DNA of 61,026 nt. It comes from Candidatus Magasanikiibacteriota bacterium (GTDB lineage Bacteria; Patescibacteriota; Patescibacteriia; Magasanikbacterales; GWA2-37-8). Positions within the stretch are counted from its first letter, which is position 1. Each line of letters begins with the position of its first letter. The position numbers and the translations under genes were made by a program. The stretch is from contig JBAYGI010000002.1 in the NCBI GenBank assembly GCA_041666745.1, forward strand, positions 102,291 through 163,316, given 5' to 3'. This document shows, piece by piece, positions 1 to 61,026 of this stretch. Below the pieces are notes generated by a model. That model saw only the letters and a program-made list of their open reading frames with translations. It was not told the DNA's origin and made no database searches.

Positions 1-1
1 T

Positions 2-748
2 ACCCATATTGTGGCGATTTCCGGTTATAATATTAGCGTGGTGGCCAGTGTGTTGATGGGCGGATTGTTGATGATCGGCCTGAATCGGCGGAGGGCTTTT
101 TGGTTTGCAATGTTTGGTATTATTTTATTTGTTTTGTTTACCGGAGCATCTGCTTCAGTAGTTCGTGCTGGTGTAATGGGCGTGATAGTGTTGTTGGCTT
201 CCCAGTTGGGTCGGCTGTCTAGGATCGGTAATGTGTTGGTTTTTACGGCGGCCGTGATGTTGTTGCTCAATCCATTTGTGTTGGTGTGGGATGCCGGTTT
301 CCAACTGTCTTTTTTGTCCACTCTTGGTTTGATTTATTTATCGCCAATATTAAATAATTATTTTGTTTTAGACAGCAAAAATGTTTTTATAAAAAATTTA
401 AAAGAAAATTTTACTACCACTATGTCAGCGATTTTGGCTACTTTGCCACTTATTTTATTTCAATTTGGACGTTTGTCGGTAGTGGCACCGGTAGCAAATT
501 TGTTGATTGTTTGGACAGTGCCTTATCTAATGTTAGCTGGTTTTATAGCTATAATTTTGAGTTGGCTGTGTTTTCCTTTGGCATGGCTGGTTGCGGGTGT
601 AGCTTATTTGGGGTTAAAATATGTTATAATGATGTCACATGGGTTGGCATCGTGGTCGTTGGCGAGTGTTGGGTTTTCGGTGTCTTGGCCGGTGATGGCG
701 GTTCTTTATTTATTGATTATATCTTGGGTTTTTAGACGGGTTGGATAG
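2..748 (+). CDS. comEC: ComEC/Rec2 competence-domain membrane protein, 5' end outside the window
   Basis: Frame is open from base 2 (THIVAISGYNISVV...SASVVRAGVMGV). Continuous polytopic hydrophobic sequence typical of the ComEC competence domain. Stops at TAG 746-748 with no fused metallo-beta-lactamase domain. Confidence 0.7.
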   Translation, partial: THIVAISGYNISVVASVLMGGLLMIGLNRRRAFWFAMFGIILFVLFTGASASVVRAGVMGVIVLLASQLGRLSRIGNVLVFTAAVMLLLNPFVLVWDAGFQLSFLSTLGLIYLSPILNNYFVLDSKNVFIKNLKENFTTTMSAILATLPLILFQFGRLSVVAPVANLLIVWTVPYLMLAGFIAIILSWLCFPLAWLVAGVAYLGLKYVIMMSHGLASWSLASVGFSVSWPVMAVLYLLIISWVFRRVG

Positions 749-859
749 GTGTTGGTTTTCTTGCGCTCAAACTTGTGCCGAATTGTTCGTTTTTCAGATA
801 TAGCCAGTGTTGTTCTCGGCACTTCGGACAATTCGCGCTGCGAAAATCAACACCTATCC
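743..859. repeat. Palindromic intergenic element, family B copy 1
   Basis: Ends GGATAGGTGTTGGTTTTC and GAAAATCAACACCTATCC are reverse complements with one G-T. The interior shares TTTTCTTGCGCTCAAACTTGT and ACAATTCGCGC blocks with the inverted copy at 924-1030. Overlaps the comEC stop codon. Confidence 0.8.
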
Positions 860-923
860 GACCCTTTAATTCTGGTTTACTGTTAATACTATTAAACTTT
901 TAAATTATATAAACTAGCCGAAT

Positions 924-1030
924 GGATATTAATTTTCGCCGCGCGAATTGTTTGAAGTAGCGAGAACCAAAAATGCTGTCTGCAGGACGATGAATTCGCT
1001 ACAAGTTTGAGCGCAAGAAAATTTATATCC
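924..1030. repeat. Palindromic intergenic element, family B copy 2 (inverted relative to copy 1)
   Basis: Ends GGATATTAATTTTC and GAAAATTTATATCC are complementary. Its reverse complement aligns with copy 1 over both conserved blocks. Confidence 0.8.
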
Positions 1031-1047
1031 ACGAGGCGTAAAAATAC

Positions 1048-1665
1048 ATGATAAAAAATATGGCAAAGATAAAAATTTTAAATTCGATGGCCGGTTACGA
1101 TTTGGCGGCACCGGATTACGATAAAAAAGAAAAGTATCTGAATAGTTTTGAACAAAATAAATTATTACCACTGTTTGGAAACGTGAAAGGCAAAAAAATA
1201 TTGGATGTCGGAGCAGGAACGGGGCGACTGGCGCTGGCTTTGTCAAAAGCTGGGGCGCAAATCACTGCTTTGGATGTTTCGTTTGAAATGTTGAAGGTGT
1301 TGTCCGGTAAAAACAAAAAGATTGAGACGTTGGTGGGGGAGGCGGAAAATCTACCATTTGAAGATGGTGTGTTTGATTTTGTGACCGCTACTTTTTTGGT
1401 GGTGCATTTAAAAAATCCCCTATCTTTTTTTGACGAGGCTTATCGGGTATTAAAAAATGACGGGAAATTGATTGTTACCAATATCAACCAAAAGGAAGCA
1501 CCGGAGGTGAAAACCAAACAAGGGAAAATAAAAATTGAATCTTTTTATCATCGTCCGGAGAAAATTATCGAAGATTTGGAAAGTTTGGCTTTTAAGATCG
1601 AGAAAAATATTTTTGTTTACGAAAACGATATTTGGATAAATCAGATAGTGGTAGCTGGTAAATAA
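1048..1665 (+). CDS. Class I SAM-dependent methyltransferase
   Basis: Motif I ILDVGAGTGRLALAL followed by an acidic loop (ALDVS) and a Methyltransf_11-like layout. The start could instead be ATG 1060. Confidence 0.7.
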   Translation: MIKNMAKIKILNSMAGYDLAAPDYDKKEKYLNSFEQNKLLPLFGNVKGKKILDVGAGTGRLALALSKAGAQITALDVSFEMLKVLSGKNKKIETLVGEAENLPFEDGVFDFVTATFLVVHLKNPLSFFDEAYRVLKNDGKLIVTNINQKEAPEVKTKQGKIKIESFYHRPEKIIEDLESLAFKIEKNIFVYENDIWINQIVVAGK

Positions 1666-1672
1666 TTTTTTT

Positions 1673-2527
1673 ATGGAGGGGAGGAATAAAAAATTATTAA
1701 TTATATTGGTAAGTTTTTTGGCGCTGGTTTTGGCTGGTTTTTTTTATTTAAAAAGTTTTTCTTCAAAATTTTATAATTCGGTAACTTTTTTTGATGTCGG
1801 TCAAGGTGACGCGGCTTTAATCACCTTTGATAATGGTCAAAAAATGTTGGTAGATTGTGGAATTAATCGTAAAATTTTATCTAAACTTGGCTCAGCCTTA
1901 TCTTTTTTTGATCGAACGATAGATTATTTGGTAATTACTCATCCCGACGGTGATCATTATGGCGGGTGTCCGGCTGTATTACAAAGATATGATGTCAAAA
2001 ATATTATCATCAATGGTGAAAAAAAATCGGATGATCCGTTTTGGGTGGCATGGCAGAAATATCAACAATTGGAGCAGGCTCAAAATAAAACTATTTCCGG
2101 CAAAGAAACAATGATTATCGGCAGTAGTCGGTTGGAATTTTTATCACCTGATGAAAGTTTGGAGCTGGATCCAAGTAAATCTGTCGGCAACAACCGCTCG
2201 ATAGTTTTTTTATTAAAAAATAATTTAGGAAAATTTTTATTTACCGGTGACATGGAAACGGTGCTCGAAGAAGCTTTGGTAAATAAATTTTGTTTAAACA
2301 CTTCGTACTGCAGTGCTCTTAAAGCTGATTATCTAAAAGTAGGACACCATGGCAGTGATAGTTCGTCTGGAGTAAGTTTTTTGCAAATAGTTGAACCCAA
2401 GTATGCGATTATCTCAGTAGGACCAAATAAATACGGTCATCCATCATTGCGCACCTTGCGTAAATTGACTAGGGTAGGAGCGACGATCTGGCGCACCGAC
2501 CAATTAAATGATATAATAGTGAAATGA
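1673..2527 (+). CDS. Membrane-anchored metallo-beta-lactamase-fold protein (ComEC C-terminal domain-like)
   Basis: N-terminal TM helix, then FFDVGQGDAALI, ITHPDGDHYGG and KVGHHGS motifs, as in the MBL domain normally fused to ComEC. Confidence 0.7.
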   Translation: MEGRNKKLLIILVSFLALVLAGFFYLKSFSSKFYNSVTFFDVGQGDAALITFDNGQKMLVDCGINRKILSKLGSALSFFDRTIDYLVITHPDGDHYGGCPAVLQRYDVKNIIINGEKKSDDPFWVAWQKYQQLEQAQNKTISGKETMIIGSSRLEFLSPDESLELDPSKSVGNNRSIVFLLKNNLGKFLFTGDMETVLEEALVNKFCLNTSYCSALKADYLKVGHHGSDSSSGVSFLQIVEPKYAIISVGPNKYGHPSLRTLRKLTRVGATIWRTDQLNDIIVK

Positions 2528-3132
2528 AAAAGCTTGTTTTACTATTTTTAGTTGTATGTTTATTTTCTGCCAACAAAGTATTGGCGGTAGGTGTAGTTGA
2601 TTCAGATGGTGATGGCCTAAACGATGAGCTAGAATTAAAATTGGGTACGGATGTTCAGAATCCGGATAGTGATGGTGATGGTTTCAAAGATGGGGAAGAG
2701 GTGTTCAATGGATACAATCCACTAGTCGGTGATCGTGATCAAAGTCTAAAACGCAGGGTAGAGGTGGATCTGAGCACGCAAAAAATAAAATATTATTTTA
2801 ACAATGTTTTAATTGGTGTCGCTCCGGTTTCGACCGGTGTGGTTGGTCACGATACCCCTACCGGTCAGTTTAATATTATTCGCAAATTACCGGTTTATCG
2901 TTATGTTGGTCCGGGATATAATTTACCTAATACCAAATGGAATTTAGAGTTTAAACGTAGTTTTTATTTGCATGGCGCTTATTGGCACAATCAGTTTGGT
3001 ATTCGACCGATGAGTCATGGTTGCGTGAATATTGGTTATAAAGATGCGGAAAAAATTTACAAATTCTTGAAAGTGGGCGATAGTGTAAAAATCAGCGGCA
3101 AAACCCCGCGTCATTCCTTGGCTAAAAAATAA
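2524..3132 (+). CDS. L,D-transpeptidase (YkuD) with N-terminal TSP3-like Asp-rich repeats
   Basis: Signal peptide, DSDGDGLND / DSDGDGFKDGEE repeats and catalytic motif SHGCVNI. ATGA overlap with the upstream gene. Confidence 0.8.
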   Translation: MKKLVLLFLVVCLFSANKVLAVGVVDSDGDGLNDELELKLGTDVQNPDSDGDGFKDGEEVFNGYNPLVGDRDQSLKRRVEVDLSTQKIKYYFNNVLIGVAPVSTGVVGHDTPTGQFNIIRKLPVYRYVGPGYNLPNTKWNLEFKRSFYLHGAYWHNQFGIRPMSHGCVNIGYKDAEKIYKFLKVGDSVKISGKTPRHSLAKK

Positions 3133-3144
3133 GGGATTGCGTAT

Positions 3145-3173
3145 TTGACATTTTTTTCAAAAACTGGTATATT
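3145..3173 (+). promoter_or_regulatory. Sigma70-like promoter TTGACA-N17-TATATT
   Basis: Exact -35 hexamer, 17-nt spacer and a near-consensus -10, located upstream of nusA. Confidence 0.45.
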
Positions 3174-3190
3174 GACATACAGAACATAAA

Positions 3191-3217
3191 GCACTTCTGT
3201 AGAGGGTGCTTTTTTTA
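3191..3217 (+). terminator. Hairpin plus T7 run between the promoter and nusA (terminator or leader attenuator)
   Basis: GCACTTCT-GTA-GAGGGTGC pairs with G-U wobbles that work only on the + strand. It is followed by TTTTTTT. Confidence 0.4.
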
Positions 3218-3242
3218 ATAAGTTAATTTAATTTATATATTT

Positions 3243-4475
3243 ATGTCAGAAATTACAAAGGCCATCCAACTGTTGTGTGAGGAAAAAAATTTATCTTCGG
3301 AAGCAGTCATGGAAACCATAGAAACCGCTTTGGCAGCCGCTTATCGCAAAGATTTTGGCAATAAGCAACAAAATATCAAGGTAAAATTTGATCCGGAAAC
3401 TGCGGATATGCAGGCTTGGGATATCAAAACAGTAGTCGAGGATATCGATGAAGAGGTTTTAAAAAATGCTCAAGAGGAAATGACCCGTCGTCGTGAAAAA
3501 GCGCGTGAAGAGGATCGTGAATTAACCGAAGAAGAGATGTCCGATTTGCCTCATTTTAATCCAAAAACCGAGTTGATGATTACCGAAGCTAAAAAGATTA
3601 ATAAAAAAGTAAAAATTGGCGAGGTGATGGAAATTCCACTGGAAATTCCAGGATCTTTTGGGCGTATGGCCGCTCAGACAGCCAAGCAGGTGATTATTCA
3701 AAAGATTCGCGAAGCGGAACGTAATATGGTTTTTGGTGACTTCAAAGGACAAGAAGGTCAAATTATCATGGGCACGATTCAGCGCGCTGAAGGTCGTAAA
3801 GTTTTGGTAGATTTGGGAAAGGTTACCGGTTTGCTATTGGGTGAACAACAAATTGAACGTGAACATTATCGCCCGGGTGCTCGTATGAAATTTTATGTGT
3901 TGTCTGTAAATATGGGTCCGCGCGGTCCGGAAATTTTGCTATCACGTTCTTCCAGCCGATTGGTGGAAGAGATTTTTAAACAAGAAATCCCGGAAATTGA
4001 AAGTGGTGTGGTAAAAATAAAAGGCGTAGCCCGTGATGCCGGTTATCGCAGTAAGGTGGCGGTGCAAACCGATGACGAAGCGATTGATCCGGTCGGAGCT
4101 TGTATTGGTCAACGTGGAAGTCGTATCAATACTATTATCGAAGAATTGGGCGGAGAAAAAATCGATATCATTGAATTTAAAGATGACATTTCTACCTATA
4201 TAATAAAAGCACTTTCCCCGGCCAAAGTTTCCTCGGTTGAATTAAATGAAACTGAAAAAACTGCCGATGTGATGGTGGCTTCTGATCAATTTTCTCTGGC
4301 GATTGGTCGCAGTGGACAAAATGTGCGTTTGGCCAGTGAATTGACCGGTTGGAGAATAAATTTGAAAGATTTGGGTGGTGATCAGGTGGTGGATAGCGCG
4401 GAATTGTCAACTGAACCAACTACAACAGAAGTTTCTGCGGAACCGGAAGCTCCTTCAGAATCCAAAGAAGAATAA
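3243..4475 (+). CDS. nusA: Transcription termination/antitermination factor NusA
   Basis: N-terminal NusA domain (ETALAAAYRKDFG), S1 and tandem KH domains (GACIGQRGSRINTIIEELGGEKIDII). Confidence 0.93.
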   Translation: MSEITKAIQLLCEEKNLSSEAVMETIETALAAAYRKDFGNKQQNIKVKFDPETADMQAWDIKTVVEDIDEEVLKNAQEEMTRRREKAREEDRELTEEEMSDLPHFNPKTELMITEAKKINKKVKIGEVMEIPLEIPGSFGRMAAQTAKQVIIQKIREAERNMVFGDFKGQEGQIIMGTIQRAEGRKVLVDLGKVTGLLLGEQQIEREHYRPGARMKFYVLSVNMGPRGPEILLSRSSSRLVEEIFKQEIPEIESGVVKIKGVARDAGYRSKVAVQTDDEAIDPVGACIGQRGSRINTIIEELGGEKIDIIEFKDDISTYIIKALSPAKVSSVELNETEKTADVMVASDQFSLAIGRSGQNVRLASELTGWRINLKDLGGDQVVDSAELSTEPTTTEVSAEPEAPSESKEE

Positions 4476-4486
4476 AAATACATATT

Positions 4487-5266
4487 ATGTTTTCAAATAT
4501 TTTTCACGTTATTTTATACCAACCATTATTTAATATATTTGTTGGTCTATACAATATTTTACCGGGTCACGATGTTGGTCTGGTAATTGTAGTGGTAACG
4601 GTATTGTTGCGCTTGTTGGTTTATCCTCTAACCGCATCTTCCATAAAAGCTCAACGATCTTTGCAAGAGCTTCAGCCAAAAATGGAGGCATTAAAAAAAC
4701 AATACGCCGGCGATCAACAAAAAATAGCTCAGGCGACAATGGAATTATATAAAAACAACAAGGTGAATCCGTTTGCTTCATGTTTGCCTCTGTTGGTTCA
4801 ATTACCAATTTTAATTGCCCTTTATTGGGTAATGCGCGATGGTTTGGCTTCGACCGATCTGGCCAAATCACTTTATTCTTTTGTTGCCAACCCTGGTACT
4901 ATCAACCCAGTTTCATTTGGGTTTTTGAATTTATCCAAACCAAACGTGGTTTTGGCAGTTTTAGCCGGTGTTGCTCAGTTTTTGCAAGCCAAAACCATGA
5001 TTCGCCAAGCGCCACCAAAATCAGCCGGTGAGGGAGGTAAAGATGAAAACATGATGGCAATGATGAACAAGCAGATGTTGTATTTGATGCCAGCGATGAC
5101 TGTGCTTATCGGTTTTAGTTTGCCGGCCGGGCTGACATTATATTGGTTTTGGAGTACAATTTTAATGGCTGGTCAACAATATTATATGTCCAAGAAAAAT
5201 CCAGTTGTTGTGGATATTGGTTTGCTGGATAATAAAGTAATCGAAGGTGAAGTGGTAAAAAAATAA
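4487..5266 (+). CDS. yidC: Membrane protein insertase YidC (short form)
   Basis: LRLLVYPL, LQPKMEALKKQY, LYKNNKVNPFASCLPLLVQLPILIALY. Confidence 0.9.
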   Translation: MFSNIFHVILYQPLFNIFVGLYNILPGHDVGLVIVVVTVLLRLLVYPLTASSIKAQRSLQELQPKMEALKKQYAGDQQKIAQATMELYKNNKVNPFASCLPLLVQLPILIALYWVMRDGLASTDLAKSLYSFVANPGTINPVSFGFLNLSKPNVVLAVLAGVAQFLQAKTMIRQAPPKSAGEGGKDENMMAMMNKQMLYLMPAMTVLIGFSLPAGLTLYWFWSTILMAGQQYYMSKKNPVVVDIGLLDNKVIEGEVVKK

Positions 5267-5273
5267 ATTTTGT

Positions 5274-5591
5274 ATGATTATCAATTTGCATCAATTAAAA
5301 AAATTACCGGTAATTACGAAATCGGGAATAAAATTGGGCAAGATCAGTGAAATAAATTTTTTGGTGGAAACTCAAACTGTTTATCAATATATTGTACGAT
5401 CGTCTTTTTTAGGCGGTCGTATTTTTTTAATTCAAACCAATCAGGTTTTGGAAATCAGCGATAAAATAATAGTGGATGATGCGGTAGTGGCAGAAAAAAG
5501 TGTGGTGGCGGATGTTTCAAATAAATTTATCCATAATAAAATTTTAGGCGGGGTAGCAACCAGCGAAATTAATGGTGGAAAAGTTGTATGA
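5274..5591 (+). CDS. Small PRC-barrel-like protein
   Basis: 105 aa with LKKLPVITKSGIKLGKISEINF, resembling YlmC/YmxH-type PRC barrels. Assignment is weak. Confidence 0.4.
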   Translation: MIINLHQLKKLPVITKSGIKLGKISEINFLVETQTVYQYIVRSSFLGGRIFLIQTNQVLEISDKIIVDDAVVAEKSVVADVSNKFIHNKILGGVATSEINGGKVV

Positions 5592-6520
5592 AAAAGGCGG
5601 TTTTGCGTACTTTGGCTTATTTTGATCTAAGCGCATATCCTCTGACAGCTATTGAAATAAAAAATTGGCTTTATCAATGTGAATTTGCTGACTTGTCTAA
5701 CTTGTTATTGGTTTTAGAAGAAATGAAAAAGGCCAATCAGATAGAAGAAAAATACAGTTATTTTTATTTGCCTAAAAGAGAGGTAACGGTAGAAAACAGG
5801 CGACGCAATTTGGTGACTTCGGAATTAAAATTAAAAAAAGCGCGTCGGGCGGTCAAGTTTATTCGTGGCGTTCCATTTTTGCAGGCAATTTTTGTTTGTA
5901 ATACAGTGGCAGCCGGCACTTCAGCCGTGGATAGTGATATTGATTTTTTTATTATCGCCAAGAGTAAGCGTGTCTGGTTGGTTAGATTTTTTACCAATCT
6001 TATTCTGCGTGTATTTAATTTGCGTACCTACGGAGATAAAAATCGTGATAAAATTTGTCTGTCATTTTTTGTTGATGATGACAATTTGAATTTGGAGAAA
6101 CTAAAGGCCAACGATCAGGATATCCATTTTGCTTATTGGATTACGCAGATGGTGCCAATTTATGATCCGGATAATTATTGGAAAAGTTTTTTGTCAGCCA
6201 ATTATTGGTTGACAGATTATTTCCCAAATTTATTAAATAATTTTAGTTTTTTAAATTTAGTCGGACGAGGTAATATTGCGAGAATATGGAAAAAAATATG
6301 GGAGACGATGTGGTTTGGATCATACGGTAATTTGTTGGAAAAACAAGCGCGTGATTGGCAAATGCTAAAAATGAAATTGAGTGTCAAAGAAAAGTCAAAA
6401 TTAAATGACAATGGAGTGGTGTTGACTGAGGGGATAATAAAATTACACGAAAATGATACTCGCTTAGACTGTGAAAAACAATGGGAAGAAAGATCGCAGT
6501 CGGCGTTAAATTCATTATGA
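5588..6520 (+). CDS. Nucleotidyltransferase-fold protein, function unknown
   Basis: GTSAVDSDIDFFII matches the G[SG]...DxD minimal NTase motif. ATGA overlap with the upstream gene. Confidence 0.4.
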   Translation: MKKAVLRTLAYFDLSAYPLTAIEIKNWLYQCEFADLSNLLLVLEEMKKANQIEEKYSYFYLPKREVTVENRRRNLVTSELKLKKARRAVKFIRGVPFLQAIFVCNTVAAGTSAVDSDIDFFIIAKSKRVWLVRFFTNLILRVFNLRTYGDKNRDKICLSFFVDDDNLNLEKLKANDQDIHFAYWITQMVPIYDPDNYWKSFLSANYWLTDYFPNLLNNFSFLNLVGRGNIARIWKKIWETMWFGSYGNLLEKQARDWQMLKMKLSVKEKSKLNDNGVVLTEGIIKLHENDTRLDCEKQWEERSQSALNSL

Positions 6521-7818
6521 ACATACATATTAGTCAAATAAAAAATTTTTTACTTTTGTTGTTATTATTTGTTTTGCCTTGGCAAACTAGGTTGATTTAC
6601 CAAACCGCGTATTTGGGTAATGATTTTTGGGAGTATGGCAGTTTGTCTTTGTATGGCACCGAAATTTTGTTAGGCGTTATTATTTTATTATTTTTGGTTG
6701 ACAAAATTCGTACCGGTTTTCATGATCTTTTCATTACACATTTTGACAAAAAACGTTTAGCGATAATAGTGGCTGGTTTTTTAGTTATTCTTTCGTTGTA
6801 TTATTTTTCTAGCGCCAACCATGCCGTTACTTGGCAATATTTGAATTGGTTAATATATGGAGCTTGCTTGTTTTTTATTATTTTGGAAAGTCGTTTGAGT
6901 TTTAAAAAATTATCACTATGTATTTGGGCAGGGGGATTGTTTCAAGCGGTTTTGGGAATATGGCAATTTTTTAGTCAATATATTTCCGCCAACAAATGGT
7001 TGGGTATGGCGGTGCAAGACCCGCGTCAGCTGGGAGTGGCCGTGGTAGAATTTGGAGATGAACGTTGGCTACGTGCTTATGGCGCGTTTGGTTGGCCAAA
7101 TTCTTTGGGGATATATTTGGCTGTAGTTTTTGTTTTGGGGGTAATTTTAATTTGTCATTCCCGCGAAAGCGGGAATCTAACAGAAAAAACAGATCCCCGT
7201 TTTCACGGGGATGACATATTGTTGATTGGACAAATAATAATTTTGTCCGGATTATTTCTGTCTTTCGCTCGCGGAGCATGGCTGGCAGTGGCCGTCGGTT
7301 TGTGTATTTTGGGCTTTAAAAAATATAAGGAAAAAACTTTTTGGCAACAAGTCGGTATTTGTGGGGTAACTTTTTTGATGTTATTGATTATCTTTAAACC
7401 ATTGGTTTTTTCCCGATTGGATTTTCAAAATCGTTTAGAAAAAATATCTATTTCACAGCGTGTGAATCAATGGTCGGAATTTCAACAAGTTTGGTCTAAA
7501 AATTATCTAGTTGGCACCGGTCCGGGCAATTACACAGCCGTTTTACGCAACCTTTATCCAAAATATTTTGTCGGAGATTTAAAACCGGTACATAATATAT
7601 TTTTGTTGTTTATAGCTGAATGGGGGTTGATTGGAGTAATTTTATTATCAGTATTTTTGTTTTACAGCAAAAAAATATTAGATTGGTCATTTGCTCCATC
7701 GATAGTTCTATTAGTTGCCGGTTTGTTTGATCACTGGAGTTTGAGCACATTTACCGGCTTGATGTTTTTTTGTGTGATTATTGGTTTGTCGGTAAAGCAA
7801 TTGTATGACTGTAAATAA
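6517..7818 (+). CDS. O-antigen ligase (Wzy_C)-like polytopic membrane protein
   Basis: More than 10 hydrophobic helices and a LSFARGAWLAVAVG motif. Start ATG 6517 is preferred because it overlaps the upstream stop as ATGA. Confidence 0.6.
   Translation: MNIHISQIKNFLLLLLLFVLPWQTRLIYQTAYLGNDFWEYGSLSLYGTEILLGVIILLFLVDKIRTGFHDLFITHFDKKRLAIIVAGFLVILSLYYFSSANHAVTWQYLNWLIYGACLFFIILESRLSFKKLSLCIWAGGLFQAVLGIWQFFSQYISANKWLGMAVQDPRQLGVAVVEFGDERWLRAYGAFGWPNSLGIYLAVVFVLGVILICHSRESGNLTEKTDPRFHGDDILLIGQIIILSGLFLSFARGAWLAVAVGLCILGFKKYKEKTFWQQVGICGVTFLMLLIIFKPLVFSRLDFQNRLEKISISQRVNQWSEFQQVWSKNYLVGTGPGNYTAVLRNLYPKYFVGDLKPVHNIFLLFIAEWGLIGVILLSVFLFYSKKILDWSFAPSIVLLVAGLFDHWSLSTFTGLMFFCVIIGLSVKQLYDCK
7154..7215. 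repeat. Two family C hairpin elements in inverted orientation, in frame inside the CDS
   Basis: GTCATTCCCGCGAAAGCGGGAATC (7154-7177) and GATCCCCGTTTTCACGGGGATGAC (7192-7215). Together they encode HSRESGNLTEKTDPRFHGDD. Confidence 0.85.
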
Positions 7819-8470
7819 AACTATTATGTTAAGCACAAAAAGTATTTGGCAAAACACAAAAACCTTTTTTCCTTTATTTGAGAGTTTTATTGAAAAAAGT
7901 GATAACCCTCGACCGGTAGTTTGTATAGTTGGCGCCTCCGACGGTAGATTTGTTGTTCCTTTGGCCAGAAAGAATTATGATATTATCGCAGTTGAAAATG
8001 ATCCCATCATGATAAATGGTGGTGTTGTGGAAGGTCCAAACAAAACAAAAATAAATGTACTTGGTTTAAAAGAAAGATTAAAGATCGAACAATTATCATC
8101 GTCTGTTAAAATAATTGAAAATAATTTTCTTGATGCGGATTTACCTTTTTTAGTGGATGCTGTCTTTACAAGTTCGACATGGGATTGTACTATCAATCAC
8201 AACAGTTCATTAAAAGAGTATATCAATAAAATGCAGGTCATACTAAAACCATCAGGTTTGTTTTGTGCAGAGTACATGATGCCGTGTGAAGAAAAACATC
8301 TAAATGTCGAACATTTTTTGGATGAAAGAAAGATAAATAATTTTTTCAATGAAGATTGGCAAATACTCGAAGAGTTTTTTACTCCAGTTTTTATTGACGA
8401 ACCCCATGTTGGTAAAATTTTTCCTCACAATCACCGAATGGGATTTTTTGTGGCTAAAAAAATTAAATAA
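7805..8470 (+). CDS. Probable SAM-dependent methyltransferase (TehB-like)
   Basis: VVCIVGASDGRFVVPLA followed by IIAVENDP, which is a motif I / acidic loop arrangement. Confidence 0.45.
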   Translation: MTVNKTIMLSTKSIWQNTKTFFPLFESFIEKSDNPRPVVCIVGASDGRFVVPLARKNYDIIAVENDPIMINGGVVEGPNKTKINVLGLKERLKIEQLSSSVKIIENNFLDADLPFLVDAVFTSSTWDCTINHNSSLKEYINKMQVILKPSGLFCAEYMMPCEEKHLNVEHFLDERKINNFFNEDWQILEEFFTPVFIDEPHVGKIFPHNHRMGFFVAKKIK

Positions 8471-8491
8471 TATTTAAGTATAAATTAATAT

Positions 8492-8926
8492 ATGGAAAAA
8501 GAACGTTTCAAAATTCCTGCCGCAGGTCACTTGTTTTTAATTAAAGATGGGAAAATATTATTGCATTTAAGAAAAAATAGCAGTTTCGAAAATATGTATG
8601 GGGTGATTGGCGGTCATCTGGATGGTGGTGAAAGTGCGATGAATTCTATAATCAGGGAAGCAAAAGAAGAAGTAGGGATCAATATTAAATATGAAGATTT
8701 GAAAATAGCCACTATTTCACATAGTAATGCCAACAATAAAGAATACATACAATTTTTCTTTTTTTGTGATAAATGGGATGGTGATTTACAAAATATGGAG
8801 CTGGATAAATGTGCTGACTTAAAATTTTTTTCAACAAAAGACCTACCTGAAAATATTGTGCCTTATATTAAAAAAGCTATCGAGTGTGCCGAATCTGGCG
8901 TTACTTATTTCGAGTTTGGATGGTAA
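8492..8926 (+). CDS. NUDIX hydrolase
   Basis: Nudix box GGHLDGGESAMNSIIREAKEEVGI. Confidence 0.85.
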   Translation: MEKERFKIPAAGHLFLIKDGKILLHLRKNSSFENMYGVIGGHLDGGESAMNSIIREAKEEVGINIKYEDLKIATISHSNANNKEYIQFFFFCDKWDGDLQNMELDKCADLKFFSTKDLPENIVPYIKKAIECAESGVTYFEFGW

Positions 8927-9012
8927 TTTGATCATTCGGTGTCCTCTAATCGATAATTGACTACCACCATCAAAAGTGATAGTCTTTTTATAAGCCAAAA
9001 TCAACCAACATA

Positions 9013-9020
9013 GGGGGGGG
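9013..9020. repeat. G8 homopolymer immediately upstream of a start codon
   Basis: TAGGGGGGGGAGAATG. This is one of only two G8 tracts I saw in the window. Confidence 0.9.
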
Positions 9021-9023
9021 AGA

Positions 9024-9533
9024 ATGATACTCAATATCTTTGGCGGTGGAGGTAGTGGAAAAACCACCCTCCAGTTTGCTCTCTTGGAGCAGACGGGTTT
9101 CGTAAATCTCGTTCCTTTCACTACTCGAGCTAGGAGGTCTCGAGAACAAGATGGAGTTCATTACCACTTTGTAACGCCTGAGGTGTTCGAACAATCCAAC
9201 CTAGTAATGAAGCGTTTTGCCAACAACTCAATGTATGGCGTGGCACTTCAAGATATCACAATGACTGGAATTGTTATCACCACTCTTGATCTCAACGGCA
9301 TAGCCGAGTTGGAGAGATTGAAAGTGGACGCCAGGGTCGTATTTTTGAACATTTCTGAGGCGGTGCGAATCGAACGCATGTTGGGTCGTGGCGATGATCC
9401 AACAACAGTAATGAGTCGGATTAAAATGGATCGGGAACATATTTGTTACCCAAAAACCATTTACCCTGTTCTGGAGATACGGGAGGAAAACTTCAGACAG
9501 AACTTCGATCAGGTGTTGAATTTTGTCAAATGA
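9024..9533 (+). CDS. Guanylate-kinase-like P-loop nucleotide kinase
   Basis: P-loop GGGGSGKTT and FTTRARRSREQDGVHYHFV (gmk-like TTRxxRxxE...Y.F). Visibly higher G+C than the flanking genes. Confidence 0.6.
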   Translation: MILNIFGGGGSGKTTLQFALLEQTGFVNLVPFTTRARRSREQDGVHYHFVTPEVFEQSNLVMKRFANNSMYGVALQDITMTGIVITTLDLNGIAELERLKVDARVVFLNISEAVRIERMLGRGDDPTTVMSRIKMDREHICYPKTIYPVLEIREENFRQNFDQVLNFVK

Positions 9534-9538
9534 CGCAA

Positions 9539-9575
9539 GTCGGTCGGGTGGGCGAATATCGTCCACCCGACCGAC
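9539..9575 (+). terminator. GC-rich perfect 13-bp hairpin after the kinase gene
   Basis: GTCGGTCGGGTGG-N11-CCACCCGACCGAC. There is no clear T run. Confidence 0.45.
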
Positions 9576-9598
9576 GGAATTAACTTTGTATTTGTATT

Positions 9599-10546
9599 AT
9601 GAACTCAGAAGAATTACAAAATTTAAAAATTCCACTTAAATTAGACCCAACCAAATGGAAAGAAAACAATTATGGTCCATACTATAAAACTTTTTTACTT
9701 TTTATAACCAATCAATGTAATCTGCGTTGCGCCAGTTGTTTTAATAAGAGTAATGTGGGAAATTCAGAAGAGATGAGTTTTGAATATATCAAGGCAATAG
9801 TCGATAATAATCCGCAAGTAGATAAATATGACATAATGGGTGGTGAGCCGTTAATGCATTCAGAATTGGACAAAATTTTATCTTATTTGGAAGAAAAAAA
9901 TAAAAAAATAGGGTTATATACAAATGGCATTCTTTTGGACAAATTAAAGACTACATATAAAAATCTAAAACTCAACATGTCCTTTCATTCGATTGGGGCA
10001 ATGGACGCATCGCTCAAACCGATAAGATTGATAACCAAACAAATAAAGAAATTTCAGAATATATATCCAATTAAATTGTGTTATTTAATATCCAAATACA
10101 ATAAAGAATTTTTAAAACCATTTGCGAAATACATTGAGGAAAATTTTGATAATTTATCTAAGTTAACAATTGGGGCTTTGCGAGACGAATCTGATTATTG
10201 GAATAATGAATGTGCAAATATTTTACCGCTGGAGGAATATGTGATACTTATACAAGATTTTTTAAATACATATGACGGTAAATTAAATGTTGATATTTTT
10301 ACCGAAGGTGTTATTTTTACACCCAATCTACCGAAGTCACAACCCAATCAAATTAATCGTTTTAAATGTGTCTTTGTTGGTAATAAATATACCGAATGTT
10401 TGTATGATGTGGGGATGGATTCGAAATTAGATTTCGACCCCCAGCTACCAATTGTATTCTGTGATTACGATAAATGTCCTCGTTATAATCGAGAAAATTG
10501 TCTTACTGATAAAATAAAATTATTGAGAATTCAAAATGTAATTTAG
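9599..10546 (+). CDS. Radical SAM enzyme with a C-terminal Cys cluster
   Basis: CNLRCASC (CxxxCxxC), a GGEPLMH glycine motif and 5 Cys in the last ~60 aa (possible auxiliary cluster). Confidence 0.7.
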   Translation: MNSEELQNLKIPLKLDPTKWKENNYGPYYKTFLLFITNQCNLRCASCFNKSNVGNSEEMSFEYIKAIVDNNPQVDKYDIMGGEPLMHSELDKILSYLEEKNKKIGLYTNGILLDKLKTTYKNLKLNMSFHSIGAMDASLKPIRLITKQIKKFQNIYPIKLCYLISKYNKEFLKPFAKYIEENFDNLSKLTIGALRDESDYWNNECANILPLEEYVILIQDFLNTYDGKLNVDIFTEGVIFTPNLPKSQPNQINRFKCVFVGNKYTECLYDVGMDSKLDFDPQLPIVFCDYDKCPRYNRENCLTDKIKLLRIQNVI

Positions 10547-10555
10547 ATATGGTCA

Positions 10556-10584
10556 TTGACACAATTTTAACCCCAGAGTAAACT
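10556..10584 (+). promoter_or_regulatory. Sigma70-like promoter TTGACA-N17-TAAACT
   Basis: Exact -35 hexamer and 17-nt spacer, about 160 nt upstream of the groES start. Confidence 0.55.
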
Positions 10585-10589
10585 TCATA

Positions 10590-10716
10590 AGCACCAAGAA
10601 ACCAGAGCTGGGAACAGACTCTCTCGCACGCTATAGTTCCGGGCTAGACCATAGACAGGCATAGTCCGGACAATAAGTAGACGGCGAGCAAAGTTCGTTC
10701 CCAACCTTGGCTTTTT
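10590..10716 (+). ncRNA. Candidate structured leader or sRNA upstream of groES
   Basis: A ~125-nt irregular long hairpin with helices CCAAG/CTTGG, GGGAAC/GTTCCC, CTCGC/GCGAG and TCCGGG/TCCGGA. Two G-U pairs are valid only on the + strand. It ends in CTTTTTGTTT, and the region has no ORF. Confidence 0.4.
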
Positions 10717-10744
10717 GTTTAATATTTATTTAATTTTACATAAT

Positions 10745-11050
10745 ATGAATATCAAACCATTGGGCGACCGAGTTTTGGTAAAACCGGCCAAAGAAGAGGA
10801 AGTTACCGCTTCGGGCATTTTGTTACCTTCTACCGTGGACAAAGATAAAAAGGCTGAAGGTGAAATTGTGGCCGTGGGAAATGGTGAGGCTATTGCCAGA
10901 TTGAATCTAAAAGTAGGCGATAGAGTATTGTTTAAAAAATGGGGTGGGGAGGAAGTCAAAATCGGTTCAGGTTCCAGCGAAGAAACCTTCAAAATTTTGT
11001 ATGTGGGATCAGGTGAAGATAAAAATGATATTGTTGCCACCATCTCATAA
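10745..11050 (+). CDS. groES: Co-chaperonin GroES
   Basis: MNIKPLGDRVLVKP...GEIVAVG. The listed ORF start 10715 was trimmed to ATG 10745. Confidence 0.93.
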   Translation: MNIKPLGDRVLVKPAKEEEVTASGILLPSTVDKDKKAEGEIVAVGNGEAIARLNLKVGDRVLFKKWGGEEVKIGSGSSEETFKILYVGSGEDKNDIVATIS

Positions 11051-11063
11051 TATATAATTTGTC

Positions 11064-11155
11064 GTTTGGTGGTAGGCCTTTTGGCGGGTTATGAGCCGAG
11101 GCTCATCCCTGAACTCCTCGCGGAGTGAGGAAAGCCAAAAGGCCTACCACCAAAC
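11064..11155. repeat. Family A structured palindromic element, copy A1 (forward)
   Basis: Perfect 21-bp outer stem GTTTGGTGGTAGGCCTTTTGG / CCAAAAGGCCTACCACCAAAC encloses the core GCGGGTTATGAGCCGAGGCTCATCC and a second hairpin ACTCC-TCGC-GGAGT. Confidence 0.85.
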
Positions 11156-11170
11156 TCTTTAATTTTTTAA

Positions 11171-12820
<1,650 letters not shown>

Positions 12821-12823
12821 AAT

Positions 12824-13249
12824 ATGCGGACTAAAATTCTTTCCCAAAAGCAACCACCGATTGTTGGTCTAGCTTTTGTTTTGAATTTAATTGGCAAAAA
12901 AGTTAAAGTTACAGTAGATCGACCGTTGGGAAGTACCCACCCAAAATTTGATTATAAATATCCGGTAAATTACGGTTATGTTGAAAATTTTATTTCCGGC
13001 GACGGCGATTTTCTGGATGCCTATATTTTGTTTGAGAAAAAACCACTAAAAGAATACAGTGGTGTAGTTGGTGCAGTCATACATCGTTTGGATGACAATG
13101 ATGATAAATTGATTGTATTGCCTCGTGGTAAAAAAGTGGACGTAGATGTCATTAAAAAATCTCTGTGGTTTCAGGAAAAATATTTTTGCAGTGTAATTTT
13201 TGCTAATAAAAAAATAGCCATTTTCAATCATTCGGTCAAAAAAATATAA
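12824..13249 (+). CDS. Inorganic pyrophosphatase-like protein
   Basis: YPVNYGYVENFISGDGDFLDAYIL resembles the family I PPase D-x-D-x-x-D signature. The sequence is short and divergent. Confidence 0.45.
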   Translation: MRTKILSQKQPPIVGLAFVLNLIGKKVKVTVDRPLGSTHPKFDYKYPVNYGYVENFISGDGDFLDAYILFEKKPLKEYSGVVGAVIHRLDDNDDKLIVLPRGKKVDVDVIKKSLWFQEKYFCSVIFANKKIAIFNHSVKKI

Positions 13250-13332
13250 AATAAGTTGCTTTCATTTGTTGTATTGCATTTTGCGTTTGCTTGGAGTAAA
13301 ATATATCTACTCAGTTTTTGTAATAAATATTT

Positions 13333-13824
13333 ATGATGCAACCATTGATTGATTTTTTTTCCGGATTTCCTCCTCAGTTGGCAACAGTTTTTTTGGCGAT
13401 GACTCCAGTAGGTGAGTTGCGCTTGGCTTTGCCGGTAGCCTTGTTGGTTTACAAGATGCCGTTGTTTGAGGCAATGTTTTGGTCAATATTAGGCAATATG
13501 ATTCCCGCTTTAATAATCTTACATTTTTCTGATGTTTTTCATATTTGGATACAAAAGAGGTCTGGTTATTTTTCCAAAAAATGGATCAATGTTTTGGCTC
13601 GAGCGCAATCAAAATTTTCTGGTGATTATGCAAAATACGGCCTTATTGGTTTGATGATTTTTATTGGCATTCCAATTCCCGGTACCGGCGCTTTTACCGG
13701 CGCTTTGGCAGCTTTTGTGTTTGGTATTCCTTTTAAAAAATCATGGCCTTATGTTTTGGGAGGAGTATTTATTGCCGCATGCGCCACATCCGCAATTACT
13801 CTTGGTTTGGTGAAAATTTTTTAA
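13333..13824 (+). CDS. Small membrane protein (putative small multidrug export family)
   Basis: TPVGELRLALPVAL plus four hydrophobic helices, resembling the COG2426-type family. Confidence 0.45.
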   Translation: MMQPLIDFFSGFPPQLATVFLAMTPVGELRLALPVALLVYKMPLFEAMFWSILGNMIPALIILHFSDVFHIWIQKRSGYFSKKWINVLARAQSKFSGDYAKYGLIGLMIFIGIPIPGTGAFTGALAAFVFGIPFKKSWPYVLGGVFIAACATSAITLGLVKIF

Positions 13825-13825
13825 T

Positions 13826-14902
13826 ATGAATTTGGATAAATTGCAGGTGTTGAACAAAAAGATTGAGGAGGCGATGAATCTTTTAAAATTAACGGATCTA
13901 AAAAATAAAGCCCAGCAACTTGAAGAGCAAATGAATGTTGCTGATTTTTGGTCTGATCAAAAACGCGCGCAAAATATTTCTCAAGATTACCAAAATATAA
14001 AATCTGAAGTGGAGAAGTGGGAAGAAATAAAAAAGCAAGCTGGTGACTTGTTGGAAATGGCACAGAGTGGCGACGCGAGTTTGGAAAAAGAAATAGAAAA
14101 CCAAACCGATCAACTGTATAAAAAATTTCAAGAATACGAATTGTTTTTGTTGCTCAATGGTCCATACGATCAAAACAACGCGATTGTGGCGATTCACGCC
14201 GGTAGTGGTGGCACCGAAGCGCAAGATTGGGCGGAAATGCTATTGCGGATGATTACTAGGTTTTGTGAAAAACAAAATTGGCGTATAGAAATTTTAGACG
14301 AAAGTCGTGGGGCTGAAGCGGGCTACAAATCAATCACTTTTCGTGTGACTGGTCGCTATGCTTTTGGTTATCTAAAATCCGAGCATGGCGTGCATCGCCT
14401 GGTGCGTATCTCACCCTTTGATGCGGAAAAAATGCGTCACACCTCGTTTGCTTTGATGGAAGTGTTGCCGGAATTGGATGATAAAGTAGAAATAAATATT
14501 GACTCCAAAGATTTGCGTATTGATACTTTTATGAGTGGAGGCAAAGGCGGTCAGAGTGTAAATACTACCTATAGCGCGGTGCGTATTGTGCATATCCCTA
14601 CTGGCATCAGTGTGTCGTGTCAAAACGAACGTTCGCAAATGCAAAACAAAGAAACCGCCATGAAAATTTTGAAGGCCAAACTGTTTCGTCTAGAAGAAGA
14701 AAAGCGCGCCAAAGAGCATCTGGAATTGCGTGGGGAATATAAATCCGCTGAATGGGGAAATCAGATTCGTTCATATGTTTTGCACCCGTATCATTTGGTG
14801 AAGGATCATCGTACGGAGTATGAATCTACCGATCCTGAGGGTGTCTTGGAGGGTGAATTATTACCACTGTGTGAGGCTTATTTAAAATGGATTAAAATTT
14901 AG
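13826..14902 (+). CDS. prfB: Peptide chain release factor 2
   Basis: SPF motif (RISPFD) and GGQ motif (SGGKGGQSVNT). Single uninterrupted frame. Confidence 0.93.
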   Translation: MNLDKLQVLNKKIEEAMNLLKLTDLKNKAQQLEEQMNVADFWSDQKRAQNISQDYQNIKSEVEKWEEIKKQAGDLLEMAQSGDASLEKEIENQTDQLYKKFQEYELFLLLNGPYDQNNAIVAIHAGSGGTEAQDWAEMLLRMITRFCEKQNWRIEILDESRGAEAGYKSITFRVTGRYAFGYLKSEHGVHRLVRISPFDAEKMRHTSFALMEVLPELDDKVEINIDSKDLRIDTFMSGGKGGQSVNTTYSAVRIVHIPTGISVSCQNERSQMQNKETAMKILKAKLFRLEEEKRAKEHLELRGEYKSAEWGNQIRSYVLHPYHLVKDHRTEYESTDPEGVLEGELLPLCEAYLKWIKI

Positions 14903-14907
14903 TTTGG

Positions 14908-15007
14908 TTACAGCCGTGGTAGATTGTTTTGAGCTTTTTTCGACCGCGAGGTCGAAAGGATGAGCCTCGGCTCATAACCCGCTCAAAATAATCTACCACG
15001 GCTGTAA
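14908..15007. repeat. Family A element, copy A2 (reverse orientation)
   Basis: Perfect 18-bp outer stem TTACAGCCGTGGTAGATT / AATCTACCACGGCTGTAA. Core GGATGAGCCTCGGCTCATAACCCGC. Second hairpin CGACC-GCGA-GGTCG. Confidence 0.85.
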
Positions 15008-15008
15008 A

Positions 15009-15623
15009 GTGCAATTTATGAATGTAATGTATGAGTACAATCTAGGTGTAATTACTTCCGAGATTTTGAACGGTAGGGTTTTGGTTTTTCCTACGGAGAC
15101 TTCTTATGGTATGGGGTGTGATGCTACCAATCAAGAATCGGTGGATAAGATTTTTAAAATAAAAGGGCGAGTGGAGGATAAACCGCTTTTGATCGTCGTG
15201 GATAGTATTGTCAGTGCCAAAAAATATTTGCGTTGGAATAAGACATTAGAAAAACTGGCACAAAAATATTGGCCGGGACCACTCACAATAGTGGGGGAAT
15301 ATGTCGGCGGTAATTTGGCCAAGGGTGTGGTAGGAAAAGACAACACAATTGCCGTGCGGGTGTCAAATTATTTATTTCTAAAATCAGTCACTCAAAAAAT
15401 TCAACGTCCGCTGGTCGCTACTTCCGCCAATTTAGCCGGCGCGCCAGCCTTGTTTAATCCCGAAGAAATTATAAAAGTTTTTAAAGACCAAACCGACCAA
15501 CCGGATATTATTTTGAATTTTGGTATTTTACCAATTTTGTCAGCCACAACTCTAGTAGGCGTAGTTGATAATAAAATAAAATTACTGAGACAAGGAAACC
15601 TAGTTATCAATACAAAAGAATGA
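15009..15623 (+). CDS. tsaC: L-threonylcarbamoyladenylate synthase (TsaC/YrdC/Sua5 family)
   Basis: VFPTETSYGMGCDA and SANLAGAP motifs. The start is uncertain (GTG 15009 or ATG 15018/15027). Confidence 0.85.
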   Translation: MQFMNVMYEYNLGVITSEILNGRVLVFPTETSYGMGCDATNQESVDKIFKIKGRVEDKPLLIVVDSIVSAKKYLRWNKTLEKLAQKYWPGPLTIVGEYVGGNLAKGVVGKDNTIAVRVSNYLFLKSVTQKIQRPLVATSANLAGAPALFNPEEIIKVFKDQTDQPDIILNFGILPILSATTLVGVVDNKIKLLRQGNLVINTKE

Positions 15624-15710
15624 GACATTTGGTTGATTTGAGCGGGTTATGAGCCGAGGCTCATCCTTTCAGCCTCGCGGCTGAAAAAAGCGAAAACAAC
15701 CAATTGTCTC
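15622..15710. repeat. Family A element, copy A3 (forward)
   Basis: Outer stem GAGACATTTGGTTG / CAACCAATTGTCTC with one mismatch. Core GCGGGTTATGAGCCGAGGCTCATCC. Second hairpin CAGCC-TCGC-GGCTG. Overlaps the tsaC stop codon. Confidence 0.85.
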
Positions 15711-15738
15711 ATGATGAAAACACAAGATAAACTTTTTT

Positions 15739-16593
15739 ATGAATGAAAAACTTTTTAACATCGACTACCTCAAACACCTTTGTCAAAAGTACAGTTTACG
15801 TCCATCCAAAGAATATGGCCAAAATTATCTAATCAACCCGGAAGTCATAGACACTATGATTACCGTCAGCGGTGTAAATAAAAAAGACACAGTCGTGGAA
15901 GTTGGTCCGGGATTTGGTATCCTCACTTTAAGTTTGATGGAAAAAGTAAAAAAATTACTCGCTTTTGAAATTGAAATAAAACTCAAACCGTATTGGGAGG
16001 AAATCACCACACGTTTATCACAAAGTAAAGAAAATAATTTAGAAGTTGTCTGGGGAAATGTTTTACGAACTGATCCAAAAACCTTTCCCAAGAATTATAA
16101 AGTAGTCGCTAACTTACCCTATCAGATAACTTCACCGGTCTTAAAATTATTTCTGGAAGATTTGGAAAACAAACCAAAAGAAATGACTTTAATGGTACAA
16201 AAAGAAGTAGCCCAGAGGATTTGTGCCAAACCGGGGGATATGTCGGTACTTGGTCTATCGGTGCAATATTTTGGTCAAGCGGAAATAGTCGGCGAAGTTA
16301 AAAAAAATAATTTTTGGCCGGTACCACAAGTAGATTCCGCGATAATAAAAATAATTTTATCAAAAAGAACCACAACCAAAGCGGAAGATCAAGCATTTTT
16401 CAGATTAGTAAAAATCGGCTTCGCTCAAAAAAGAAAATTACTGATAAAAAATTTATTGCCGACAATCGGTAAACAACATAAAGAAAAGTTTTTGTCCGAA
16501 CTGAAAAAGATGGGTTTTACCGAGACAGTGCGCGCCCAAGAATTGAGTGTCGCGAATTGGCAACAACTAGTGAAGATATCCACATTACTCTAA
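15739..16593 (+). CDS. rsmA: 16S rRNA (adenine1518/1519-N6)-dimethyltransferase
   Basis: GQNYLINP, VVEVGPGFGILT and ANLPYQITSP motifs. Confidence 0.92.
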   Translation: MNEKLFNIDYLKHLCQKYSLRPSKEYGQNYLINPEVIDTMITVSGVNKKDTVVEVGPGFGILTLSLMEKVKKLLAFEIEIKLKPYWEEITTRLSQSKENNLEVVWGNVLRTDPKTFPKNYKVVANLPYQITSPVLKLFLEDLENKPKEMTLMVQKEVAQRICAKPGDMSVLGLSVQYFGQAEIVGEVKKNNFWPVPQVDSAIIKIILSKRTTTKAEDQAFFRLVKIGFAQKRKLLIKNLLPTIGKQHKEKFLSELKKMGFTETVRAQELSVANWQQLVKISTLL

Positions 16594-16600
16594 TGTGGAT
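16578..16600. promoter_or_regulatory. Palindrome ATCCACATTA-CTC-TAATGTGGAT (inverted DnaA-box-like half sites, possible terminator)
   Basis: Perfect 10-bp arms overlap the rsmA stop. Followed by TTTTTGTG and a TGTTATAAT -10-like element. Confidence 0.5.
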
Positions 16601-16634
16601 TTTTGTGTTATAATATTATAAAACAATTGGGCTT

Positions 16635-17276
16635 ATGGTAGATATTGAACAACCCGTCAACAACGGCTTATCCAAAGAGCAAAAGATAGGTTTTATCTTG
16701 TTGCTAGCTTTTGCTATTTTTGCGATTGGTTTGGGTATATTGCAAATTCGCAATACGATGTATGGGCATTTTGCGTTGAACAACCAAATTCCAAGTGTTT
16801 TAAAAGATCAGGTAAATACAGTTGATGCTTTGCGTTTTCGCGATACCGACAAAGATGGCATCAGCGATTTTGATGAATTATATATTTACGGCACCAGTCC
16901 ATATTTGGCCGATTCAGATAGTGATGGTGTTCTCGATGGAGAAGAAATCAAAAAAGGCCTCAACCCAGACTGCGCCGAGGGTACAGATTGTTCGTTTACC
17001 TCCGAGGCGGCGGTAGTGGTGACAAATGTGAGTAGTACCGATGCTTCGTTGGTGGTACCAGCCGATCAGCCGGCAGCGGATTTGGAACAGGCTATCCAAG
17101 ATCCTGTGCAAGTGCGCAAAATGTTGATCAGCGCCGGAGTAAGCCAAGATGTAGTAGATAAATTTTCCGACATTGAATTGATGAAAATGATTACCGAGAT
17201 TATGGCACCATCTTCGACAGCCAATAATATCAAAAGTTTAAATACAAATATTTCAGTTTCAGGAACCAAAAAATAA
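16635..17276 (+). CDS. Membrane-anchored protein with TSP3-like Asp-rich repeats
   Basis: One TM helix (IGFILLLAFAIFAIGLGIL), then DTDKDGISDFDE and DSDSDGVLDGEE. Confidence 0.6.
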   Translation: MVDIEQPVNNGLSKEQKIGFILLLAFAIFAIGLGILQIRNTMYGHFALNNQIPSVLKDQVNTVDALRFRDTDKDGISDFDELYIYGTSPYLADSDSDGVLDGEEIKKGLNPDCAEGTDCSFTSEAAVVVTNVSSTDASLVVPADQPAADLEQAIQDPVQVRKMLISAGVSQDVVDKFSDIELMKMITEIMAPSSTANNIKSLNTNISVSGTKK

Positions 17277-17289
17277 TTTCTAACAAAAT

Positions 17290-20200
17290 ATGTTTTTTCA
17301 AAAAATAAAAAAATTGACGATTGGTTTTGTGTTATCTGTTTTAATTTTTTCGTCAGTCGTTGGTTTTTTTATTTCTGCTGAACCGGCCAACGCCCAAGGT
17401 CCGGTACTTATATCCGGCGATATTCCAAGACAAGCCAGTGCTATCAAGGACATGATCAAAAACGGCTGGAAAATAGCCGTGCTCAATGCCGCTCAACAAG
17501 CCGTGTCTTATTTTTTACGTAAAGTTGCCTACGATACTGCCATGTATATTGCGTCCGGCAATAAAGGACAGGGTGCGTTTGTGCAAAGCAAAGGTTTTGG
17601 AGATTATTTGGCTTCAGCCGGTTCGGAGGCTGCCGGTACGGCGATCGAACAGCTCGGCAAAGGATTTGGATTGGATCTCTGTAAAATTCCTGATGTAAAA
17701 ATAGATTTAGCCTTGCGTATTGGCTTGCATTACAATTATGCTTTGGGAAGTCAACCTAGAAAGCCAGCCTGTAATTTGACAACCTTTGCCCAAAATTGGG
17801 GGAGTGACGCTTGGGCTAGTAAATACGGCGGTGGAAGCGGTCCTGGTGGTTTTGATGTCAACAAAGTTTTCAATAAAACTCTTGTGGTTGATGATGCTCC
17901 GATGGGGGTAGTACTAAAAACTACCGAAAAAATAGATCGTTTGGTAGTTAGACAAACCAATGCCGCTCAAGCTGACCGTGAAGAAGGCGCCGGTTTCAAA
18001 CCAGCAACTCGGTTGGTTTCCGGTGATATAAAAACACCTAGTCAAACAATCAAAAAACAGGCAGAAGACAATTCTCCTAGTGAACAAAACAAAAAAAGTC
18101 AGGCGCAAGTAGCGGCGGCGATGGGTTCGGGAGCGTATGAAATTCTTCCATCGACTTTGTCCTTGTTTTTAAATACTTTGGCCGGGCAGATGTTGAAAAA
18201 TTTTAAAGAAAACGGCATGTTGCCAGGTGGTCTTTGTGTGGGAAGTTTTGGTGGACCGGATTGTAAAGGCGGTCAAGGTAGTCAAGCTACAAATTTTGAG
18301 GCCGGTACATCAGTCAGTGGGCGTGCCGCCGCCGAAGCGACCTTTAGTGACTTTTTGACTATCAAATTGGACACATTATCTACTTATGATATTTTGGCTG
18401 AATTAAACAGCTGTGAATCTCACGGCCTATACAACTGTCGCGCTGATGGTGGAATAATATTGGCGTTACAACAAGCCAAACAAGAAGATCCGTTCACCAT
18501 CCAAGAAGCTATGGACAAAGGTTGGTTAAAACGCGAGTGGAAATTGATTCCACCTTCACGCGTGGCCGACAACCAAATCGGAAATGATGCTGATAAAAAT
18601 TGTTACAACAACAATTATTGCTACAGCAATCTTCAAGTATTACGTCAGTTGCGTATTTTCCCATTGGGCATGGAAATTGCCGCCAAAAATAGTGATCCGG
18701 ATCGCCCATGGACATTGAAAGAAGTTGTTGATGGTTTTTATAAATGTAATTACGAAAAAACTCCGGACGGTACAGTAGTTGGTATAAACTATGATCCGGA
18801 AAATTATCCACTTTGTCATTTGGTGGATCCAAACTGGGTGATCAAATTGGAACAAACTCGTTGTGATGCCAAAGCGTACAGTTCAGTGCCATTGAGCGCG
18901 GATGTGCCGGATCGTGTAAACGAATGTGTGGATCTCAAGACTTGTATCGGTGTGGACAAAGATAAAAATTGTGTCGGTTATGGTAATTGTGTGCGTGAAA
19001 AAAATGTATGGAAATTTGACGCAAAATCTTGTGATGCGCGCAATGTCACTTGTCGGGCTTTTACAGATAGTGCCGGCAAATCCGTTGCGTATTTGTATCG
19101 CACATTGGATACCGGTGATTGCAATCAGGATACGGCCGGTTGTACCGCATATAGTTTGGAGCAAGACAATGCTGGTTGGGAACCATTGGCAAAAACAGGT
19201 TATGGTAGTTATTCTACTGGTATTTATTTAAATAAAAATGTTTCGACCGCCTGTTCGGCCAATTCAGCTGGTTGTACGGCTCTCAAATTACCGGTTGATA
19301 CTGATCCAAATCAAAATAATTTTTATCCGATAAAAAAAGCGCCGGATTATTTGAATTGTTATGATAAAAATGCTGACAGAACAGATGGCATTCAATGGCC
19401 AAAAACATTTTCAGATATTTACCAATTAAAACCACGTCCGGAGTGTAGAGATTACGCTCAAGTTTGTATTGCCGACGAAGTTGGTTGCGCCACCTACAAA
19501 CTGGCCGATGATCCCGAGGCTCTACCTATTCCGGGTAAATTTACCCCGACAGAAACAGCTAGTGGTGTTCTTCAAAATTGGAACGATCAATGTAATCAAA
19601 AATGTGCCGGTTATGCGGCTTATCGTGAAATGCCGTCGAATTATTCTGCCGGAAATCCATTGGCATATATTATTCCACCATCCAAATACAACAACGGTGA
19701 ATCCGGAGCGACTTGCGGTGAAGATGAAGTTGGTTGCAGTAGTTTCACCAATATGGCCACTACTGAAGGTGGCGGTGAAAAGGTAGAAAATTTTACCGAT
19801 TTACGCGCTTGTATAAAACCGGATGTAAACAAACAAAAGAATTTTTATACTTATGAAGGTTCGACACTCGGTGGTTACCAACTGCAATCATATACTTTGG
19901 AAAAAGATGTAGACGGCGGACCAAAGACTGTATTTAACACACCACAAGACAAAATCGATGCCGGTCTATACAAATGTAATGCTGATCTATACAAACTTCA
20001 CCAAGAAGATACCGAATGTCATCAATTCAACGATGACAGAGGCAACATCTACTACGCGATGATGTCGCATACTATCGTAGTATCGACAGATTGCACACCG
20101 TATCGTCTCAACAGTACGGAATTAGCCGGTCCGAAGCAATGTTTTAATAATGGTGAATATAACGAAAAAGATGGCGCCTGCTATTACAACGGTCTGCCAT

Positions 20201-23200
20201 CAGGGGTAAAAGTAAGCACTCAAAATAGCGTGTCTTGTGATGCAAAAGTGGTATCTTGTCGTGCCTACAAAGGGAATAATGGTAATAATATCAAGACGGT
20301 AAATATTGCCGGAAACAATCCGGTGGAAACTTTTGAAAATCAATCGGATGTTACCGCTGCCAATGGCTGGAGAACAACTGACGGCAATATCAACTGGTCA
20401 GCCGAATCCACTCGCGCCGGTGAACATTCATTGGGGTATGTTGGGGGTGGAAAAGTATATCAAACTGTTGATCTCAAACATGACAGTCTGGATTTGCAGG
20501 GTAACACTAGTTATAGTTTGAGTTTTTGGGCAAAAGGCAATGGTGTGAATGTAGATGTGTCGATGACGGATGTCAAAAATAATATTGTTACCGCCGGCAC
20601 AATTACCGCCAACACTTCATGGCAACAGTTCACCTTCAATTTGGTTGAATTGCAATCTTCAGGCACCAGTACTATCAATTTCAAATTAAATAAAAGCGGT
20701 AATTTATTCTTGGATAATATTCGTTTGACCAAAGTGTCCGATTTGTTGTATTTGGTAAAAGATTCTTTGAAAGTTGATCCGATTTGTGATGACAACCAAA
20801 CAGACAATTTGCCGGGCGTGGCTTTGGGTTGTAATGCTTACGAAGGACCGTTAAATAGTAACGGAGACAATCTTTTCTTCCTTACCAATTTCAGTTTCTT
20901 GTGTCGTGAGGGAGCGATTGGTTGTACGGCATTTATGGATACATATAACAAAATCACCGACAGTGGTCCACGCGCATACAATGTTAGTCTGATCGGAAAA
21001 ACCGGTACAGAAGTCATCGCGCAAATCGGTGGTGATTCATACAAATGTCAAATAGAACAAGGCAAGACAAGTTGTTTTGTAAATGTCAAAGGACACACCA
21101 AAGATGAGATAGAAAAAGCCACTGGCGCAAAAGCAGAATTTGGAAATTCTACTTATTATATCCCAGCCGACACGGACAGTGCCGACCCGATTTATCTAGT
21201 AGCCAAAAATGACCAAGTGGACTATACCTGTAATTCTGCGGACTTGGGTTGTACTTATGCTGGTATGCAAAAAAGCACACCTAGTGGTGATCAATTTACA
21301 ACAACAACCATAAAACTAGATCCAGCTCAACTGGAAACCGGTGGTTCTGATGCCAGTGGCAATCCATTGCCGGTAATATTATGTCAACAACAGGCATTGG
21401 GTTGTGGTGTTTTTGGTTCCAGTCTAGGTGACGCGTATTTCAAAGATCCGGCTGTGATTGGCGCCAAAATCTGTGCATATAATCCAAGTGTCACAAAAAA
21501 TAACAACAAAGTAAGTGGTTGGTTTTGGAAAGGCGTCGGTGTGTGCGGTAATACCTCCAAAACTTGTTCTGAAGATAGCGATTGCACAGATCCGAAATCC
21601 AACACCTGTATAGACAAAGACGTCCAACCATGTTATCCGGATTATCTCCAAAATGGAAACAGCTACGGCCTCTGGTCATACGGCAACAAAGATAAATACA
21701 ACAATTTCGTCGGTGAATGTCCTGCTGAGGAAGATGCCTGTACCGAATTTGTCGATCGCAACGACAATGACAAGTCATATCCATTTATCAAAGACAGCAA
21801 AATATCCGAAGGGGATTGTGGTGGAATGGTGAGCCAAAAAGCCGGCTGTGCTATTTTTGATCAAACCGACAATCCAAATAAATTTTGGAACACCGCCGCG
21901 ACATATAGACTAAGTGATAACTCTGCCCCAGGTCAATTCAGAGATATGTCCAAAGGCACAAAAGTCCAACCACAGAATATGGGGGACAAAAACAATGCGA
22001 ATGTTATAATCAAGGTAAAAAGAGATAGAGAGTGCGCGGAGTGGTTGCAGTGTAGATCGCCTCATCCGGTTATAGATGAAAGTTCAGGTGTGTGGAAACA
22101 ATCTTGTCAAATGATAGGGCGTTGTAATAAGTTGGAAACTGGAGTAGGGAGTGATTCTTCCATGTGTGGAAATTTCAATGACAACAAACATGAATTTTCC
22201 AATCAAATATTAACTGAAAAATTGTACCAAACCAGAGATGTATCATGGGAAGGTATGGATTTGTCAGGTTTTTCCGTTTTGAATACCTATCCGTTGGAAG
22301 AAATGACACAAGTTAATATTGGTAGTGGTTCTTCAGAAAATTGGGTTTTAGCCAAAACTGTGCCTTGCGGAGGAAATAATTGTGCTTATGCCAGTCAGCC
22401 AAAACTTTTTGTATGTAAGGATGATAAATTGCCATGTGGCGCTTCTAAAGAAGGTAAATGTATCAATGGAAATTGCATTAAAAATATTGCTGAAAATGAA
22501 GAAAAAAACCAAGCCCAACAAACCAGTGTGGTAGTAACCGATTTTATAGGAGATTCTTGTCGCGCTTATCCGGAAAAAGACTCACCATTCCCAAATATTC
22601 CGTCAGTAGGTCAGAGCAAGAATTTTTCTACTGTTAATATTTGCAGTGAGGGTAATAAAACTTCCGGAACAGATGCGTATAAATGCGAGTGTGATTATTT
22701 AAAAGTGACTTATCAGAGCATAATAAAATATTTTAATTTAGATAATCCTAATAGTGTTAAACCTATAAGTGGTTCAGAGTCCGGCAAGGCTCCAGTCGGT
22801 ATTTGTTTGGGTGGAGATTCGAATGGTGCAAAATGCGCGTCGGATAGTGAATGTCTAAATAAATCAGGAAACCCAGATGGATCTTGTCAAATGCAGGATC
22901 GTGAATCCAAAGTTATCGGTTGGCATGGGTTTTGTATAGAACAGGATAAGTCTAGGGCTGTAAACGCTGACAACTCGCAGTACCCTTGTTTGACATGGTA
23001 TCCAGTAGACAATGTTTTGGGTACACCGGACATAAACGGCAATCATGTTGAGGCCGGATATGTTCCACCAGATAAAACTGACCCATTCTATTGTTTGCAG
23101 GCAAATATGTATGTACAACCAAAGGTATTTAGAGTATGTAAAAAATCACCTGATTTAGTATGTGATAATGAAAGTTGCGCAGATAAATATAAGACTACAT

Positions 23201-25224
23201 ATGATTCAAATAATAAAGTTGTTTATAACCCTTGTCCGGAGGGATATCATACTGGTGTTAATAATGGTGTTTATCGTATTGATTGTGGAAATCCTAGCGA
23301 TGATCCGGATGTAATGACGGACTGTACTTCGGGAGGGTGGAGTACAAACGGTTGTAATATTAGATGTGAATTAGATAGTCCAAGTGATGATTTGTGGATT
23401 TTAAAATCAAAGTATGCCGTCAAAGGCTTGGTTGATTATGCTTACAAATCATCTTTGTATAAACAACAAGCAGTCGCCTGTTCTTTTGTTGTAGAAATGA
23501 AAGACTCGATAGCCTACACGAATCGTTTATGGGAAAAAAGTGGTTATACTATTGATGCTTCCACTACAGCCTATCAAAACAAACTAAATTATAAATTTGA
23601 TAGTTCAAAAGCACCATTTGGTTATGCTGCTAATCCGGGAAATAAATTTTTGCCAGTTCCTTGGTGTTCAAGTCCATCTAGCGATGTGTTTGCTATGCCT
23701 AAATCAGATAATGGTTGTGAAAATAATTATTTACCAAGCGATAATGATAATTTTGGTCGTCCTTATTCCGGTTGGCAGTTTGGATCAAATGGTTCTGCTT
23801 GTGCAACCAGTGCAGATTGCAATCAACAAGTGAATTGTGGCAATAAAAGTAAATGCATGCGCCAATGTACAACAGATAGTGATTGTGTAGGAATGGAAAT
23901 ACCAACAGACTCCAGTGGATCCCCTATATTTCCTCCTAAAAAACCATCATGCAATTTATCTACGCACTATTGCTACGGTATTGCTGTATCAGTGGGACCA
24001 GTAGATCCATGTCTTTCGTCAGTAGGAGAACAATTAGAAAATGCCACGTGTGGAGAAAAAAATAAATTAAATTTTTGTGTTGGTACGTGTGGTAATAACA
24101 GCAACCAAACGTGTGCTACAACTGAAGATTGCTACGCACAGCTATGTTCCAACGGCTCTTGTTTGAATAAAGATCAAAAAGAGTCAGATGACAATAATGC
24201 TCTCAAAGATTACAACGAAGAAACCGTTAAAGGTGCGTGGAGTCTTTTGAGTCAATTGTTTGTCACCTTAAAAGATGATGCTGCTAAATTTTTTAAAGAT
24301 AAAGGATTTCAAGATTCAAAAGCGGATTTTATTGCTACAAAAAATTTAACCAGCAAGAGTGGTGTGTCTAAAGTTCCAAAAGTTCATCCAGTAGGTGATT
24401 GTGTTGGCAGTGAACGATGTAAAGAAATAAACACGAATGCTATTTCAATAAATGGCAAATATGACCAGAATGTAATACTTACAAATAGTCCGGCATATGT
24501 AGAGACGAAATTTTTTGCTTATGCTGACAAGGATCAGATGCCGATAAAACAGATAACCGTGGATTGGAACGACGACACCACAGCGGTTAAATTAGGTGGT
24601 CCAAATAGTTTTTATCGCAATCGAAGAGGTACGGTAAATGGCCAGTGCGCCACTTCTATTAATTTTGAAGGAAAGAAGTGTGTTGCACCTCTGTTTGATA
24701 TGGAAAAAACAGATAGATTTTTTTCAGACATGTCAGTGGCAGTGGTGGGAGGTAAACAATTGTATGATCTCCACGCTTGGAATGAAGTAAATTGTGATAC
24801 CGACAAAGATTGTCAAAATCTTTATCAATGTCAAAGCAATGATTTCGCTTCTAATTTCGGTCATGTTCTAAGTAGGTCTTGTGATAATAGTTATTATAAT
24901 TTTGGACATTATTATATTTGTGATAAAAATAGTGACAAATATGATCCGACATGCTCTGTAGCCACAGAAAAAGAGAAACAGTATTTCTCTGATGGATGTT
25001 GTGTGTTCCAACCAAAAGTACAAGTATTAGACAATTGGGGGTGGTGCAATGGGAAGTGTCCGGGAGGGGCAGATGGGACGGATGGGTGTTATAATGGAAA
25101 AGATAATAATGGCAAACCAATTTTTGAATGTAGTAATTTCATTAGTAATAATCCTTACACCAGTTTTGGTTCCAAAGTATTAGTAGCACCAAACAATAGT
25201 GTTGTTAACAATTTAACTTTTTAG
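17290..25224 (+). CDS. Giant (2644 aa) secreted cysteine-rich protein with an internal CBM/jelly-roll-like domain
   Basis: Signal/anchor sequence ending AEPANAQG. At least 13 copies of a G/S-C-x-x-[YF]-type motif. Six C-x4-[DE]-C motifs. Around aa 1010-1150 (nt 20317-20740) the sequence resembles CBM_4_9 (YSLSFWAKG...FLDNIRL). Confidence 0.85.
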   Translation: MFFQKIKKLTIGFVLSVLIFSSVVGFFISAEPANAQGPVLISGDIPRQASAIKDMIKNGWKIAVLNAAQQAVSYFLRKVAYDTAMYIASGNKGQGAFVQSKGFGDYLASAGSEAAGTAIEQLGKGFGLDLCKIPDVKIDLALRIGLHYNYALGSQPRKPACNLTTFAQNWGSDAWASKYGGGSGPGGFDVNKVFNKTLVVDDAPMGVVLKTTEKIDRLVVRQTNAAQADREEGAGFKPATRLVSGDIKTPSQTIKKQAEDNSPSEQNKKSQAQVAAAMGSGAYEILPSTLSLFLNTLAGQMLKNFKENGMLPGGLCVGSFGGPDCKGGQGSQATNFEAGTSVSGRAAAEATFSDFLTIKLDTLSTYDILAELNSCESHGLYNCRADGGIILALQQAKQEDPFTIQEAMDKGWLKREWKLIPPSRVADNQIGNDADKNCYNNNYCYSNLQVLRQLRIFPLGMEIAAKNSDPDRPWTLKEVVDGFYKCNYEKTPDGTVVGINYDPENYPLCHLVDPNWVIKLEQTRCDAKAYSSVPLSADVPDRVNECVDLKTCIGVDKDKNCVGYGNCVREKNVWKFDAKSCDARNVTCRAFTDSAGKSVAYLYRTLDTGDCNQDTAGCTAYSLEQDNAGWEPLAKTGYGSYSTGIYLNKNVSTACSANSAGCTALKLPVDTDPNQNNFYPIKKAPDYLNCYDKNADRTDGIQWPKTFSDIYQLKPRPECRDYAQVCIADEVGCATYKLADDPEALPIPGKFTPTETASGVLQNWNDQCNQKCAGYAAYREMPSNYSAGNPLAYIIPPSKYNNGESGATCGEDEVGCSSFTNMATTEGGGEKVENFTDLRACIKPDVNKQKNFYTYEGSTLGGYQLQSYTLEKDVDGGPKTVFNTPQDKIDAGLYKCNADLYKLHQEDTECHQFNDDRGNIYYAMMSHTIVVSTDCTPYRLNSTELAGPKQCFNNGEYNEKDGACYYNGLPSGVKVSTQNSVSCDAKVVSCRAYKGNNGNNIKTVNIAGNNPVETFENQSDVTAANGWRTTDGNINWSAESTRAGEHSLGYVGGGKVYQTVDLKHDSLDLQGNTSYSLSFWAKGNGVNVDVSMTDVKNNIVTAGTITANTSWQQFTFNLVELQSSGTSTINFKLNKSGNLFLDNIRLTKVSDLLYLVKDSLKVDPICDDNQTDNLPGVALGCNAYEGPLNSNGDNLFFLTNFSFLCREGAIGCTAFMDTYNKITDSGPRAYNVSLIGKTGTEVIAQIGGDSYKCQIEQGKTSCFVNVKGHTKDEIEKATGAKAEFGNSTYYIPADTDSADPIYLVAKNDQVDYTCNSADLGCTYAGMQKSTPSGDQFTTTTIKLDPAQLETGGSDASGNPLPVILCQQQALGCGVFGSSLGDAYFKDPAVIGAKICAYNPSVTKNNNKVSGWFWKGVGVCGNTSKTCSEDSDCTDPKSNTCIDKDVQPCYPDYLQNGNSYGLWSYGNKDKYNNFVGECPAEEDACTEFVDRNDNDKSYPFIKDSKISEGDCGGMVSQKAGCAIFDQTDNPNKFWNTAATYRLSDNSAPGQFRDMSKGTKVQPQNMGDKNNANVIIKVKRDRECAEWLQCRSPHPVIDESSGVWKQSCQMIGRCNKLETGVGSDSSMCGNFNDNKHEFSNQILTEKLYQTRDVSWEGMDLSGFSVLNTYPLEEMTQVNIGSGSSENWVLAKTVPCGGNNCAYASQPKLFVCKDDKLPCGASKEGKCINGNCIKNIAENEEKNQAQQTSVVVTDFIGDSCRAYPEKDSPFPNIPSVGQSKNFSTVNICSEGNKTSGTDAYKCECDYLKVTYQSIIKYFNLDNPNSVKPISGSESGKAPVGICLGGDSNGAKCASDSECLNKSGNPDGSCQMQDRESKVIGWHGFCIEQDKSRAVNADNSQYPCLTWYPVDNVLGTPDINGNHVEAGYVPPDKTDPFYCLQANMYVQPKVFRVCKKSPDLVCDNESCADKYKTTYDSNNKVVYNPCPEGYHTGVNNGVYRIDCGNPSDDPDVMTDCTSGGWSTNGCNIRCELDSPSDDLWILKSKYAVKGLVDYAYKSSLYKQQAVACSFVVEMKDSIAYTNRLWEKSGYTIDASTTAYQNKLNYKFDSSKAPFGYAANPGNKFLPVPWCSSPSSDVFAMPKSDNGCENNYLPSDNDNFGRPYSGWQFGSNGSACATSADCNQQVNCGNKSKCMRQCTTDSDCVGMEIPTDSSGSPIFPPKKPSCNLSTHYCYGIAVSVGPVDPCLSSVGEQLENATCGEKNKLNFCVGTCGNNSNQTCATTEDCYAQLCSNGSCLNKDQKESDDNNALKDYNEETVKGAWSLLSQLFVTLKDDAAKFFKDKGFQDSKADFIATKNLTSKSGVSKVPKVHPVGDCVGSERCKEINTNAISINGKYDQNVILTNSPAYVETKFFAYADKDQMPIKQITVDWNDDTTAVKLGGPNSFYRNRRGTVNGQCATSINFEGKKCVAPLFDMEKTDRFFSDMSVAVVGGKQLYDLHAWNEVNCDTDKDCQNLYQCQSNDFASNFGHVLSRSCDNSYYNFGHYYICDKNSDKYDPTCSVATEKEKQYFSDGCCVFQPKVQVLDNWGWCNGKCPGGADGTDGCYNGKDNNGKPIFECSNFISNNPYTSFGSKVLVAPNNSVVNNLTF

Positions 25225-25242
25225 TTATTAAAATAAAAAAAC

Positions 25243-25275
25243 AAAAAACATCCAGATTAAAAATGGATGTTTTTT
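25243..25275 (+). terminator. Rho-independent terminator of the giant gene
   Basis: AAAAAACATCCA-N9-TGGATGTTTTTT. Confidence 0.7.
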
Positions 25276-25413
25276 ATTATCCTCAATATTCAAATAAAAA
25301 TATTTAAAAACTAAGGTTTGCCCGCGGCTGTCAGGGGATGACAGCTTTGCAGATGCGGGCAAGAGAGGGGAACTGTTTGTCGGCGAGCAAGGTGGCCAAG
25401 TCAAGTGTCTGCA

Positions 25414-25938
25414 TCACTTGACCTTGCGGGTGAAGCCACCACATTCGCCACCGAAGTCTTCGGGGCAGGTGTACATGTGAGTGAAGTCGCTGTTTAACTT
25501 TACGTTTTCTTCGTAAACAGCAACATGATCAACGAACAGCACATAGCACTTGCCATTCTTGTCATGTTCGGTTTTCACCTCACACTCTTCCCACCAGTTC
25601 TGGTCCGAAGACCAGATTCCTTCGATCAAACCTTCATACTTGCACTTCTCTGTAGTCTCGCCGTCATTCGCTACGGTCGAGTCGCTCGAGTCAGTGCTAC
25701 TGTCGGTGGAATCGCTGGTGCCGTCGTTGCCGACGGCATCCTTGCTGTCCGAACTGCCGTCGTGCGAGCCAATCTCTTTGCTCGCGTCGATCTTGGCATC
25801 AACTTCCGGTTCCGGTGGTGGACATGGCTTCCCAGTCTCACAACCGGAAACCAAAAACAGGTTTGGATTACATCCGCTGGCGAACACCACCAGACAGACA
25901 GCGGCCACGAGGACCGCCAGACACCGTGCCATTTTCAT
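25414..25938 (-). CDS. Lipoprotein of unknown function, compositionally foreign (GC-rich)
   Basis: MKMARCLAVLVAAVCLVVFASGC gives a signal peptide plus lipobox, followed by a Ser/Asp-rich linker and a Cys-containing C-terminal domain. GC-rich codons are unlike the neighbours. An alternative TTG start lies at 25953. Confidence 0.65.
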   Translation of the reverse strand: MKMARCLAVLVAAVCLVVFASGCNPNLFLVSGCETGKPCPPPEPEVDAKIDASKEIGSHDGSSDSKDAVGNDGTSDSTDSSTDSSDSTVANDGETTEKCKYEGLIEGIWSSDQNWWEECEVKTEHDKNGKCYVLFVDHVAVYEENVKLNSDFTHMYTCPEDFGGECGGFTRKVK

Positions 25939-26021
25939 GGCCTGCCTCACCAACCCCGTGGTCCGGGATTCGCAATCACCGTGTATCTTTGGGTTGTGCG
26001 AAGTTGCACTACTTTGGATTA

Positions 26022-26091
26022 CGGTGGTATGTTTGTTTGTCTAGATTCCCGTTTTCACAGGAATGACCAGTCGCAAACAAACATTCCACCG
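26022..26091. repeat. Family C hairpin nested inside an 18-bp outer inverted repeat
   Basis: CGGTGGTATGTTTGTTTG ... GATTCCCGTTTTCACAGGAATGAC ... CAAACAAACATTCCACCG. Sits at the right edge of the GC-rich island. Confidence 0.8.
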
Positions 26092-26235
26092 CAATCTCGC
26101 TCACTTTTTCCTCTCTCTTGGTTGTTGGCTGTATTTAGTTCTCGTATTTAAACAAAAACCAAAACAACACTTTTCAAAGAACGAACCTGAGACGATACCA
26201 CATTCCAGTGGTTTTGTCAACTATGAGTCTCTCTC

Positions 26236-26311
26236 TTTTAGCTTGTTTTAGGTAAATATACCTATATACTGACATATTTTATACCTGTGGACAAGTGGGT
26301 GGTGGATAACT
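26236..26311 (+). repeat. Direct repeat copy 1 (60 bp identical plus a 16-bp diverged tail)
   Basis: TTTTAGCTTGTTTTAGGTAAATATACCTATATACTGACATATTTTATACCTGTGGACAAG is identical to 27852-27911. Both tails end in TGGATAACT. Confidence 0.95.
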
Positions 26312-26328
26312 CCCCAACCGTGCTGGTT

Positions 26329-26355
26329 AATTTGTGGATTGTACATCCACAAATT
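26329..26355. promoter_or_regulatory. Palindromic operator-like site AATTTGTGGAT-TGTAC-ATCCACAAATT abutting a TTGACA box
   Basis: Perfect 11-bp arms. TTGACA at 26356-26361 follows, with a 17-nt spacer to TTTAAT. Confidence 0.55.
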
Positions 26356-26424
26356 TTGACAAATTTATGGATATGTGTTTTAATATATTTAATTCAATAT
26401 TATTTATTTAACCTAATTTTACGT

Positions 26425-27558
26425 ATGATAAAAAGATTTTATAATGATTTAGACAAATGGATAAAACCAGGCAAAGCCCTAATTATTTATGGTCCACGCC
26501 GAGCCGGCAAAACTACGTTACTACGTAATTTTTTGGCTACTACCAAATATAAATATAAATTGGATTCAGGTGATAATATTTCAACACAACAAATATTAAG
26601 CTCGCGTGATTTTAAAACAATTTTAGGCTATGTGGAGGGTTATGAATTATTGGCAATAGATGAAGCGCAAAATATTCCTGATATTGGCTTTGGATTAAAA
26701 ATACTTACAGACGAACGACCGGATTTGCGCATTATTGCCACGGGGTCATCTTCTTTTGATTTATCCAGACAAGTGGGCGAGCCACTTACCGGTAGAAAGA
26801 ATACGGTTATTTTATATCCTTTTGCGCAAATGGAACTTTTGAATAAGTATAATCATTTTGAATTAAAACAAAACTTAGCGGATTTTCTAATTTTTGGATC
26901 TTATCCGGAAGTAGTTATGACGAAAAACAGAATTGATAAAATCACTCTTTTAGAAGAGTTGATGAATTCTTACTTATTGAAAGATATATTGTCTTTAGAA
27001 AAAGTAAAAGGATCAAAAGTGTTGCTCGATTTAGTCAAGTTGTTGGCTTTTCAAATCGGCAATGAAGTATCTCTAAACGAAATGGCAAGTCAGTTGAGTT
27101 TGGATGTAAAAACAGTTGCGCGTTATTTGGATTTATTAGAAAAAAGTTTTGTGATTATTTCTTTGGGTGGTTATGGTAGTAACTTACGAAAAGAGGTCAG
27201 TACTAAAAAGAAATATTATTTTTTGGATACTGGTATTCGCAACGTGGTGATTTCCCAATTTAACAGTTTAGAGGATCGCAATGATATTGGGTTTTTGTGG
27301 GAAAATTTCATAGCGGTTGAAAGATTGAAAAATAGATCTTATAATAATATTTATGGCGGTTATTATTTTTGGAGAACTTACGAACAGGAAGAAATTGATT
27401 TAGTGGAAGATCGTGATGGAAAATTGTTTGGCAGTGAATGCAAATGGTCAGCTCAGAAAGGCGAAAAAACTTTTGCCCCTAAAACTTGGACAAAAGAATA
27501 TCCAAAGGCCGGTTTCAAAGTGATTACCCCTGAAAATTATTTGGATTTTATTGCTTAA
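26425..27558 (+). CDS. AAA+ ATPase of the DUF4143 / COG1373 type
   Basis: Walker A IIYGPRRAGKTTLL, Walker B LLAIDEAQ and a C-terminal EIDLVE restriction-endonuclease-like tail. The listed ORF start 26287 was trimmed to ATG 26425. Confidence 0.8.
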   Translation: MIKRFYNDLDKWIKPGKALIIYGPRRAGKTTLLRNFLATTKYKYKLDSGDNISTQQILSSRDFKTILGYVEGYELLAIDEAQNIPDIGFGLKILTDERPDLRIIATGSSSFDLSRQVGEPLTGRKNTVILYPFAQMELLNKYNHFELKQNLADFLIFGSYPEVVMTKNRIDKITLLEELMNSYLLKDILSLEKVKGSKVLLDLVKLLAFQIGNEVSLNEMASQLSLDVKTVARYLDLLEKSFVIISLGGYGSNLRKEVSTKKKYYFLDTGIRNVVISQFNSLEDRNDIGFLWENFIAVERLKNRSYNNIYGGYYFWRTYEQEEIDLVEDRDGKLFGSECKWSAQKGEKTFAPKTWTKEYPKAGFKVITPENYLDFIA

Positions 27559-27566
27559 CAACTTAT

Positions 27567-27794
27567 CTTTTTGGTTCTGCCGTTCATGGTAAAACTACCA
27601 AATATAGTGATATTGATGTCGCTGTAGTCTCTCAAAAACAGGGAAATTTTTGGGAGGATCGTCAACGTTTGTCCGTAGCTGGTTTACAAGTAGACAATCG
27701 AATTGAATCGCATTTTTTTTCAAGAAAAGATTTTTCAGATTTAAATGATCCTTTAGTATACGAAATTCGTAAAACAGGGATTAGGATTGTATAA
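27567..27794 (+). pseudogene. 5'-truncated minimal nucleotidyltransferase (MNT-type) remnant
   Basis: LFGSAVHGKTTKYSDIDVAVVS...LVYEIRKTGIRIV then stop. The frame opens only at 27534 (just after an in-frame TGA) and has no start codon. Confidence 0.65.
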
Positions 27795-27808
27795 GTATTA
27801 TAACACCT

Positions 27809-27836
27809 AACTACGTCAAATTGACGTAGTTTTTTG
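27809..27836 (+). terminator. Rho-independent terminator
   Basis: AACTACGTCA-AAT-TGACGTAGTT followed by TTTTGTTT. Confidence 0.7.
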
Positions 27837-27851
27837 TTTGAGCTGTGTATT

Positions 27852-27927
27852 TTTTAGCTTGTTTTAGGTAAATATACCTATATACTGACATATTTTATAC
27901 CTGTGGACAAGGTTGTTGTGGATAACT
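27852..27927 (+). repeat. Direct repeat copy 2
   Basis: Identical 60 bp to 26236-26295. Contains TGTGGACAA and a perfect TGTGGATAA (the reverse of TTATCCACA) at 27917-27925. Confidence 0.95.
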
Positions 27928-27969
27928 ATTTTTCGACCAATATTACCATTTGTCCACTATTCTTAAATG

Positions 27970-27978
27970 TGGTATAAT
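27970..27978 (+). promoter_or_regulatory. Extended -10 promoter element TGgTATAAT for the T4SS-like operon
   Basis: Lies inside the listed ORF start (ATGTGGTATAAT). For that reason the CDS start was moved to ATG 28003. Confidence 0.55.
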
Positions 27979-28002
27979 ATCCGTGTAATATTATTCAAAA
28001 AC

Positions 28003-30831
28003 ATGTTCTCAACTTTCAGGCAGAGAACGATTGCTGTGTATCATTTTCTTAAAGCGCGCCGACCGCATTTGGGTGTTTTTGTTTTTGTGTCAATTTTGTT
28101 TTTGGCGGGTTATTTATCTGCTGGGATATATGCGTCCAATACTGGACATTTGAGCATTTTTAGTCCACAGACTGTATTGGCCGCTGATCCTCCAGCCACT
28201 ACCCCTGCTTCCACTCCAGCCGCCGCCGCTTCTCCAGAAGTAGGCATGTTGATGGGATGGATAATCGGACTACTTTTGGCCGGCGCCTCACTCATGTTGC
28301 GTTTGGCGATTTTTTGTTTAGCTTTTATTATTCAGATTGCCGGTTACAATGGTTACCTTAGTTCTACAGCGGTAAATGTCGGTTGGGTGATGGTGCGAGA
28401 TATTACCAATATGTTTTTTGTGGTGATTTTGTTATTGGTTGCGTTTGGTACTATTTTGGGATTGGAGCAATATGAATGGAAAAAAATGTTAGTGAAATTT
28501 TTCTTGGCCGCGGTGTTGGTGAATTTCAGCCGTATAATTTGTGGAGTGATTATCGACGTCGGTCAAGTGGTGATGATCACTTTCGTCAACGGTATCGCCG
28601 CGACTGCCGGTGGAAATTTGATCAACGCGTTTAGCATGGACAAGATTTTTTCTTTGTCTCAAAATTCTTCTTCCACCACAATCACCGATACCAAAGAATT
28701 GTTTATCGCAGCGGTGGCAGCGATAACTTTTTCAGCGATTATTTTGGCGATGATGCTAGTATTTGTATTTATGTTGACCGCACGTTTGATTGTACTTTGG
28801 ATTTTAATTGTTTTATCTCCATTTGCCTTTGTGCTCAGTGTGATTCCGCAAACTCAAAAATTTGCTTCACAATGGTGGAGTGAATTTGGCAACCATGTAG
28901 TGGTTGGTCCGGCGGTGGTATTTTTTATGTGGCTATCTTTTGCGGTGGTTGGCAGTGGACAGATCAATGCCGAAATTTCCGGTAGTAGCGCGACACCTGA
29001 AAATGCAAAAATCGGAGACAAAGATTCAGCCGGTATTGGCGATGTTATGGATTGGAATAAAATGTCCAATTTTGCGATTGCGATTGGTATTTTGTTGGTG
29101 GGCGCGAAAACAGCCCAGTCACTTGGTACGATAGGTGGTAGTGCGATGAGCAAAGCAACCGACTTCGGCAAGAAAGTGGCGATGGTGGCCTCTGGCGCGA
29201 GCGCGGCCATGTGGGCGGGTGGCAAAGCCAAACAGGGAGCTATTGCTTCTGCCAAATGGGGAGCGATGAATGTGCCGTTGATTGGTGGCCAATCTTGGCA
29301 GAGACGCGGGTTGGCGGCGAAAGATAAATTGTTGCAAGGGGCTGAATGGTATAACAAAAAAATAGGATCAAAAGTTGGTCTTGGATTGCAATTTGGACAT
29401 CATGAAAAAATGATGAAAGAACGACAGGCAGCGATTGAAGTACGCAAAGGTAATTTATCCAGTAGTGTCAAAGGTTACCAAGGGTGGGGAAAGGAAAAAA
29501 AGCCTGGCAGTGTGGAGGAATATCGCGCCTATGTGGATAATATAACAGGTATGCAAATGGTGACCAAAGAAGGTTCGGAAGCATTGCGCACCTCGCGCAA
29601 ATCGGCCGCTCAACGAGAAACTTTGGAACAAAAACCGGAATTGCGCGAGAAATATGCTTTGCGTACCACCGCGCAAAAAGTTGAAGCAGCTAAATTGGAA
29701 CAGGCCAAATCACAGATTGAGCTTGATGTTGTTCAGGGAGATTTGGTAAAAGGAATAGCAGGCGCTCCTGGTGGTGGAGAACGACTGGTTGAGTCTTTGT
29801 ATGGTAGAGATGCAACTCAAAAAGCGCTAATCGCTGAACGTGGTGGCAAAGTGGAAAAAATTACCCAAATGCGCACAAAAGAAAGTTCTGTTGTGGAAGA
29901 TCAAGCCGCCGAATTGGTATCGTTAGAAAATTCTATAAAAACACTGACCGCGGCCTTGGACGGGCTCGCACCTGACGGTAAGAATGCCTCCGCGACATAC
30001 AACTCATTGCCTAAAGATTTACAAGAGAAAGTATTAGGAGACAGAAAAACACTAGAGGGTGAAGAAAGGTTTAAAAAAGTCACAGGTAATGATCTGGCCG
30101 CGAGGGAGGCAATTATTGAGGTGGTTACCGATTCGTTGAATAAAACCAAAGAAAAATATGAACAAGAGAAATTGAAATTCGGTGACGTTCAAATTGGTGT
30201 TGGAGGAGATTTTGGTAAACAGCTTGCTTTGTTAGAAGCGATTCAAAAAGAAATTGCTAAAGAAAATAAAAAGAGCGGTACGGGTGATTGGGCAGGTATT
30301 CTTAAGAATTTTGAAGGTACTATAGAAGAAGTTGGGTTTGACAGCAAACTCGGGACCAAACAGTTTGATAGGGATTTCATAAATAGAAATCAGGGTCGCA
30401 ATTTAGAATCGGCGGCCTTGGCTTTGAAAAATATGCAAAGACAAAAAGAGGCATATGAAAAAAATCCACTTGCAAATGCGGCACCAAATTTAGCAATCGC
30501 CGCCAGTAAATCCAGTATCGAACTGATATCCAAACAAAAGCGTGAAATTTCCGGCAATATAAACATAAGTGAAGTTTCCGGTAGTCCTGCCAAGGCAAGC
30601 ACTTTGAAAGACATTGTAAGCAAAGCCGGATTAGCGCCTGGTGCTATTGATAGTGGTTTAGATGATAGAGCAATAGAAGAAGCATTGAGGAAAATCAAAG
30701 CTTCACAGACAGACATTGATCCCAAGTTAAATGACTTAGGAATAAACATGGAGGCAATTGAAAAAATGTTTAAAGAATTAAAGCGCGGTGGTGATCCGGC
30801 AGTACAACGTCTTGTTAAAAGCATGCTGTAA
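28003..30831 (+). CDS. Large polytopic membrane protein, VirB6/TrbL/ConG-like, with a long hydrophilic C-terminal region
   Basis: About eight hydrophobic helices in the first ~400 aa (e.g. VGWVMVRDITNMFFVVILLLVAFGTILG, LVNFSRIICGVIIDVGQ), then ~550 aa of charged, coiled-coil-like sequence. It is the first gene of the VirB4 operon. Confidence 0.45.
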   Translation: MFSTFRQRTIAVYHFLKARRPHLGVFVFVSILFLAGYLSAGIYASNTGHLSIFSPQTVLAADPPATTPASTPAAAASPEVGMLMGWIIGLLLAGASLMLRLAIFCLAFIIQIAGYNGYLSSTAVNVGWVMVRDITNMFFVVILLLVAFGTILGLEQYEWKKMLVKFFLAAVLVNFSRIICGVIIDVGQVVMITFVNGIAATAGGNLINAFSMDKIFSLSQNSSSTTITDTKELFIAAVAAITFSAIILAMMLVFVFMLTARLIVLWILIVLSPFAFVLSVIPQTQKFASQWWSEFGNHVVVGPAVVFFMWLSFAVVGSGQINAEISGSSATPENAKIGDKDSAGIGDVMDWNKMSNFAIAIGILLVGAKTAQSLGTIGGSAMSKATDFGKKVAMVASGASAAMWAGGKAKQGAIASAKWGAMNVPLIGGQSWQRRGLAAKDKLLQGAEWYNKKIGSKVGLGLQFGHHEKMMKERQAAIEVRKGNLSSSVKGYQGWGKEKKPGSVEEYRAYVDNITGMQMVTKEGSEALRTSRKSAAQRETLEQKPELREKYALRTTAQKVEAAKLEQAKSQIELDVVQGDLVKGIAGAPGGGERLVESLYGRDATQKALIAERGGKVEKITQMRTKESSVVEDQAAELVSLENSIKTLTAALDGLAPDGKNASATYNSLPKDLQEKVLGDRKTLEGEERFKKVTGNDLAAREAIIEVVTDSLNKTKEKYEQEKLKFGDVQIGVGGDFGKQLALLEAIQKEIAKENKKSGTGDWAGILKNFEGTIEEVGFDSKLGTKQFDRDFINRNQGRNLESAALALKNMQRQKEAYEKNPLANAAPNLAIAASKSSIELISKQKREISGNINISEVSGSPAKASTLKDIVSKAGLAPGAIDSGLDDRAIEEALRKIKASQTDIDPKLNDLGINMEAIEKMFKELKRGGDPAVQRLVKSML

Positions 30832-30849
30832 TAATTAATTTTGTTTAAT

Positions 30850-31707
30850 ATGAGCAAAACAGAAGCAATGGGTAAGGGTGGGGAGGAAAGAAAATTTGTG
30901 CCTAGTTTGGCACAGGCTGCTGAAGCGGCTATTAGAGCAAAGTGGCCGGAAATAGTCACCGCGAGAGCCGCGGTAGCATCAGACGAGAGACAAATTTTTG
31001 GTGCTCTAGCCGATGATACTTTTAAACAGAAAATAAAACAAAAAGCCCTGTTTGATCGCTATGGAATTACTGTTCCGACAGATGCCGGAGTCGCCGCGGT
31101 CGAAAAAATAAAAGCTAAATATTTTAGTAAGATGGACAAAGATCAGTTGGTGGATTCGTTTAAAAGTATGACCAGTCGTATTTCTGTAAAGCGTCGCGAA
31201 GATCCGAATTATGCCAGTAGCACCGAACATCAAGAGGATAAGTATTGGTTGTTTGCATTATTGCAGAGAATGCAAGACACGAGGTACCTAGATGATCCTC
31301 AAGGTACGGCCGAAGAAGAAATAATGTCAGATATCGCTTCTGCTATGGGTGATTCCAGTGAGTATTCAAGTTATTTGGAATCTTATCGCAATAGTAAACG
31401 TGATCAACCTACTGTGGCCAATTCCAATTCCGAGCAAGGTTTTGATCTGAACGATATCTTGGGAAACGGTTCAAAAAAAGAAGCTCTCAAATCCGCTCTA
31501 ACCAAGATTAGTCTGACCGCCGATTTGTTGAGTTCGACAATAAGTCCAAATGAAATCGAAAGTTTGCTGTTGCAAGTAGACAGAGGATTGACCAATTATG
31601 ATTTGAATCCGATTGGTATCAGTGCCAATGATCTAAAGCTATTTATTAGAAATTTACCGTCAGCCGGTTCCAGAACAATAAATGATTTAAAAACCATTAT
31701 TTCTTAA
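30850..31707 (+). CDS. Hypothetical soluble protein (T4SS-like operon)
   Basis: Long ORF in the same strand, 18 nt after the previous stop. No TM helix or recognisable motif. Confidence 0.6.
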   Translation: MSKTEAMGKGGEERKFVPSLAQAAEAAIRAKWPEIVTARAAVASDERQIFGALADDTFKQKIKQKALFDRYGITVPTDAGVAAVEKIKAKYFSKMDKDQLVDSFKSMTSRISVKRREDPNYASSTEHQEDKYWLFALLQRMQDTRYLDDPQGTAEEEIMSDIASAMGDSSEYSSYLESYRNSKRDQPTVANSNSEQGFDLNDILGNGSKKEALKSALTKISLTADLLSSTISPNEIESLLLQVDRGLTNYDLNPIGISANDLKLFIRNLPSAGSRTINDLKTIIS

Positions 31708-31717
31708 TTGATATTTT

Positions 31718-33643
31718 ATGAGTGATGCACGTACAGGAGATACAGTAAGAGGAGGAATCGATCTCACACCTAGAGCGGCAGGTGATCATGTTACCAGTCT
31801 TATTTTAGAAAATAAGCCGGAGAATTTACCGGAACACATTAAAAGTAGATTGGCTTTAGATTTGGATAAAAATAAAACAGCCGATTATAGTCGTATGAAT
31901 TTGACTGAAGTGTTTTCAGTGTTTGGTTGTGATACCGCGCAAACTATCAATCATTGGCGTGTGGCCAAAATATTAGATGGTGTAAATTTTGCCTCTCGAG
32001 AATTAAAAATTTGTGATGGTATTGGTTATGGCGAGGTAATCGAAAAAGTTTACAAGCGTATAGAAGAGGGAAAAGTAGATGAAAAATTTATTACGATAAA
32101 AGTTCTTAGTCCTGATTCACCAAATGAAGAGGTGGAAACAAATGCCAGTTTGGCGGATATGGCATATCTCATCGATGTGGTTTCGGCCAATCGAAATTTG
32201 GGAACTTACAAAACTGATTTACGCCGAGTTGTTTTTAATTATTTTACCGGAAAAAGTTTGGAGGTAGAAGTCGGTGGCTTAGAGGGTCAAGAAAAACAGA
32301 AAGTAGATTTGTTGGATAAGAAAAACAATCCGCGCGATGATTTTGCTGATTTGGATATAAAATCTTATTTGGCATTTATCAAAAAAACGGACACCCAAGT
32401 TGGCTTGCAAATGTTGCAGGCTTGGGTTTATACCTCAGCTCAACATCGTGAAATGGGTGGTCAGGCAGAAGTGGTTCGGCAAACAGATGGCACATTAATT
32501 TTTATTCCGCTCAGTGGACGTATGGCCTCGGAGCGTACTTTGACCGAATTACAAAAAAGTGGAACAGGTGGAATGGATGGTCAGCCACAAGAGGTGGGTG
32601 AGATGGATGAAAATACCGGCGTAACTGTACGTTTTAGAATAGCTGATTTGGAACAAAGAAAAAGAGGTGGAAATATTCGTAATGTTAGTAAATCACAGCG
32701 TTTGGCCAAAGCCATGTGCGGTTTGACTTCCAAAGAGAACGGTAATGACAATATTCAGGCAGAAATGATTGGTAAAGAAAAAAAGAAAGTTGTTTATCTT
32801 TGTGGACAAAATTTGGGTGGGAAAGTTATTGATGGTATAGGAAATCATTACAACAAAACAATGAAAGCGGTGCGTGGTTTTGGGCTAAGTAAAGATGAGG
32901 CCGCTGATATTGCTTTTACTGATGTGTTTGCCCCTTGTATTGTCAACAATGAAAACGATTGGCTGGATGCGTTGGGGGTAAGTTTTAGTATGGGTAAAAC
33001 GGGTAGTACGTCATTGATTAATAATAAAGAAAATTTCGGAGAACATGTTTTGAGAATCAGATGTCGTAATTGGGAAAAATCAAACGAAGGTTACCCGATT
33101 GAATGGATGACCTTTACCGGTATGACCGGTGAAAAAGGATTGCGCGCTTATGTGGCTTGGCGTGCCGGACGTGGAGATATTGATCAAGCCGGTGCGGTGC
33201 GTTTTGCTGATGCTGAATTGATTGAAGACAATGCAAAGGGTGAAGCTAAATATGAAGAGTATGTAAAAAGCACTATCAACGATGTGGAAGGCAGGAAAAT
33301 TAGAGAATTATTGGAATATGTTTTGGGTGATGGGGGAGATAAATTGGTTGATCGTTTTGTCGCCAATGGTGGTGAAACCGCAGAGTTTGAAAATGTAATC
33401 AAGAGAGGTAATAAAGTTGTCAAAAAAGAGGTCTTGGCTTTTGATGATTATTTAGCGCCACGTTTTACTGAAAAACGTGAAGCGGCTGATCCAAGGGTAC
33501 GCGAATTGCTTATGGAAATTTATGATGGTGTGGATATTGATTGGACAGATACCAGAGACGTAGATCCTGAAGCAGTAATTGGCGGTTTGTTGGTAATGTT
33601 GCGAAAATTACCAAAGAAAGAAAGAGAAAAAATACAAAAGTAA
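31718..33643 (+). CDS. Hypothetical 641-aa soluble protein (T4SS-like operon)
   Basis: Long ORF after a 10-nt gap. No TM helix, signal peptide or recognisable motif. Confidence 0.6.
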   Translation: MSDARTGDTVRGGIDLTPRAAGDHVTSLILENKPENLPEHIKSRLALDLDKNKTADYSRMNLTEVFSVFGCDTAQTINHWRVAKILDGVNFASRELKICDGIGYGEVIEKVYKRIEEGKVDEKFITIKVLSPDSPNEEVETNASLADMAYLIDVVSANRNLGTYKTDLRRVVFNYFTGKSLEVEVGGLEGQEKQKVDLLDKKNNPRDDFADLDIKSYLAFIKKTDTQVGLQMLQAWVYTSAQHREMGGQAEVVRQTDGTLIFIPLSGRMASERTLTELQKSGTGGMDGQPQEVGEMDENTGVTVRFRIADLEQRKRGGNIRNVSKSQRLAKAMCGLTSKENGNDNIQAEMIGKEKKKVVYLCGQNLGGKVIDGIGNHYNKTMKAVRGFGLSKDEAADIAFTDVFAPCIVNNENDWLDALGVSFSMGKTGSTSLINNKENFGEHVLRIRCRNWEKSNEGYPIEWMTFTGMTGEKGLRAYVAWRAGRGDIDQAGAVRFADAELIEDNAKGEAKYEEYVKSTINDVEGRKIRELLEYVLGDGGDKLVDRFVANGGETAEFENVIKRGNKVVKKEVLAFDDYLAPRFTEKREAADPRVRELLMEIYDGVDIDWTDTRDVDPEAVIGGLLVMLRKLPKKEREKIQK

Positions 33644-33669
33644 AATTTTTAAATTTGCCTTTAAAAATT

Positions 33670-34788
33670 ATGGATAATCCATTTGAAATAAAATTAGCGG
33701 AAATTTGCGCCAAAGCGGTCGGTGATGAAACCAGTAAAAAGGCGGCGCTGGCCAGGTGTGCTAATTTTGGTTTGTCCAATCGAGAAGAGTTTTTACTGAA
33801 TTCTATTTTTGGACCAACACCGGATAATGTTCTGATTCTTTTGGATTTGTATGATACTTATCTGCCATATGTGCGAGGGCAAAAAGACAATGGTCGTTTT
33901 ATTGCCGATTGGGACAGCGCCAATAAATTAATTTTGGATGCGATTAATTTGGATACGGTTGAAATGTTTGGAATGTTTCTGCGTTCAATCTTTGTCTGGA
34001 ATGGAGAAAAAAAATATGAATCCGCCGTGCGCGAAGTGCTTCGAAAATTCGAAGATTATACTGCCGGCACTCTCGAATTTGATGAAATATCTGTATTTTG
34101 GTCGGAGGTTTATTACAAATTAATTCTTTTGATAGTTGCTGAAAATTTGAGTTTTCTGACCGAAGAAATGCAGAAGTTTTTTATCAATTCAAAAATGCTT
34201 TTTGAAGCGATTGCTTCTGGTGTTGATTTGGATCAAAAAATCAATCAATCAATCAATTATTTTGATTACTTGGATCTTCGTCGTGAATTAGCTTCTACCT
34301 TCGCCGTTTTTCTTTATGTCAACGAACAAAACATCGGCTTTAATCCCGCCACCGGCGAACCGGTTAAACTGGCTTTTTGGATTGATAAATTCAGAGTTTA
34401 TAGTAATAAAAAATTTGATGGTTTGAGTTTGATAAATTTTATTCAAGACGAGAAAACTTGGGGTGAATTCAACGATGGTTTCAGTCGAATGATAATCAAT
34501 AGCGTTTTGATGATATACGGTCATCTGGTAAGCGGATATTATGTATATCCACCGGCTAGTGAAGAGGTGGTGCGAAGCGCGCCGGTGAAAAAGATTGAAC
34601 CGGAAACGCCGACATACGGCGATATCAGAAAACTAGTGGAAGAAAAAACATCTCAATTGACCGACGATGATAAACCAACAGAAATTATTAATTTGTTAAA
34701 TAATTTTTCTGTACAGTATAATGATCCGACAATATTGGATTTATATTATTTTGACGAACCAAGTGGTGAGTTTAAATGGAGGGAATAA
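33670..34788 (+). CDS. Hypothetical soluble protein (T4SS-like operon)
   Basis: Long ORF. ATG 33670 is preferred over the listed TTG 33655. Confidence 0.6.
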   Translation: MDNPFEIKLAEICAKAVGDETSKKAALARCANFGLSNREEFLLNSIFGPTPDNVLILLDLYDTYLPYVRGQKDNGRFIADWDSANKLILDAINLDTVEMFGMFLRSIFVWNGEKKYESAVREVLRKFEDYTAGTLEFDEISVFWSEVYYKLILLIVAENLSFLTEEMQKFFINSKMLFEAIASGVDLDQKINQSINYFDYLDLRRELASTFAVFLYVNEQNIGFNPATGEPVKLAFWIDKFRVYSNKKFDGLSLINFIQDEKTWGEFNDGFSRMIINSVLMIYGHLVSGYYVYPPASEEVVRSAPVKKIEPETPTYGDIRKLVEEKTSQLTDDDKPTEIINLLNNFSVQYNDPTILDLYYFDEPSGEFKWRE

Positions 34789-35849
34789 ATATGGTAGACA
34801 CACAACCGACAATTTTAGTAAAAAAAGCCGACGGCACGACCGAGCGGATTACTTTGGCTGAATTAAAAGCACGCCAGACCAAACCGGTTGCTGTGGTAGC
34901 TACTATTGTTCCTGAAAAAATAAAAATTGAGGAACCAAAAATTGAGTTGTCAAAAATTGAACAACCAAAAATTGAAAAACCACATGGTCTGGTGATTGGT
35001 CCAATTGAAAAAAATTTACCGGAATTAAATGTATTGGCACAAAACAAAATAGTTCAAGCCCCATTAAAATCCGAAGATTTAAAACCACTCCTTCATGAAG
35101 TCGCGCCAGATAGCCCGCATACTGATAGCAATATTGCCACCGCCCGTGTTGATCAAGTTTCCAAAATAATTCTCGGTTTATCGTTTAAAGTACCACCACA
35201 ATTTGAAAATCGTTTGCGTAGCGGTGTGCAGTTGCGTTTGAAAGATATTCGCAGTGAAGCGGACACTCGTGATTTGTGCCTACGATCCATCAAAGACGGT
35301 GGTTTGGGTCTGACGCAATCGCAGGCGGATGAATTGGTGTCCAAAACACATCCTACCGCATCACCTCTAGTCAAAAAAGATCAGATATCACATGCGCCGA
35401 TTTTGCCACCAATGCCGGTAATAGAAATTATGAAAAAAAGTGACAAGGAAGCGGCGGTAGAAAAATTTCTCAATCCAATTCGTTCCAACCCGCCACAATC
35501 TTTGAAGCCTTTGATGCATGACGTGAAAGCCAAGCCGGCATCGATGAGCCCACTTGATGAAATTCAGTATTTTTCTTTGATTGATCTGCGTCGTTTGTCT
35601 TCTCAACCATCAGAAGCGGTGAGTCGTTTGAAACAAAAATTTGTGAATTTAAAAGATGAATCATTTTTGTTGTTTATGGATTCATGGAATGCTTGGCGCA
35701 ATAGTCCGCTTTACCAAAGTTATACGGAAGTAGTGGATTCGGCTCTGTCGCAAAAATTAAGTTTAAATACAGTTTTGGATTCCAAAGAAAAAATTTCACT
35801 TCCAGAGATTGAAGCATTGGTCAAAATGGAAAAAGAATTAGATATTTAA
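34776..35849 (+). CDS. Hypothetical protein with a KIEEPKIE-type short repeat (T4SS-like operon)
   Basis: Long ORF overlapping the upstream gene by 13 nt. Contains EKIKIEEPKIELSKIEQPKIEKP. Confidence 0.55.
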   Translation: MEGINMVDTQPTILVKKADGTTERITLAELKARQTKPVAVVATIVPEKIKIEEPKIELSKIEQPKIEKPHGLVIGPIEKNLPELNVLAQNKIVQAPLKSEDLKPLLHEVAPDSPHTDSNIATARVDQVSKIILGLSFKVPPQFENRLRSGVQLRLKDIRSEADTRDLCLRSIKDGGLGLTQSQADELVSKTHPTASPLVKKDQISHAPILPPMPVIEIMKKSDKEAAVEKFLNPIRSNPPQSLKPLMHDVKAKPASMSPLDEIQYFSLIDLRRLSSQPSEAVSRLKQKFVNLKDESFLLFMDSWNAWRNSPLYQSYTEVVDSALSQKLSLNTVLDSKEKISLPEIEALVKMEKELDI

Positions 35850-35852
35850 AGT

Positions 35853-36281
35853 ATGGAACAGTTTGTCGTGCCACAATTTATCGACGTTGAAGATAAAATT
35901 TTCGGACCGGTAACCGCGCGTCAGTTTGTTATTTTATTGGTGGCAGGTTTGGTTTTATTTGTCGCGTATAAAATAGCCGATCTCACTTTGTTTATTTTTA
36001 TGTTAGCTACTATTGGAGGGGGTTCTTTGATTTTGGCTTTTGTAAAAATTAACGGACAAGCTTTTCATTATTTTCTTTTAAATTTATTTCAGACATTACG
36101 TCGCCCCAGTCGTCGTATTTGGTATAAGAGTGACAGCAAAGAAGAGCTTGAGGAATTGCGTAAAGGTGAAAAAATTGAGATAATGGAGAAGCCTTCTGAG
36201 ATACCGAGATTATCTTACAATCGTATTCGTGATTTATCGTTGGCGGTGAATACCGGTGGTTATTATAAGCCGGAAGAATAA
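35853..36281 (+). CDS. PrgI-family (VirB3-like) small membrane protein
   Basis: MEQFVVPQFIDVEDKIFGPVTARQFVILLVAG followed by two TM helices. It sits directly upstream of VirB4, as in Gram-positive T4SS loci. Confidence 0.7.
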   Translation: MEQFVVPQFIDVEDKIFGPVTARQFVILLVAGLVLFVAYKIADLTLFIFMLATIGGGSLILAFVKINGQAFHYFLLNLFQTLRRPSRRIWYKSDSKEELEELRKGEKIEIMEKPSEIPRLSYNRIRDLSLAVNTGGYYKPEE

Positions 36282-36285
36282 AATA

Positions 36286-36309
36286 GATTCCCGCTTTCGC
36301 GGGAATGAC
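36286..36309. repeat. Family C hairpin element
   Basis: GATTCCCGCTTTCGCGGGAATGAC, located in the 37-nt gap between the PrgI-like gene and the next gene. Confidence 0.85.
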
Positions 36310-36318
36310 ATATACATT

Positions 36319-36999
36319 ATGAAGAACAAAAAAGCGGCGGCCAAAAAATCTACACTTCCTGCGGCTCAGCGTTTTATAAACATATCTGAAATAAAACAGG
36401 ATTCTTTGGTTTTGAAAGATGGAACTTTGCGCGCGATTTTAATGGTGTCGAGTATTAATTTTGCTTTAAAAAATGAGGACGAACAAAATGCTACTATTTC
36501 CGCGTATGTTAGTTTTTTAAATTCTTTGGACCATCCTTTGCAAGTGGTGATTCAATCGCGTGAATTGTATATCCAGCCTTATTTGCAAGATTTAATAAAG
36601 CGTGAACATGAACAGACAAACGAGTTATTGCGCGCTCAAATTGCGGATTATCGTTCATTCGTGACGGAGCTGGTGGAAATGGGGGAGATTATGAGTAAAA
36701 ATTTTTATGTAGTGGTGCCATATGATCCATTGTCCAACAAGCAAAAAAGTTTTTGGTCACGTTTGAGCGAAGTTTTCAATCCGGTAATCACGGTAAAATT
36801 AAAAGCGGAACGTTTCGCCAAACGTAAATATGATTTGGATCAGCGGGTGCGTCAGGTGGAATCCGGTCTGCGAAGTATCGGGTTGGAAGTTGTGCGTTTG
36901 GATACACAATCATTGGTGGAGGTATTATATTCGACTTATAATCCGGATATCGCTCTCACCGAGCGTTTGACACCGCTTAACGAAATGAAATTAGAATAA
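36319..36999 (+). CDS. VirB4 N-terminal-domain-like protein (separate ORF)
   Basis: ISEIKQDSLVLKDGTLRAILMVSSINFALKNEDEQ resembles the N-terminus of Gram-positive VirB4/TrsE/PrgJ proteins. Start trimmed to ATG 36319 because the upstream part of the listed ORF is the repeat. Confidence 0.5.
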   Translation: MKNKKAAAKKSTLPAAQRFINISEIKQDSLVLKDGTLRAILMVSSINFALKNEDEQNATISAYVSFLNSLDHPLQVVIQSRELYIQPYLQDLIKREHEQTNELLRAQIADYRSFVTELVEMGEIMSKNFYVVVPYDPLSNKQKSFWSRLSEVFNPVITVKLKAERFAKRKYDLDQRVRQVESGLRSIGLEVVRLDTQSLVEVLYSTYNPDIALTERLTPLNEMKLE

Positions 37000-37000
37000 T

Positions 37001-38869
37001 ATGGCTTTTAAACCACAATTTGGACAAAATAATGCAACTGATATTTCTTTGCTTGGAAAAGAAACCAGCCAGTTGGAAAAGGAAGCGGCGATTTCGGCTA
37101 TTACACTGGAAGAAGAGCGGGTTTATCGCGAGGGTGTAGTGTCGTTAAAAGATATTATTGCTCCGGCTTCTTTAAATGTTGAATCAAGTTTTATTCAACT
37201 GGGTACCACTTTTGCGCGCACGATTTTTATCATGAATTATCCGCGTTATATTTCTATTGGATGGAGTTCGCCGGTTATAAACATGTCTATCAACATGGAT
37301 ATCTCGATGTTTTTTTATCCGGTAAAGGCGGCGATTATTTTGAAACAATTAAAAAATAAAGTGGGCGCGCTCGAAGCTCAGATCAATGCCGATTCTGAAA
37401 AAGGCTCGCCACGTGATCCGATTCGTGAAACCGCTTTGCGCGATGTAGAGGAGTTGCGTGACAATCTTACTCAGGGTACGGAGCATTTTTTCCAATTTTC
37501 TTTTTATGTTACGATTTATACAAAAAATAAAGAAAAACTGGATCAACTTTCCGAGGATATCGAAAGTATTTTTGGCAGTAAATTAATTTTATCTCGCAAA
37601 GTTTTGTATCAAGCGGAACAAGGTTTTAACTCTACGATGCCTTTGTGCAATGATGAATTGATGATTGCCTACAACATGAATTCATCACCGATTGCCGCGT
37701 CGTTTCCTTTTATTTCGGCCGAGCTTACTTCCGACAATGGAATTTTGTATGGCGTTAATCGTCATAACAATAGTTTGATTTTGTTTGATCGTTTCTCCAT
37801 GCAAAATGCCAACATGGTAGTGTTTGCGACTTCCGGTGCCGGTAAAAGTTATGCTATCAAATTGGAAATTTTGCGATCCTTGATGATGGGTGTGGATATT
37901 ATCGTGATTGATCCGGAAATGGAATACAAACATTTGTCTGATGCGGTTGGGGGAACTTACATCAACATTTCTTTGTCTTCAGAAAGTAAAGTTAATCCGT
38001 TTGATCTACCCCGTCCAATGGGACAGGAAGTAGCTGTAGATGATATTATTCGCAGTGCGGTTATTACCGTGAAAGGTTTGTTGCGTATTATGCTTGGGGG
38101 AATTACTACGGAGCAGGATTCGATTATTGATCGAGCTTTGATTGAAACTTATGCCAAAAAAGATATTACTCCGGATGCCGATTTGCTTACCGTTCAGCCC
38201 CCGATTATGCAAGATTTGCAAGAAGTTTTGGAAGGTATGGAAGGTTCCAATGATTTGGTATTAAAATTACAAAAATATACCGAAGGTACGTTTAGTGGAT
38301 TATTCAATTCGCCGACCAATGTAGAAATGAAAAATCAACTGGTGGTATATAGTGTGCGTGATTTGGAAGATGAATTGCGTCCACTCGCGATTTACGCCAT
38401 TATCAATTATATTTGGAACGTAGTACGCAGTGAACGCAAAAAACGTATTTTGATTATTGATGAGGCGTGGTGGTTGATGCAACACGAAGATAGTGCGCGT
38501 TTTATTTTTGCTCTGATCAAACGCTGTCGTAAATATTTCTTGGGCGTCACCACTATTACTCAGGATGTAAATGATTTTTTACATTCTCAATACGGACAGG
38601 CGATAGTGAACAACTCAGCCTTGCAGTTGTTATTGCGTCAATCGCCGGCGGCGGTAGAAAATATACAAAAAGTTTTCATGTTGACTGACAGTGAAAAATA
38701 TTTATTGTTGGAAAGTGGTCCGGGTGAAGGGATATTTTTTGCCGGATTAAAACACGCGGCCATCAAAGTAGTGGCCTCATATACCGAAGATCAGTTGGTC
38801 ACTACCAACCCACAACAATTGCTCGACATTGAGCGAGCCAAAGAAGAATTCGAAAAACAAACAAAATAA
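37001..38869 (+). CDS. virB4: VirB4-family type IV secretion ATPase
   Basis: IAPASLNVESSFIQLGTTFARTIFIMNYPRYISIGW, Walker A FATSGAGKSY, Walker B RILIIDEAWWLM. Confidence 0.85.
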   Translation: MAFKPQFGQNNATDISLLGKETSQLEKEAAISAITLEEERVYREGVVSLKDIIAPASLNVESSFIQLGTTFARTIFIMNYPRYISIGWSSPVINMSINMDISMFFYPVKAAIILKQLKNKVGALEAQINADSEKGSPRDPIRETALRDVEELRDNLTQGTEHFFQFSFYVTIYTKNKEKLDQLSEDIESIFGSKLILSRKVLYQAEQGFNSTMPLCNDELMIAYNMNSSPIAASFPFISAELTSDNGILYGVNRHNNSLILFDRFSMQNANMVVFATSGAGKSYAIKLEILRSLMMGVDIIVIDPEMEYKHLSDAVGGTYINISLSSESKVNPFDLPRPMGQEVAVDDIIRSAVITVKGLLRIMLGGITTEQDSIIDRALIETYAKKDITPDADLLTVQPPIMQDLQEVLEGMEGSNDLVLKLQKYTEGTFSGLFNSPTNVEMKNQLVVYSVRDLEDELRPLAIYAIINYIWNVVRSERKKRILIIDEAWWLMQHEDSARFIFALIKRCRKYFLGVTTITQDVNDFLHSQYGQAIVNNSALQLLLRQSPAAVENIQKVFMLTDSEKYLLLESGPGEGIFFAGLKHAAIKVVASYTEDQLVTTNPQQLLDIERAKEEFEKQTK

Positions 38870-38884
38870 TTTTAATATTTTTTT

Positions 38885-39490
38885 ATGCTTTCATTGCGCG
38901 CTAGAATTTTTATCATTATCAGCTTAATAGTTTTGGTAATTTTAGGTATCAGTCTTTTTTTGTTGGTGCGAGCAAAAAAGCAAGCGGCGACCACAGCCGG
39001 TCAGCCGGTCGCAGGTGAAAATTTACCGGTAGCCAATGGTTTGCCGGCCGTCGCGCCCACTCCGGTGACCGATGTTTCCGGCAACATAAAAGTAAATCCG
39101 GTTTCTTCAGTGGAAACTCAAAAAAATGCTGCTGAACAAATTGCCAAGATATTTTTTGAACGTTACAATTCTTATTCATCCGAGAGTCAATATCAAAATG
39201 TACGTGATGTGCAGGCATTGGTGTCCAAATCATATTGGACTCAATTAAGCGCAAAATTACCTTCAGTGAAAACTGTTCAAAATACAGTCGCTCCATTTTC
39301 TTCCACCATTACCAAAGCTTATAGTTCAAAATTATCTTCATGGAGTGAACAATCGGCCATAGTGGATTTGCAAGTAAAAATTTTGGAAGAAAGAAATGGT
39401 ATAGTAGGCAATCGTGATCAGCAAGCCACAGTATATTTGGTGAAAGATGGACAAAATTGGTTGGTGGATAAATTTGAATGGGGGAAATAG
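38885..39490 (+). CDS. Bitopic membrane protein with a C-terminal globular domain (possible VirB8-like)
   Basis: One N-terminal TM helix, a Pro/Ala linker and a ~130-aa domain ending LVKDGQNWLVDKFEW. The call rests only on position and topology. Confidence 0.3.
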   Translation: MLSLRARIFIIISLIVLVILGISLFLLVRAKKQAATTAGQPVAGENLPVANGLPAVAPTPVTDVSGNIKVNPVSSVETQKNAAEQIAKIFFERYNSYSSESQYQNVRDVQALVSKSYWTQLSAKLPSVKTVQNTVAPFSSTITKAYSSKLSSWSEQSAIVDLQVKILEERNGIVGNRDQQATVYLVKDGQNWLVDKFEWGK

Positions 39491-39493
39491 TCT

Positions 39494-40219
39494 ATGAATT
39501 TATGGAGGGGATTGGTTCAAGTATCCAAGGATTATTTATTTCCGATATTTTGTTTGGAATGTAAAGTTGAAGGGCAATGGTGGTGTGAAAATTGTTTAAA
39601 AAAATATACTGTGATGGGAGTATATTATTGTCCGATTTGTCATGTTTCCAATTCCAATGGTCAGCCGTGTGGTCGTTGCAAAGCCGTTTCACTATTAAAT
39701 AGTGTCACGGCTTTTTTAGACTACAATGATGAAGCGGTCATCGGCCAATTAATTCGTCAATTCAAATATAATTTTGCTTTTGATATTGTATCCGTGTGGG
39801 AAAAAATGATTGATTTATTTTTGTTGGATATTATAAAGAAAATGGATATTTCAGCGGAATGTTTTACTATTATTCCGGTGCCACTTCATATCAAAAGAGA
39901 ACGCGAACGTGGTTTTAATCAAGCCAATTTGGTGGCACAATTAATTTTTAAAAAATTGGACACTGAGCGTTTGGTGGGTTTTGATAATAAAAGTTTTCAA
40001 AGAAAAAAATACACCCAACAGCAAGCCAAATTGAATCGCGTTGATCGACTAAACAACCTCAAAGAAGCGTTTGTTTGGTCTGGAAAAGAATCCGCCCCCA
40101 AAAATATTTTGTTGGTAGATGATGTATACACCAGTGGTACTACGATGCAAGAGTGTGCCACAGTATTGAAAAAGTTTGGCACGCAAAAAGTGTATGGTTT
40201 TACTTTGGCGCGTGATTGA
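39494..40219 (+). CDS. comFC: ComF-family phosphoribosyltransferase (ComFC)
   Basis: N-terminal Cys pairs (CLEC...CENC...CPIC...CGRC), ERGFNQA and LLVDDVYTSGTTMQE. Begins 3 nt after the previous stop. Confidence 0.85.
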   Translation: MNLWRGLVQVSKDYLFPIFCLECKVEGQWWCENCLKKYTVMGVYYCPICHVSNSNGQPCGRCKAVSLLNSVTAFLDYNDEAVIGQLIRQFKYNFAFDIVSVWEKMIDLFLLDIIKKMDISAECFTIIPVPLHIKRERERGFNQANLVAQLIFKKLDTERLVGFDNKSFQRKKYTQQQAKLNRVDRLNNLKEAFVWSGKESAPKNILLVDDVYTSGTTMQECATVLKKFGTQKVYGFTLARD

Positions 40220-41777
40220 TGTTTTGCCAGACATTGGCTTGTTTGTCGGAATATACTTTTTTCCAATTACTGGAAGTGTTTAAATCTTTTTCCAATTGAG
40301 TTTGTTCCAAACAAGAAGCTATTATTGCGGATTTTCCAAACATCCAATTATTGACCGCATCCGGTTTGGCGATGGAAATAAAATTTGTTTGTGTCCAAAG
40401 GATGTAGTCAACTCCGTCGTTTTCGATTTCTTTTAATCCGTTAGGTTTGGTCAAGATTTCTCCATAATGTTCCAACATTGTTTTTTGTGTGTCATACATC
40501 CAAGTGGCGGTACCGCGACCATCAAAATAGATAAGAGCGTTTGGCACTGTCCAATTTAAATATCCTCCCCAGTTGAAAGCGTTAAAAATTTTGGTTGGCT
40601 GTTTGACATTTGTTTGCGACCAATTTACCGCCGAGTAAGGAAAAGAATTTTTTTCAGCTAAATATTTATCTTTCCAAACATCGCCGGTAAAATGAAGATT
40701 GTTCAAATAATAAAGTGATAGTAACACCAAAGTTGAAATTGAAAAAAAATAAAAACTTTTTTTAACAAAATTATCGCTTAAAAAATTAATTTTAGATAAT
40801 TCCGTTTGTATCAACTTGATCACAGCCGACAAAACCACGGCGGATAATAACCCCATAAAAATAGCTTGTCGTTTGTAAGCGACGGCGACATAGAAAAACG
40901 CCAAGAAAATCAGTAGGTGAGTGAAGCCGACTTTCTTTTTAACAAAACCATAAACCACAAATACCAGAGCGATAGTTTGGATGACTAAAATTTTCCAAAA
41001 AATCGGAAAAGTATAACTTGGCAACCATTCATTCGTATGCAGTTTATAATAATTTTGACCAAAATATTGAATGATCTCTTGCCAGATTTTTATACCATAA
41101 GGATTGACGGTGATCAAAAGCGCGGCGGTGATTTGAGTCAGAATTATTTTATATATTAAATTGTTAGGTAATTTTTCTTCATTTAGATATGGGAAATATT
41201 TTTTAGGGATAAATTTGACAATCAGCGCGCTCCCCAGATAAATATTTAAAATAATAAAACCCAAAATCCAACTACCATGTAAAGCCGACCACAACCAAAA
41301 CATTGGTGGTATGACATACAGCCACCGCTGATTTTTTTTAGCTTTTTCTATTAGAAAAAAAGTAAGCGCGGTAAACAACGAAGTGAACATCGCCAGACGC
41401 GTCACAAAAATATGAGTGATCGTCCATTGACACAATAAAGTGACGGCCAAAAAAGTCGAAGTGATTTTTTTTAAAAAAGTTTTGCCAATCAATAAAAATG
41501 CCAAAGTAATCGGTATGGCAGTCAGTAAATTTAACCACCAATATCCCAGTTTTGAATAAACCAACCAAAACAACCAGTCGCCACCCCACTCATGATTGGT
41601 CCAGGGTGAGCCGTATTTGGAATAGGTGTAGGTGTCGGTATAGGGGAAAGCGCCGGTATGGAGCTCTTGTCCAAAACGCAGGTGCCAACCTAGATCATTG
41701 TCGAAGCTATTGGAAACTATGGCTAACGGTAGCAAAAAACTGAGAAGTAAAAGTAAATAAAAGATAATTTTTCGCAT
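40200..41777 (-). CDS. Polytopic membrane protein with an extracytoplasmic C-terminal domain (possible GT-C glycosyltransferase)
   Basis: 525 aa with more than 10 hydrophobic helices followed by a ~170-aa soluble tail. Convergent with comFC and overlaps it by 20 nt. Confidence 0.3.
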   Translation of the reverse strand: MRKIIFYLLLLLSFLLPLAIVSNSFDNDLGWHLRFGQELHTGAFPYTDTYTYSKYGSPWTNHEWGGDWLFWLVYSKLGYWWLNLLTAIPITLAFLLIGKTFLKKITSTFLAVTLLCQWTITHIFVTRLAMFTSLFTALTFFLIEKAKKNQRWLYVIPPMFWLWSALHGSWILGFIILNIYLGSALIVKFIPKKYFPYLNEEKLPNNLIYKIILTQITAALLITVNPYGIKIWQEIIQYFGQNYYKLHTNEWLPSYTFPIFWKILVIQTIALVFVVYGFVKKKVGFTHLLIFLAFFYVAVAYKRQAIFMGLLSAVVLSAVIKLIQTELSKINFLSDNFVKKSFYFFSISTLVLLSLYYLNNLHFTGDVWKDKYLAEKNSFPYSAVNWSQTNVKQPTKIFNAFNWGGYLNWTVPNALIYFDGRGTATWMYDTQKTMLEHYGEILTKPNGLKEIENDGVDYILWTQTNFISIAKPDAVNNWMFGKSAIIASCLEQTQLEKDLNTSSNWKKVYSDKQANVWQNINHAPK

Positions 41778-41788
41778 AAAGACGTCTG

Positions 41789-41816
41789 TTGACTATTTTA
41801 ATTTTTCTGCTACAAT
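41789..41816 (+). promoter_or_regulatory. Promoter TTGACT-N16-TACAAT for tRNA-Ser
   Basis: Hexamers lie 23 nt upstream of the mature tRNA 5' end. Confidence 0.55.
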
Positions 41817-41838
41817 TATAACACAATTTTAAAACCTT

Positions 41839-41929
41839 GGAGAGGTGGCTGAGTGGTCTAAAGCGGCACACTGCTAATGTGTTGTACGGCGTTAAAACCG
41901 TACCGTGGGTTCAAATCCCACCCTCTCCG
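41839..41929 (+). tRNA. tRNA-Ser (anticodon GCU)
   Basis: Acceptor stem GGAGAGG/CCTCTCC, anticodon arm GCACA-CTGCTAA-TGTGT, long variable arm and T arm GGGTTCAAATCCC. CCA is not encoded. Confidence 0.9.
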
Positions 41930-41934
41930 CTTTC

Positions 41935-41969
41935 ACCTCGCCATAGCTCCGAAAGGAGCGACGGCGGGT
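41935..41969. repeat. Family D GC-rich hairpin element, copy D1
   Basis: ACCTCGCC-ATAGCTCC-GAAA-GGAGCGAC-GGCGGGT. Confidence 0.6.
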
Positions 41970-42038
41970 CGTTAGTTTTACCACCAACCCAGTTTGCTTC
42001 TTAAGTCTGTGGCGAGGTTTCAGCGAGACAATGTCCGT

Positions 42039-42071
42039 CCTCGCTTCGCCGAAGCTTTAGCGAAGGCGGGT
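42039..42071. repeat. Family D element, copy D2
   Basis: CCTCGCTTCGCCGAAGCTTTAGCGAAGGCGGGT. It is near-identical to the reverse complement of the trmD copy at 60235-60267. Confidence 0.75.
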
Positions 42072-42108
42072 ATGTATGAACAGATCATAATTATTTAAGA
42101 AGGGAATT

Positions 42109-42345
42109 ATGTATTATGTTTATGGTTTAAAATGTAAGGATGGTTTTTATATTGGCTGTACTTCAGATCTAAAAGAAAGATATTCTAGACATCAAAAAGG
42201 TCAAGTGCCAGCTACGACCAAACGTTTGCCAGTAGAACTTGTTGTTTACTTTGCCTTCAAAGACAAGTATTTGGCATTTAATTTTGAAAGATATTTAAAA
42301 TCCGGTTCTGGAAGGGTGTTTATCAAAAAACATCTTAGGATTTGA
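42109..42345 (+). CDS. Stand-alone GIY-YIG nuclease-domain protein
   Basis: YYVYGLKCKDGFYIGCTSDLKERYSRHQKG. Confidence 0.8.
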   Translation: MYYVYGLKCKDGFYIGCTSDLKERYSRHQKGQVPATTKRLPVELVVYFAFKDKYLAFNFERYLKSGSGRVFIKKHLRI

Positions 42346-42464
42346 AATACACCAATATAATATTTAGGAGGTAGGTGTTGGAAATACAATTTTATATTTT
42401 ATTTTTTTTGATTGACTTTTGAACTTAAAAAGCTTATGATTAAATTAAATAATAAAATGTTTTT

Positions 42465-43052
42465 ATGAGAATAAAAAAAATTGAGAATATAAATAAAGGT
42501 AAAAATATCAAAGCAGATCTTTATTCTAGACCAAATGCCATGAATGGAAAATACAAAATCGGTCAACTTGGACTAGACAATTTTGCAACGATTCAAAATG
42601 ATGATATTTTTTTTCTAGAGACGCTGGAGATGAAAGCCAACCTAGCTGACAAAATGATTACAGAAGCTGAATTGCTTGGTAAAAATACGAACGATTTGAA
42701 TGTGATGAAGAATTTGGGGGCAGAAATAAATGCTTTAGCCACACCACTTCATAAAAGTGAGGTGATAATGACCGCGATTTTTGTTGCTCTACGATTATCG
42801 GTGTATTATGGTGTAGCTATGGGTATTTGGTGGTTGGTTTTAGGAAAAAGTTTTTTAGGCCTTGGTTTTTATAGCGTTATAGCGATAGTATTTTTAATTA
42901 GCTTATTTTTTGCTTCACCTCTCATTTTTCAAAGGACAAAAGAATCTTTAAGAGATCAAATAGTCGGTATGGGAGTCATTTGGGTACCTTTGGGTGTTCT
43001 GATTAGTATTATAGGTATAATAGCTTTTGTGTTAAGAGTGATGTTTTTTTAG
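42465..43052 (+). CDS. Hypothetical membrane protein (soluble N-terminal ~100 aa plus 3-4 C-terminal TM helices)
   Basis: Very AT-rich ORF. Hydrophobic helices run from VIMTAIFVALRL to IIGIIAFVLRVMFF. Confidence 0.5.
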   Translation: MRIKKIENINKGKNIKADLYSRPNAMNGKYKIGQLGLDNFATIQNDDIFFLETLEMKANLADKMITEAELLGKNTNDLNVMKNLGAEINALATPLHKSEVIMTAIFVALRLSVYYGVAMGIWWLVLGKSFLGLGFYSVIAIVFLISLFFASPLIFQRTKESLRDQIVGMGVIWVPLGVLISIIGIIAFVLRVMFF

Positions 43053-43058
43053 AAAAAT

Positions 43059-43484
43059 ATGAACGGATATCTGGAGTATGTTATTGAAAATTGTCAGTTC
43101 GCTTTCGATGAGCTTTGTAAAGTAAACAAAGAATTACTTGTTGGAATGGATCCCAAGTCTAACGCCAATGTAAATCATCTGGGTGCGATGAATAGAATGA
43201 TACAGGATTATTTAGTTATCCGTGTCGGTGGATTGTTTGATAGAACTGAGCAAAAAATAAAGGGAGGGATTGATGAAGTAATTTCTTTTGAAAAAATATT
43301 TTCTGGCAACAAGGACTATGAAAGTATTAAGGAGCAAGAGATCATAAAATATATTATTAGGCAAAGGCATAATTTTGTTGCACATAACAATACGAGTTAT
43401 ATCGAAAATAATTTTCCCGTAACATCCAAAATTTGTGATTCTGACTTGAAAAACTTACTTGAAAGATTGAATCAATTATTGTAA
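43059..43484 (+). CDS. Hypothetical protein with a HEPN-like R-x5-H motif
   Basis: RQRHNFVAHNN in the C-terminal third of a predicted all-helical 141-aa protein. Starts 6 nt after the membrane-protein gene. Confidence 0.35.
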   Translation: MNGYLEYVIENCQFAFDELCKVNKELLVGMDPKSNANVNHLGAMNRMIQDYLVIRVGGLFDRTEQKIKGGIDEVISFEKIFSGNKDYESIKEQEIIKYIIRQRHNFVAHNNTSYIENNFPVTSKICDSDLKNLLERLNQLL

Positions 43485-43641
43485 TTTAATTTAAGCGGCA
43501 CATCATTTTTATAGGAACAAAATTTGATTTATGATTATAAAATAGGAGTAGTAAAATATTTAAGTCAGTTTAGCTGGGTATAAGTTTTTGTTTGATTTCT
43601 AATTAATTTGATAATATTTTAAAAGTAACAAAATAAAATTT

Positions 43642-44130
43642 ATGAAAAAAATCATCCAAGTTTTTTCACTTCTTTTAGTGGTTTTAGTCTTAGGTGGGTG
43701 TAACTATAAAATTGTAAAAGATCCAGAATATGTAAAAGTTGGTATGTTATCTGATAGAATGGATTCGGAAATTCGTTTGATAGGTGATTTGGTTAAATCT
43801 GGAGAAAAGATTGCGGTTTATGAGCATAATTTGTACGAAACACTTAACGGAGAAAATTTGTATGATAAAAATGGTGGATGGTTGCTAAAACAAGAGTATT
43901 ATTGCTCAAAAAATATTTCCAGTCAGGTTGAAACTATTTCTAAAAAAACAGGAATAACTCAATATAAAGGGAATTATAACCTTGTTTCTTTGGAAGAATT
44001 TAAAAAATATTTATTACAAAATAATGCTAACTGTGTGCAGGTTCTTGGTTTAGAGCATTCTGGGGTGACAACAAAAGTATTGTCTTTGGGGTTTGAGGCT
44101 GATGATATGGCGATATGGAAAAGTCGCTAA
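43642..44130 (+). CDS. Lipoprotein, function unknown
   Basis: MKKIIQVFSLLLVVLVLGGC gives a signal peptide plus lipobox. Confidence 0.6.
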   Translation: MKKIIQVFSLLLVVLVLGGCNYKIVKDPEYVKVGMLSDRMDSEIRLIGDLVKSGEKIAVYEHNLYETLNGENLYDKNGGWLLKQEYYCSKNISSQVETISKKTGITQYKGNYNLVSLEEFKKYLLQNNANCVQVLGLEHSGVTTKVLSLGFEADDMAIWKSR

Positions 44131-44146
44131 TCATATTTTTTGAACT

Positions 44147-45355
44147 TTACACCACCCGATTATTTCCGCAAATATCCGCGTAGTACTCCGCCGAACTGCG
44201 TGGTTTGCGTTCAAAGGTTTGGTAATCTACTTCATACAATCCAAATTTTGGGTGGAAGCCATGCGCCCATTCGAAATTGTCTATCAGTGACCAGTGGAAA
44301 TATCCTTTTACATCAGCCCCCTCGCCGATTGCTCGATAAACATTTTTTAAAATTTCTCTAATATACCAAGAACGATGTTGATCGCCTCGGTCAGCTAAAC
44401 CGTTTTCGGTGATATAAATCGGTTTGTTATATTTTTTTAAATCATTCAGTAAAAAATACATTCCTTCCGGATGCAGACCCCAGTTCAAATCCGAAGATTT
44501 TTCGTATTGATAATTTTTACTTAAACCGTAATTTATTTCATTGTGAAAATAATAATTCAATCCGACAAAATCTTGACAATCGTTAATTTTATTTAAAAAC
44601 CTGTCATTCCACCACCAATCTGCCACTTTTTTGAGTAGGCGATTGGCAAGGCGATTTTTATACGCTTCGAAATAAGTGTTGTGACTGGCAATTCCAACCT
44701 GATTGTTGGAATCAATTGATTTTAATATTTTATAAGTACTACAGTGGGCATCGATCAAATTGGACAGCACCTGATAATAGACCAACGGATTTTTCTTTTG
44801 TGGTGGCCATTCACCGGTGAGAAAACTCATCCCGGCATAGACTGTCGGCTCATTGAGTGTCATCCAAAAATTTACTTCGGAATTTAAATGCGCGCCAACT
44901 TTTTGGACAAATCTATCAAAATATTTTATTATTTTTTTTGATTGCCAACCACCCAAATCACGCAACCAAATCGGTAATGGCCAATGCCACAGTGTAACAA
45001 ATGGTTCGATATGATGCGCGCGCAGTTTTTTGATAAAGTCCAGATAATAATCCAGAGCGGTTTGGTCAAATTTTCCATTCTCCGGTTCAATACGCGACCA
45101 ATCTACCGAAAAACGATAAGCGTTTAAATTCAGCTCACGCATGCAAGCAATATCCGCATTGTTATTTTCAAAAGAATTAGCCGCTGATCCGGAAATGAAT
45201 TCAAAATGGTTGAGTTGTTTATCTGTTAAATGTTTCAATCGCAAAGTGGATTTTTCCCACTCACTCCAATCGTTGGTTAGTCCACCTTCAATCTGGTGAG
45301 CTGAAGTGGCGCATCCCCAAAAAAATTGTGGTGGAAATTTTAAGTCTGTTTCCAT
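44147..45355 (-). CDS. Glycoside hydrolase family 1 beta-glucosidase
   Basis: Catalytic motifs TLNEP and ITENG, plus a FxWGxATSAHQIEG N-terminus. Confidence 0.9.
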   Translation of the reverse strand: METDLKFPPQFFWGCATSAHQIEGGLTNDWSEWEKSTLRLKHLTDKQLNHFEFISGSAANSFENNNADIACMRELNLNAYRFSVDWSRIEPENGKFDQTALDYYLDFIKKLRAHHIEPFVTLWHWPLPIWLRDLGGWQSKKIIKYFDRFVQKVGAHLNSEVNFWMTLNEPTVYAGMSFLTGEWPPQKKNPLVYYQVLSNLIDAHCSTYKILKSIDSNNQVGIASHNTYFEAYKNRLANRLLKKVADWWWNDRFLNKINDCQDFVGLNYYFHNEINYGLSKNYQYEKSSDLNWGLHPEGMYFLLNDLKKYNKPIYITENGLADRGDQHRSWYIREILKNVYRAIGEGADVKGYFHWSLIDNFEWAHGFHPKFGLYEVDYQTFERKPRSSAEYYADICGNNRVV

Positions 45356-45465
45356 ATTGTATTAGAATAATTAACTATTGGCATTTTAGCAGAAAGGGCG
45401 CAAAACGACAACCCACTTTTTATTTTTTGCATATTACTGTATAATAAATAACAGATTATAATATT

Positions 45466-45906
45466 ATGCAAAATTCAGATCAAAAATTTTCTTTGCCGCT
45501 GGATGACTCCGGTGATGATTTTTCTATTTTGGCGGATTTTATGAAAAACGGTAGTGAGGCCGGTGGTTCGGTTTCGCCGGAAGGTCAGTTGGCTATCGAT
45601 GTGGTTCAAACCGTCAACGAAGTGATAGTCATCGCCCCGATGGCCGGATGTCGCAGTGAAAATTTGGAATTGCATTTGCACAACGATGTCCTCACTATTC
45701 GTGGCGAACGCAAACCGCCGATTGATCAAGAAGTGGATTATTTTTACAAAGAATGTTATTGGGGGAAATTTTCACGCACGATTGTTTTGCCGGTAGAAGT
45801 AAAAGTAGAAATGGCCAGAGCGGAATTCAAAAATGGTGTCCTGACCGTGGTTTTGCCAAAAACAAAAGTAGATGGTAATATCCCAATCATTGTAGTAGAA
45901 GAATAA
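45466..45906 (+). CDS. Hsp20/alpha-crystallin small heat-shock protein
   Basis: LTIRGERK...FSRTIVLPVEV...AEFKNGVLTVVLPK. Confidence 0.9.
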   Translation: MQNSDQKFSLPLDDSGDDFSILADFMKNGSEAGGSVSPEGQLAIDVVQTVNEVIVIAPMAGCRSENLELHLHNDVLTIRGERKPPIDQEVDYFYKECYWGKFSRTIVLPVEVKVEMARAEFKNGVLTVVLPKTKVDGNIPIIVVEE

Positions 45907-45908
45907 AT

Positions 45909-47924
45909 ATGGCGAAAATTAAATTAGACAACCCAGAAAAATTACCGGAGATGTTGTTACCGGAGAAAAAACACAGACCTTGGCTAAAAATTGTCATCAT
46001 TATTTTTTTGATTTTATTTGTAGTGTCAGGCGCGGTATTTGGCGGGTCAGCTTGGTATATTCAAAAATATCAGAACAAAATTTATCCGGGGGTTTATGCC
46101 GGACATTATCATGTGGGAAAAATGTCGCGTGATGATTTGAGAAATTTCATCGAAACCACCAACAACCGTCTGGCCAAAGAAGGTTTGAATTTGGAGGTTG
46201 ATGTCAATGGTAAAAAATCCGCGGTAAAAATCAACACAGTTTCTTTTGGGGAAAATTCCATCGAATTGGTAAAATTGGATAGTTATGTGTTGTGGCAAAA
46301 TACTTACGCGATGGGTCGTACCGGAAATTGGGCAACGCGTCTGTTTTCACCTTTGTATTTTAGATTATTCAACCAAAATCTATCTGTACCGGTCAAAACA
46401 GATTGGGTGAATTTGTTGGATAGCCTAAAAGACAACCTTTCCAAATTGGTAGATGCCCCTCGTGATGCCGGTATTAAAATTACAAATTTTGCACCAGTTA
46501 GTTATGAGGTAGTGCCGGAAAGTTCCGGTTTGGTTTTCAAATATGAAGATATTATCAAACAGATACAAGATAATCTGGCAGAGTTGTATTTGGGAAATAT
46601 TGCGATTCAGGCTCAACAATTTGATCCTACCATCAAAACTGCCGATGTAGTCAAGGCGGCCGAAAATCTTTCCGGTTTTTTGAGTTATGGAGATATTGGT
46701 TTGAATTATGTTGATCCTCAAACCAAAATACGTCGTGATTGGAATTTGTCCGTTGATCAATATTCACCATGGTTGGAAATACAAAATGATGAAAATAATC
46801 AGCCGATTTTTGTATTGAATCACGAAAAAGTCAAAACTTATTTGGAAGGCCTGCGTTATTTGGTAGATAAAGTTCCCCAAGATGCCAAATTTTCTATTGC
46901 CGCTGATCAAAAAGTAAAAGAATTTCAAGCTAGCCAAACCGGATTAACTCTCAATGTTGAAAAAACACTTCAAGATTTAAACAACGCTTTCAGACAAAGA
47001 AATTATCATTCCACTGAAATTATCAAGACAGTCAGTTTGACAGTCGATACGGCTGAGCCGGTAGTCAAAACGGCGAATGTAAATAGTTTGGGCATTGAAG
47101 ATGTTATTGGATCCGGTTATTCCACTTTTAAAGATAGCCACACCAATCGTATTAAAAATATTGCGCATGCCGTAGAGAGATTGAATGGTACTTTGATCAA
47201 ACCGGACGAAGAATTTTCGGCTATCAAATATGCCGGACCGTTTACCGCGGAAAATGGGTATTTGCCGGAGGCGGTTATCAAAGGTACAGAAATTAAAAAT
47301 GAAATTGGTGGAGGTATGTGTCAGATTGGTACCACGCTATTTCGCATGGCTATGAATTCGGGGATGAATATTACTCAGCGTCAAAATCATTCATTGGTAG
47401 TGAGTTATTATGCCGATCCGGTCAATGGTAATCCGGGTACAGACGCGGCGTTGTATGAACCTATTTTAGATTTGAAATTTATCAACGATACCGGAAATTA
47501 TTTATTATTGCAGACAGATATTGATTACAAAAAACAACAACTTACTTTTACACTTTGGGGTAAACCGGACGGGCGCAAAGGTTGGTTTACACATCCATTG
47601 GTCAAAAAATGGATTCCATACGGTGACCCGCAAGAGATAAAAACCGACAAAGTGAAACCGGGAGTAACCAAATGTCAGGTGGCATATCGTGGGGCAGTGG
47701 CCAGCTTTACTTATTCACGTGTAACTCCTAGCGGAGAAAAGATCGACAGGGTATTTGAAAGTTATTATCGACCGTTGCCAAAAATTTGTATGATCGGAGT
47801 GGATCCGGCCACACTATGTAAACCGGGGGAACAATGTGTAGCGTCGCCGGTAGTCAATTTAGACACGATAGAGTCGGCTCCGGAAATTAGCGCGCCGATA
47901 CCTACCGCGACTACAACCAATTAA
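45909..47924 (+). CDS. VanW-family membrane-anchored protein
   Basis: N-terminal TM helix and a VanW core GGGMCQIGTTLFRMAMNSGMNITQRQNHS. Confidence 0.8.
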   Translation: MAKIKLDNPEKLPEMLLPEKKHRPWLKIVIIIFLILFVVSGAVFGGSAWYIQKYQNKIYPGVYAGHYHVGKMSRDDLRNFIETTNNRLAKEGLNLEVDVNGKKSAVKINTVSFGENSIELVKLDSYVLWQNTYAMGRTGNWATRLFSPLYFRLFNQNLSVPVKTDWVNLLDSLKDNLSKLVDAPRDAGIKITNFAPVSYEVVPESSGLVFKYEDIIKQIQDNLAELYLGNIAIQAQQFDPTIKTADVVKAAENLSGFLSYGDIGLNYVDPQTKIRRDWNLSVDQYSPWLEIQNDENNQPIFVLNHEKVKTYLEGLRYLVDKVPQDAKFSIAADQKVKEFQASQTGLTLNVEKTLQDLNNAFRQRNYHSTEIIKTVSLTVDTAEPVVKTANVNSLGIEDVIGSGYSTFKDSHTNRIKNIAHAVERLNGTLIKPDEEFSAIKYAGPFTAENGYLPEAVIKGTEIKNEIGGGMCQIGTTLFRMAMNSGMNITQRQNHSLVVSYYADPVNGNPGTDAALYEPILDLKFINDTGNYLLLQTDIDYKKQQLTFTLWGKPDGRKGWFTHPLVKKWIPYGDPQEIKTDKVKPGVTKCQVAYRGAVASFTYSRVTPSGEKIDRVFESYYRPLPKICMIGVDPATLCKPGEQCVASPVVNLDTIESAPEISAPIPTATTTN

Positions 47925-47930
47925 AAATAA

Positions 47931-47962
47931 AAACCACCGGCTTAATTCAGCTGGTGGTTTTA
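47931..47962. terminator. Bidirectional terminator hairpin
   Basis: AAACCACC-N13-GGTGGTTT, flanked by an A run on the 5' side and a T run on the 3' side, so it gives T runs on both strands. Confidence 0.65.
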
Positions 47963-47964
47963 AA

Positions 47965-48210
47965 ATTGTTGGGGAAGTTATCCCCATAGAAACCGCACCC
48001 AAGAAGATGTATCGGTGGAGAAGATTAGCCGAAGCCAGTTCTATCCGTCAACACATCTCCATGCTTGTAGTGGATACGGGTCGGTGCTAATTATATCTAA
48101 CTTGACATGAATTGATAATTGGCACTGACCTGGATCCTAATACCCATAGAGGGTGGTAATGCGTGTTTATCGTGCTTCTGATTGAATCGGAAACGTTTCA
48201 CTTTTAGCAA
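47965..48210 (-). ncRNA. Candidate independent ~250-nt structured RNA, identity unknown
   Basis: ORF-free region, GC-richer than its flanks, between convergent genes. A strong minus-strand promoter lies at 48217-48245 and a terminator at 47931-47962. Contains a ~22-bp helix (48072-48094 with 48115-48137) and a C-UUCG-G tetraloop hairpin (minus strand, ~48027-48038). The strand evidence is conflicting. Confidence 0.45.
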
Positions 48211-48216
48211 CTGTAA

Positions 48217-48245
48217 ATGATACCACAAATCGATAGTTTTGTCAA
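48217..48245 (-). promoter_or_regulatory. Minus-strand promoter TTGACA-N17-TATCAT with a TG extension
   Basis: The reverse complement reads TTGACAaaactatcgatttgTGgTATCAT. Confidence 0.65.
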
Positions 48246-48312
48246 TAGGGGGAGTGGGGTATCAAAAAACCGCCATTTTCAGGCGATTTTTGAGGTTTTT
48301 TTAGAAAATGGG

Positions 48313-48906
48313 TTATCCTACTATTTTATCTACCAGTCCATATTTGATCGCCTCTGTCGCACTCATAAAGTTGTCACGGTCGGTATCTTTTTCGATAGTG
48401 GCGATATCTTGACCGGTGTGATCAGACAAAATCTTATTCAGTTGTTGTTTCATACGCAAAATACGTTCAGCGTGGATTTTGATATCACTAGCTTGTCCTT
48501 CCATTCCACCCATGACCTGATGAATCATCACCTCGGCGTTGGGTAAAATCAGACGTTTGCCTTTGGTTCCTGACGCGAGCAATACTGCGGACATGCTGGC
48601 AGCCATCCCAATACAAATAGTGGATACATCGGATTTTATATATTTTATCGTGTCATAAATCGCCATACCGGCGGATACTGATCCCCCTGGAGAGTTGATA
48701 TATATTTTAATGTCGGTTTCCGGATTTTGATTTTCCAAAAACAACAGCTGAGCGATCACAATATTGGCAACATGATCGTCGATTGGTTGTCCCAAGAAAA
48801 TAATACGGTCCACCAACAAGCGGGAATAAATGTCATAAGCACGTTCGCCATAGCTGGTTTTTTCGATAACGGTTGGGATTAAGATTTGAGATTTGATGTC
48901 AGACAT
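48313..48906 (-). CDS. clpP: ATP-dependent Clp protease proteolytic subunit
   Basis: Catalytic Ser context [15 protein letters not shown] and His context MIHQ. Confidence 0.95.
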
Positions 48907-48965
48907 ATTTTTTAAGTTATTTTATTTTACAATTCTACTAGTATTGGCTGGATAAGTCAAAAAAA

Positions 48966-49922
48966 TTACAGTGTTGTTATTTTTTTCATCACCTCATCAA
49001 TCGTGCCGGCAATGGAAAACCCGGCCGCTTTTTTGTGTCCGCCACCGCCTAGTTTTTTGGCCAAAGCCGAAACATCCACGTCATCTTTGGTAGTGCGAAA
49101 ACTCCCTTTAATTTTTCCGTCTTGAGTTTCTTTTAAAATTAAAGACATTTTACCTTCATCCAAATTATTCAAAAAATTGGCAATCCCTTCGCTGTCAGTT
49201 TCGTCCACTTGATGGACTTTCAAATCCACTTGAGTAATATAGGTATAGACCATATCCAGAGCCTCGTGTTTGTTGAGACGATTCAAAATTTCTCCCCAAA
49301 GACGGAGTAAGTTGATGGATTTATTGCGCACCACTTGTTCGTTGATCATATTCAGATTACCACCTTTGCGAATCAGATCGCCGGCGGCCGCCATAGCGGT
49401 ATCACTAGTTGCGGAGTTGGTGAAATTGTCGGTGTCGGTAATAATGCCGGTCAATAGAGCGGTAGCCATGCGATGGCTGATATGTACTTGGACATGTCGT
49501 AAAAAATTATAAACTATTTCAGCGGTTGAACTGGCTGTAGGATTCACCAAATTGAGGTGGCCGTATTTTTGATTGGTGTGATGATGGTCGATGTTGATAA
49601 TTTCGGCCGAGTGATTTTTTACAAAACTATGAATACCGGCATATTGTAAATCACCGGAATCCAATACGATAATAGTATCCAGATCAGGATTAGAAAAAAT
49701 TTCCGGATTGGTTTGAAGTTTTTCACTGTGTGGCAAAAAGGCCAATTTGGGGTTCAAAGGAGTAAGACAAAAAATCTCAGTTTTTAAACCGATTTTTTGC
49801 AGGTGTTCAAATAACGCGCAGGCTGACCCCAAAGCATCACCGTCGGCATTTTGATGAGCCACGATGACGATGGTGTGAGCGCGTTTTATTCGATCATAAA
49901 TTTGTAAAGCTATTTTTCTCAT
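48966..49922 (-). CDS. nrnA: DHH/DHHA1 phosphoesterase (NrnA-like)
   Basis: HQNADGDALGS, IDHHHTN and GGGHKKAAG motifs. Confidence 0.8.
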   Translation of the reverse strand: MRKIALQIYDRIKRAHTIVIVAHQNADGDALGSACALFEHLQKIGLKTEIFCLTPLNPKLAFLPHSEKLQTNPEIFSNPDLDTIIVLDSGDLQYAGIHSFVKNHSAEIINIDHHHTNQKYGHLNLVNPTASSTAEIVYNFLRHVQVHISHRMATALLTGIITDTDNFTNSATSDTAMAAAGDLIRKGGNLNMINEQVVRNKSINLLRLWGEILNRLNKHEALDMVYTYITQVDLKVHQVDETDSEGIANFLNNLDEGKMSLILKETQDGKIKGSFRTTKDDVDVSALAKKLGGGGHKKAAGFSIAGTIDEVMKKITTL

Positions 49923-50036
49923 TTCTCAGAATTTTATAATTTAAATTGAGAACAGGGGAGAATATCACACAAATAACGGTCTGTCAACAGTTGCGCCTCA
50001 GTTGGATTTTGTGATATAATAAGTCACAATTGTGTT

Positions 50037-53000
50037 ATGTATTTGAAACGATTGGAAATTCAAGGTTTTAAATCTTTTGCCGGCAAAACGGTGTTGGATT
50101 TTTTGCCTCCAAAAAATGGGCGATTTAGTATTACCGCGGTGGTTGGTCCGAATGGATCGGGGAAGTCCAATGTGGTGGATGCTTTGCGCTGGGTAATGGG
50201 AGAACAGAGTATCAAAACTTTGCGCGGTAAAAAAAGTGAAGATATTATTTTTGGCGGTTCAGACCTCAAAGGACAGTTGGGGGCGTGCGAGGTTTCGATG
50301 ATTTTGGACAATAGTGATGATCGAGTGCAAATAGATTTGCCGGAAATTGTGATTACTCGTCGTTTATACCGCAGTGGCGAGGGTGAATATATGATCAACA
50401 ACAATCCGGTGCGTTTGTTGGATATCCATTTGCTATTGGCCAAAGCCCAGTTTGGTCAACATTCATATAGTATTATCGGGCAGGGGACAATCGATCGGTT
50501 GCTGACAGTCAGTACCGCGGAAAGAAAAGATTTTTTGGATGAAGCTTCGGGGATCAAAGAACATCAAATAAAACAACATCAGGCGAATCTCAAATTGGCT
50601 CGTACCGCCGAAAACATGTCGCAGGTAGAAATGTTACTCAAAGAAGTGGATCCACGTTTGCGATTGCTGTCCAAACAAGTGCGCAAGTTGGAACAGCGCC
50701 ATGAAGTAGAAATAAATTTACGAGAAACACAAGAAAAATATTATGGATCATTGTATGGTGCCAACAAAAAAGAAATGGATCGCTTGGAGTTGGAAGTAAA
50801 CAATTTGGACGCGCAATACAAAAATACTTTCAAAGAATTGGAAGACACTCAGTTGGAATTGTCAGAGTTGGCGCGCAGTGAAAGTCGTCAAGAAGTTTTT
50901 GTTAAATTACAAGAAAAATATCAGGCGGTTGTTCGAACCAAAAATGAATGGGAGAGGCAGTTGGCGGTTATTTCTGGGAAAATTCAAAACGCGTACAGTG
51001 AACTTGGAAAACAAAATATCGGTTGGCTGGAAAAGAAAGTAGCTGAACTAAAAGTTGTCGGCGAACGGTTTTTTCAAGAACAAAATAATTTAGAAAATGA
51101 ATTGGCCAAAGCGGAAAAAATATTGAGTGAGAACAATGCCAAATTGGCGGAATTGTCGCGAGATAAAACCCAAGCGGCGGTTCGATTATCTCAACTGCAA
51201 GTCAAACAATACGAACAAAAATCCGAACGCCAATATTTGGAATTTAGCGGTTTGACTGCCGTGAAAACAGTGTTGGAAAATAAAAATCGTTTGGGAAAAG
51301 TGTATGGTTTGGTGGCGGAGTTGGGAGAGGTGGAAAGTGAATATCGTACCGCGCTGGAAGTATCGGCCGGACAGCATTTGTCTTCTTTGGTGGTGGCGGA
51401 TGAAAGTGTGGCCAGATCAGCGATTGAATTTTTGCGTGAACAAAAAATGGGGGTGGCGACATTTTTGCCAACCAACAAAATTTTTGGGCGAGATATTAGC
51501 GGGGATATTCAATCACTATTGGTTGAAGATGGGGTAGTGGGGCTCGCGATTGATTTGGTAAAATTTGATGAAAAATTTCGCAATATTTTTTCTTTTATTT
51601 TTGGTGATACTATTATTGTAAAAAATTTGGCGGTGGCACAGCGGTTGGGTGTCGGACGGGCGCGCATGGTGACGCTCGATGGTGATGTGGTAGAGCGTCG
51701 CGGGGTGATGAAAGGTGGTTGGCGCGGACAGAAAAAAATGCATTTGAGTTTTTCCGGACGGACTATTTTTTCCGATGGTGAAGGTCAAAATTATCAGGAG
51801 GAATTGATCAGACAAGAAAGTAATTTTAAAGATTTTGAGACCAAGCTTGATCAAGCCAAGACCGTCGCGTTGTTGTCTCAAATGGACAAAGAAAAACTGT
51901 TGGGCAAGTTGGAATCGTTGCGCTCTGATCAGAAAAAAAATCAGGATGAAATGTCGGAGATGGAGCGCGAACTGAATTTCTTGCAGATGAGTCCGGAGGA
52001 ATATGGTGCGCATTTGTCGGAGCTGGAAAAAGAAAAAGAAAAAATAAAATTGGAAATTAAAAATAGTGGAGCAGAGGCGGAAAAAATCGAAGAAGAAATA
52101 AAACAATTCAATGATAGTGAAGAAGAAAAAAAACAACGCGTGTTTGGTTTGCAAGAATCAATGCAAAAAAAGCAATTGGCAGTGAATGGAATATTGTCCG
52201 CGCGCAATGAATACAAAATTCAATTGGCAAAATTGGAAACAAAAAATGAAGACTTATCCAACGAAGTAAGTAGCGAAATGAGTCTATCGTTGGCGGCTTT
52301 GGCCGAACGGTCGTTAATCATACTCACTCAGTCTGAATTGGAGTCGAGCGCCACCGCAATTCAAAAATTAAAATACCAACTTAGTCTGATAGGTGGTATC
52401 GATGAAGATGTAGTAAAAGAATATGAAACCACCAAAGAGCGTTATGACTTTTTGAATAGTCAATTGAAAGACTTGACGACGGCCACCGATGATCTCTCCA
52501 AAATGGTGGAAGAACTCGATGAAATTATGAAGAAAAAACGCGCGACGGCGTTTAAACAAATTCGCAAAGAGTTCGATCGTTATTTCAAAATATTATTTAG
52601 CGGTGGTAGCGCGCAACTCGAAGAAATTTATGGTGAACCGGAAAGTGAAGACGAACCTGTCGTTTCTTTGAACAACACTGTCATTCCGAGTGAAACCGAG
52701 GAATCCCTCAAAAATAACAAATCAAAAAAACACGAAAAAATCCTCACCGGTATCGATATCGCCGTCAACCCCCCTGGTAAAAAAATAAAAAATATCAGCG
52801 CCTTATCCGGTGGTGAACGCACCCTAACTTCGATCGCTTTGATCTGTGCGATTTTGAACTGCAACCCATCACCATTTGTAGTGATGGACGAAGTGGAAGC
52901 GGCGCTTGACGAGACCAATACCCTGCGTTTTGCCGATATTATGAGCGAATTAGCCACAAAATCCCAGTTTATTATCATTACCCACAATCGTGCTACGATG

Positions 53001-53108
53001 CACAGCGCTGACGCCCTATATGGTGTAACGATGGGTGATGAAGGTATTTCCAAATTGTTAAGTGTTAATATTGGCGAAGTCGAGGTTGACAAAAATGCTC
53101 AAATATAG
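50037..53108 (+). CDS. smc: Chromosome segregation protein SMC
   Basis: Walker A GPNGSGKSNVVDA, long coiled coils, a hinge, signature LSGGERT and Walker B VVMDEVEAALD. Confidence 0.95.
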   Translation: MYLKRLEIQGFKSFAGKTVLDFLPPKNGRFSITAVVGPNGSGKSNVVDALRWVMGEQSIKTLRGKKSEDIIFGGSDLKGQLGACEVSMILDNSDDRVQIDLPEIVITRRLYRSGEGEYMINNNPVRLLDIHLLLAKAQFGQHSYSIIGQGTIDRLLTVSTAERKDFLDEASGIKEHQIKQHQANLKLARTAENMSQVEMLLKEVDPRLRLLSKQVRKLEQRHEVEINLRETQEKYYGSLYGANKKEMDRLELEVNNLDAQYKNTFKELEDTQLELSELARSESRQEVFVKLQEKYQAVVRTKNEWERQLAVISGKIQNAYSELGKQNIGWLEKKVAELKVVGERFFQEQNNLENELAKAEKILSENNAKLAELSRDKTQAAVRLSQLQVKQYEQKSERQYLEFSGLTAVKTVLENKNRLGKVYGLVAELGEVESEYRTALEVSAGQHLSSLVVADESVARSAIEFLREQKMGVATFLPTNKIFGRDISGDIQSLLVEDGVVGLAIDLVKFDEKFRNIFSFIFGDTIIVKNLAVAQRLGVGRARMVTLDGDVVERRGVMKGGWRGQKKMHLSFSGRTIFSDGEGQNYQEELIRQESNFKDFETKLDQAKTVALLSQMDKEKLLGKLESLRSDQKKNQDEMSEMERELNFLQMSPEEYGAHLSELEKEKEKIKLEIKNSGAEAEKIEEEIKQFNDSEEEKKQRVFGLQESMQKKQLAVNGILSARNEYKIQLAKLETKNEDLSNEVSSEMSLSLAALAERSLIILTQSELESSATAIQKLKYQLSLIGGIDEDVVKEYETTKERYDFLNSQLKDLTTATDDLSKMVEELDEIMKKKRATAFKQIRKEFDRYFKILFSGGSAQLEEIYGEPESEDEPVVSLNNTVIPSETEESLKNNKSKKHEKILTGIDIAVNPPGKKIKNISALSGGERTLTSIALICAILNCNPSPFVVMDEVEAALDETNTLRFADIMSELATKSQFIIITHNRATMHSADALYGVTMGDEGISKLLSVNIGEVEVDKNAQI
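52680..52707. repeat. Family C-prime element in frame inside smc
   Basis: GTCATTCCGAGTGAAACCGAGGAATCCC encodes VIPSETEESL. It lies within a ~35-aa segment between the coiled coil and the C-terminal head. Confidence 0.8.
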
Positions 53109-53171
53109 TATATTATTTTGGCTCTCGTTATCGTCAATAAAAAGAAAATTTTTATATAAATAAAACTAGTT

Positions 53172-53486
53172 ATGTTAGCTATTCGATTACAACGTATTGG
53201 AAAAAAGAAATTTGCCACTTATCGTATTATTGTGTCTGAAAAAGCACGAGATACCCAAGGTAATCATTTGGAACAAGTTGGCACCTACAATCCGCACGCC
53301 AAAGAAAATCAATTTTTGCCGGTGGTGGATAGGATAAAATATTGGATGAGTAAAGGAGCTGTGCCTTCTGAAACTATCCACAATTTATTGGTGACCAACA
53401 AATTGATTGAAGGTAAGAAAAAGAAATCGGTATTTATCAGCAAAAGACGCGCCGCCAAATTGGCTGAAAAAAAGAAAACAGCCTAA
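53172..53486 (+). CDS. rpsP: 30S ribosomal protein S16
   Basis: MLAIRLQRIGKKKFATYRIIVSE. Confidence 0.93.
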   Translation: MLAIRLQRIGKKKFATYRIIVSEKARDTQGNHLEQVGTYNPHAKENQFLPVVDRIKYWMSKGAVPSETIHNLLVTNKLIEGKKKKSVFISKRRAAKLAEKKKTA

Positions 53487-53589
53487 AATTTGACGAGTTC
53501 TTTTGAAAGATGATAAAATAAGAATGCAGAGCTGGTGGACATATCCACACGTCGACAGACTGCCGATATGAAAAAATAATGATAATACT

Positions 53590-53916
53590 ATGGAAGCAGA
53601 TCAGATGTTTGTAGAGGCACTCGTGAAAGCGATTGTCAACAACCCAGACAAAGTAAAAACCGACCGCACTATCGATGAGCGCGGCGTGCTCATTACTTTG
53701 GATGTTGATCCAGCAGACATGGGCTATGTCATCGGACGAGGCGGTCAAACCGCTCGTTCTATCCGCACCTTGCTCAAGATCGTAGGCGCCAAGCACAATG
53801 CTCGCGTGAACCTAAAGATCAATGAGCCGGTAGGCGGTCGTGGTCCGCGCCCTATGCCTATGCAAAGTGCCGCCGCGCCAATTGACACTAGTGCTGTGGA
53901 TGATCTAGGAATCTAA
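53590..53916 (+). CDS. KH-domain RNA-binding protein (YlqC-like)
   Basis: LVKAIVNNPDKV...VIGRGGQTARSIRTLL. It occupies the conserved position between rpsP and trmD. Confidence 0.8.
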   Translation: MEADQMFVEALVKAIVNNPDKVKTDRTIDERGVLITLDVDPADMGYVIGRGGQTARSIRTLLKIVGAKHNARVNLKINEPVGGRGPRPMPMQSAAAPIDTSAVDDLGI

Positions 53917-53928
53917 AATTCAAAAAAC

Positions 53929-54033
53929 AAAAACACCAGTAACAACCACCTTTTCGCTTTTTTTGCCCGCGAGGGCAAAAGGATGAGCCTCGGGCTCATA
54001 ACCCGCTCAAAGGTAATTGTTACTGGTGTTTTT
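53929..54033. repeat. Family A element, copy A4 (reverse orientation)
   Basis: Perfect 17-bp outer stem AAAAACACCAGTAACAA / TTGTTACTGGTGTTTTT. Core GGATGAGCCTCGGGCTCATAACCCGC. Second hairpin TGCCC-GCGA-GGGCA. Confidence 0.85.
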
Positions 54034-54041
54034 GTTTTTTT

Positions 54042-54090
54042 GTCATTCCGAGCACCCGCTTCGCGAGTATAAACTCCGCCGAGGAATCCC
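54042..54090. repeat. Family C-prime element with an enlarged interior
   Basis: GTCATTCCGAG...CCGAGGAATCCC has the same termini as the smc copy. Confidence 0.7.
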
Positions 54091-54098
54091 TTATTAAG

Positions 54099-54107
54099 TT
54101 ATCCACA
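54099..54107 (+). promoter_or_regulatory. Perfect DnaA-box-like 9-mer TTATCCACA (extended TTATCCACATGTT)
   Basis: Exact match. The same 13-mer recurs at 54956-54968. Confidence 0.6.
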
Positions 54108-54144
54108 TGTTCTTGACCGAGTATTTTGTCTAATTTAAAACAAG

Positions 54145-54178
54145 CTATTAGTTAAAATACTAGTATTTTAACTAATAG
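54145..54178. promoter_or_regulatory. Perfect 16-bp inverted repeat (operator-like) upstream of the MNT/HEPN pair
   Basis: CTATTAGTTAAAATAC-TA-GTATTTTAACTAATAG, followed by TATAAT at 54186-54191. Confidence 0.6.
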
Positions 54179-54247
54179 ACACAATTATAATGGACGAATT
54201 TGCGAATTTTCTCCAACGTGGTATTATATAGACAATCATTTTTTTGT

Positions 54248-54556
54248 ATGCGTTTAGAAAAATATTCCATTGATAAACTCAAAAAAGAGCTTAAAAAAAT
54301 TGTAAGTCAATATTTGAATTTAAAGAATTATCGTCTTTTTTTCTTTGGATCAAGAGTTACAGGCAAAGGAAATAATGTTTCGGATATAGATGTTGGTATT
54401 GAAGGCCACGAAGAAATTCCGCTCGAAATTATGTCTAAAATAAAAGAAGATGTGGAAAATTTACCGATTTTGTATAAAATGGAAATTATGGATTTCAAAA
54501 GAGCATCGCGAGATTTTTTGACAGTAGCTTTGCAAAATATTGAAGAAATTAAATAA
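54248..54556 (+). CDS. Minimal nucleotidyltransferase (MNT, antitoxin-type)
   Basis: FFFGSRVTGKGNNVSDIDVGIEG. Start trimmed to ATG 54248. Confidence 0.8.
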   Translation: MRLEKYSIDKLKKELKKIVSQYLNLKNYRLFFFGSRVTGKGNNVSDIDVGIEGHEEIPLEIMSKIKEDVENLPILYKMEIMDFKRASRDFLTVALQNIEEIK

Positions 54557-54571
54557 ATAACAAACACTTGT

Positions 54572-54949
54572 ATGTCAAAACTGGAAGCCCAATTGATCCA
54601 AATGGAAAACGCGTTGAATAAATTAAAAGAGGTTTTGGCTTTGCCAGAGACAGAAATAGTGCGCGATTCTGCGATTCAACGTTTTGAATTTACTTTGGAC
54701 TTAACATGGAAAACAACAAAAACGTATTTGGAAGAGAAGGAAGGTGTCGTGTGTGTTTCTCCAAAAGAATGTTTTAGGGAAGCGTTTAGGCAGGGTTTAA
54801 TAAATTATGACAGCGAGTGGATTACTATGGTTGATTTACGCAATGAAACGGTTCATACATACAATGAAGAAAATGCGCAAAAAATTTATCTACAGTTATC
54901 TTCAACAATTGGAAAATTTGAAGAGTTACTAAATAAATTAAAGCAGTAA
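54572..54949 (+). CDS. HI0074-family nucleotidyltransferase substrate-binding (HEPN) protein
   Basis: RDSAIQRFEFTLDLTWKTTKTYL and RNETVHTYNEE (the R-x4-H HEPN motif). Confidence 0.8.
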   Translation: MSKLEAQLIQMENALNKLKEVLALPETEIVRDSAIQRFEFTLDLTWKTTKTYLEEKEGVVCVSPKECFREAFRQGLINYDSEWITMVDLRNETVHTYNEENAQKIYLQLSSTIGKFEELLNKLKQ

Positions 54950-54955
54950 ACATAC

Positions 54956-54964
54956 TTATCCACA
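54956..54964 (+). promoter_or_regulatory. Perfect DnaA-box-like 9-mer TTATCCACA upstream of the adhesin promoter
   Basis: Exact match, within the shared 13-mer TTATCCACATGTT. Confidence 0.6.
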
Positions 54965-54968
54965 TGTT

Positions 54969-54976
54969 GGGGGGGG
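54969..54976. repeat. G8 homopolymer between the box and the -10 element
   Basis: TTATCCACATGTTGGGGGGGGCGGATG. Confidence 0.9.
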
Positions 54977-54993
54977 CGGATGTTTGTGAGTAA

Positions 54994-55002
54994 ATATATA
55001 AA
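54994..55002 (+). promoter_or_regulatory. Extended -10 element TGgTATAAT
   Basis: AAGTGGTATAATATG, located 60 nt upstream of the adhesin start codon. Confidence 0.55.
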
Positions 55003-55062
55003 GTGGTATAATATGTGTGTAGGTAAAAAACCTATTTATTAATTAATTATTTTTTTCATAAA

Positions 55063-58000
55063 ATGTATCCTATGAAATATTTTTCATTAGGCAAAAAACT
55101 ATTGCTATTAGGCAGTTTTGTTTTGCTTGGGGTTTTGTTAAATGGTGGTAGCGCAAGTGCCCAGACAGGGCCTTGTTATTGGGTAGCTGGTTCGGCTGCA
55201 AATTATAGTAGTACTACAGCATGGTTGGATGGTGCGGGTGACGCATGTGTTCCAGAAATAGCACCAGGCTTAGTGTTCAAAGCCGCTTCTTCTACCGCGG
55301 ATATAACTTTTGATGTTAGCACCACAACTCCGAATATGAGTTTTGATAGTACTTATTCTGGTGAAGCGTATATTGCGGCTGGCATAACAGTCACTTCTAC
55401 TGGCTCAATCACTTTCACAGGTACAGGAACTAACGGTTTTAATATACTTGCTGGATCCACTTTGAATGTTGCCTCTAATCTTGGTGTGTCTTCTACTTTT
55501 GTTATAGCTAGTACCGGTGTATTGAATTTGGGTGGAAATTTGACGGTATCTGGAACACTAAGTGCTGCTTTAGGTACTGCGACGGTTAATTTTACTAGTA
55601 CGACTGCAACCACTCAAACTATTGGTGGTCCAGGAAGTATTACGTTTGGAACTTTGAATGTAAATGGTAGTACTGTAACCCTCGGTTCATCGGTTACGAC
55701 TACAGGTGATGTGACAGTGGCGAGTGGAAAGACACTTGCTTTGGCAGGAAATAGTTTGGTGGCGTCTGGGAATATTACCAACACAGGTGGTACGATTACT
55801 CAAACCGGCGGTGTGGTGACTATGACTGGTGCAAGTAAAACTTTGGGTGGGGTAGGTGGTACTACAAATTTATATGATTTAGTTGTAAGTAGTACGCTTG
55901 TTAGCTTGGCTGGTAATGTTACTACCACAGGTGCTTTGACAGTTGCTAGTGCCAGTTCGGTTTTGGCTTTAGGCACAAAGAATCTAGTCGTCAGTAGTAG
56001 TTTTGCCGGTTTGGGTACGGTCACTCAAACATCCGGATCTGTTACAATGATCGGAGAGGGGAATTTGGGAGGAACAAGTTTGACAATGGGTATTTCTGAT
56101 TTGATAATTACCGGTACTACGACTTTAGCGGGTACTGTGACTGCTTCTACTACAGTTGTGTCTGGGGTATTGAATGGTGGTGACGCAAAAACACTGTCTG
56201 TTTCTGGTTCCGGCACCCCATTATCTATAACCGGTACCTTTAATCCGGGAACCTCCAATGTAAATTTTACAAATGTCAGTGTTAATATACCGACAGCTAC
56301 TTATTATTCCTTGACTTATAATTGTGCTGGTTATGGTTGTGGCACAGCGACTTTAATTGGTAACGTTACAAGTACCAATTTGTATAATAGTATGGGAACT
56401 TTAGCTTTTGGAAATTATAATGTTTTTGTAAGCACAACTTTCCAAAATTACGATATTATTACTCAATCTGGTGGCAGTACAACTTTGAATGGATCCGCTG
56501 TAAGCTTAAATCCAGGCAACACGGCAACAACAACATTATATAATTTAATTATCAGTTCAAATGTTACCAGTTCAAATACAGGCACTCTGACCGTCAATAA
56601 TTTAACTGTTGATACAGGCAAAGAACTGATGCTGACTGCCGGTTTAACTATTGATATCACAGGCACAGGTACGCCGTTTGTTAACAATGGTACTTTGGCT
56701 GGTACATCAACTATTAAATATTCGGGCGCAACAGTATACATCGCTTCTTCTACTTATTATAACTTGACGGTTGATAGTGCTTCGTCTACTTTGTTGGATA
56801 CTACTAACATAAACAATGCGTTAATAATTAATTCTGGAAAAACATTGAATATAGGCGGTTTTGCACTTAATGTGACAGGCAATGCGACAAATTCAGGTAA
56901 TTTTATTATAAATGGCGGGTCAGGAAATGGCACAGCTGATATAACAGGTGATTTTACTGCGACTGGTGATGTAAATATTATTGCCGAAGGAGAATTGTTA
57001 GTGGGCGCTACTTCTACTTTATCATCCACAACATTAACCAGTGGTAATTTTTCTACAAAGAACCTTTATGTTAGTAATAGTGGTCATGTTGTAGATAACG
57101 GCACAGGAACTATAACTATTTTAGGCAGTGGTGTGTTAAATGTTGGGACAGGCGCCAACTTGAGCGCTTATGATTTATCCGTTGGTACTTCATCTGGCAC
57201 TGTGACAACCACAGGCAATGTTACAACCACCCATGTCTTGACTATTGGGAGTGCTGGAACTTTAAATGCTGGTAGCGGTGTCTTTACATTCACCGCCACT
57301 AGTACACCTTTTGTAATGGCAGGTGGAACATTTAATGCAAATACCTCAGAATTTGTTTATGCTGGTGCCACAGCCAACGTTGCTTCAACTACTTATTACA
57401 ATTTGACAGTTAACGGAAGTCAGTCTTTGGTTGGAAATGTGACTACGACAAATGTTTTGACTATCGGAACCGGTGGTACATTAGATGCTGGTGCATACAC
57501 CATCCGATTAACCGGCACAGGTACCCCATTGGTAAACAGTGGTACATTCACCGCCTCAACTTCCGCGGTCATATTCTCCGGTACCACATCCAATGTTCCT
57601 GCCGCCACTTACTATGATTTGACAACCAATGGTACTACTCAAACACTTGTCGGTAATGTTACCTCCACTCACGTCTTGACAAATGGAAGTGGTACATTAG
57701 ATGCTGGTGCATACACCATCCGATTAACCGGCACAGGTACCCCATTGGTAAACAGTGGTACATTCACCGCCTCAACTTCCGCGGTCATATTCTCCGGTGC
57801 CACCTCCAACGTTCCTGCCGCCACATATTATGATTTGAAAACAAATGGTTCTCAAACATTGACAGGAAGTGTTACGTCAACTCACTTTTTGACCATCGGT
57901 GCAGCAGGTACATTAAATGCCGGCGCGCATAGTATCCGATTTACAGGAACAGGTTTGCCGTTAGTTATAACTACTGGAGGCACTTTCACCGCCTCAACTT

Positions 58001-59904
58001 CTGCCGTTTATTACACCGGTGCTACATATGTCGCACCCGCAATTTACTACGATTTAATAATCAACGGTACTACAGCATTAATGGGCAACGTAACCTCAAC
58101 TCATGTCTTGACAGTTGGAAGCGGTACTTTGAGTAATGGTTATATTATTACGCTTACAGGTGACGGAACCCCATTTGTAAAAACTGGCGCGTTCACATCA
58201 GGTGATACATCGGAAGTAAAATATACCAATACCGGAACAGTAACTATCGCCGGTGCTACATATGATAAACTTACTCTTAGCGCAGGTACATACAATCTAG
58301 GTGCAAATGCTACAACAACAAATACATTCACTAATGGCGGAACATTTGTTTTGGGAGATTATTATTTGGTCGCCAATGGTACTTATACAAACAACAACAC
58401 GGTGACAGGTATTAGTCATGTTAAGAAATTATCTACTGGCGGACTTGCTGGTGCTCCTTATGTCAGTGGTACAGGTAATGGTACAGGAAATAATATAACA
58501 TTGTCTATTTTTGATCCGACTGCCAATGCGTCTTCATCGGTTAAGGAAACCATTTCAGTTACTTTAACAGCTACTTCAAATTTAAGTGACAGCGAAACAA
58601 TCACTTTAACCGAAGATGCGGTTTCTTCTGGTAATTTTACTGCAACAATTCCATTCTATATTATAAATGCAAAGACGGAAAATAATAACAAGGTAGATGT
58701 TTCAAGCAATGGTACTTTGGCTTTATCATATTCAAAAAGTGGTCTTACTTTAGCAGATTCTATATCTACTACATTTACCGGTCCTAGTTTCTTTGGCGGT
58801 AGTTCTCCTGGTGGCGCTGGTACAGCCCCTTCGGTTTCATCTGAGGCTACAGCAGCTACCATTTCTACCGACGGCACAGCAACTACCCAGACAATCACAT
58901 TGAATTTCTCCACTACAAACGCCACTCAAGTTGCCATTTCCGAAGATATTGGTTTTGCCGGAGCAAGTTGGGATACATATAGTGCTAGCAAACAGTTTAC
59001 TCTTTCATCAGGTGCCGGCGCAAAGACAATATATGTCAAATTCCGTTCAGATAGTGGCGGTATTACCAGTGTATATACTTTGAAAACAAATTTAGTTGCC
59101 GGGTATGTTCCTGCCACCAAAGTAGTTACTCCACCTGCAGTCACCGCACCGGTTGTATCCACTCCTGCTGAATCAGCCACAACTCCGGTATCTGCAACCG
59201 TTCCGGTTTTCGAAGTTGCCAGTCCAGATTCAGCTATTATTATTCCAGCAATTAAAAAATTGACATACAAACCAGGAGAAGTTGTTAAATTCAAATATAC
59301 ATACAAAAATACTACTTCCGCCACCCAAAAAATAAAAGTAGTTCGTCAGTTGCTCGATGCAAATGGTAAAGTGTTAGCCACTTCCAATGGTTCAGCCACC
59401 TTAAATAAAGGCAAATTATTTACCAGTGCACCTTCACAGACCCTTGGAACCAAACTTGCCGATGGAACCTATACACTCGTGGTAAAAGTATTGGATAGCA
59501 AAAACAACGTCTTAGATCAAAATAGTTTTGATGTTGTAGTCGCCAAACCTCTGCCTCCACCGGCCATCATCGCCAATTATCCTGATTCCAAAGTTGTGAT
59601 AACCGGTTTGAAATTGGATTATAAAGTAGGAAACACAGTGAAGTATGCATATTCCTACAAGAATGAAACCGGCAAATCTTTGAAGATAAAAATCACCCGT
59701 CAATTGGTAGATGCCAATGACAAAGTAGTAACTCAATCCTCCGGCACCAGAACTTTGACCAAAGGCCAGAACTTCAAGTTTAGTGTCAGCGATGTATTGG
59801 GCAAGAAACTAGCAACCGGAGTTTATACCATAAAGATCAAAGTATTTGATTCCAAAAATGTTATTTTGGATGAAAACAGCTTTGATGTGACAGTGAATAA
59901 ATAA
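55063..59904 (+). CDS. Giant (1613 aa) secreted Thr/Gly/Ser-rich repeat protein (beta-helix-like adhesin or surface-layer candidate)
   Basis: Signal peptide ending GGSASAQT. Many ~72-aa units are marked by [AS]TYY[ND]LT...GTGTP. Also a WDTYSASKQFTLSSGAGAKTIYVKFRSDSG surface-domain signature and two ~100-aa C-terminal Ig-like repeats (YKPGEVVKFKYTYKN and YKVGNTVKYAYSYKN). Confidence 0.85.
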   Translation: MYPMKYFSLGKKLLLLGSFVLLGVLLNGGSASAQTGPCYWVAGSAANYSSTTAWLDGAGDACVPEIAPGLVFKAASSTADITFDVSTTTPNMSFDSTYSGEAYIAAGITVTSTGSITFTGTGTNGFNILAGSTLNVASNLGVSSTFVIASTGVLNLGGNLTVSGTLSAALGTATVNFTSTTATTQTIGGPGSITFGTLNVNGSTVTLGSSVTTTGDVTVASGKTLALAGNSLVASGNITNTGGTITQTGGVVTMTGASKTLGGVGGTTNLYDLVVSSTLVSLAGNVTTTGALTVASASSVLALGTKNLVVSSSFAGLGTVTQTSGSVTMIGEGNLGGTSLTMGISDLIITGTTTLAGTVTASTTVVSGVLNGGDAKTLSVSGSGTPLSITGTFNPGTSNVNFTNVSVNIPTATYYSLTYNCAGYGCGTATLIGNVTSTNLYNSMGTLAFGNYNVFVSTTFQNYDIITQSGGSTTLNGSAVSLNPGNTATTTLYNLIISSNVTSSNTGTLTVNNLTVDTGKELMLTAGLTIDITGTGTPFVNNGTLAGTSTIKYSGATVYIASSTYYNLTVDSASSTLLDTTNINNALIINSGKTLNIGGFALNVTGNATNSGNFIINGGSGNGTADITGDFTATGDVNIIAEGELLVGATSTLSSTTLTSGNFSTKNLYVSNSGHVVDNGTGTITILGSGVLNVGTGANLSAYDLSVGTSSGTVTTTGNVTTTHVLTIGSAGTLNAGSGVFTFTATSTPFVMAGGTFNANTSEFVYAGATANVASTTYYNLTVNGSQSLVGNVTTTNVLTIGTGGTLDAGAYTIRLTGTGTPLVNSGTFTASTSAVIFSGTTSNVPAATYYDLTTNGTTQTLVGNVTSTHVLTNGSGTLDAGAYTIRLTGTGTPLVNSGTFTASTSAVIFSGATSNVPAATYYDLKTNGSQTLTGSVTSTHFLTIGAAGTLNAGAHSIRFTGTGLPLVITTGGTFTASTSAVYYTGATYVAPAIYYDLIINGTTALMGNVTSTHVLTVGSGTLSNGYIITLTGDGTPFVKTGAFTSGDTSEVKYTNTGTVTIAGATYDKLTLSAGTYNLGANATTTNTFTNGGTFVLGDYYLVANGTYTNNNTVTGISHVKKLSTGGLAGAPYVSGTGNGTGNNITLSIFDPTANASSSVKETISVTLTATSNLSDSETITLTEDAVSSGNFTATIPFYIINAKTENNNKVDVSSNGTLALSYSKSGLTLADSISTTFTGPSFFGGSSPGGAGTAPSVSSEATAATISTDGTATTQTITLNFSTTNATQVAISEDIGFAGASWDTYSASKQFTLSSGAGAKTIYVKFRSDSGGITSVYTLKTNLVAGYVPATKVVTPPAVTAPVVSTPAESATTPVSATVPVFEVASPDSAIIIPAIKKLTYKPGEVVKFKYTYKNTTSATQKIKVVRQLLDANGKVLATSNGSATLNKGKLFTSAPSQTLGTKLADGTYTLVVKVLDSKNNVLDQNSFDVVVAKPLPPPAIIANYPDSKVVITGLKLDYKVGNTVKYAYSYKNETGKSLKIKITRQLVDANDKVVTQSSGTRTLTKGQNFKFSVSDVLGKKLATGVYTIKIKVFDSKNVILDENSFDVTVNK

Positions 59905-59930
59905 AAAGAAATAGTTAAAAACAAACCAAA

Positions 59931-59966
59931 CAAGAGCCTCGCTTCAATGCCGGCTCTTGTTTTTTA
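59931..59966 (+). terminator. Rho-independent terminator
   Basis: CAAGAGCC-N13-GGCTCTTG followed by TTTTTT. Confidence 0.75.
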
Positions 59967-59992
59967 TCTTTTTTAATAGTATAATCAAGTTT

Positions 59993-60673
59993 ATGAAATT
60001 CGACATCCTGACACTTTTTCCAGACGCAATTCACAACTACTCAGAAGTGAGTATTCTTGGTCGTGCCCAAAAAAGTAGGCAGATAGATATCCGTGCTCAC
60101 GATATCCGTGATTTTACTTTGGATAAACAACATCATGTGGATGACAAGCCATATGGTGGTGGGGCGGGTATGGTGTTGCAGGTGGAGCCAATTTATCGTT
60201 GTTTGGAGAGTTTGGGGTTGGTGAAAGATGGAAAACCCGCCTTCGCCAAGGCTTCGGCGAGGCGAAGAATAATAATCATGGATCCGGACGGAAAAAAGTT
60301 TGATCAAAAAATGGCTCACAAATTTTCCAAGTTGGATAATTTAGTTTTAATTTGCGGACGCTATGAAGGTTTCGATGAGCGAGTATATAAATTTATTGAT
60401 GAAAGAATTTCGGTAGGGGATTTTGTTTTGGCTGGCGGAGAGTTGCCAGCACTAACTATTGTTGAATCCACTGCGCGTCTTATCCCAGGGGTATTGGGCA
60501 ATAAAGAATCTTTAACAGAAGAAACATTTGTAGAGGGTGTAATAGAATACCCACAATACACTCGCCCCGAAGATTTTATGGGTTTAAAAGTACCAAAAAT
60601 TTTATTATCCGGAGATCATAAAAAAATAGAGCAATGGCGTCAAAAAAATACCAAGCGATCAGTAAAAAGTTAA
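59993..60673 (+). CDS. trmD: tRNA (guanine37-N1)-methyltransferase
   Basis: MKFDILTLFPD, VDDKPYGGGAGMV, ICGRYEGFDERV and GGELPAL motifs. Start trimmed to ATG 59993, which follows a TATAAT at 59980-59985. Confidence 0.93.
   Translation: MKFDILTLFPDAIHNYSEVSILGRAQKSRQIDIRAHDIRDFTLDKQHHVDDKPYGGGAGMVLQVEPIYRCLESLGLVKDGKPAFAKASARRRIIIMDPDGKKFDQKMAHKFSKLDNLVLICGRYEGFDERVYKFIDERISVGDFVLAGGELPALTIVESTARLIPGVLGNKESLTEETFVEGVIEYPQYTRPEDFMGLKVPKILLSGDHKKIEQWRQKNTKRSVKS
60235..60267. repeat. Family D element in frame inside trmD
   Basis: ACCCGCCTTCGCCAAGGCTTCGGCGAGGCGAAG encodes PAFAKASARRR in the variable linker before the conserved ICGRYEG block. Confidence 0.75.
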
Positions 60674-60681
60674 GTTAGATT

Positions 60682-60690
60682 TTATCCACA
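60682..60690 (+). promoter_or_regulatory. Perfect DnaA-box-like 9-mer TTATCCACA
   Basis: Exact match, 21 nt upstream of the TTGACA box at 60711. Confidence 0.55.
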
Positions 60691-60710
60691 ACTTAGCCAC
60701 TTTTCCGCTA

Positions 60711-60739
60711 TTGACAGTCTTTTATCTCTATGCTATTAT
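60711..60739 (+). promoter_or_regulatory. Sigma70-like promoter TTGACA-N17-TATTAT
   Basis: Exact -35 hexamer and a 17-nt spacer. No ORF follows in the remaining 290 nt. Confidence 0.55.
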
Positions 60740-60812
60740 GTAAAAGCTTTAAAGAAAACCCTGCAAACAAAAGTACTTCCAAAATTAAATCATTTTTCTA
60801 AGTCCGCTTAAC

Positions 60813-60836
60813 AGATTCCCGCATTTGCGAGAATGA
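60813..60836. repeat. Family C hairpin element
   Basis: GATTCCCGCATTTGCGAGAATGAC. Confidence 0.75.
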
Positions 60837-61026
60837 CAACGAGTTGATACTGGAAAGAGAAAAGAGTAAGTCAAATTGGCTTCCTCTTTTTTCTTTCAAC
60901 AGTGAAAGAAAATGAACCTTGACAATACAAACGTGACAAAGACCATATTATATACAATTTAATTTGTATAAAATTAAACTGTCTATTCAACAACAAATAT
61001 ATTAAATAGTTCGGATTTATTTCCGA

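Follow-up and report, generated by a model that had tools for sequence, protein, structure and literature searches.

REPINs are doublets of REP sequences that form hairpins and are mobilised by RAYT transposases (PMC3116915). Replication template switching can also remodel inverted repeats; homogenised arms, inverted spacers and expanded repeats have been described as its results (PMC8604942, PMC8794818, PMC13100816). Here we describe Family A, a previously undescribed group of palindromic repeats of approximately 100 bases that are located just past stop codons in Candidatus Magasanikbacteria. It belongs to no named family; the nearest systems are REPINs, bacterial MITEs and the pneumococcal SPRITE (PMC3116915, PMC10969869). 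CPR bacteria have tiny, tightly packed genomes, the non-coding DNA of which is almost unstudied, and Family A shows that such genomes still carry a structured interspersed repeat.

Four copies were predicted in a 61,026 nt stretch of a genome of this group (the window), and all four were present. With four copies in 61 kb, the density is approximately one per 15 kb; a filter-free covariance-model search of the window yielded no copy beyond these four. Copy c1 (bp 11064-11155, + strand; 60 bits in the covariance model) is located in the groES-groEL spacer and has the core subtype 'CTGA...GAGGAAAGCC'. Its outer helix P1 consists of a 5' arm (11064-11085, +) and a 3' arm (11134-11155, +) that are complementary at 22 of 22 positions. 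Between these arms are the P2 hairpin (11086-11108, +; GGG-TT bulge-ATGAGCC-GA-GGCTCAT-CC) and the P3 hairpin (11113-11126, +; ACTCC-TCGC-GGAGT). Copy c2 (14908-15007, - strand; 89.9 bits) occupies the prfB-tsaC spacer with its core antisense to the genes, and its arms run from 14908-14934 and 14981-15007. Copy c3 (15620-15712, + strand; 92.5 bits) is present in the tsaC-rsmA spacer, with arms at approximately 15620-15636 and 15697-15712, the 5' arm overlapping the tsaC stop codon. Copy c4 (53922-54040, - strand; 93.6 bits) is a terminator-type copy at the 3' side of a KH-domain (KhpA-like) gene, and its arms extend outward into an A-tract and a T-tract.

Each copy in the window consists of a core of 58-60 nt, containing the P2 and P3 hairpins, inside the long arm helix P1. 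The core sequence GGGTTATGAGCC-GA-GGCTCATCC (the 23-mer GGGTTATGAGCCNNGGCTCATCC) is exact at 11086-11108 (+), 14958-14980 (-, start at 14958) and 15644-15666 (+); at 53981-54001 (-) the c4 core has a 3-nt loop, CGA. Dinucleotide shuffles of the window gave no core matches. Aligned in the same way, the four copies have TTTGAGC/GGC-GGGTTATGAGCC(C)GAGGCTCATCC in common, followed at the 3' side by the second hairpin with its TCGC loop and by an A-rich run ending in GC. On both strands all four folded into a three-way junction of the outer stem, P2 and P3, with Z-scores of -6.3 to -12.0, and none of 200 shuffles folded equally well. The P3 stems around the TCGC loop were ACTCC/GGAGT, CGACC/GGTCG, CAGCC/GGCTG and TGCCC/GGGCA, exactly as described originally. 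Self-complementarity of the outer stems was also found, being perfect in c1 (22 bp), with one A.C in c2 (27 bp), two G.T in c4 (30-34 bp) and a few mismatches in c3 (approximately 18 bp); the predicted length was 14-21 bp. A start just past the stop codon of the upstream gene was correct for c1 (13 nt), c2 (5 nt) and c4 (5-12 nt), whereas c3 overlaps the stop codon.

An exact-pattern scan of one genome per species yielded 52 loci, of which 51 were in approximately 10 Candidatus Magasanikbacteria MAGs, including two that are titled Gammaproteobacteria and were counted as Magasanikbacteria (synteny and 77% TsaC identity with the window). A MAG carried up to approximately 14 copies with the exact core. 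Locus L045, in Rhodovulum, was rejected as a family member, being a chance match in GC-rich sequence without P3. In metagenomes at least 106 loci were matched with a pattern in which the inside of P2 was left free. After removal of duplicates, genomes and metagenomes together contained at least 139 distinct copies, so that the family is far larger than the four copies in the window. The elements are non-coding and approximately 90-120 nt long, and their core has the consensus TTGAGC-GGGTT-ATGAGCC-RA-GGCTCAT-CC-TTT-NNNCC-TCGC-GGNNN-AAAAAAGC-GAAA, or written out TTTGAGC GGG TT ATGAGCC RA GGCTCAT CC TTT N1N2N3CC TCGC GGN3'N2'N1' AAA AAAGC GAAA.

Family A is so far confined to one clade of Candidatus Magasanikbacteria, in which its core is near-invariant across species whose TsaC proteins share only 70-77% identity, and it is a possible handy marker for strain typing of these bacteria. 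A phage, plasmid or viral origin was rejected, as the viral contigs, phages and plasmids searched contained no Family A matches. In an Rfam search of the window only a tRNA-Ser passed the gathering score, and at E<=10 c2 and c3 gave only spurious long-hairpin matches to plant miRNA models. Known RNA families, including hammerhead, twister-sister and other three-way-junction ribozymes, were rejected for want of a relevant Rfam match, and comparison of both strands with the hammerhead core (CUGANGA...GAAA) by eye showed no fit.

Among 106 distinct sequences, 97.7% of the cells in P2 and P3 were in standard pairs, and 11 of the 17 pairs had double-sided changes (160 cells). None of 500 shuffles reached the observed level, slid controls paired at 45-60%, and RNAalifold and pair counts both support P2 and P3. 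This bears out the predicted family, in which multiple copies share a structured and conserved core and differ by genuine compensatory changes. Variation in P3 is concentrated in three neighbouring, hypervariable base pairs, for which 12 triplets were found (most often TGC, CAC, CGC and CAA); the TTT/AAA base of P3, its loop and the two C-G pairs closing this loop hardly vary. Two elements that had been called invariant are so in the window only: the TCGC loop was present in 128 of 138 copies family-wide, and the 7-bp stem of P2 covaries in diverged copies. Here ATGAGCC, ATGCGCC, ATGAGGCC, ATGAAGCC and ATGAAAC were found, each with a matching 3' strand; the fixed parts of P2 are its ATG...CAT ends, the TT bulge and the GG/CC base. 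The P3 triplet was considered as a guide or barcode for the arms or flanks and rejected, the mutual information being at most 0.2 bit at every arm position.

Non-Watson-Crick pairs in P2 and P3 were limited to approximately 7 in 2,000 cells (4 G.T, 2 A.C). Wobble pairs are thus scarcer than expected of an RNA family, which is unusual. Given this scarcity and the multi-base compensated differences, a mutational origin of the 'covariation' has to be taken seriously. The original prediction read the covarying helices as the signature of selection on secondary structure. The covariation is real, but it is not proof of such selection on its own, since it is nearly purely Watson-Crick and template switching can generate this kind of change (PMC8794818, PMC8604942). 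Inverted-repeat dynamics can imitate RNA covariation, which calls for caution in covariation-based RNA discovery.

The arms were compared in a strand-symmetric anchored alignment; ungapped arm analysis and folding with wide flanks gave misleading strand statistics. The arms had a median of 24 Watson-Crick pairs and approximately 89% complementarity, and only 3 of 133 arm pairs were perfect. It had been proposed that each outer stem is unique in sequence. This proved incorrect: the inner 12-14 bp fall into conserved subfamilies, and 48 pairs of copies with unrelated flanks (non-orthologous) were at least 80% identical over 20 arm positions. The outer stems are therefore in part a longer conserved repeat, the outer parts of which vary from copy to copy. 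One subfamily has the arms (A/C)ATAATTAC-N-TTTGAGC...GCGAAAA-N-GTAATTAT, a further one ...TTGTCTTTGAGC...GCGAAAAGATAA..., and the subfamily GTTTGGTGGTAG(A/G) includes c1 and c2 of the window. Three paralogs in one MAG (L010, L015 and L023; JBAYIZ) have ACACCAC-NNNN-ATAATTAC in common, and their sole difference is a compensated 4-bp patch. Orthologous arms differ by 20-60% while staying complementary.

The gene order groES-groEL-(small exporter)-prfB-tsaC-rsmA is conserved in relatives, in which the sites of the window copies were found both filled and empty. In L056 the c1, c2 and c3 sites are spacers of 29, 16 and 7 nt, respectively, none with a hairpin. The groES-groEL spacer is also empty, at 20 nt, in L057 and in two contigs (P0017 and P0020), and the ortholog of c1 is L047:860-946, with a flipped core. 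The c2 ortholog is L028, and the c2 site is empty in L056, L029, L031 and L047. Orthologs of c3 were found in L029, L031, L047 and L117, and with a flipped core in L152; the site is empty in L028, L053 and L056, and in L028 and L053 tsaC and rsmA overlap. The c4 ortholog is L051. Overall, the empty c1-c3 sites of relatives are spacers of 1-29 nt without a hairpin, and a systematic flank search showed approximately 10 further loci with a hairpin-free empty state. As the empty sites are hairpin-free, the whole hairpin, arms included, is the unit that was gained or lost at c1-c3-type sites. The arms of filled sites have no similarity to the flanks of empty sites. Formation of the arms by inverted duplication of the local target was rejected, since the arms of c2, L074 and L030 are unlike the empty-site flanks.

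Presence and absence at orthologous sites show that Family A behaves as an inserted element. Comparison of filled and empty sites revealed an ambiguous overlap of at most 2-3 nt (TTA at c2), and the insertions carry extra non-palindromic bases; no clear target-site duplication and no sharply defined element ends were seen in these comparisons. Pairs with presence and absence at a flank identity above approximately 90% were not found, i.e. no recent mobility was seen. Loci L065 and L040 have very different elements in flanks that are 99% identical. Hypermutation was rejected as the cause: the end of the upstream gene differs too, so that a recombination mosaic is the simpler account.

Our preferred reading, which we hold to be somewhat more probable than all others taken together, is that Family A is a non-autonomous interspersed palindromic element, similar to REP, MITE and SPRITE elements, that is tolerated or co-opted as a terminator or intercistronic hairpin and of which the arms and core are shaped by template switching. 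In its single-stranded form, mRNA or ssDNA, the element would be a three-way junction of P1, P2 and P3. Copies with tracts would be bidirectional intrinsic terminators, and tract-less copies inside operons would be plain hairpins within polycistronic mRNA. Template switching between the inverted arms during replication probably keeps the arms complementary, extends the palindrome outward and inverts the core. Arms that stay complementary despite divergence, outward growth and inversion of the core all match this process, and we therefore read the 'covariation' of the arms as largely mutational. In this respect Family A would be a clean illustration from nature of how inverted repeats behave: their arms are homogenised, the palindrome grows and the spacer is inverted.

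Template switching cannot be the whole explanation: it does not account for the restriction of P3 variation to three base pairs, and the G.T pairs still present in the inner arms would have been lost under it. In addition, the fixed parts of the core remain constant at a TsaC identity of 70-77%, and inversions of the P2 or P3 loop on a small scale were never seen across copies, which argues that these parts are held by selection. The invariant parts, namely the two loops, the GC clamp and the P2 base including the UU bulge, would be kept by purifying selection and probably form the recognition site of a putative protein acting in trans, which could be an RNA-binding protein or a mobilising enzyme. 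A selfish REP/MITE-like element with a core of this kind is the most economical account. Compact folding of the core would also be required, to let the hairpin around it continue to function as a terminator or as a harmless hairpin in mRNA. Orientation would be under selection, most likely at the mRNA level.

The original prediction stated that the element occurs in both orientations. Flipped copies do exist, but orientation is not free. Between co-directional genes the strand defined there as forward was antisense in 43 of the 55 copies and sense in 12 (p = 3e-5), and counted by ortholog cluster the ratio was 24 to 3. The window, in which c1 and c3 belong to the sense-oriented minority, has a two-and-two split that is not typical in view of this family-wide bias. 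Flipping occurs in situ: c1 and L047 have the same rare core subtype and the same flanks with the core inverted; the core is also inverted at the c3 site between L117 and L152 and, with a flank identity of 94-97%, in the pairs L085/L034, L137/L017 and L046/L082. In L085/L034 the segment enclosed by ATAATTAC and GTAATTAT is reversed in its entirety within collinear arms. That the core flips often and yet is strongly biased indicates selection on orientation.

This bias, maintained despite the flipping, is also in favour of the main rival explanation, a host-selected cis-acting RNA, which we regard as rather unlikely. The functional form would be the mRNA-sense three-way junction (the reverse complement of the forward strand) in the 3' UTR or between cistrons, where it could bind a protein, block a 3' exonuclease or direct processing, its spread being secondary. 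On the mRNA-sense strand the P3 loop is the GNRA loop GCGA in 128 of 138 copies and GUGA, still of the GNRA type, in three variants, and the P2 loop is CUCG, CUUG or UUCG, of the UUCG/CUCG/CUUG type. Folding of the core only favoured this strand by 115:14. A core that is near-invariant across species while both helices covary, in which the P2 and P3 loops are not inverted on a small scale, is likewise expected under this explanation. However, 12 of the 55 co-directional copies, including c1 and c3, have the opposite orientation at conserved sites. The mRNA-sense inner arm moreover contains A.C mismatches, tandem U.C/C.U and a C.A at the base of P2, where the opposite strand has G.U and G.A. 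On that opposite strand the inner arms have G.T and not A.C by 57:4 at positions 6-12 and by 64:9 over distinct patterns, the G.T pairs adjoin a tandem G.A and a G.U at the base of P2, and folding of the whole element was favoured by 93:33. The strand signals thus conflict, the loops and the orientation bias pointing to the mRNA-sense strand, and the arm G.T pairs, the tandem G.A and the whole-element energy to the opposite one. Also against a cis-acting RNA are the near absence of G.U in P2 and P3 (approximately 4 in 2,000 cells, unusual for an RNA family), the many relatives without the element at the same sites, and the neighbouring genes, which are unrelated housekeeping genes with no link to any gene class.

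A related and tentative proposal, to which we attach a low probability, regards the core as a functional nucleic-acid domain of a new type rather than as a passenger. It would be a three-way junction, asymmetric between the strands, that has its own putative protein partner or activity. A mechanism relying on hairpins would have dispersed it in the genome, and its orientation, which inversion between the arms can switch, would matter for function. The partner could be a factor that binds or processes RNA at mRNA 3' ends; alternatively, it could be a structure-specific nuclease or recombinase with folded ssDNA as its substrate. Binding of a protein by the core, if it occurs, would establish a new type of RNA-protein or ssDNA-protein recognition module from a phylum without cultured members.

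The location at gene 3' ends was confirmed family-wide. The distance from the stop codon to the start of the palindrome had a median of 8 nt (quartiles -4 and 14), and that from the palindrome to the next start codon a median of 26 nt; 35 copies were between convergent, 55 between co-directional and 3 between divergent genes. A T-tract was present in 58 of 138 copies, 50 of which also had an A-tract; c4 is among the tract-bearing copies, and c1-c3 are without a T-tract. Both tracts were found in 25 of the 35 convergent and 12 of the 55 co-directional copies (Fisher p = 6e-6). Tract-bearing copies, approximately one third of the total, are mostly located between convergent genes or at sites where relatives have ordinary terminators. 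Family A is thus often terminator-like, as predicted, and appears to supply or decorate transcription terminators. A simple terminator scan of the window called none of the four copies.

At the c4 site the relatives L164-L167, which do not have the core, carry an ordinary intrinsic terminator with the homologous T-tract TTTTGTTTT, and at five other terminator-type sites relatives likewise carry an ordinary terminator. These plain terminators consist of an A-tract, a stem of 9-11 bp, a loop of 4-6 nt and a T-tract. In c4 and L051 the palindrome mirrors the entire host T-tract TTTTTGTTTTTT (CAAAAAACAAAAACACC / GGTGTTTTTGTTTTTTG), whereas the A-tract of the core-less relatives is only 4-5 nt, indicating that the palindrome grew outward; such growth was observed only at the A/T-tract of these two copies.

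It had been suggested that a short core inserts into the loops of pre-existing terminator hairpins, the outer stem being host sequence. The ordinary terminators in relatives, the T-tract of c4 that is clearly homologous between filled and empty sites, and the arms of terminator-type copies, with site-specific outer 8-12 bp and the common inner (A/C)ATAATTAC-N-TTTGAGC, are consistent with this. The model does not apply to c1, c2 and c3, however, and as a general explanation it is improbable: three of the four window copies and approximately 10 other sites are hairpin-free when empty, and the outer-arm ACACCAC is common to the three paralogs in one genome. At terminator-type sites the stems differ in every species, those of filled sites being unlike the terminator stems of empty sites, and no loop remnant or mismatch is visible at the junction of host stem and arm; in L085, for example, a 29-bp pairing is interrupted by a single mismatch close to the core. 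At sites such as c4 either is possible, entry of the element into the loop of the old terminator or replacement of the terminator.

Finally, the element could be mobilised as folded ssDNA, either as a miniature of the IS200/IS605 or REP/RAYT type or as a folded recombination site, with P2 and P3 as the enzyme-binding hairpins and one active strand. Pairing in P2 and P3 that is almost strictly Watson-Crick is in line with this, as is the orientation bias, which is expected if the active strand is required on one particular replication template. Asymmetric hairpins mark the active strand of IS200/IS605 and REP elements, and the strand-specific imperfections of Family A (G.T pairs, tandem G.A and the TT bulge) resemble these. 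TTAC is found 10 nt from the core in approximately 36 of 133 left arms and TTGA at 4 nt in 101 of 133. REPINs, too, have compensatory hairpin changes (PMC3116915). We nevertheless consider this explanation very doubtful. A co-occurring mobilising enzyme, such as a GIY-YIG or RAYT/TnpA-like protein, had been anticipated, but no GIY-YIG or multi-copy transposase-like gene was associated with the copies. Among 337 ORFs in approximately 1.1 Mb of loci (8-14 kb each), no multi-copy ORF family was found next to the copies; there was no Y1/HUH, RAYT or other transposase-like ORF near any copy in these loci, and no copy in the loci examined was split around an ORF. Where two copies are close together, the ORFs that separate them are housekeeping genes, namely tsaC and genes for a small membrane protein and an RmlD-like reductase. 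REPs are imperfect palindromes of 20-40 nt with GTAG or CGTC as a tag at one end. Family A lacks such a tag: of 133 left arms, 13 contained GTAG, at varying offsets, and 2 contained CGTC. Furthermore, the element ends are not sharply conserved, and P2 and P3 are unrelated in sequence, in which they differ from the REP pair of a REPIN and from the hairpins at the left and right ends of IS608.

GIY-YIG was rejected as the mobilising enzyme: only two such genes are present in 1.15 Mb of loci, neither of them near a copy. GIY-YIG seems to be tied instead to a separate GTCATTCC repeat. Purely selfish DNA does not predict a near-invariant core across species or a strong orientation bias; in our preferred reading of a non-autonomous element, these are attributed to selection on the core and on its orientation.

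When Family A is compared with known systems, inverted repeats shaped by template switching (PMC8794818, PMC8604942, PMC13100816, PMC5941160) have in common with it the homogenisation of arms with multi-nucleotide 'compensatory' change, the inversion of the spacer and the outward growth. Template switching is a mutational process, however, and not an element family, and it leaves the number of copies, their bias in orientation and the conservation of the core unexplained. Miniature elements derived from IS200/IS605 (PATE-like) have subterminal hairpins of similar sequence at the left and right ends and fixed cleavage tetranucleotides at sharp ends, together with a TnpA (Y1) gene in the genome. 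In Family A the P2 and P3 sequences are unrelated, the ends are not sharp and TTAC is present 10 nt from the core in only approximately 36 of 133 left arms.

Like intrinsic (Rho-independent) terminators, Family A has a GC-richer stem base beside a T-tract, often with an A-tract as its mirror, and it is found at the same position as the terminators of relatives. Its stem, however, is 20-35 bp and not 9-11 bp long, and the 'loop' is a 58-nt three-way junction. SPRITE is an interspersed repeat that resembles, and probably acts as, an intrinsic terminator, and approximately one third of Family A would correspond to this on account of an A-tract/stem/T-tract layout. In contrast to SPRITE, Family A has a 58-nt insert with two hairpins as its terminator loop, and two thirds of the copies lack one or both tracts; the two have no sequence relationship and occur in different host phyla.

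The bacterial MITEs Correia/NEMIS, Chunjie and QMITE (PMC10969869) are similar to Family A in size, in being non-coding, in their inverted-repeat arms and in the stable stem-loop of the transcript. MITEs in general are shorter than approximately 500 bp and multi-copy, as is Family A. Both prefer intergenic regions or 3' UTRs, are polymorphic for presence and absence and can be present inside operons without breaking them. The arms of Family A, however, are conserved only by subfamily and only over the inner 12-14 bp, with diverging outer parts; there is no clear target-site duplication and no parent IS in the loci examined, and the most conserved part of the element is internal, structured and covarying.

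With REPs and REPINs, Family A shares that it is short, non-coding, extragenic, present in many copies per genome, located at gene 3' ends and lineage-specific (PMC3116915). As in a REPIN, the whole unit is a long hairpin of approximately 100 nt with compensatory changes. Family A differs in having neither the GTAG/CGTC tag nor a RAYT gene next to the copies in the loci examined, and its centre is not a spacer but consists of two unrelated hairpins; the flipping of this centre also sets it apart from REPINs, MITEs and SPRITE. The two are also organised in opposite ways: a REPIN has conserved ends, the REPs, and a variable centre, whereas in Family A the centre is conserved and the ends are variable.

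Copies of Family A, the palindromic repeat of about 90-120 nt with a conserved core of two hairpins, were observed on both sides of the housekeeping gene tsaC in several genomes. Together with its two flanking copies, tsaC spans positions 14908-15712 of the window, and 1988-2793, 846-1640 and 2789-3584 of the loci L117, L152 and L003 from other MAGs or metagenomes, respectively. In the window and in L117 the two copies are inverted relative to each other. This bracketing is probably a coincidence, although tsaC was the sole gene repeatedly found with a copy at each side.

Family A copies were also numerous in two MAGs titled 'uncultured Gammaproteobacteria', CAYZHG01 (L011, L014, L017 and other loci) and CAZXEV01 (L005, L019, L021, L031 and others). 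Both contain the Magasanikbacteria gene order groES-groEL-prfB-tsaC-rsmA, and their TsaC proteins show 77% identity with that of the window. The label Gammaproteobacteria is therefore probably wrong for both.

Another small palindromic repeat family, GTCATTCCCGCGAAAGCGGGAATC and its variants, is separate from Family A and is also present in multiple copies in the window (7155-7178, 7191-7215, 26043-26067, 36285-36309, 60813-60837 and about 54044-54095). The copy at 26043-26067 is enclosed by a unique 23-bp outer stem (26017-26039/26074-26096). In MAG JAVHSM01, three units of this family (L055:4895-4975) fill the prfB-tsaC spacer, which in the window holds Family A, and the start of a GIY-YIG ORF falls within one of them.

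The window has a GIY-YIG ORF of its own (42109-42345, 78 aa), located in a region (41839-42345) where tRNA-Ser(GCT) is followed first by an inverted repeat (41928-41946/42007-42025) and then by the ORF; no Family A copies were found within 11 kb of this region. Elsewhere, a 76-nt direct repeat (26236-26311 and 27852-27927, 95% identical) lies on either side of a DUF4143/AAA_14 ATPase gene (26287-27558), and may have arisen by duplication of a promoter or leader, or may mark the two termini of a gene cassette that was inserted there. Large imperfect inverted repeats of 49 nt (80%) and 23 nt (91%) are located between genes, at 738-967. Two giant ORFs were seen at 17290-25224 (2,644 aa) and 55063-59904 (1,613 aa), the latter containing tandem repeat units of about 216-219 nt at 57214-58340. 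Immediately downstream of the Family A copy that follows the KH-domain gene lies a toxin-antitoxin pair of the MNT/HepT type (54200-54949), consisting of a nucleotidyltransferase and an NTase-substrate-binding/HepT-like protein.

What the first reader, a model, noticed from the sequence alone, without database searches (positions are those of the whole stretch)
17290..25224. 2644-aa secreted protein built from two recurring cysteine motifs around a CBM-like jelly-roll
This is a single uninterrupted 7.9-kb ORF with an N-terminal signal/anchor (…FISAEPANAQG). In the first ~1700 aa a short motif [GS]-C-x-x-[YF] recurs at least 13 times: VTCRAF, AGCTAY, AGCTAL, VGCATY, VGCSSF, VSCRAY, LGCNAY, IGCTAF, LGCTYA, LGCGVF, DACTEF, AGCAIF, DSCRAY. 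In the C-terminal half a C-x4-[DE]-C motif recurs at least six times: CSEDSDC, CASDSEC, CATSADC, CTTDSDC, CATTEDC, CDTDKDC. This resembles the Asp-rich cysteine repeats known from myxobacterial and eukaryote-like extracellular proteins. Residues ~1010-1150 (nt 20317-20740) look like a carbohydrate-binding jelly-roll (NGW...YSLSFWAKG...FLDNIRL). Such a heavily disulfide-dependent extracellular giant is unusual for a tiny AT-rich genome. It sits between a TSP3-repeat membrane protein and the T4SS-like operon, which suggests a host or surface attachment role.
Basis: partly seen in the sequence, partly recalled or inferred. Interest (0 to 1): 0.65.

Follow-up and report, generated by a model that had tools for sequence, protein, structure and literature searches.

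The report
Giant disulfide-rich exported protein beside T4SS
This is a real, intact gene for a 2,644-residue exported, cysteine-cross-linked protein with one sugar-binding domain; it belongs to a large undescribed family of ultra-small (Patescibacteria) bacteria, is always paired with a small calcium-site membrane protein, usually sits next to their type IV secretion genes, and so is a candidate for the unknown outer, host-touching part of that machine.

Summary
ORF 17290-25224 is uninterrupted (2,644 aa). An independent assembly of the source run and a second groundwater study both reproduce it. It has 122 cysteines, and 82 of them are at least 90% conserved in 47 full-length homologues. Both motifs exceed shuffled expectation. 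The first motif is really a C-x6-C-x2-[YF] unit with about 12 copies. Residues 1013-1156 are a CBM4/16/22-type jelly-roll, supported by a sequence profile and by predicted fold. Nothing else matched Pfam, NCBIfam or PDB sequences, and Foldseek found no fold match for the C-terminal 1,200 residues.

The family is large: 1,244 clusters at 50% identity and 535 GTDB species genomes, all unnamed. A roughly 210-aa membrane protein with TSP3-like calcium motifs lies directly upstream in 75 of 76 loci. A polytopic, extended-VirB6-like membrane protein lies downstream in 45 of 53 loci, with stop-start gaps of 2-4 nt in two distant relatives. PrgI/TrsD/VirB4 usually follow. The reverse test, starting from the VirB6-like gene in metagenome contigs, found the giant upstream in 34 of 45 loci.

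Most likely this is a Sec-exported, disulfide-locked extracellular protein, held by its partner, that works with the Patescibacterial T4SS in cell-surface or host contact. That role is inferred. The myxobacterial-repeat comparison is not supported.

The parts
16576..16600 (+). Palindrome ATATCCACATTACTCTAATGTGGAT overlapping the ksgA stop codon. It is terminator-like for ksgA and possibly an operator (ATCCACA/TGTGGAT arms).
   Evidence: The 7-mer occurs within 200 nt upstream of the partner gene in 23/82 loci and of the VirB6-like gene in 21/54, against 0-7% upstream of seven control genes.
16606..16614 (+). Extended -10 element, TGTTATAAT. Inferred promoter of the partner-giant bicistron.
   Evidence: Read from the sequence. 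The consensus scan did not call it because there is no -35 element. Inference only.
16635..17276 (+). Partner gene, 213 aa: one N-terminal TM helix (aa 18-36), two DxDxDG (TSP3/EF-hand-like) calcium motifs, a C-x5-C pair (CAEGTDC) and an Ala/Ser-rich tail.
   Evidence: TSP3_bac E 0.0015, 18.8 bits, below the cut-off of 25. Directly upstream of the giant in 75/76 loci and in all 7 distant loci tested. 82/82 partners carry a C-x4-6-C pair and 74/82 have at least one DxDxDG.
17290..25224 (+). Giant gene: 2,644 aa with 122 Cys. The start codon lies 13 nt after the partner's stop.
17290..17394 (+). Sec-type signal peptide, aa 1-35 (KIKK, an 18-residue hydrophobic core, AEPANA|QG).
   Evidence: P32 and A35 are nearly invariant. 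There was no signal-peptide predictor, so cleavage is inferred.
17395..18384 (+). N-terminal region, aa 36-365: predicted long helices, low model confidence, only 4 Cys, well conserved in sequence.
   Evidence: pLDDT 30-60; 52% mean identity; best-scoring region in distant homologues.
18385..18984 (+). Cys-rich alpha-plus-hairpin domain, aa 366-565 (10 Cys). It holds the family's most conserved peptides (RILPLGFEIA, HLIDPNWVI).
   Evidence: (pLDDT about 75-91).
18985..20325 (+). Trunk I, aa 566-1012: beta-rich, 23 Cys, with C-x6-C-x2-[YF] units.
   Evidence: (aa 675-1012 pLDDT 75-93; aa 565-675 low).
20326..20757 (+). CBM4/16/22-type beta-jelly-roll, aa 1013-1156. It has no Cys. The FE...DN motifs typical of the structural calcium site are conserved (F1015, E1016, D1142, N1143).
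   Evidence: Conserved residues. The link between these residues and a calcium site rests on general knowledge of CBM4/9/22 and was not tested.
20758..23094 (+). Trunk II, aa 1157-1935: Cys-rich beta domains, modelled with high confidence where covered. It includes the small C-x6-C-x5-C-x7-C knots at 1419-1440 and 1839-1866.
   Evidence: (aa 1484-1944 pLDDT 80-94; model pTM 0.72). No PDB fold match. Residues 1236-1444 were not modelled.
23095..24375 (+). Variable region, aa 1936-2362: 19-23% identity, large length differences between homologues, variable Cys content, low model confidence.
   Evidence: (segment lengths 48-580 and 111-442 aa).
24376..25221 (+). Conserved C-terminal beta domain, aa 2363-2644 (motif VQVxDNWGWCNG). 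No LPXTG motif and no TM anchor.
   Evidence: (pLDDT 90-97 for aa 2314-2634). No PDB match by sequence or by fold.
25248..25275 (+). Terminator-like hairpin ACATCCA-N9-TGGATGT followed by TTTTT.
   Evidence: Read from the sequence. The scan missed it because the loop is 9 nt.
25414..25953 (-). Convergent small lipoprotein gene (179 aa, lipobox ASGC, 10 Cys) in a GC-rich patch.
   Evidence: A GC spike of at least 12 points lies within 2 kb downstream of the giant in 50/61 loci, and at least 20 of these encode a minus-strand lipoprotein.
26236..27927 (+). Inserted AAA_14/DUF4143 ATPase cassette bracketed by a 76-nt direct repeat (95% identical, spacing 1,616 nt). The insertion duplicated the promoter region of the T4SS operon.
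27967..30831 (+). First gene of the T4SS operon: a 954-aa polytopic membrane protein (about 6 TM helices in aa 36-333) with a long hydrophilic tail. Its topology is like an extended VirB6.
   Evidence: Homologues follow the giant in 45/53 loci and in 4/7 distant loci, with stop-start gaps of 2-4 nt in L005 and L006. There is no Pfam or PDB sequence match, so the VirB6 assignment rests on topology only.
35853..38869 (+). T4SS core genes: PrgI/VirB3-like, TrsD-like (VirB4 N-domain protein) and the VirB4 ATPase.
   Evidence: Named following PMC12102498.

Best explanation
Shown:
- The gene encodes an exported, heavily disulfide-bonded, multi-domain extracellular protein.
- It belongs to a large, unnamed family confined to Patescibacteria.
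- It carries one CBM4/16/22-type glycan-binding jelly-roll. In front of its conserved C-terminal domain there is a fast-evolving segment rich in insertions and deletions.
- It sits 13 nt after a small partner gene, with terminator-like hairpins on both sides of the pair.
- The pair lies next to the chromosomal monoderm-type T4SS operon, whose first gene is the extended-VirB6-like membrane protein.

Inferred:
- The signal peptide is cleaved and the protein has no anchor of its own. The partner, a single-pass membrane protein with two calcium-binding motifs, therefore probably holds it at the cell surface, likely through the conserved, helix-rich N-terminal region.
- The rigid disulfide-locked body projects the lectin domain and the variable region outward.
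- The assembly acts together with the T4SS as its extracellular cell-contact part. Its job would be to recognise and hold the surface polysaccharide of another (host) cell.
For: Export and disulfides:
- Signal peptide with a conserved AxA|Q site.
- 82 of 122 Cys are at least 90% conserved down to about 30% identity.
- 71 of 88 homologues have an even Cys count (binomial p = 5e-9), and neighbouring Cys are lost in pairs.
- 114 of 146 invariant residues (78%) are C, G, W, P, Y or F, and only one His is conserved, which points to a structural or binding protein and away from an enzyme.

CBM:
-.

Family size:
- 88 full-length hits.
- 1,244 clusters at 50% identity, 579 of them at E<1e-30. Nearly all are 2,500-3,300 aa with this domain at the N-terminus.
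- 535 GTDB species genomes.

Partner:
- Directly upstream in 75/76 loci, in 9/9 gene-called contexts and in 7/7 distant loci.

T4SS link:
- The VirB6-like gene is downstream in 45/53 loci, and PrgI/TrsD lie within 10 kb in 33/47.
- It abuts the giant's stop codon (2-4 nt) in relatives that share only 25-28% identity over the matched part.
- A relative at 27% identity still has giant-X-VirB6ext-X-PrgI-TrsD.
- Reverse test in metagenome contigs: the giant is upstream of the VirB6-like gene in 34/45 loci.
- Both operons share a promoter-proximal ATCCACA motif.

Literature:
- No PrgB-like adhesin was detected in the published Patescibacteria T4SS survey.
- KsgA is noted as frequent near virB4, which this gene order explains.
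Against: - No experiment, transcript or proteome evidence exists; no RNA runs were found.
- The gene pair has its own terminator-like hairpin and an inferred promoter, so in this genome it is not part of the T4SS transcript.
- Linkage is not universal. 3 of 7 distant loci and a subgroup at 31-32% identity lack T4SS genes within 10 kb. About 10 of 45 VirB6-like loci lack the giant upstream.
- Conserved gene order near housekeeping genes (prfA, tsaC, ksgA) could partly reflect inheritance and not function.
- The VirB6 assignment of the neighbour rests on topology only.
- The partner-giant interaction was not modelled.
- The N-terminal region is of low confidence.
- The CBM's ligand is unknown and could be the cell's own wall.
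Confidence: 0.5

Rival explanations
1. It is a general envelope protein: a wall- or S-layer-associated scaffold or lectin of the cell's own surface, held by the small membrane partner. It would have no mechanistic tie to the T4SS, and the neighbourhood would be inherited gene order near ksgA.
For: - The pair has its own inferred promoter and a terminator-like hairpin.
- The upstream synteny with prfA-tsaC-ksgA is very stable.
- The trunk is strongly conserved and appears once per locus.
- In L004, L007, L089 and some subgroups no T4SS genes lie within 10 kb.
- The CBM could bind the cell's own wall glycan.
Against: - Adjacency to the VirB6-like gene persists at 25-28% identity, with stop-start gaps of 2-4 nt.
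- It survives rearrangement. Partner, giant and VirB6ext lie together with no other T4SS gene in the flank in L005 and L006. The order is inverted in L111.
- A shared promoter motif is absent from the control genes.
- A hypervariable exposed segment is more typical of proteins that face other organisms.
Confidence: 0.27
2. It is a freely secreted glycan-binding or degradative protein that harvests polysaccharide or wall material from the environment or from hosts. An as yet unrecognised catalytic domain would sit in the unmatched regions.
For: - A cleavable-looking signal peptide and no anchor.
- A CBM of the kind usually attached to glycoside hydrolases.
- Large regions with no fold assignment.
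Against: - No catalytic family was detected by Pfam, NCBIfam or PDB profile searches.
- The conserved residues are overwhelmingly structural, with a single conserved His, and that one lies inside the CBM.
- An obligatory membrane partner argues for retention at the cell surface.
Confidence: 0.1
3. It is a polymorphic toxin or effector. A conserved delivery trunk would carry an exchangeable toxic module, exported or delivered with help of the T4SS.
For: - A conserved trunk and a variable distal region.
- Proximity to a secretion system.
- A small, fast-evolving gene immediately downstream.
Against: - The variable part is internal, and the last 280 residues are conserved.
- The protein has a Sec signal, so it does not need the T4SS for export.
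- The variable part is Cys-rich low-confidence sequence with no toxin-domain match.
- The downstream gene is a convergent lipoprotein, which is not the usual layout for a co-oriented immunity gene.
Confidence: 0.05
4. It is an assembly artefact or pseudogene: the long frame results from a collapsed or chimeric assembly.
For: No long-read confirmation was available.
Against: - An independent assembler gives an identical 9.7-kb contig, and a second study gives identical fragments without indels.
- There are hundreds of co-linear full-length homologues.
- There is no internal tandem repetition at the DNA level that would invite collapse. The protein motifs are short and embedded in unique sequence.
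Confidence: 0.01

Closest known systems
Chromosomal MPF-FATA-like T4SS of Patescibacteria (Quinonero-Coronel et al. 2025, PMC12102498; Wang et al. 2023, PMC10633639)
   Same: The giant lies beside exactly this system (VirB6-like, PrgI/VirB3, TrsD, VirB4, ending in comFC) in a class ABY1-type arrangement. The paper notes ksgA as a frequent neighbour of virB4.
   Different: I did not find the giant or its partner among the components the paper lists. They have no Pfam or NCBIfam match outside the CBM, and the paper draws genes without such matches as unannotated. The paper states that no PrgB-like adhesin was found. Membership of the machine is inferred here from synteny only.
Surface adhesins of Gram-positive conjugative T4SSs (PrgB of pCF10 and relatives)
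   Same: Large exported proteins, encoded with a monoderm T4SS, that make cell-cell contact. This is the role proposed here.
   Different: There is no sequence or domain similarity and no LPXTG sortase signal. The giant is rich in disulfides, about twice the size, and tethering would be through a separate membrane partner.
CBM4 / CBM16 / CBM22 carbohydrate-binding modules (Pfam CBM_4_9, PF02018; PDB 1gui, 2zey, 4xuo)
   Same: Residues 1013-1156 share the beta-jelly-roll fold and significant profile similarity, including the FE...DN positions.
   Different: Here the module is embedded in the middle of a non-enzymatic giant and is not appended to a glycoside hydrolase. The ligand is unknown. The window protein scores just under Pfam's gathering threshold.
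Giant cell-surface proteins of episymbiotic ultra-small prokaryotes (e.g. SPEARE proteins of Nanohaloarchaeota; large membrane proteins of CPR and DPANN). Cited from my own knowledge, not checked here.
   Same: A very large exported protein in a reduced genome, presumed to mediate host contact.
   Different: No homology was tested or expected. This family is defined by conserved disulfide architecture, a single CBM, an obligatory small partner and T4SS linkage.
Myxococcus cysteine-rich repeat (TIGR02232 / DUF4215) and eukaryote-like Cys repeats (EGF, LDL-A, TSP).
   Same: Short Cys spacings with acidic residues (C-x4-[DE]-C).
   Different: No HMM match at E<=1. The motifs are not tandem modules. 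They are scattered small knots within larger unique domains.

Membership tests
CBM_4_9 / CBM4-16-22 jelly-roll (domain, aa 1013-1156) | Significant match to the family's sequence model | tested here: met
   The single sequence scores 25.1 bits against Pfam GA 25.9, E 2.5e-5, which is just below the cut-off. Many homologues carry the precomputed PF02018 hit. The family profile against PDB gives 1gui E 9.6e-7 and 2zey E 6.7e-6.
CBM_4_9 / CBM4-16-22 jelly-roll (domain, aa 1013-1156) | Beta-jelly-roll fold | tested here: met
   The AF2 model has pLDDT about 85-93 in this region. Foldseek gives 4xuo (CBM22) E 1.2e-7 with TM 0.66 and rmsd 3.7, and 2zey (CBM16) with TM 0.65.
CBM_4_9 / CBM4-16-22 jelly-roll (domain, aa 1013-1156) | Binds a carbohydrate | not testable with these tools
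   This needs glycan-array or pull-down assays with the isolated domain.
Myxococcus cysteine-rich repeat (TIGR02232 / PF13948) | HMM match to the repeat, in tandem copies | tested here: not met
   NCBIfam gave 0 families at E<=1. Pfam gave only CBM_4_9 at E<=1.
Bacterial TSP3 repeat protein (PF18884), for the 213-aa partner | HMM match above the gathering score | tested here: inconclusive
   E 0.0015, 18.8 bits against a cut-off of 25. Hits in orthologues are faint or weak.
Bacterial TSP3 repeat protein (PF18884), for the 213-aa partner | DxDxDG calcium-binding loops | tested here: met
   There are two copies in the window protein. 74/82 orthologues have at least one copy and 53/82 have two. 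Calcium binding itself was not tested.
Gram-positive T4SS adhesin (PrgB type) | C-terminal LPXTG sortase signal and PrgB adhesin / Ig-like domains | tested here: not met
   The C-terminus ...VAPNNSVVNNLTF has no LPXTG and no TM segment. There is no Pfam match.
Component of the Patescibacteria-clade T4SS | Encoded with virB4 and other T4SS genes across lineages | tested here: met
   The VirB6-like gene is downstream in 45/53 loci and PrgI/TrsD in 33/47. Distant loci agree. The reverse test gives 34/45. The link is frequent but not universal.
Component of the Patescibacteria-clade T4SS | Physical or functional dependence on the machine | not testable with these tools
   This needs co-purification, cryo-ET or genetics.
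Extended VirB6 (for the 954-aa neighbour) | Five or more TM helices plus a large hydrophilic domain (as described in PMC12857230) | tested here: met
   A hydropathy scan finds about 6 TM segments in aa 36-333, followed by about 600 hydrophilic residues.
Extended VirB6 (for the 954-aa neighbour) | Sequence match to VirB6/TrbL/PrgH models or solved VirB6 structures | tested here: not met
   Pfam gave no families even at E<=10. The PDB profile search gave 0 hits at E<=10.
Sec-exported protein with a cleaved signal peptide | n-, h- and c-regions with an AxA cleavage site | tested here: met
   Seen by inspection and conservation. No dedicated predictor was available and cleavage was not shown.

The most novel reading that the evidence does not exclude
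The partner-giant pair is the missing extracellular half of the monoderm Patescibacterial T4SS. In this reading the calcium-loaded membrane partner and the extended VirB6 dock the giant's helical N-terminal region at the translocon. The disulfide-locked body would then form a wall-spanning stalk or cap. Its lectin domain and hypervariable segment would choose the host surface, so that host range is written in aa 1936-2362. The shared ATCCACA operator would switch both operons on together.
Probability: 0.3. Interest if true: 0.85.

Novelty: new variant of a known kind. Interest (0 to 1): 0.6.

Why it matters
The T4SS is essential for the epibiotic growth of the one Patescibacterium where this has been tested (Wang et al. 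2023). What it touches or transports is unknown, and the published survey found no adhesin for it.

This family offers a concrete, testable candidate for that missing outer component:
- It is conserved and widespread, with more than 1,000 clusters.
- It is almost entirely unmatched to known folds or families.
- It is genomically tied to the VirB6-like gene.
- It has a defined lectin domain and a defined variable segment.

It also shows that these reduced genomes spend about 8 kb on a protein that needs some 60 disulfides. That implies a capable extracytoplasmic oxidative folding system in these organisms.

Tried and rejected
I therefore could not look for DsbA, VKOR or thioredoxin genes, or score giant/T4SS co-occurrence across genomes.
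- DsbA near the giant: one distant relative (L087) has a membrane-anchored DsbA-like gene 5 kb upstream. Its homologue is not in the window or in any other flank. A C-x-x-C scan of the window ORFs outside 11-40 kb found only a CASC in one ORF (9599-10546), which I did not identify.
I rebuilt the alignments from locus DNA references.
- Lysozyme idea: I suspected aa 366-565 (helical, with a nearly invariant Glu462) might be lysozyme- or transglycosylase-like. Pfam found nothing at E<=10 and no such match appeared in the top 50 of either fold search, so I dropped it.
- Pore-forming-toxin and Cry/Vip hits: these have rmsd above 20 A over 400-600 columns and stem from their jelly-roll domains. I treated them as not meaningful.
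- No result: the PDB profile search for the VirB6-like neighbour and the RNA run search.
- Literature: searches for a description of this family found none. This is absence in the held library only.
- The + strand ORF 25525-26151 (208 aa) has no relatives and looks like a shadow of the minus-strand lipoprotein gene.
Full report
**The gene is real.** The frame 17290-25224 (+) is open for 2,644 codons. Window G+C is 33-45%. The neighbours are housekeeping genes of a Patescibacteria-type genome: groEL, prfA, tsaC and ksgA upstream, and PrgI, TrsD-like, VirB4 and comF-like genes downstream. A Logan contig of the best-matching run covers 16600-25400 with no difference or gap. A second groundwater study yields identical fragments with one substitution and no indels. 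No RNA run holds the sequence.

**The motifs.**
- The protein has 122 cysteines.
- Both motif classes exceed 2,000 shuffles: 11 against 2.8 +/- 1.6, and 6 against 0.65 +/- 0.83.
- The first motif is the end of a longer unit, C-x6-C-x2-[YF], with about 12 copies between aa 552 and 1520.
- In an alignment of 47 full-length homologues, some with only about 30% identity, 82 cysteines are at least 90% conserved.
- 71 of 88 family members have an even cysteine count (p = 5e-9), and the variable cysteines disappear in neighbouring pairs.
- This is what near-complete disulfide pairing would produce. It is still inference; no thiol chemistry was measured.
- 78% of the invariant positions are C, G, W, P, Y or F. 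The only conserved histidine lies in the CBM. The protein therefore looks structural or binding, not catalytic.

**Architecture.**
- aa 1-35: a Sec-type signal peptide with a conserved AxA|Q site.
- aa 36-365: well conserved in sequence, but modelled only as low-confidence long helices.
- aa 366-565: a confident Cys-rich alpha-plus-hairpin domain.
- aa 566-1012: trunk I, beta-rich.
- aa 1013-1156: the cysteine-free jelly-roll.
- aa 1157-1935: trunk II, with pLDDT 80-94 where modelled.
- aa 1936-2362: a variable, indel-rich segment (19-23% identity; segment lengths 48-580 and 111-442 aa).
- aa 2363-2644: a confident conserved beta domain (pLDDT 90-97).
- There is no C-terminal anchor or LPXTG motif.
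- The second model has pTM 0.72, which suggests a packed body and not beads on a string.
- Residues 1236-1444 were not modelled.

**What matches known families.**
- Only the jelly-roll matches. Pfam CBM_4_9 falls just under threshold. The family profile against PDB gives CBM4 at E 9.6e-7 and CBM16 at 6.7e-6. Foldseek gives CBM22, CBM16 and CBM4 with target TM about 0.65, and CenC-like modules of phage tail fibres in BFVD.
- The C-terminal 1,200 residues have no PDB match by sequence at E<=10. By fold the best hit is E 0.05 with probability below 0.5.

**Family and distribution.**
- The word-index search found 88 relatives, almost all 2,500-4,300 aa. All are labelled hypothetical, from Candidatus Magasanikbacteria or the 'Patescibacteria group'.
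- They are co-linear with the query over the N-terminal region, the trunks and the C-terminus.
- An exhaustive HMMER search with aa 36-600 found 1,244 clusters at 50% identity (579 below 1e-30). The domain is always at the N-terminus of giant proteins.
- 535 species-level GTDB genomes encode a relative.

**Context.**
- Partner: in 83 non-redundant loci, a 200-290-aa protein lies directly upstream in 75 of 76 cases. It has an N-terminal TM helix, DxDxDG calcium loops and a C-x4-6-C pair. It is also upstream in all seven distant loci, with gaps of 1-17 nt in eight of nine gene-called contexts. Its features are conserved.
- VirB6-like gene: a homologue of the 954-aa polytopic membrane protein is downstream in 45 of 53 loci. 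PrgI/TrsD lie within 10 kb in 33 of 47.
- Distant relatives: in two relatives with 25-28% identity over the matched part, this gene starts 2-4 nt after the giant's stop codon and no other T4SS gene lies in the flank. Another relative at 27% identity keeps giant-X-VirB6ext-X-PrgI-TrsD.
- Reverse test: starting from the VirB6-like gene in JGI/ENA metagenome contigs, the giant is upstream on the same strand in 34 of 45 loci and downstream in one.
- Exceptions: some lineages have the pair without nearby T4SS genes, and about ten VirB6-like loci lack the giant upstream.

**This genome's spacer.**
- The 2.7 kb between the giant and the T4SS operon holds a GC-rich convergent lipoprotein gene. This feature recurs in 50 of 61 loci.
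- It also holds an AAA_14/DUF4143 cassette bracketed by a 76-nt direct repeat that duplicated the operon's promoter region.
- Without the insertion the spacing would be about 1.1 kb, which is typical of relatives.

**Regulation lead.**
- The pair has a terminator-like palindrome with ATCCACA/TGTGGAT arms at the ksgA stop, an extended -10 element and its own terminator-like hairpin.
- The same 7-mer lies within 200 nt upstream of the partner gene in 28% of loci and of the VirB6-like gene in 39%. Upstream of seven control genes it occurs in 0-7%.
- That hints at co-regulation. The motif also occurs at other intergenic sites in the window, so it is not specific to these two operons.

**Literature.**
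- The Patescibacteria T4SS is described as MPF-FATA-like, chromosomal and lacking a relaxase. It is essential in Southlakia epibionticum. No PrgB-like adhesin was detected. ksgA is frequent near virB4, and comF/recG/radA in class ABY1.
- I found no description of this giant family or its partner.

**Interpretation.**
- Shown: an exported, disulfide-stabilised, CBM-bearing giant of a large unnamed family; an invariable small membrane partner; frequent and deep linkage to the VirB6-like first gene of the T4SS cluster.
- Inferred: signal-peptide cleavage, tethering by the partner, outward display of the lectin and variable segments, and a cell-contact role together with the T4SS.
- The main rival is an envelope lectin or scaffold unrelated to the T4SS.
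The oxidoreductase check and genome-wide co-occurrence scoring are therefore still to be done.

Noticed in passing
window 25300-26100 and the 2 kb downstream of the giant in loci L003-L085: A sharp GC-rich patch (55-78% against 32-49% for the locus) follows the giant gene in 50 of 61 related loci. In at least 20 of them it encodes a small, convergent, fast-evolving, Cys-containing lipoprotein (window: 25414-25953, minus strand, 179 aa). The proteins are barely alignable between genomes.
   Followed up: partly
window 26236-27927: An AAA_14/DUF4143 ATPase gene is bracketed by a 76-nt direct repeat (95% identical, spacing 1,616 nt) that duplicates the T4SS operon's promoter region. It looks like a recent insertion.
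   Followed up: partly
window 16576-16600, 26286-26309, 27902-27925, 54099, 54956, 60682: The DnaA-box-like word TTATCCACA occurs with up to one mismatch 44 times in the window, against 21 +/- 5 in shuffles. It sits at fixed distances upstream of the partner-giant pair (-57/-41) and of the VirB6-like gene (about -85) in many related genomes.
   Followed up: partly
window 2524-3132: A second small secreted protein with TSP3/EF-hand-like DxDxDG repeats (MKKLVLLFLVV...VVDSDGDGLNDELE...). It may be a paralogue-like relative of the giant's partner.
   Followed up: no
window 55063-59904: Another large exported protein (1,613 aa, signal peptide ending in ...GGSASAQTG, only 4 Cys). I did not analyse it.
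   Followed up: no
window 36256-38869: VirB4 appears as two adjacent genes. The upstream 247-aa product corresponds to the TrsD-like VirB4 N-domain protein, which PMC12102498 describes as the most abundant T4SS component in Patescibacteria. It is therefore not a frameshift.
   Followed up: partly
L087 1367-2200 and 4171-4920: In a distant relative, a 277-aa protein with a T4SS_pilin (PF18895) domain and a membrane-anchored DsbA-like oxidoreductase (CPYC) lie 5-8 kb upstream of the partner-giant pair.
   Followed up: partly
L111 9845-21112: In one metagenome contig the order is reversed, with the VirB6-like gene first and the giant 4.5 kb downstream. The module is therefore kept together through rearrangement.
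   Followed up: partly

Follow-up and report, generated by a model that had tools for sequence, protein, structure and literature searches.

What kind of machine is encoded by a block of type IV secretion system (T4SS) genes that ends in the competence gene comFC and has no conjugation genes around it, and what would such a machine carry? We examined a block of this kind in a window of 61 kb (the whole stretch of DNA analysed) from a genome of the Magasanikbacteria, which are classed under ABY1. A first-pass annotation had presented it as the best candidate for an undescribed apparatus. That view did not survive: the apparatus is not new, because relaxase-less Patescibacteria T4SS derived from MPF_FATA have already been published (PMC10633639, PMC12102498, PMC12857230). 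We consider it probable that the block is the Magasanikbacteria (ABY1) version of this chromosomal, MPF_FATA-derived system.

In the published systems TrsD lies beside VirB4, with PrgI and KsgA nearby (PMC10633639, PMC12102498, PMC12857230). Their VirB4 clade is related to MPF_FATA and relaxase is mostly absent (Quinonero-Coronel 2025, PMC12102498); TrsD adjoins VirB4 in 1664 cases (PMC12102498). The present block shares with these systems (PMC12102498; SEML1_0006-0019 of Southlakia epibionticum, PMC10633639) a VirB4 of the MPF_FATA type preceded by a separate TrsD-like gene, a PrgI/VirB3 and a VirB6-like protein, a chromosomal core location with no relaxase or coupling protein nearby, KsgA in the neighborhood, and two features reported for ABY1, comF in the locus and VirB8 homologues.

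A large part of bacterial diversity belongs to the Patescibacteria, and no T4SS before theirs had been shown to be indispensable for the growth of the cell that carries it. No new kind of machine comes to light in this locus; what it does is define the ABY1 version precisely and offer handles for testing: a conserved core with a VirB8-like subunit detectable by fold comparison only, two conserved orphan cytoplasmic families, a conserved giant secreted neighbor, a tightly coupled comFC and a conserved DnaA-box-like promoter element.

The genes of the block

The block consists of ten ORFs on the + strand, g1 to g10, with gaps of 1-37 nt or small overlaps:

28003..30831, + strand: g1, 942-aa polytopic membrane protein, extended VirB6/TrbL-like, long charged tail (topology, weak orthologue matches)
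30850..31707, + strand: g2, detached distal VirB6-like tail (alignment to longer orthologues)
31718..33643, + strand: g3, soluble protein of 641 aa found in a sub-clade only (locus comparison)
33670..34788, + strand: g4, soluble protein of 372 aa (conserved position and C-terminal module)
34776..35849, probable start 34791, + strand: g5, soluble protein conserved across loci
35853..36281, + strand: g6, PrgI/VirB3-like small membrane protein (Pfam PrgI)
36319..36999, + strand: g7, TrsD-like protein (NCBIfam TrsD, alignment to the VirB4 N-terminus)
37001..38869, + strand: g8, VirB4 ATPase (NCBIfam conju_CD1110, PDB 4ag5)
38885..39490, + strand: g9, predicted bitopic VirB8-like protein (AF2 model and Foldseek)
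39494..40219, + strand: g10, ComFC, the final gene (Pfam DZR_2 and Pribosyltran, NCBIfam comF)

When ORF positions and spacing were re-derived, the tight co-directional packing described in the first-pass annotation was recovered, each gene lying where it had been placed, and all the motifs quoted there (GAGKS, ILIIDEAW, LLVDDVYTSGTT and MEQFVVPQF) are present. Of these genes, g1 (with g2), g6, g7 with g8, and g9 encode a cytoplasmic-membrane translocon.

Relatives of g8 number 473 among GTDB species genomes, and the comparisons below use the loci of the best 80, which are 72-94% identical to it; the VirB6-like gene could be delimited in 47 of them. Apart from evidently mislabelled records, these 80 loci belong to Magasanikbacteria or other Patescibacteria.

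The assignment of g6 as PrgI/VirB3-like, made earlier by eye, is confirmed by a match to Pfam PrgI (9.7e-10; 39.3 bits for a cut-off of 27); the protein has a hydrophobic hairpin at residues 16-56 and was found in 72 loci. Next to it, g7 matches NCBIfam TrsD under the curated cut-off (1.1e-8) and aligns to positions 2-166 of the CD1110 VirB4 and 90-278 of the Mbov_0397 VirB4, which makes it the counterpart of the ~170 N-terminal residues of a VirB4 that is not split. The ATPase itself, g8, with its Walker A (GAGKS) and Walker B (ILIIDEAW) motifs, matches the NCBIfam conju_CD1110 VirB4 over positions 174-728 (357.6 bits; cut-off 325), Pfam P-loop_TraG (5e-29) and AAA_10, and in the PDB the C-terminal domain of VirB4 (4ag5, 2.2e-48) and TrwK (4.5e-7). 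Whether it might group with FtsK, HerA or the coupling proteins had been proposed as a check; the NCBIfam and PDB matches put it with VirB4. Its sequence points to the monoderm MPF_FATA type, with nearest relatives that all appear to be Patescibacteria MAGs. The earlier description of a VirB4 written as two ORFs was right about the family; the two ORFs are conserved genes and not a broken VirB4. The stop codon of g7 and the ATG of g8 are conserved in 76/76 loci, over gaps of 1-134 nt and in all three relative frames; we therefore reject a frameshift or pseudogene in favor of a natural TrsD-like and VirB4 pair.

The small protein encoded by g9 had been guessed to be VirB8-like, and its predicted fold bears the guess out. 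Pfam and PDB profile searches gave no sequence-level match. The AF2 model (pLDDT 83.7) has an N-terminal TM helix, a linker and an NTF2-like domain, and its top Foldseek matches in the PDB are CagV (6iqt), TcpC (3ub1), PrgL (7aed) and TraH (5aiw), with E from 9e-5 to 9e-4. A modelled TM helix plus NTF2-like domain within a T4SS cluster argues for membership of the VirB8 family. VirB8 homologues have been reported nearly all in ABY1 (PMC12102498). Sequence profiles found only ~50 in the whole phylum, whereas a VirB8-like protein, if looked for by fold, would seem to be general to this order.

The VirB6-like component is more divergent. The g1 ORF opens at 27967, and the ATG at 28003 is the start that aligns with orthologues. 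Residues 21-320 hold six hydrophobic blocks, about 8 helices, and alignment to the closest orthologues covers the first ~430-480 residues only. The protein itself has no Pfam match and no PDB sequence match; 8/30 orthologues match Pfam TrbL/VirB6 weakly (best 2.3e-4), and these matches together with the topology weakly suggest a VirB6-like protein. TcpH and ConG are likewise polytopic VirB6 proteins with a large hydrophilic tail. 'Extended VirB6' proteins have been described, and a conduit role suggested (PMC12857230).

The gene that follows, g2, is in the frame of g1 after a TAATAA double stop. Its residues 33-155 align to ~970-1126 of the VirB6-like orthologues of 1199-1262 aa in three loci, L001 (5e-6), L058 (2e-5) and L012 (5e-12). 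The two products add up to 1227 aa, near the orthologue length, and a separate match to g2 was found in L005 only. The alignment identifies g2 as the distal end of a VirB6 tail that has become detached, not as an independent protein. The 'four unknown soluble proteins' of the first-pass annotation hence become three: g3 to g5 remain without a family match, and g2 to g5 alike have no match in Pfam or NCBIfam.

Of the three, g3 is a sub-clade accessory protein: its family is present in 10/47 loci examined, and PDB profiles gave no match. The families of g4 and g5 are lineage-specific cytoplasmic proteins retained across the clade, and hhalign comparison rejected a kinship between the two. A member of the g4 family, sometimes in two copies, occupies the same position in nearly all loci. 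The family evolves fast (mean column identity 19%) except at a conserved C-terminal module of ~70 aa, ending DLYYFDExxxKFxW; a homologue search seeded by the alignment recovered 12 proteins, and no consistent Pfam or PDB match was obtained, including in a Pfam scan of every orthologue. With its variable body and conserved C-terminal module, g4 resembles the effectors delivered by the Xanthomonas-type T4SS, with their conserved C-terminal XVIPCD domain. In g4, by contrast, the module belongs to a single positional gene and not to a family of different proteins, and we saw no immunity gene, no toxin domain and no VirD4 to read a signal. As the module is confined to genes at the g4 position, we rejected both a secretion signal shared by several proteins and a family of polymorphic effectors.

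The g5 gene was delimited in 66/80 loci, the remaining contigs mostly ending before it. An exhaustive HMMER search gave 1936 clusters at E<=1e-3, and every family member checked is named 'hypothetical'. The AF2 model (pLDDT 77) is confident at residues 12-35, 125-191 and 259-354, as if the protein consisted of three small folded modules with Pro-rich linkers. No fold match to the model was found in the PDB or BFVD and no sequence match in Pfam or the PDB, Pfam scans of the orthologues giving no recurrent family. PDB profile searches with orthologue alignments of g1, g3, g4, g5 and g9 returned nothing significant. For adaptor roles of g4 and g5, sequence and structure searches returned no match in support.

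Much of this plan is that of the Gram-positive conjugative T4SS (pGO1/pSK41/pIP501, CTn2 CD1110): the genes run in the order PrgI/TrsC, TrsD, VirB4 (TrsE), then the VirB8-like bitopic protein; VirB4 is spread over two genes, as in TrsD/TrsE; and the VirB8 fold is the NTF2-like one of TcpC, PrgL and TraH. The present locus differs in being chromosomal and vertically conserved and in lacking relaxase, T4CP and a VirB1-type hydrolase, as well as any oriT context or mobile-element backbone. The published accounts of the Patescibacteria T4SS (PMC12102498, PMC10633639) do not describe the conserved families of g4 and g5 or the giant Cys-rich neighbor treated below.

Conservation of the locus and of its comFC end

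The block is a stable chromosomal core locus. The order g1, g4, g5, PrgI, TrsD, VirB4, VirB8-like and comFC is kept in every locus that is long enough. Pfam scans covering all but a few of the window ORFs of >=100 aa outside the block (the exceptions mostly overlap longer ORFs) revealed neither a relaxase nor a coupling protein (T4CP), and neither VirB11 nor an integrase; the scanned ORFs are either housekeeping genes or free of mobility domains. No relaxase, coupling protein or integrase occurs among the recurrent neighbors of related loci, which are housekeeping genes. There is no small two-TM pilin-like ORF in the intergenic gaps, and neither VirB2-like pilins nor a VirB1-like hydrolase was seen in this window. 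The absence of conjugation hallmarks noted in the first-pass annotation thus stands, and the check it proposed for an ICE remnant came out on the side of a chromosomal block. Within the 61 kb none of the features of a conjugative element (relaxase, T4CP, integrase or att flanks) is found. A coupling protein could be encoded outside the window.

At the 3' end, g10 belongs to the ComF family, which is recognized by N-terminal zinc ribbon(s) and a PRTase-like domain with a VDDxxTxGxT motif. It matches Pfam DZR_2 and Pribosyltran (a double zinc ribbon and a phosphoribosyltransferase-like domain), carries Cys pairs and LLVDDVYTSGTT, and matches NCBIfam comF (3.8e-31, under the curated full-length cut-off) and GntX (1.7e-28); phmmer against PDB sequences found nothing. 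That comFC ends the block 3 nt after the previous stop was correctly reported, and the adjacency, whose conservation was to be checked, proves both conserved and tight: comFC is present in 73/73 loci whose contig extends to it, and the gap after the VirB8-like gene has a median of 3.5 nt over 66 loci (<=50 nt in 56 of those). Just 3' of comFC synteny collapses into variable housekeeping genes (SUF, ClpP, HSP20 and others). Because the decay sets in immediately downstream, the coupling appears tighter and more conserved than chance synteny predicts, which, on this comparison of loci, leaves room for a nucleic-acid-handling link. Among the genomic clues at hand for testing whether some such machines handle nucleic acids, it is the best. 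comF, recG and radA are common in ABY1 T4SS loci, and a functional coordination has been proposed (PMC12102498).

What the machine may carry

By analogy with Saccharibacteria, a non-conjugating machine of this kind would operate at the site of contact with a host bacterium, moving macromolecules across the epibiont envelope. The most likely role is export of proteins or effectors, or a two-way conduit, to which we give about an even chance. In such a machine g4 and g5 would be cytoplasmic adaptors or assembly factors in place of the coupling protein. comFC would be co-expressed with it, through selection for joint expression during host contact or through plain operon inheritance; a direct physical hand-off of DNA to ComFC would not be required. 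This window, unlike the Saccharibacteria T4SS, is without a VirB2-like pilin array and without peptidase/lysozyme genes, and since pilins and a VirB1-like hydrolase are missing from it the ABY1 machine may work differently.

Two other features of the window bear on the alternatives:

11-748: comEC, Competence-domain ORF (Pfam)
1048-1665: methyltransferase gene between the comEC-region ORFs
1673-2527: MBL-domain ORF (Pfam)
17290..25224, + strand: giant cysteine-rich secreted protein, 2644 aa (conserved upstream neighbor of the T4SS block)

The first of these had been described as a split comEC. Its Competence-domain and MBL-domain ORFs are indeed there; the correction is that a methyltransferase gene sits between them.

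It is conceivable, if rather unlikely, that the relaxase-less ABY1 T4SS imports host or environmental nucleic acid and passes single strands to ComFC and then to DprA/RecA. Acting ahead of ComEC, it might take the place of type IV pili or work alongside them, and one may speculate that it is a monoderm counterpart of Helicobacter ComB or archaeal Ced. The constant position of comFC at the end of the block, the comF, recG and radA genes of ABY1 loci (PMC12102498), a window with neither relaxase nor T4CP and with a comEC of its own, and a partial similarity of the g8 P-loop to CedB all speak for import. However, comEC is 25 kb from the block and unlinked to it, a promoter-like site within g9 (39141-39169) could drive comFC alone, and ComFC in known systems works in the cytoplasm with ComEC and without a T4SS. 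The CedB match covers the ATPase core only, at 57 bits for a cut-off of 700. The T4SS known as ComB in H. pylori likewise has no relaxase, VirD4 or VirB11, and ComEC and ComFC both occur in H. pylori; ComB, though, belongs to a diderm, needs VirB7/9/10 homologues, and does not have comFC among its genes. No VirB7/9/10-like proteins were found here by Pfam, and the homology is limited to the generic VirB3, VirB4, VirB6 and VirB8 parts. In S. epibionticum, the one genetic system available, the T4SS is essential for epibiotic growth while comEC, comF and dprA are dispensable (Wang 2023, PMC10633639), and competence depends on ComEC (PMC10633639, PMC12857230). An obligatory partnership of T4SS and Com proteins is thereby disfavored, at least in Saccharibacteria. 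A fuller scheme, in which the ABY1 T4SS is a conduit drawing in host DNA or RNA and a monoderm analogue of ComB or Ced, with a co-translated ComFC receiving the single strands, g4 and g5 as adaptors and expression tied to DnaA by way of the promoter boxes, we regard as unlikely.

We think it very unlikely that the T4SS exports, or displays on the surface, the adjacent giant protein, as had also been suggested. The linkage itself recurs: tblastn matches to the C-terminal third of the protein lie 5' of the VirB6-like gene in 25/47 loci where that gene was delimited. Against export by the T4SS, the protein bears its own N-terminal hydrophobic signal/anchor, and its richness in Cys (4.6%) is what one expects of an extracellular protein exported by Sec and bonded by disulfides. 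In this window, moreover, its gene is set apart from the operon by a 2.7-kb insertion and a terminator-like hairpin. In Gram-positive bacteria the adhesins of T4SS, PrgB for example, leave the cell through Sec; they are partners of the secretion machine rather than its substrates. The giant protein has no C-terminal TM segment, and its single Pfam match, to CBM_4_9, is weak; it is a candidate host-contact adhesin, and as a secreted protein would serve at the contact site of the T4SS favored here.

That the block is a decayed, non-functional ICE remnant is hardly credible and was rejected. In its favor are the homology of the parts to conjugation genes of Gram-positive bacteria, a VirB6 tail that in this genome is split, and a serine recombinase ~1.7 kb downstream in 4 related loci. 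Against it, VirB4 is highly conserved across the best 80 of the 473 relatives in species-level genomes, the core genes are all intact and syntenic, housekeeping genes flank the block without any integrase or att-like sequence, the base composition of the block is close to that of the rest of the window, and the homologous Saccharibacteria system is essential (PMC10633639).

Promoter, DnaA-box-like sites and repeats

The non-coding elements around the operon are the following:

27809..27831, + strand: terminator-like hairpin closing the upstream unit, a 10-bp stem then TTTTTG (consensus match only)
27902..27925, - strand: two DnaA-box-like 9-mers lying upstream of the promoter: TTGTCCACA and TTATCCACA, the second perfect
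27950..27978, + strand: promoter-like site with TTGTCC, a spacer of 17 nt and the extended -10 TGgTATAAT (consensus score, conservation)
36289..36309, + strand: palindromic dispersed repeat in the PrgI-TrsD spacer (exact second copy elsewhere)

The extended -10 promoter claimed at 27970-27978 is present and conserved in relatives. The whole site scores 10/12, plus the TG extension. Since promoter-like sites are no commoner in the region than in shuffled sequence (53 vs 47.8), the support for this one is its conservation: in seven relatives TGnTATAAT does not vary and keeps its distance to the ATG, and it was found in 23/47 loci. Transcription of the block would begin here. DnaA-box-like sites (<=1 mismatch) occur 58-153 nt 5' of the start of the VirB6-like gene in 32/47 related loci, for a background rate of 0.068 per 200 nt, and may modulate the promoter.

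An Rfam search returned tRNA-Ser only. A weak terminator-like hairpin lies 3' of comFC (40226-40238). The repeat at 36289-36309 folds into an 8-bp hairpin and has one further exact copy, at 7154-7174, and two degenerate copies, with 0 expected by chance.

Parts of the T4SS block

The T4SS block is a new member of an apparatus already known from Patescibacteria, since it fits the published description feature by feature. The T4SS cluster of Southlakia epibionticum resembles Gram-positive conjugation systems and has no recognisable relaxase or coupling proteins (PMC10633639). A phylum survey places VirB4 in a monophyletic clade related to MPF_FATA and describes TrsD and PrgI adjoining VirB4 (TrsD in 1664 Patescibacteria cases), rare relaxases, VirB8 homologues nearly all from ABY1 (the class under which its supplement places Magasanikbacteria), and KsgA and replication genes nearby (PMC12102498). 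A review considers the T4SS a possible conduit for signals or for uptake from the host (PMC12857230). The agreement extends to KsgA, at 15739-16593. The first-pass annotation had taken the block as the best candidate for an undescribed apparatus, which these descriptions contradict; its component calls, the non-conjugative nature of the locus and the comFC linkage hold.

The ORF map and translations bear out the ten co-directional genes (28003-40219), spaced by 1-37 nt or slightly overlapping, and contain every motif quoted in that annotation:

28003-30831, +: g1, extended VirB6
30850-31707, +: g2, detached end of the VirB6 tail
31718-33643, +: g3
33670-34788, +: g4
34776/34791-35849, +: g5
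35853-36281, +: g6, PrgI
36319-36999, +: g7, TrsD-like
37001-38869, +: g8, VirB4
38885-39490, +: g9, VirB8-like by predicted fold
39494-40219, +: g10, ComFC

The calls for PrgI (Pfam, 39.3 bits; cut-off 27), ComFC (Pfam DZR_2 and Pribosyltran; NCBIfam comF, 3.8e-31) and the VirB4 ATPase are upheld. The last matches NCBIfam conju_CD1110 at 357.6 bits (cut-off 325) and, in the PDB, the VirB4 domain 4ag5 (2.2e-48) and TrwK (4.5e-7). VirB4 had been described as one gene written as two ORFs. Two ORFs there are: g8 spans positions 174-728 of the unsplit VirB4 model, and g7 aligns with NCBIfam TrsD and with the N-terminal ~170 positions of such models. However, a broken VirB4 is ruled out by the separate stop of the g7 homologue and ATG of the g8 homologue, kept in 76/76 related loci across spacers of 1-134 nt and in each of the three relative frames. 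The genes g7 and g8 are a natural TrsD/TrsE-type pair.

The guess that g9 is VirB8-like holds at the level of the model: sequence-level searches with g9 gave no match, and its AF2 model (pLDDT 83.7) has a TM helix and an NTF2-like domain whose best PDB matches are CagV, TcpC, PrgL and TraH. The VirB6/TrbL-like call for g1 is likewise sustained, by about eight N-terminal helices and weak Pfam TrbL/VirB6 matches in 8 of 30 orthologues. With its long hydrophilic tail, g1 is an extended VirB6, a class so named in PMC12857230.

The proteins of g2 to g5

These four had been listed as motif-less unknowns. For g2 this independent status is lost: it lies in the g1 reading frame past a TAATAA double stop, its residues 33-155 align with residues ~970-1126 of VirB6-like orthologues of 1199-1262 aa, and the summed length of g1 and g2 equals the orthologue length. 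Thus g2 is the detached end of the VirB6 tail; a separate match to it occurs in a single related locus (L005). Of 47 loci examined, 10 have g3.

For g4 and g5 the description stands, in that neither has a recurrent family assignment, and both translations are free of TM segments and signal peptides. The fast-evolving g4 (mean column identity 19%) ends in a conserved module of ~70 aa closing with DLYYFDExxxKFxW. Its family is present almost everywhere among the loci, in some as two copies. The module is confined to the gene at the g4 position, and therefore g4 is treated as a component of the system; for the same reason the idea of g4 as one of many effectors with a common signal was dropped. 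The g5 gene was delimited in 66 of 80 loci, the remainder being mostly contigs that end short of it, and its family comprises 1936 clusters at 50% identity (E<=1e-3). Those named members that were checked are without exception 'hypothetical' proteins from Magasanikbacteria or Patescibacteria. Three conserved modules (a hairpin plus helix with ILVKKxDGT at the N-terminus, then a middle and a C-terminal module, both helical) are joined by Pro-rich linkers and confidently modelled by AF2; the model has no fold match in PDB or BFVD, nor the sequence in Pfam or PDB. Both proteins might act as adaptors or assembly factors.

Inheritance and role of the locus

With each GTDB species represented by a single genome, a search with the VirB4 ATPase yielded 473 relatives. 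The best 80 of the 473 (72-94% identical) are MAGs of Magasanikbacteria or other Patescibacteria, some with evidently wrong TPA labels. Many of the closest records (L001, L002, L008 and others) bear the title 'uncultured Gammaproteobacteria', with 'Acutalibacteraceae' or 'Udaeobacter' on single records; these are probably mislabelled, because they carry the Patescibacteria T4SS block with VirB4 at that identity.

Every locus on a long enough contig has VirB6-like, g4, g5, PrgI, TrsD, VirB4, VirB8-like and comFC genes in this order on a single strand, with median spacers of 7.5 nt (g5-PrgI), 16 nt (PrgI-TrsD) and 18.5 nt (VirB4-VirB8-like). The scanned window ORFs include no relaxase, coupling protein, VirB11 or integrase, and the intergenic gaps no pilin-like small ORF; a serine recombinase lies downstream in only 4 loci. 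The remaining window genes are NusA, YidC, GroES/EL, RF, KsgA, SMC, S16, TrmD and similar. Because order is conserved, neighbours are housekeeping genes and no mobility genes were found among the scanned ORFs, the locus is a vertically inherited core feature and not an ICE; the first reading, too, had it as unlike a conjugative element.

The locus has the parts of an inner-membrane T4SS translocon of the monoderm type, its VirB4 motor being in two parts, and lacks conjugation-specific ones. It may be a contact-dependent macromolecule translocator serving an epibiotic lifestyle, for which the giant Sec-type Cys-rich protein encoded upstream could be the adhesin. For this secreted protein (17290-25224, 2644 aa, 4.6% Cys, weak CBM_4_9 match), 25/47 loci show a match upstream of the VirB6-like gene.

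The linkage of comFC had suggested a ComB-like DNA import, and the linkage itself is secure. The gene is the last of the operon in every long-enough locus, a median 3.5 nt after the VirB8-like gene (<=50 nt in 56/66), and it persists in the block while conservation drops sharply downstream, a persistence that speaks for import. Against import, ComFC in known systems has a cytoplasmic, ComEC-linked role, and no ComB- or Ced-specific parts were found. Saccharibacteria genetics also count against import: in S. epibionticum Tn-seq the T4SS is essential whereas comEC, comF and dprA are dispensable, and ComEC is required for transformation only (PMC10633639). A ComB/Ced-like role thus seems improbable, and we favour the translocator.

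Control region and flanking genes

Upstream of g1 lie two signals:

27809-27831: terminator-like hairpin, closing the upstream unit
27950-27978: promoter-like site 3′ of the hairpin (TTGTCC, 17-nt spacer, TGgTATAAT)

The extended -10 promoter noticed earlier is thus present. The match on its own proves little, because such matches are no more frequent in the region than in shuffled sequence (53 vs 47.8). Its conservation, however, speaks for it: TGnTATAAT is found in 23/47 loci, and in seven relatives it is invariant at equal distance to the start codon with diverged flanks.

DnaA-box-like 9-mers were scored as TTATCCACA or TTATCCCCA with <=1 mismatch allowed. Two lie at 27902-27925, one a perfect TTATCCACA; a further site is at 27950-27958. 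In 32/47 loci such a box precedes the VirB6-like gene by 58-153 nt (expected 0.068 per 200 nt); the whole window has 44 vs 21 expected. This conservation suggests that the operon may be modulated by DnaA or by another factor that recognises a similar site, which fits the retention of the T4SS near dnaA/oriC in many Patescibacteria (PMC12102498).

Genes around the block include:

11-748: comEC Competence-domain ORF, running off the window start
1048-1665: class I SAM methyltransferase gene
1673-2527: comEC metallo-beta-lactamase-domain ORF
25414-25953, -: probable lipoprotein gene, overlapping a doubtful + strand ORF
26287-27558: AAA_14/DUF4143 ATPase
about 27560-27793: truncated nucleotidyltransferase remnant
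40200-41777, -: 525-aa polytopic membrane protein, convergent with comFC and overlapping its end by 20 nt

The split comEC is real as two separate domain ORFs, with the methyltransferase gene between them. The next three features of the list lie in a low-GC, lineage-specific insertion (25225-27966) between the giant protein and the operon, absent from relatives. The 525-aa protein, with no Pfam match, keeps its place in 23 related loci, every other downstream neighbour in <=13; SUF genes, HSP20, VanW, ClpP and a DHH protein recur there.

The giant protein is preceded by a small membrane protein that carries TSP3 calcium-binding repeats (16635-17276), and another giant protein, of 1613 aa, is encoded at 55063-59904. 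Defence or toxin-antitoxin-like genes at 43059-43484 and 54200-54949 comprise a weak HEPN_AbiU2 match and a nucleotidyltransferase/HEPN pair (NTase_sub_bind/HepT-like). A dispersed palindromic repeat, TCCCGCTTTCGCGGGAATGAC (8-bp hairpin), has four window copies (0 expected), at 7154-7174, 26047-26067, 60817-60837 and, in the PrgI-TrsD spacer, 36289-36309; it also occurs upstream of the VirB6-like gene in two related loci (L012 and L006).
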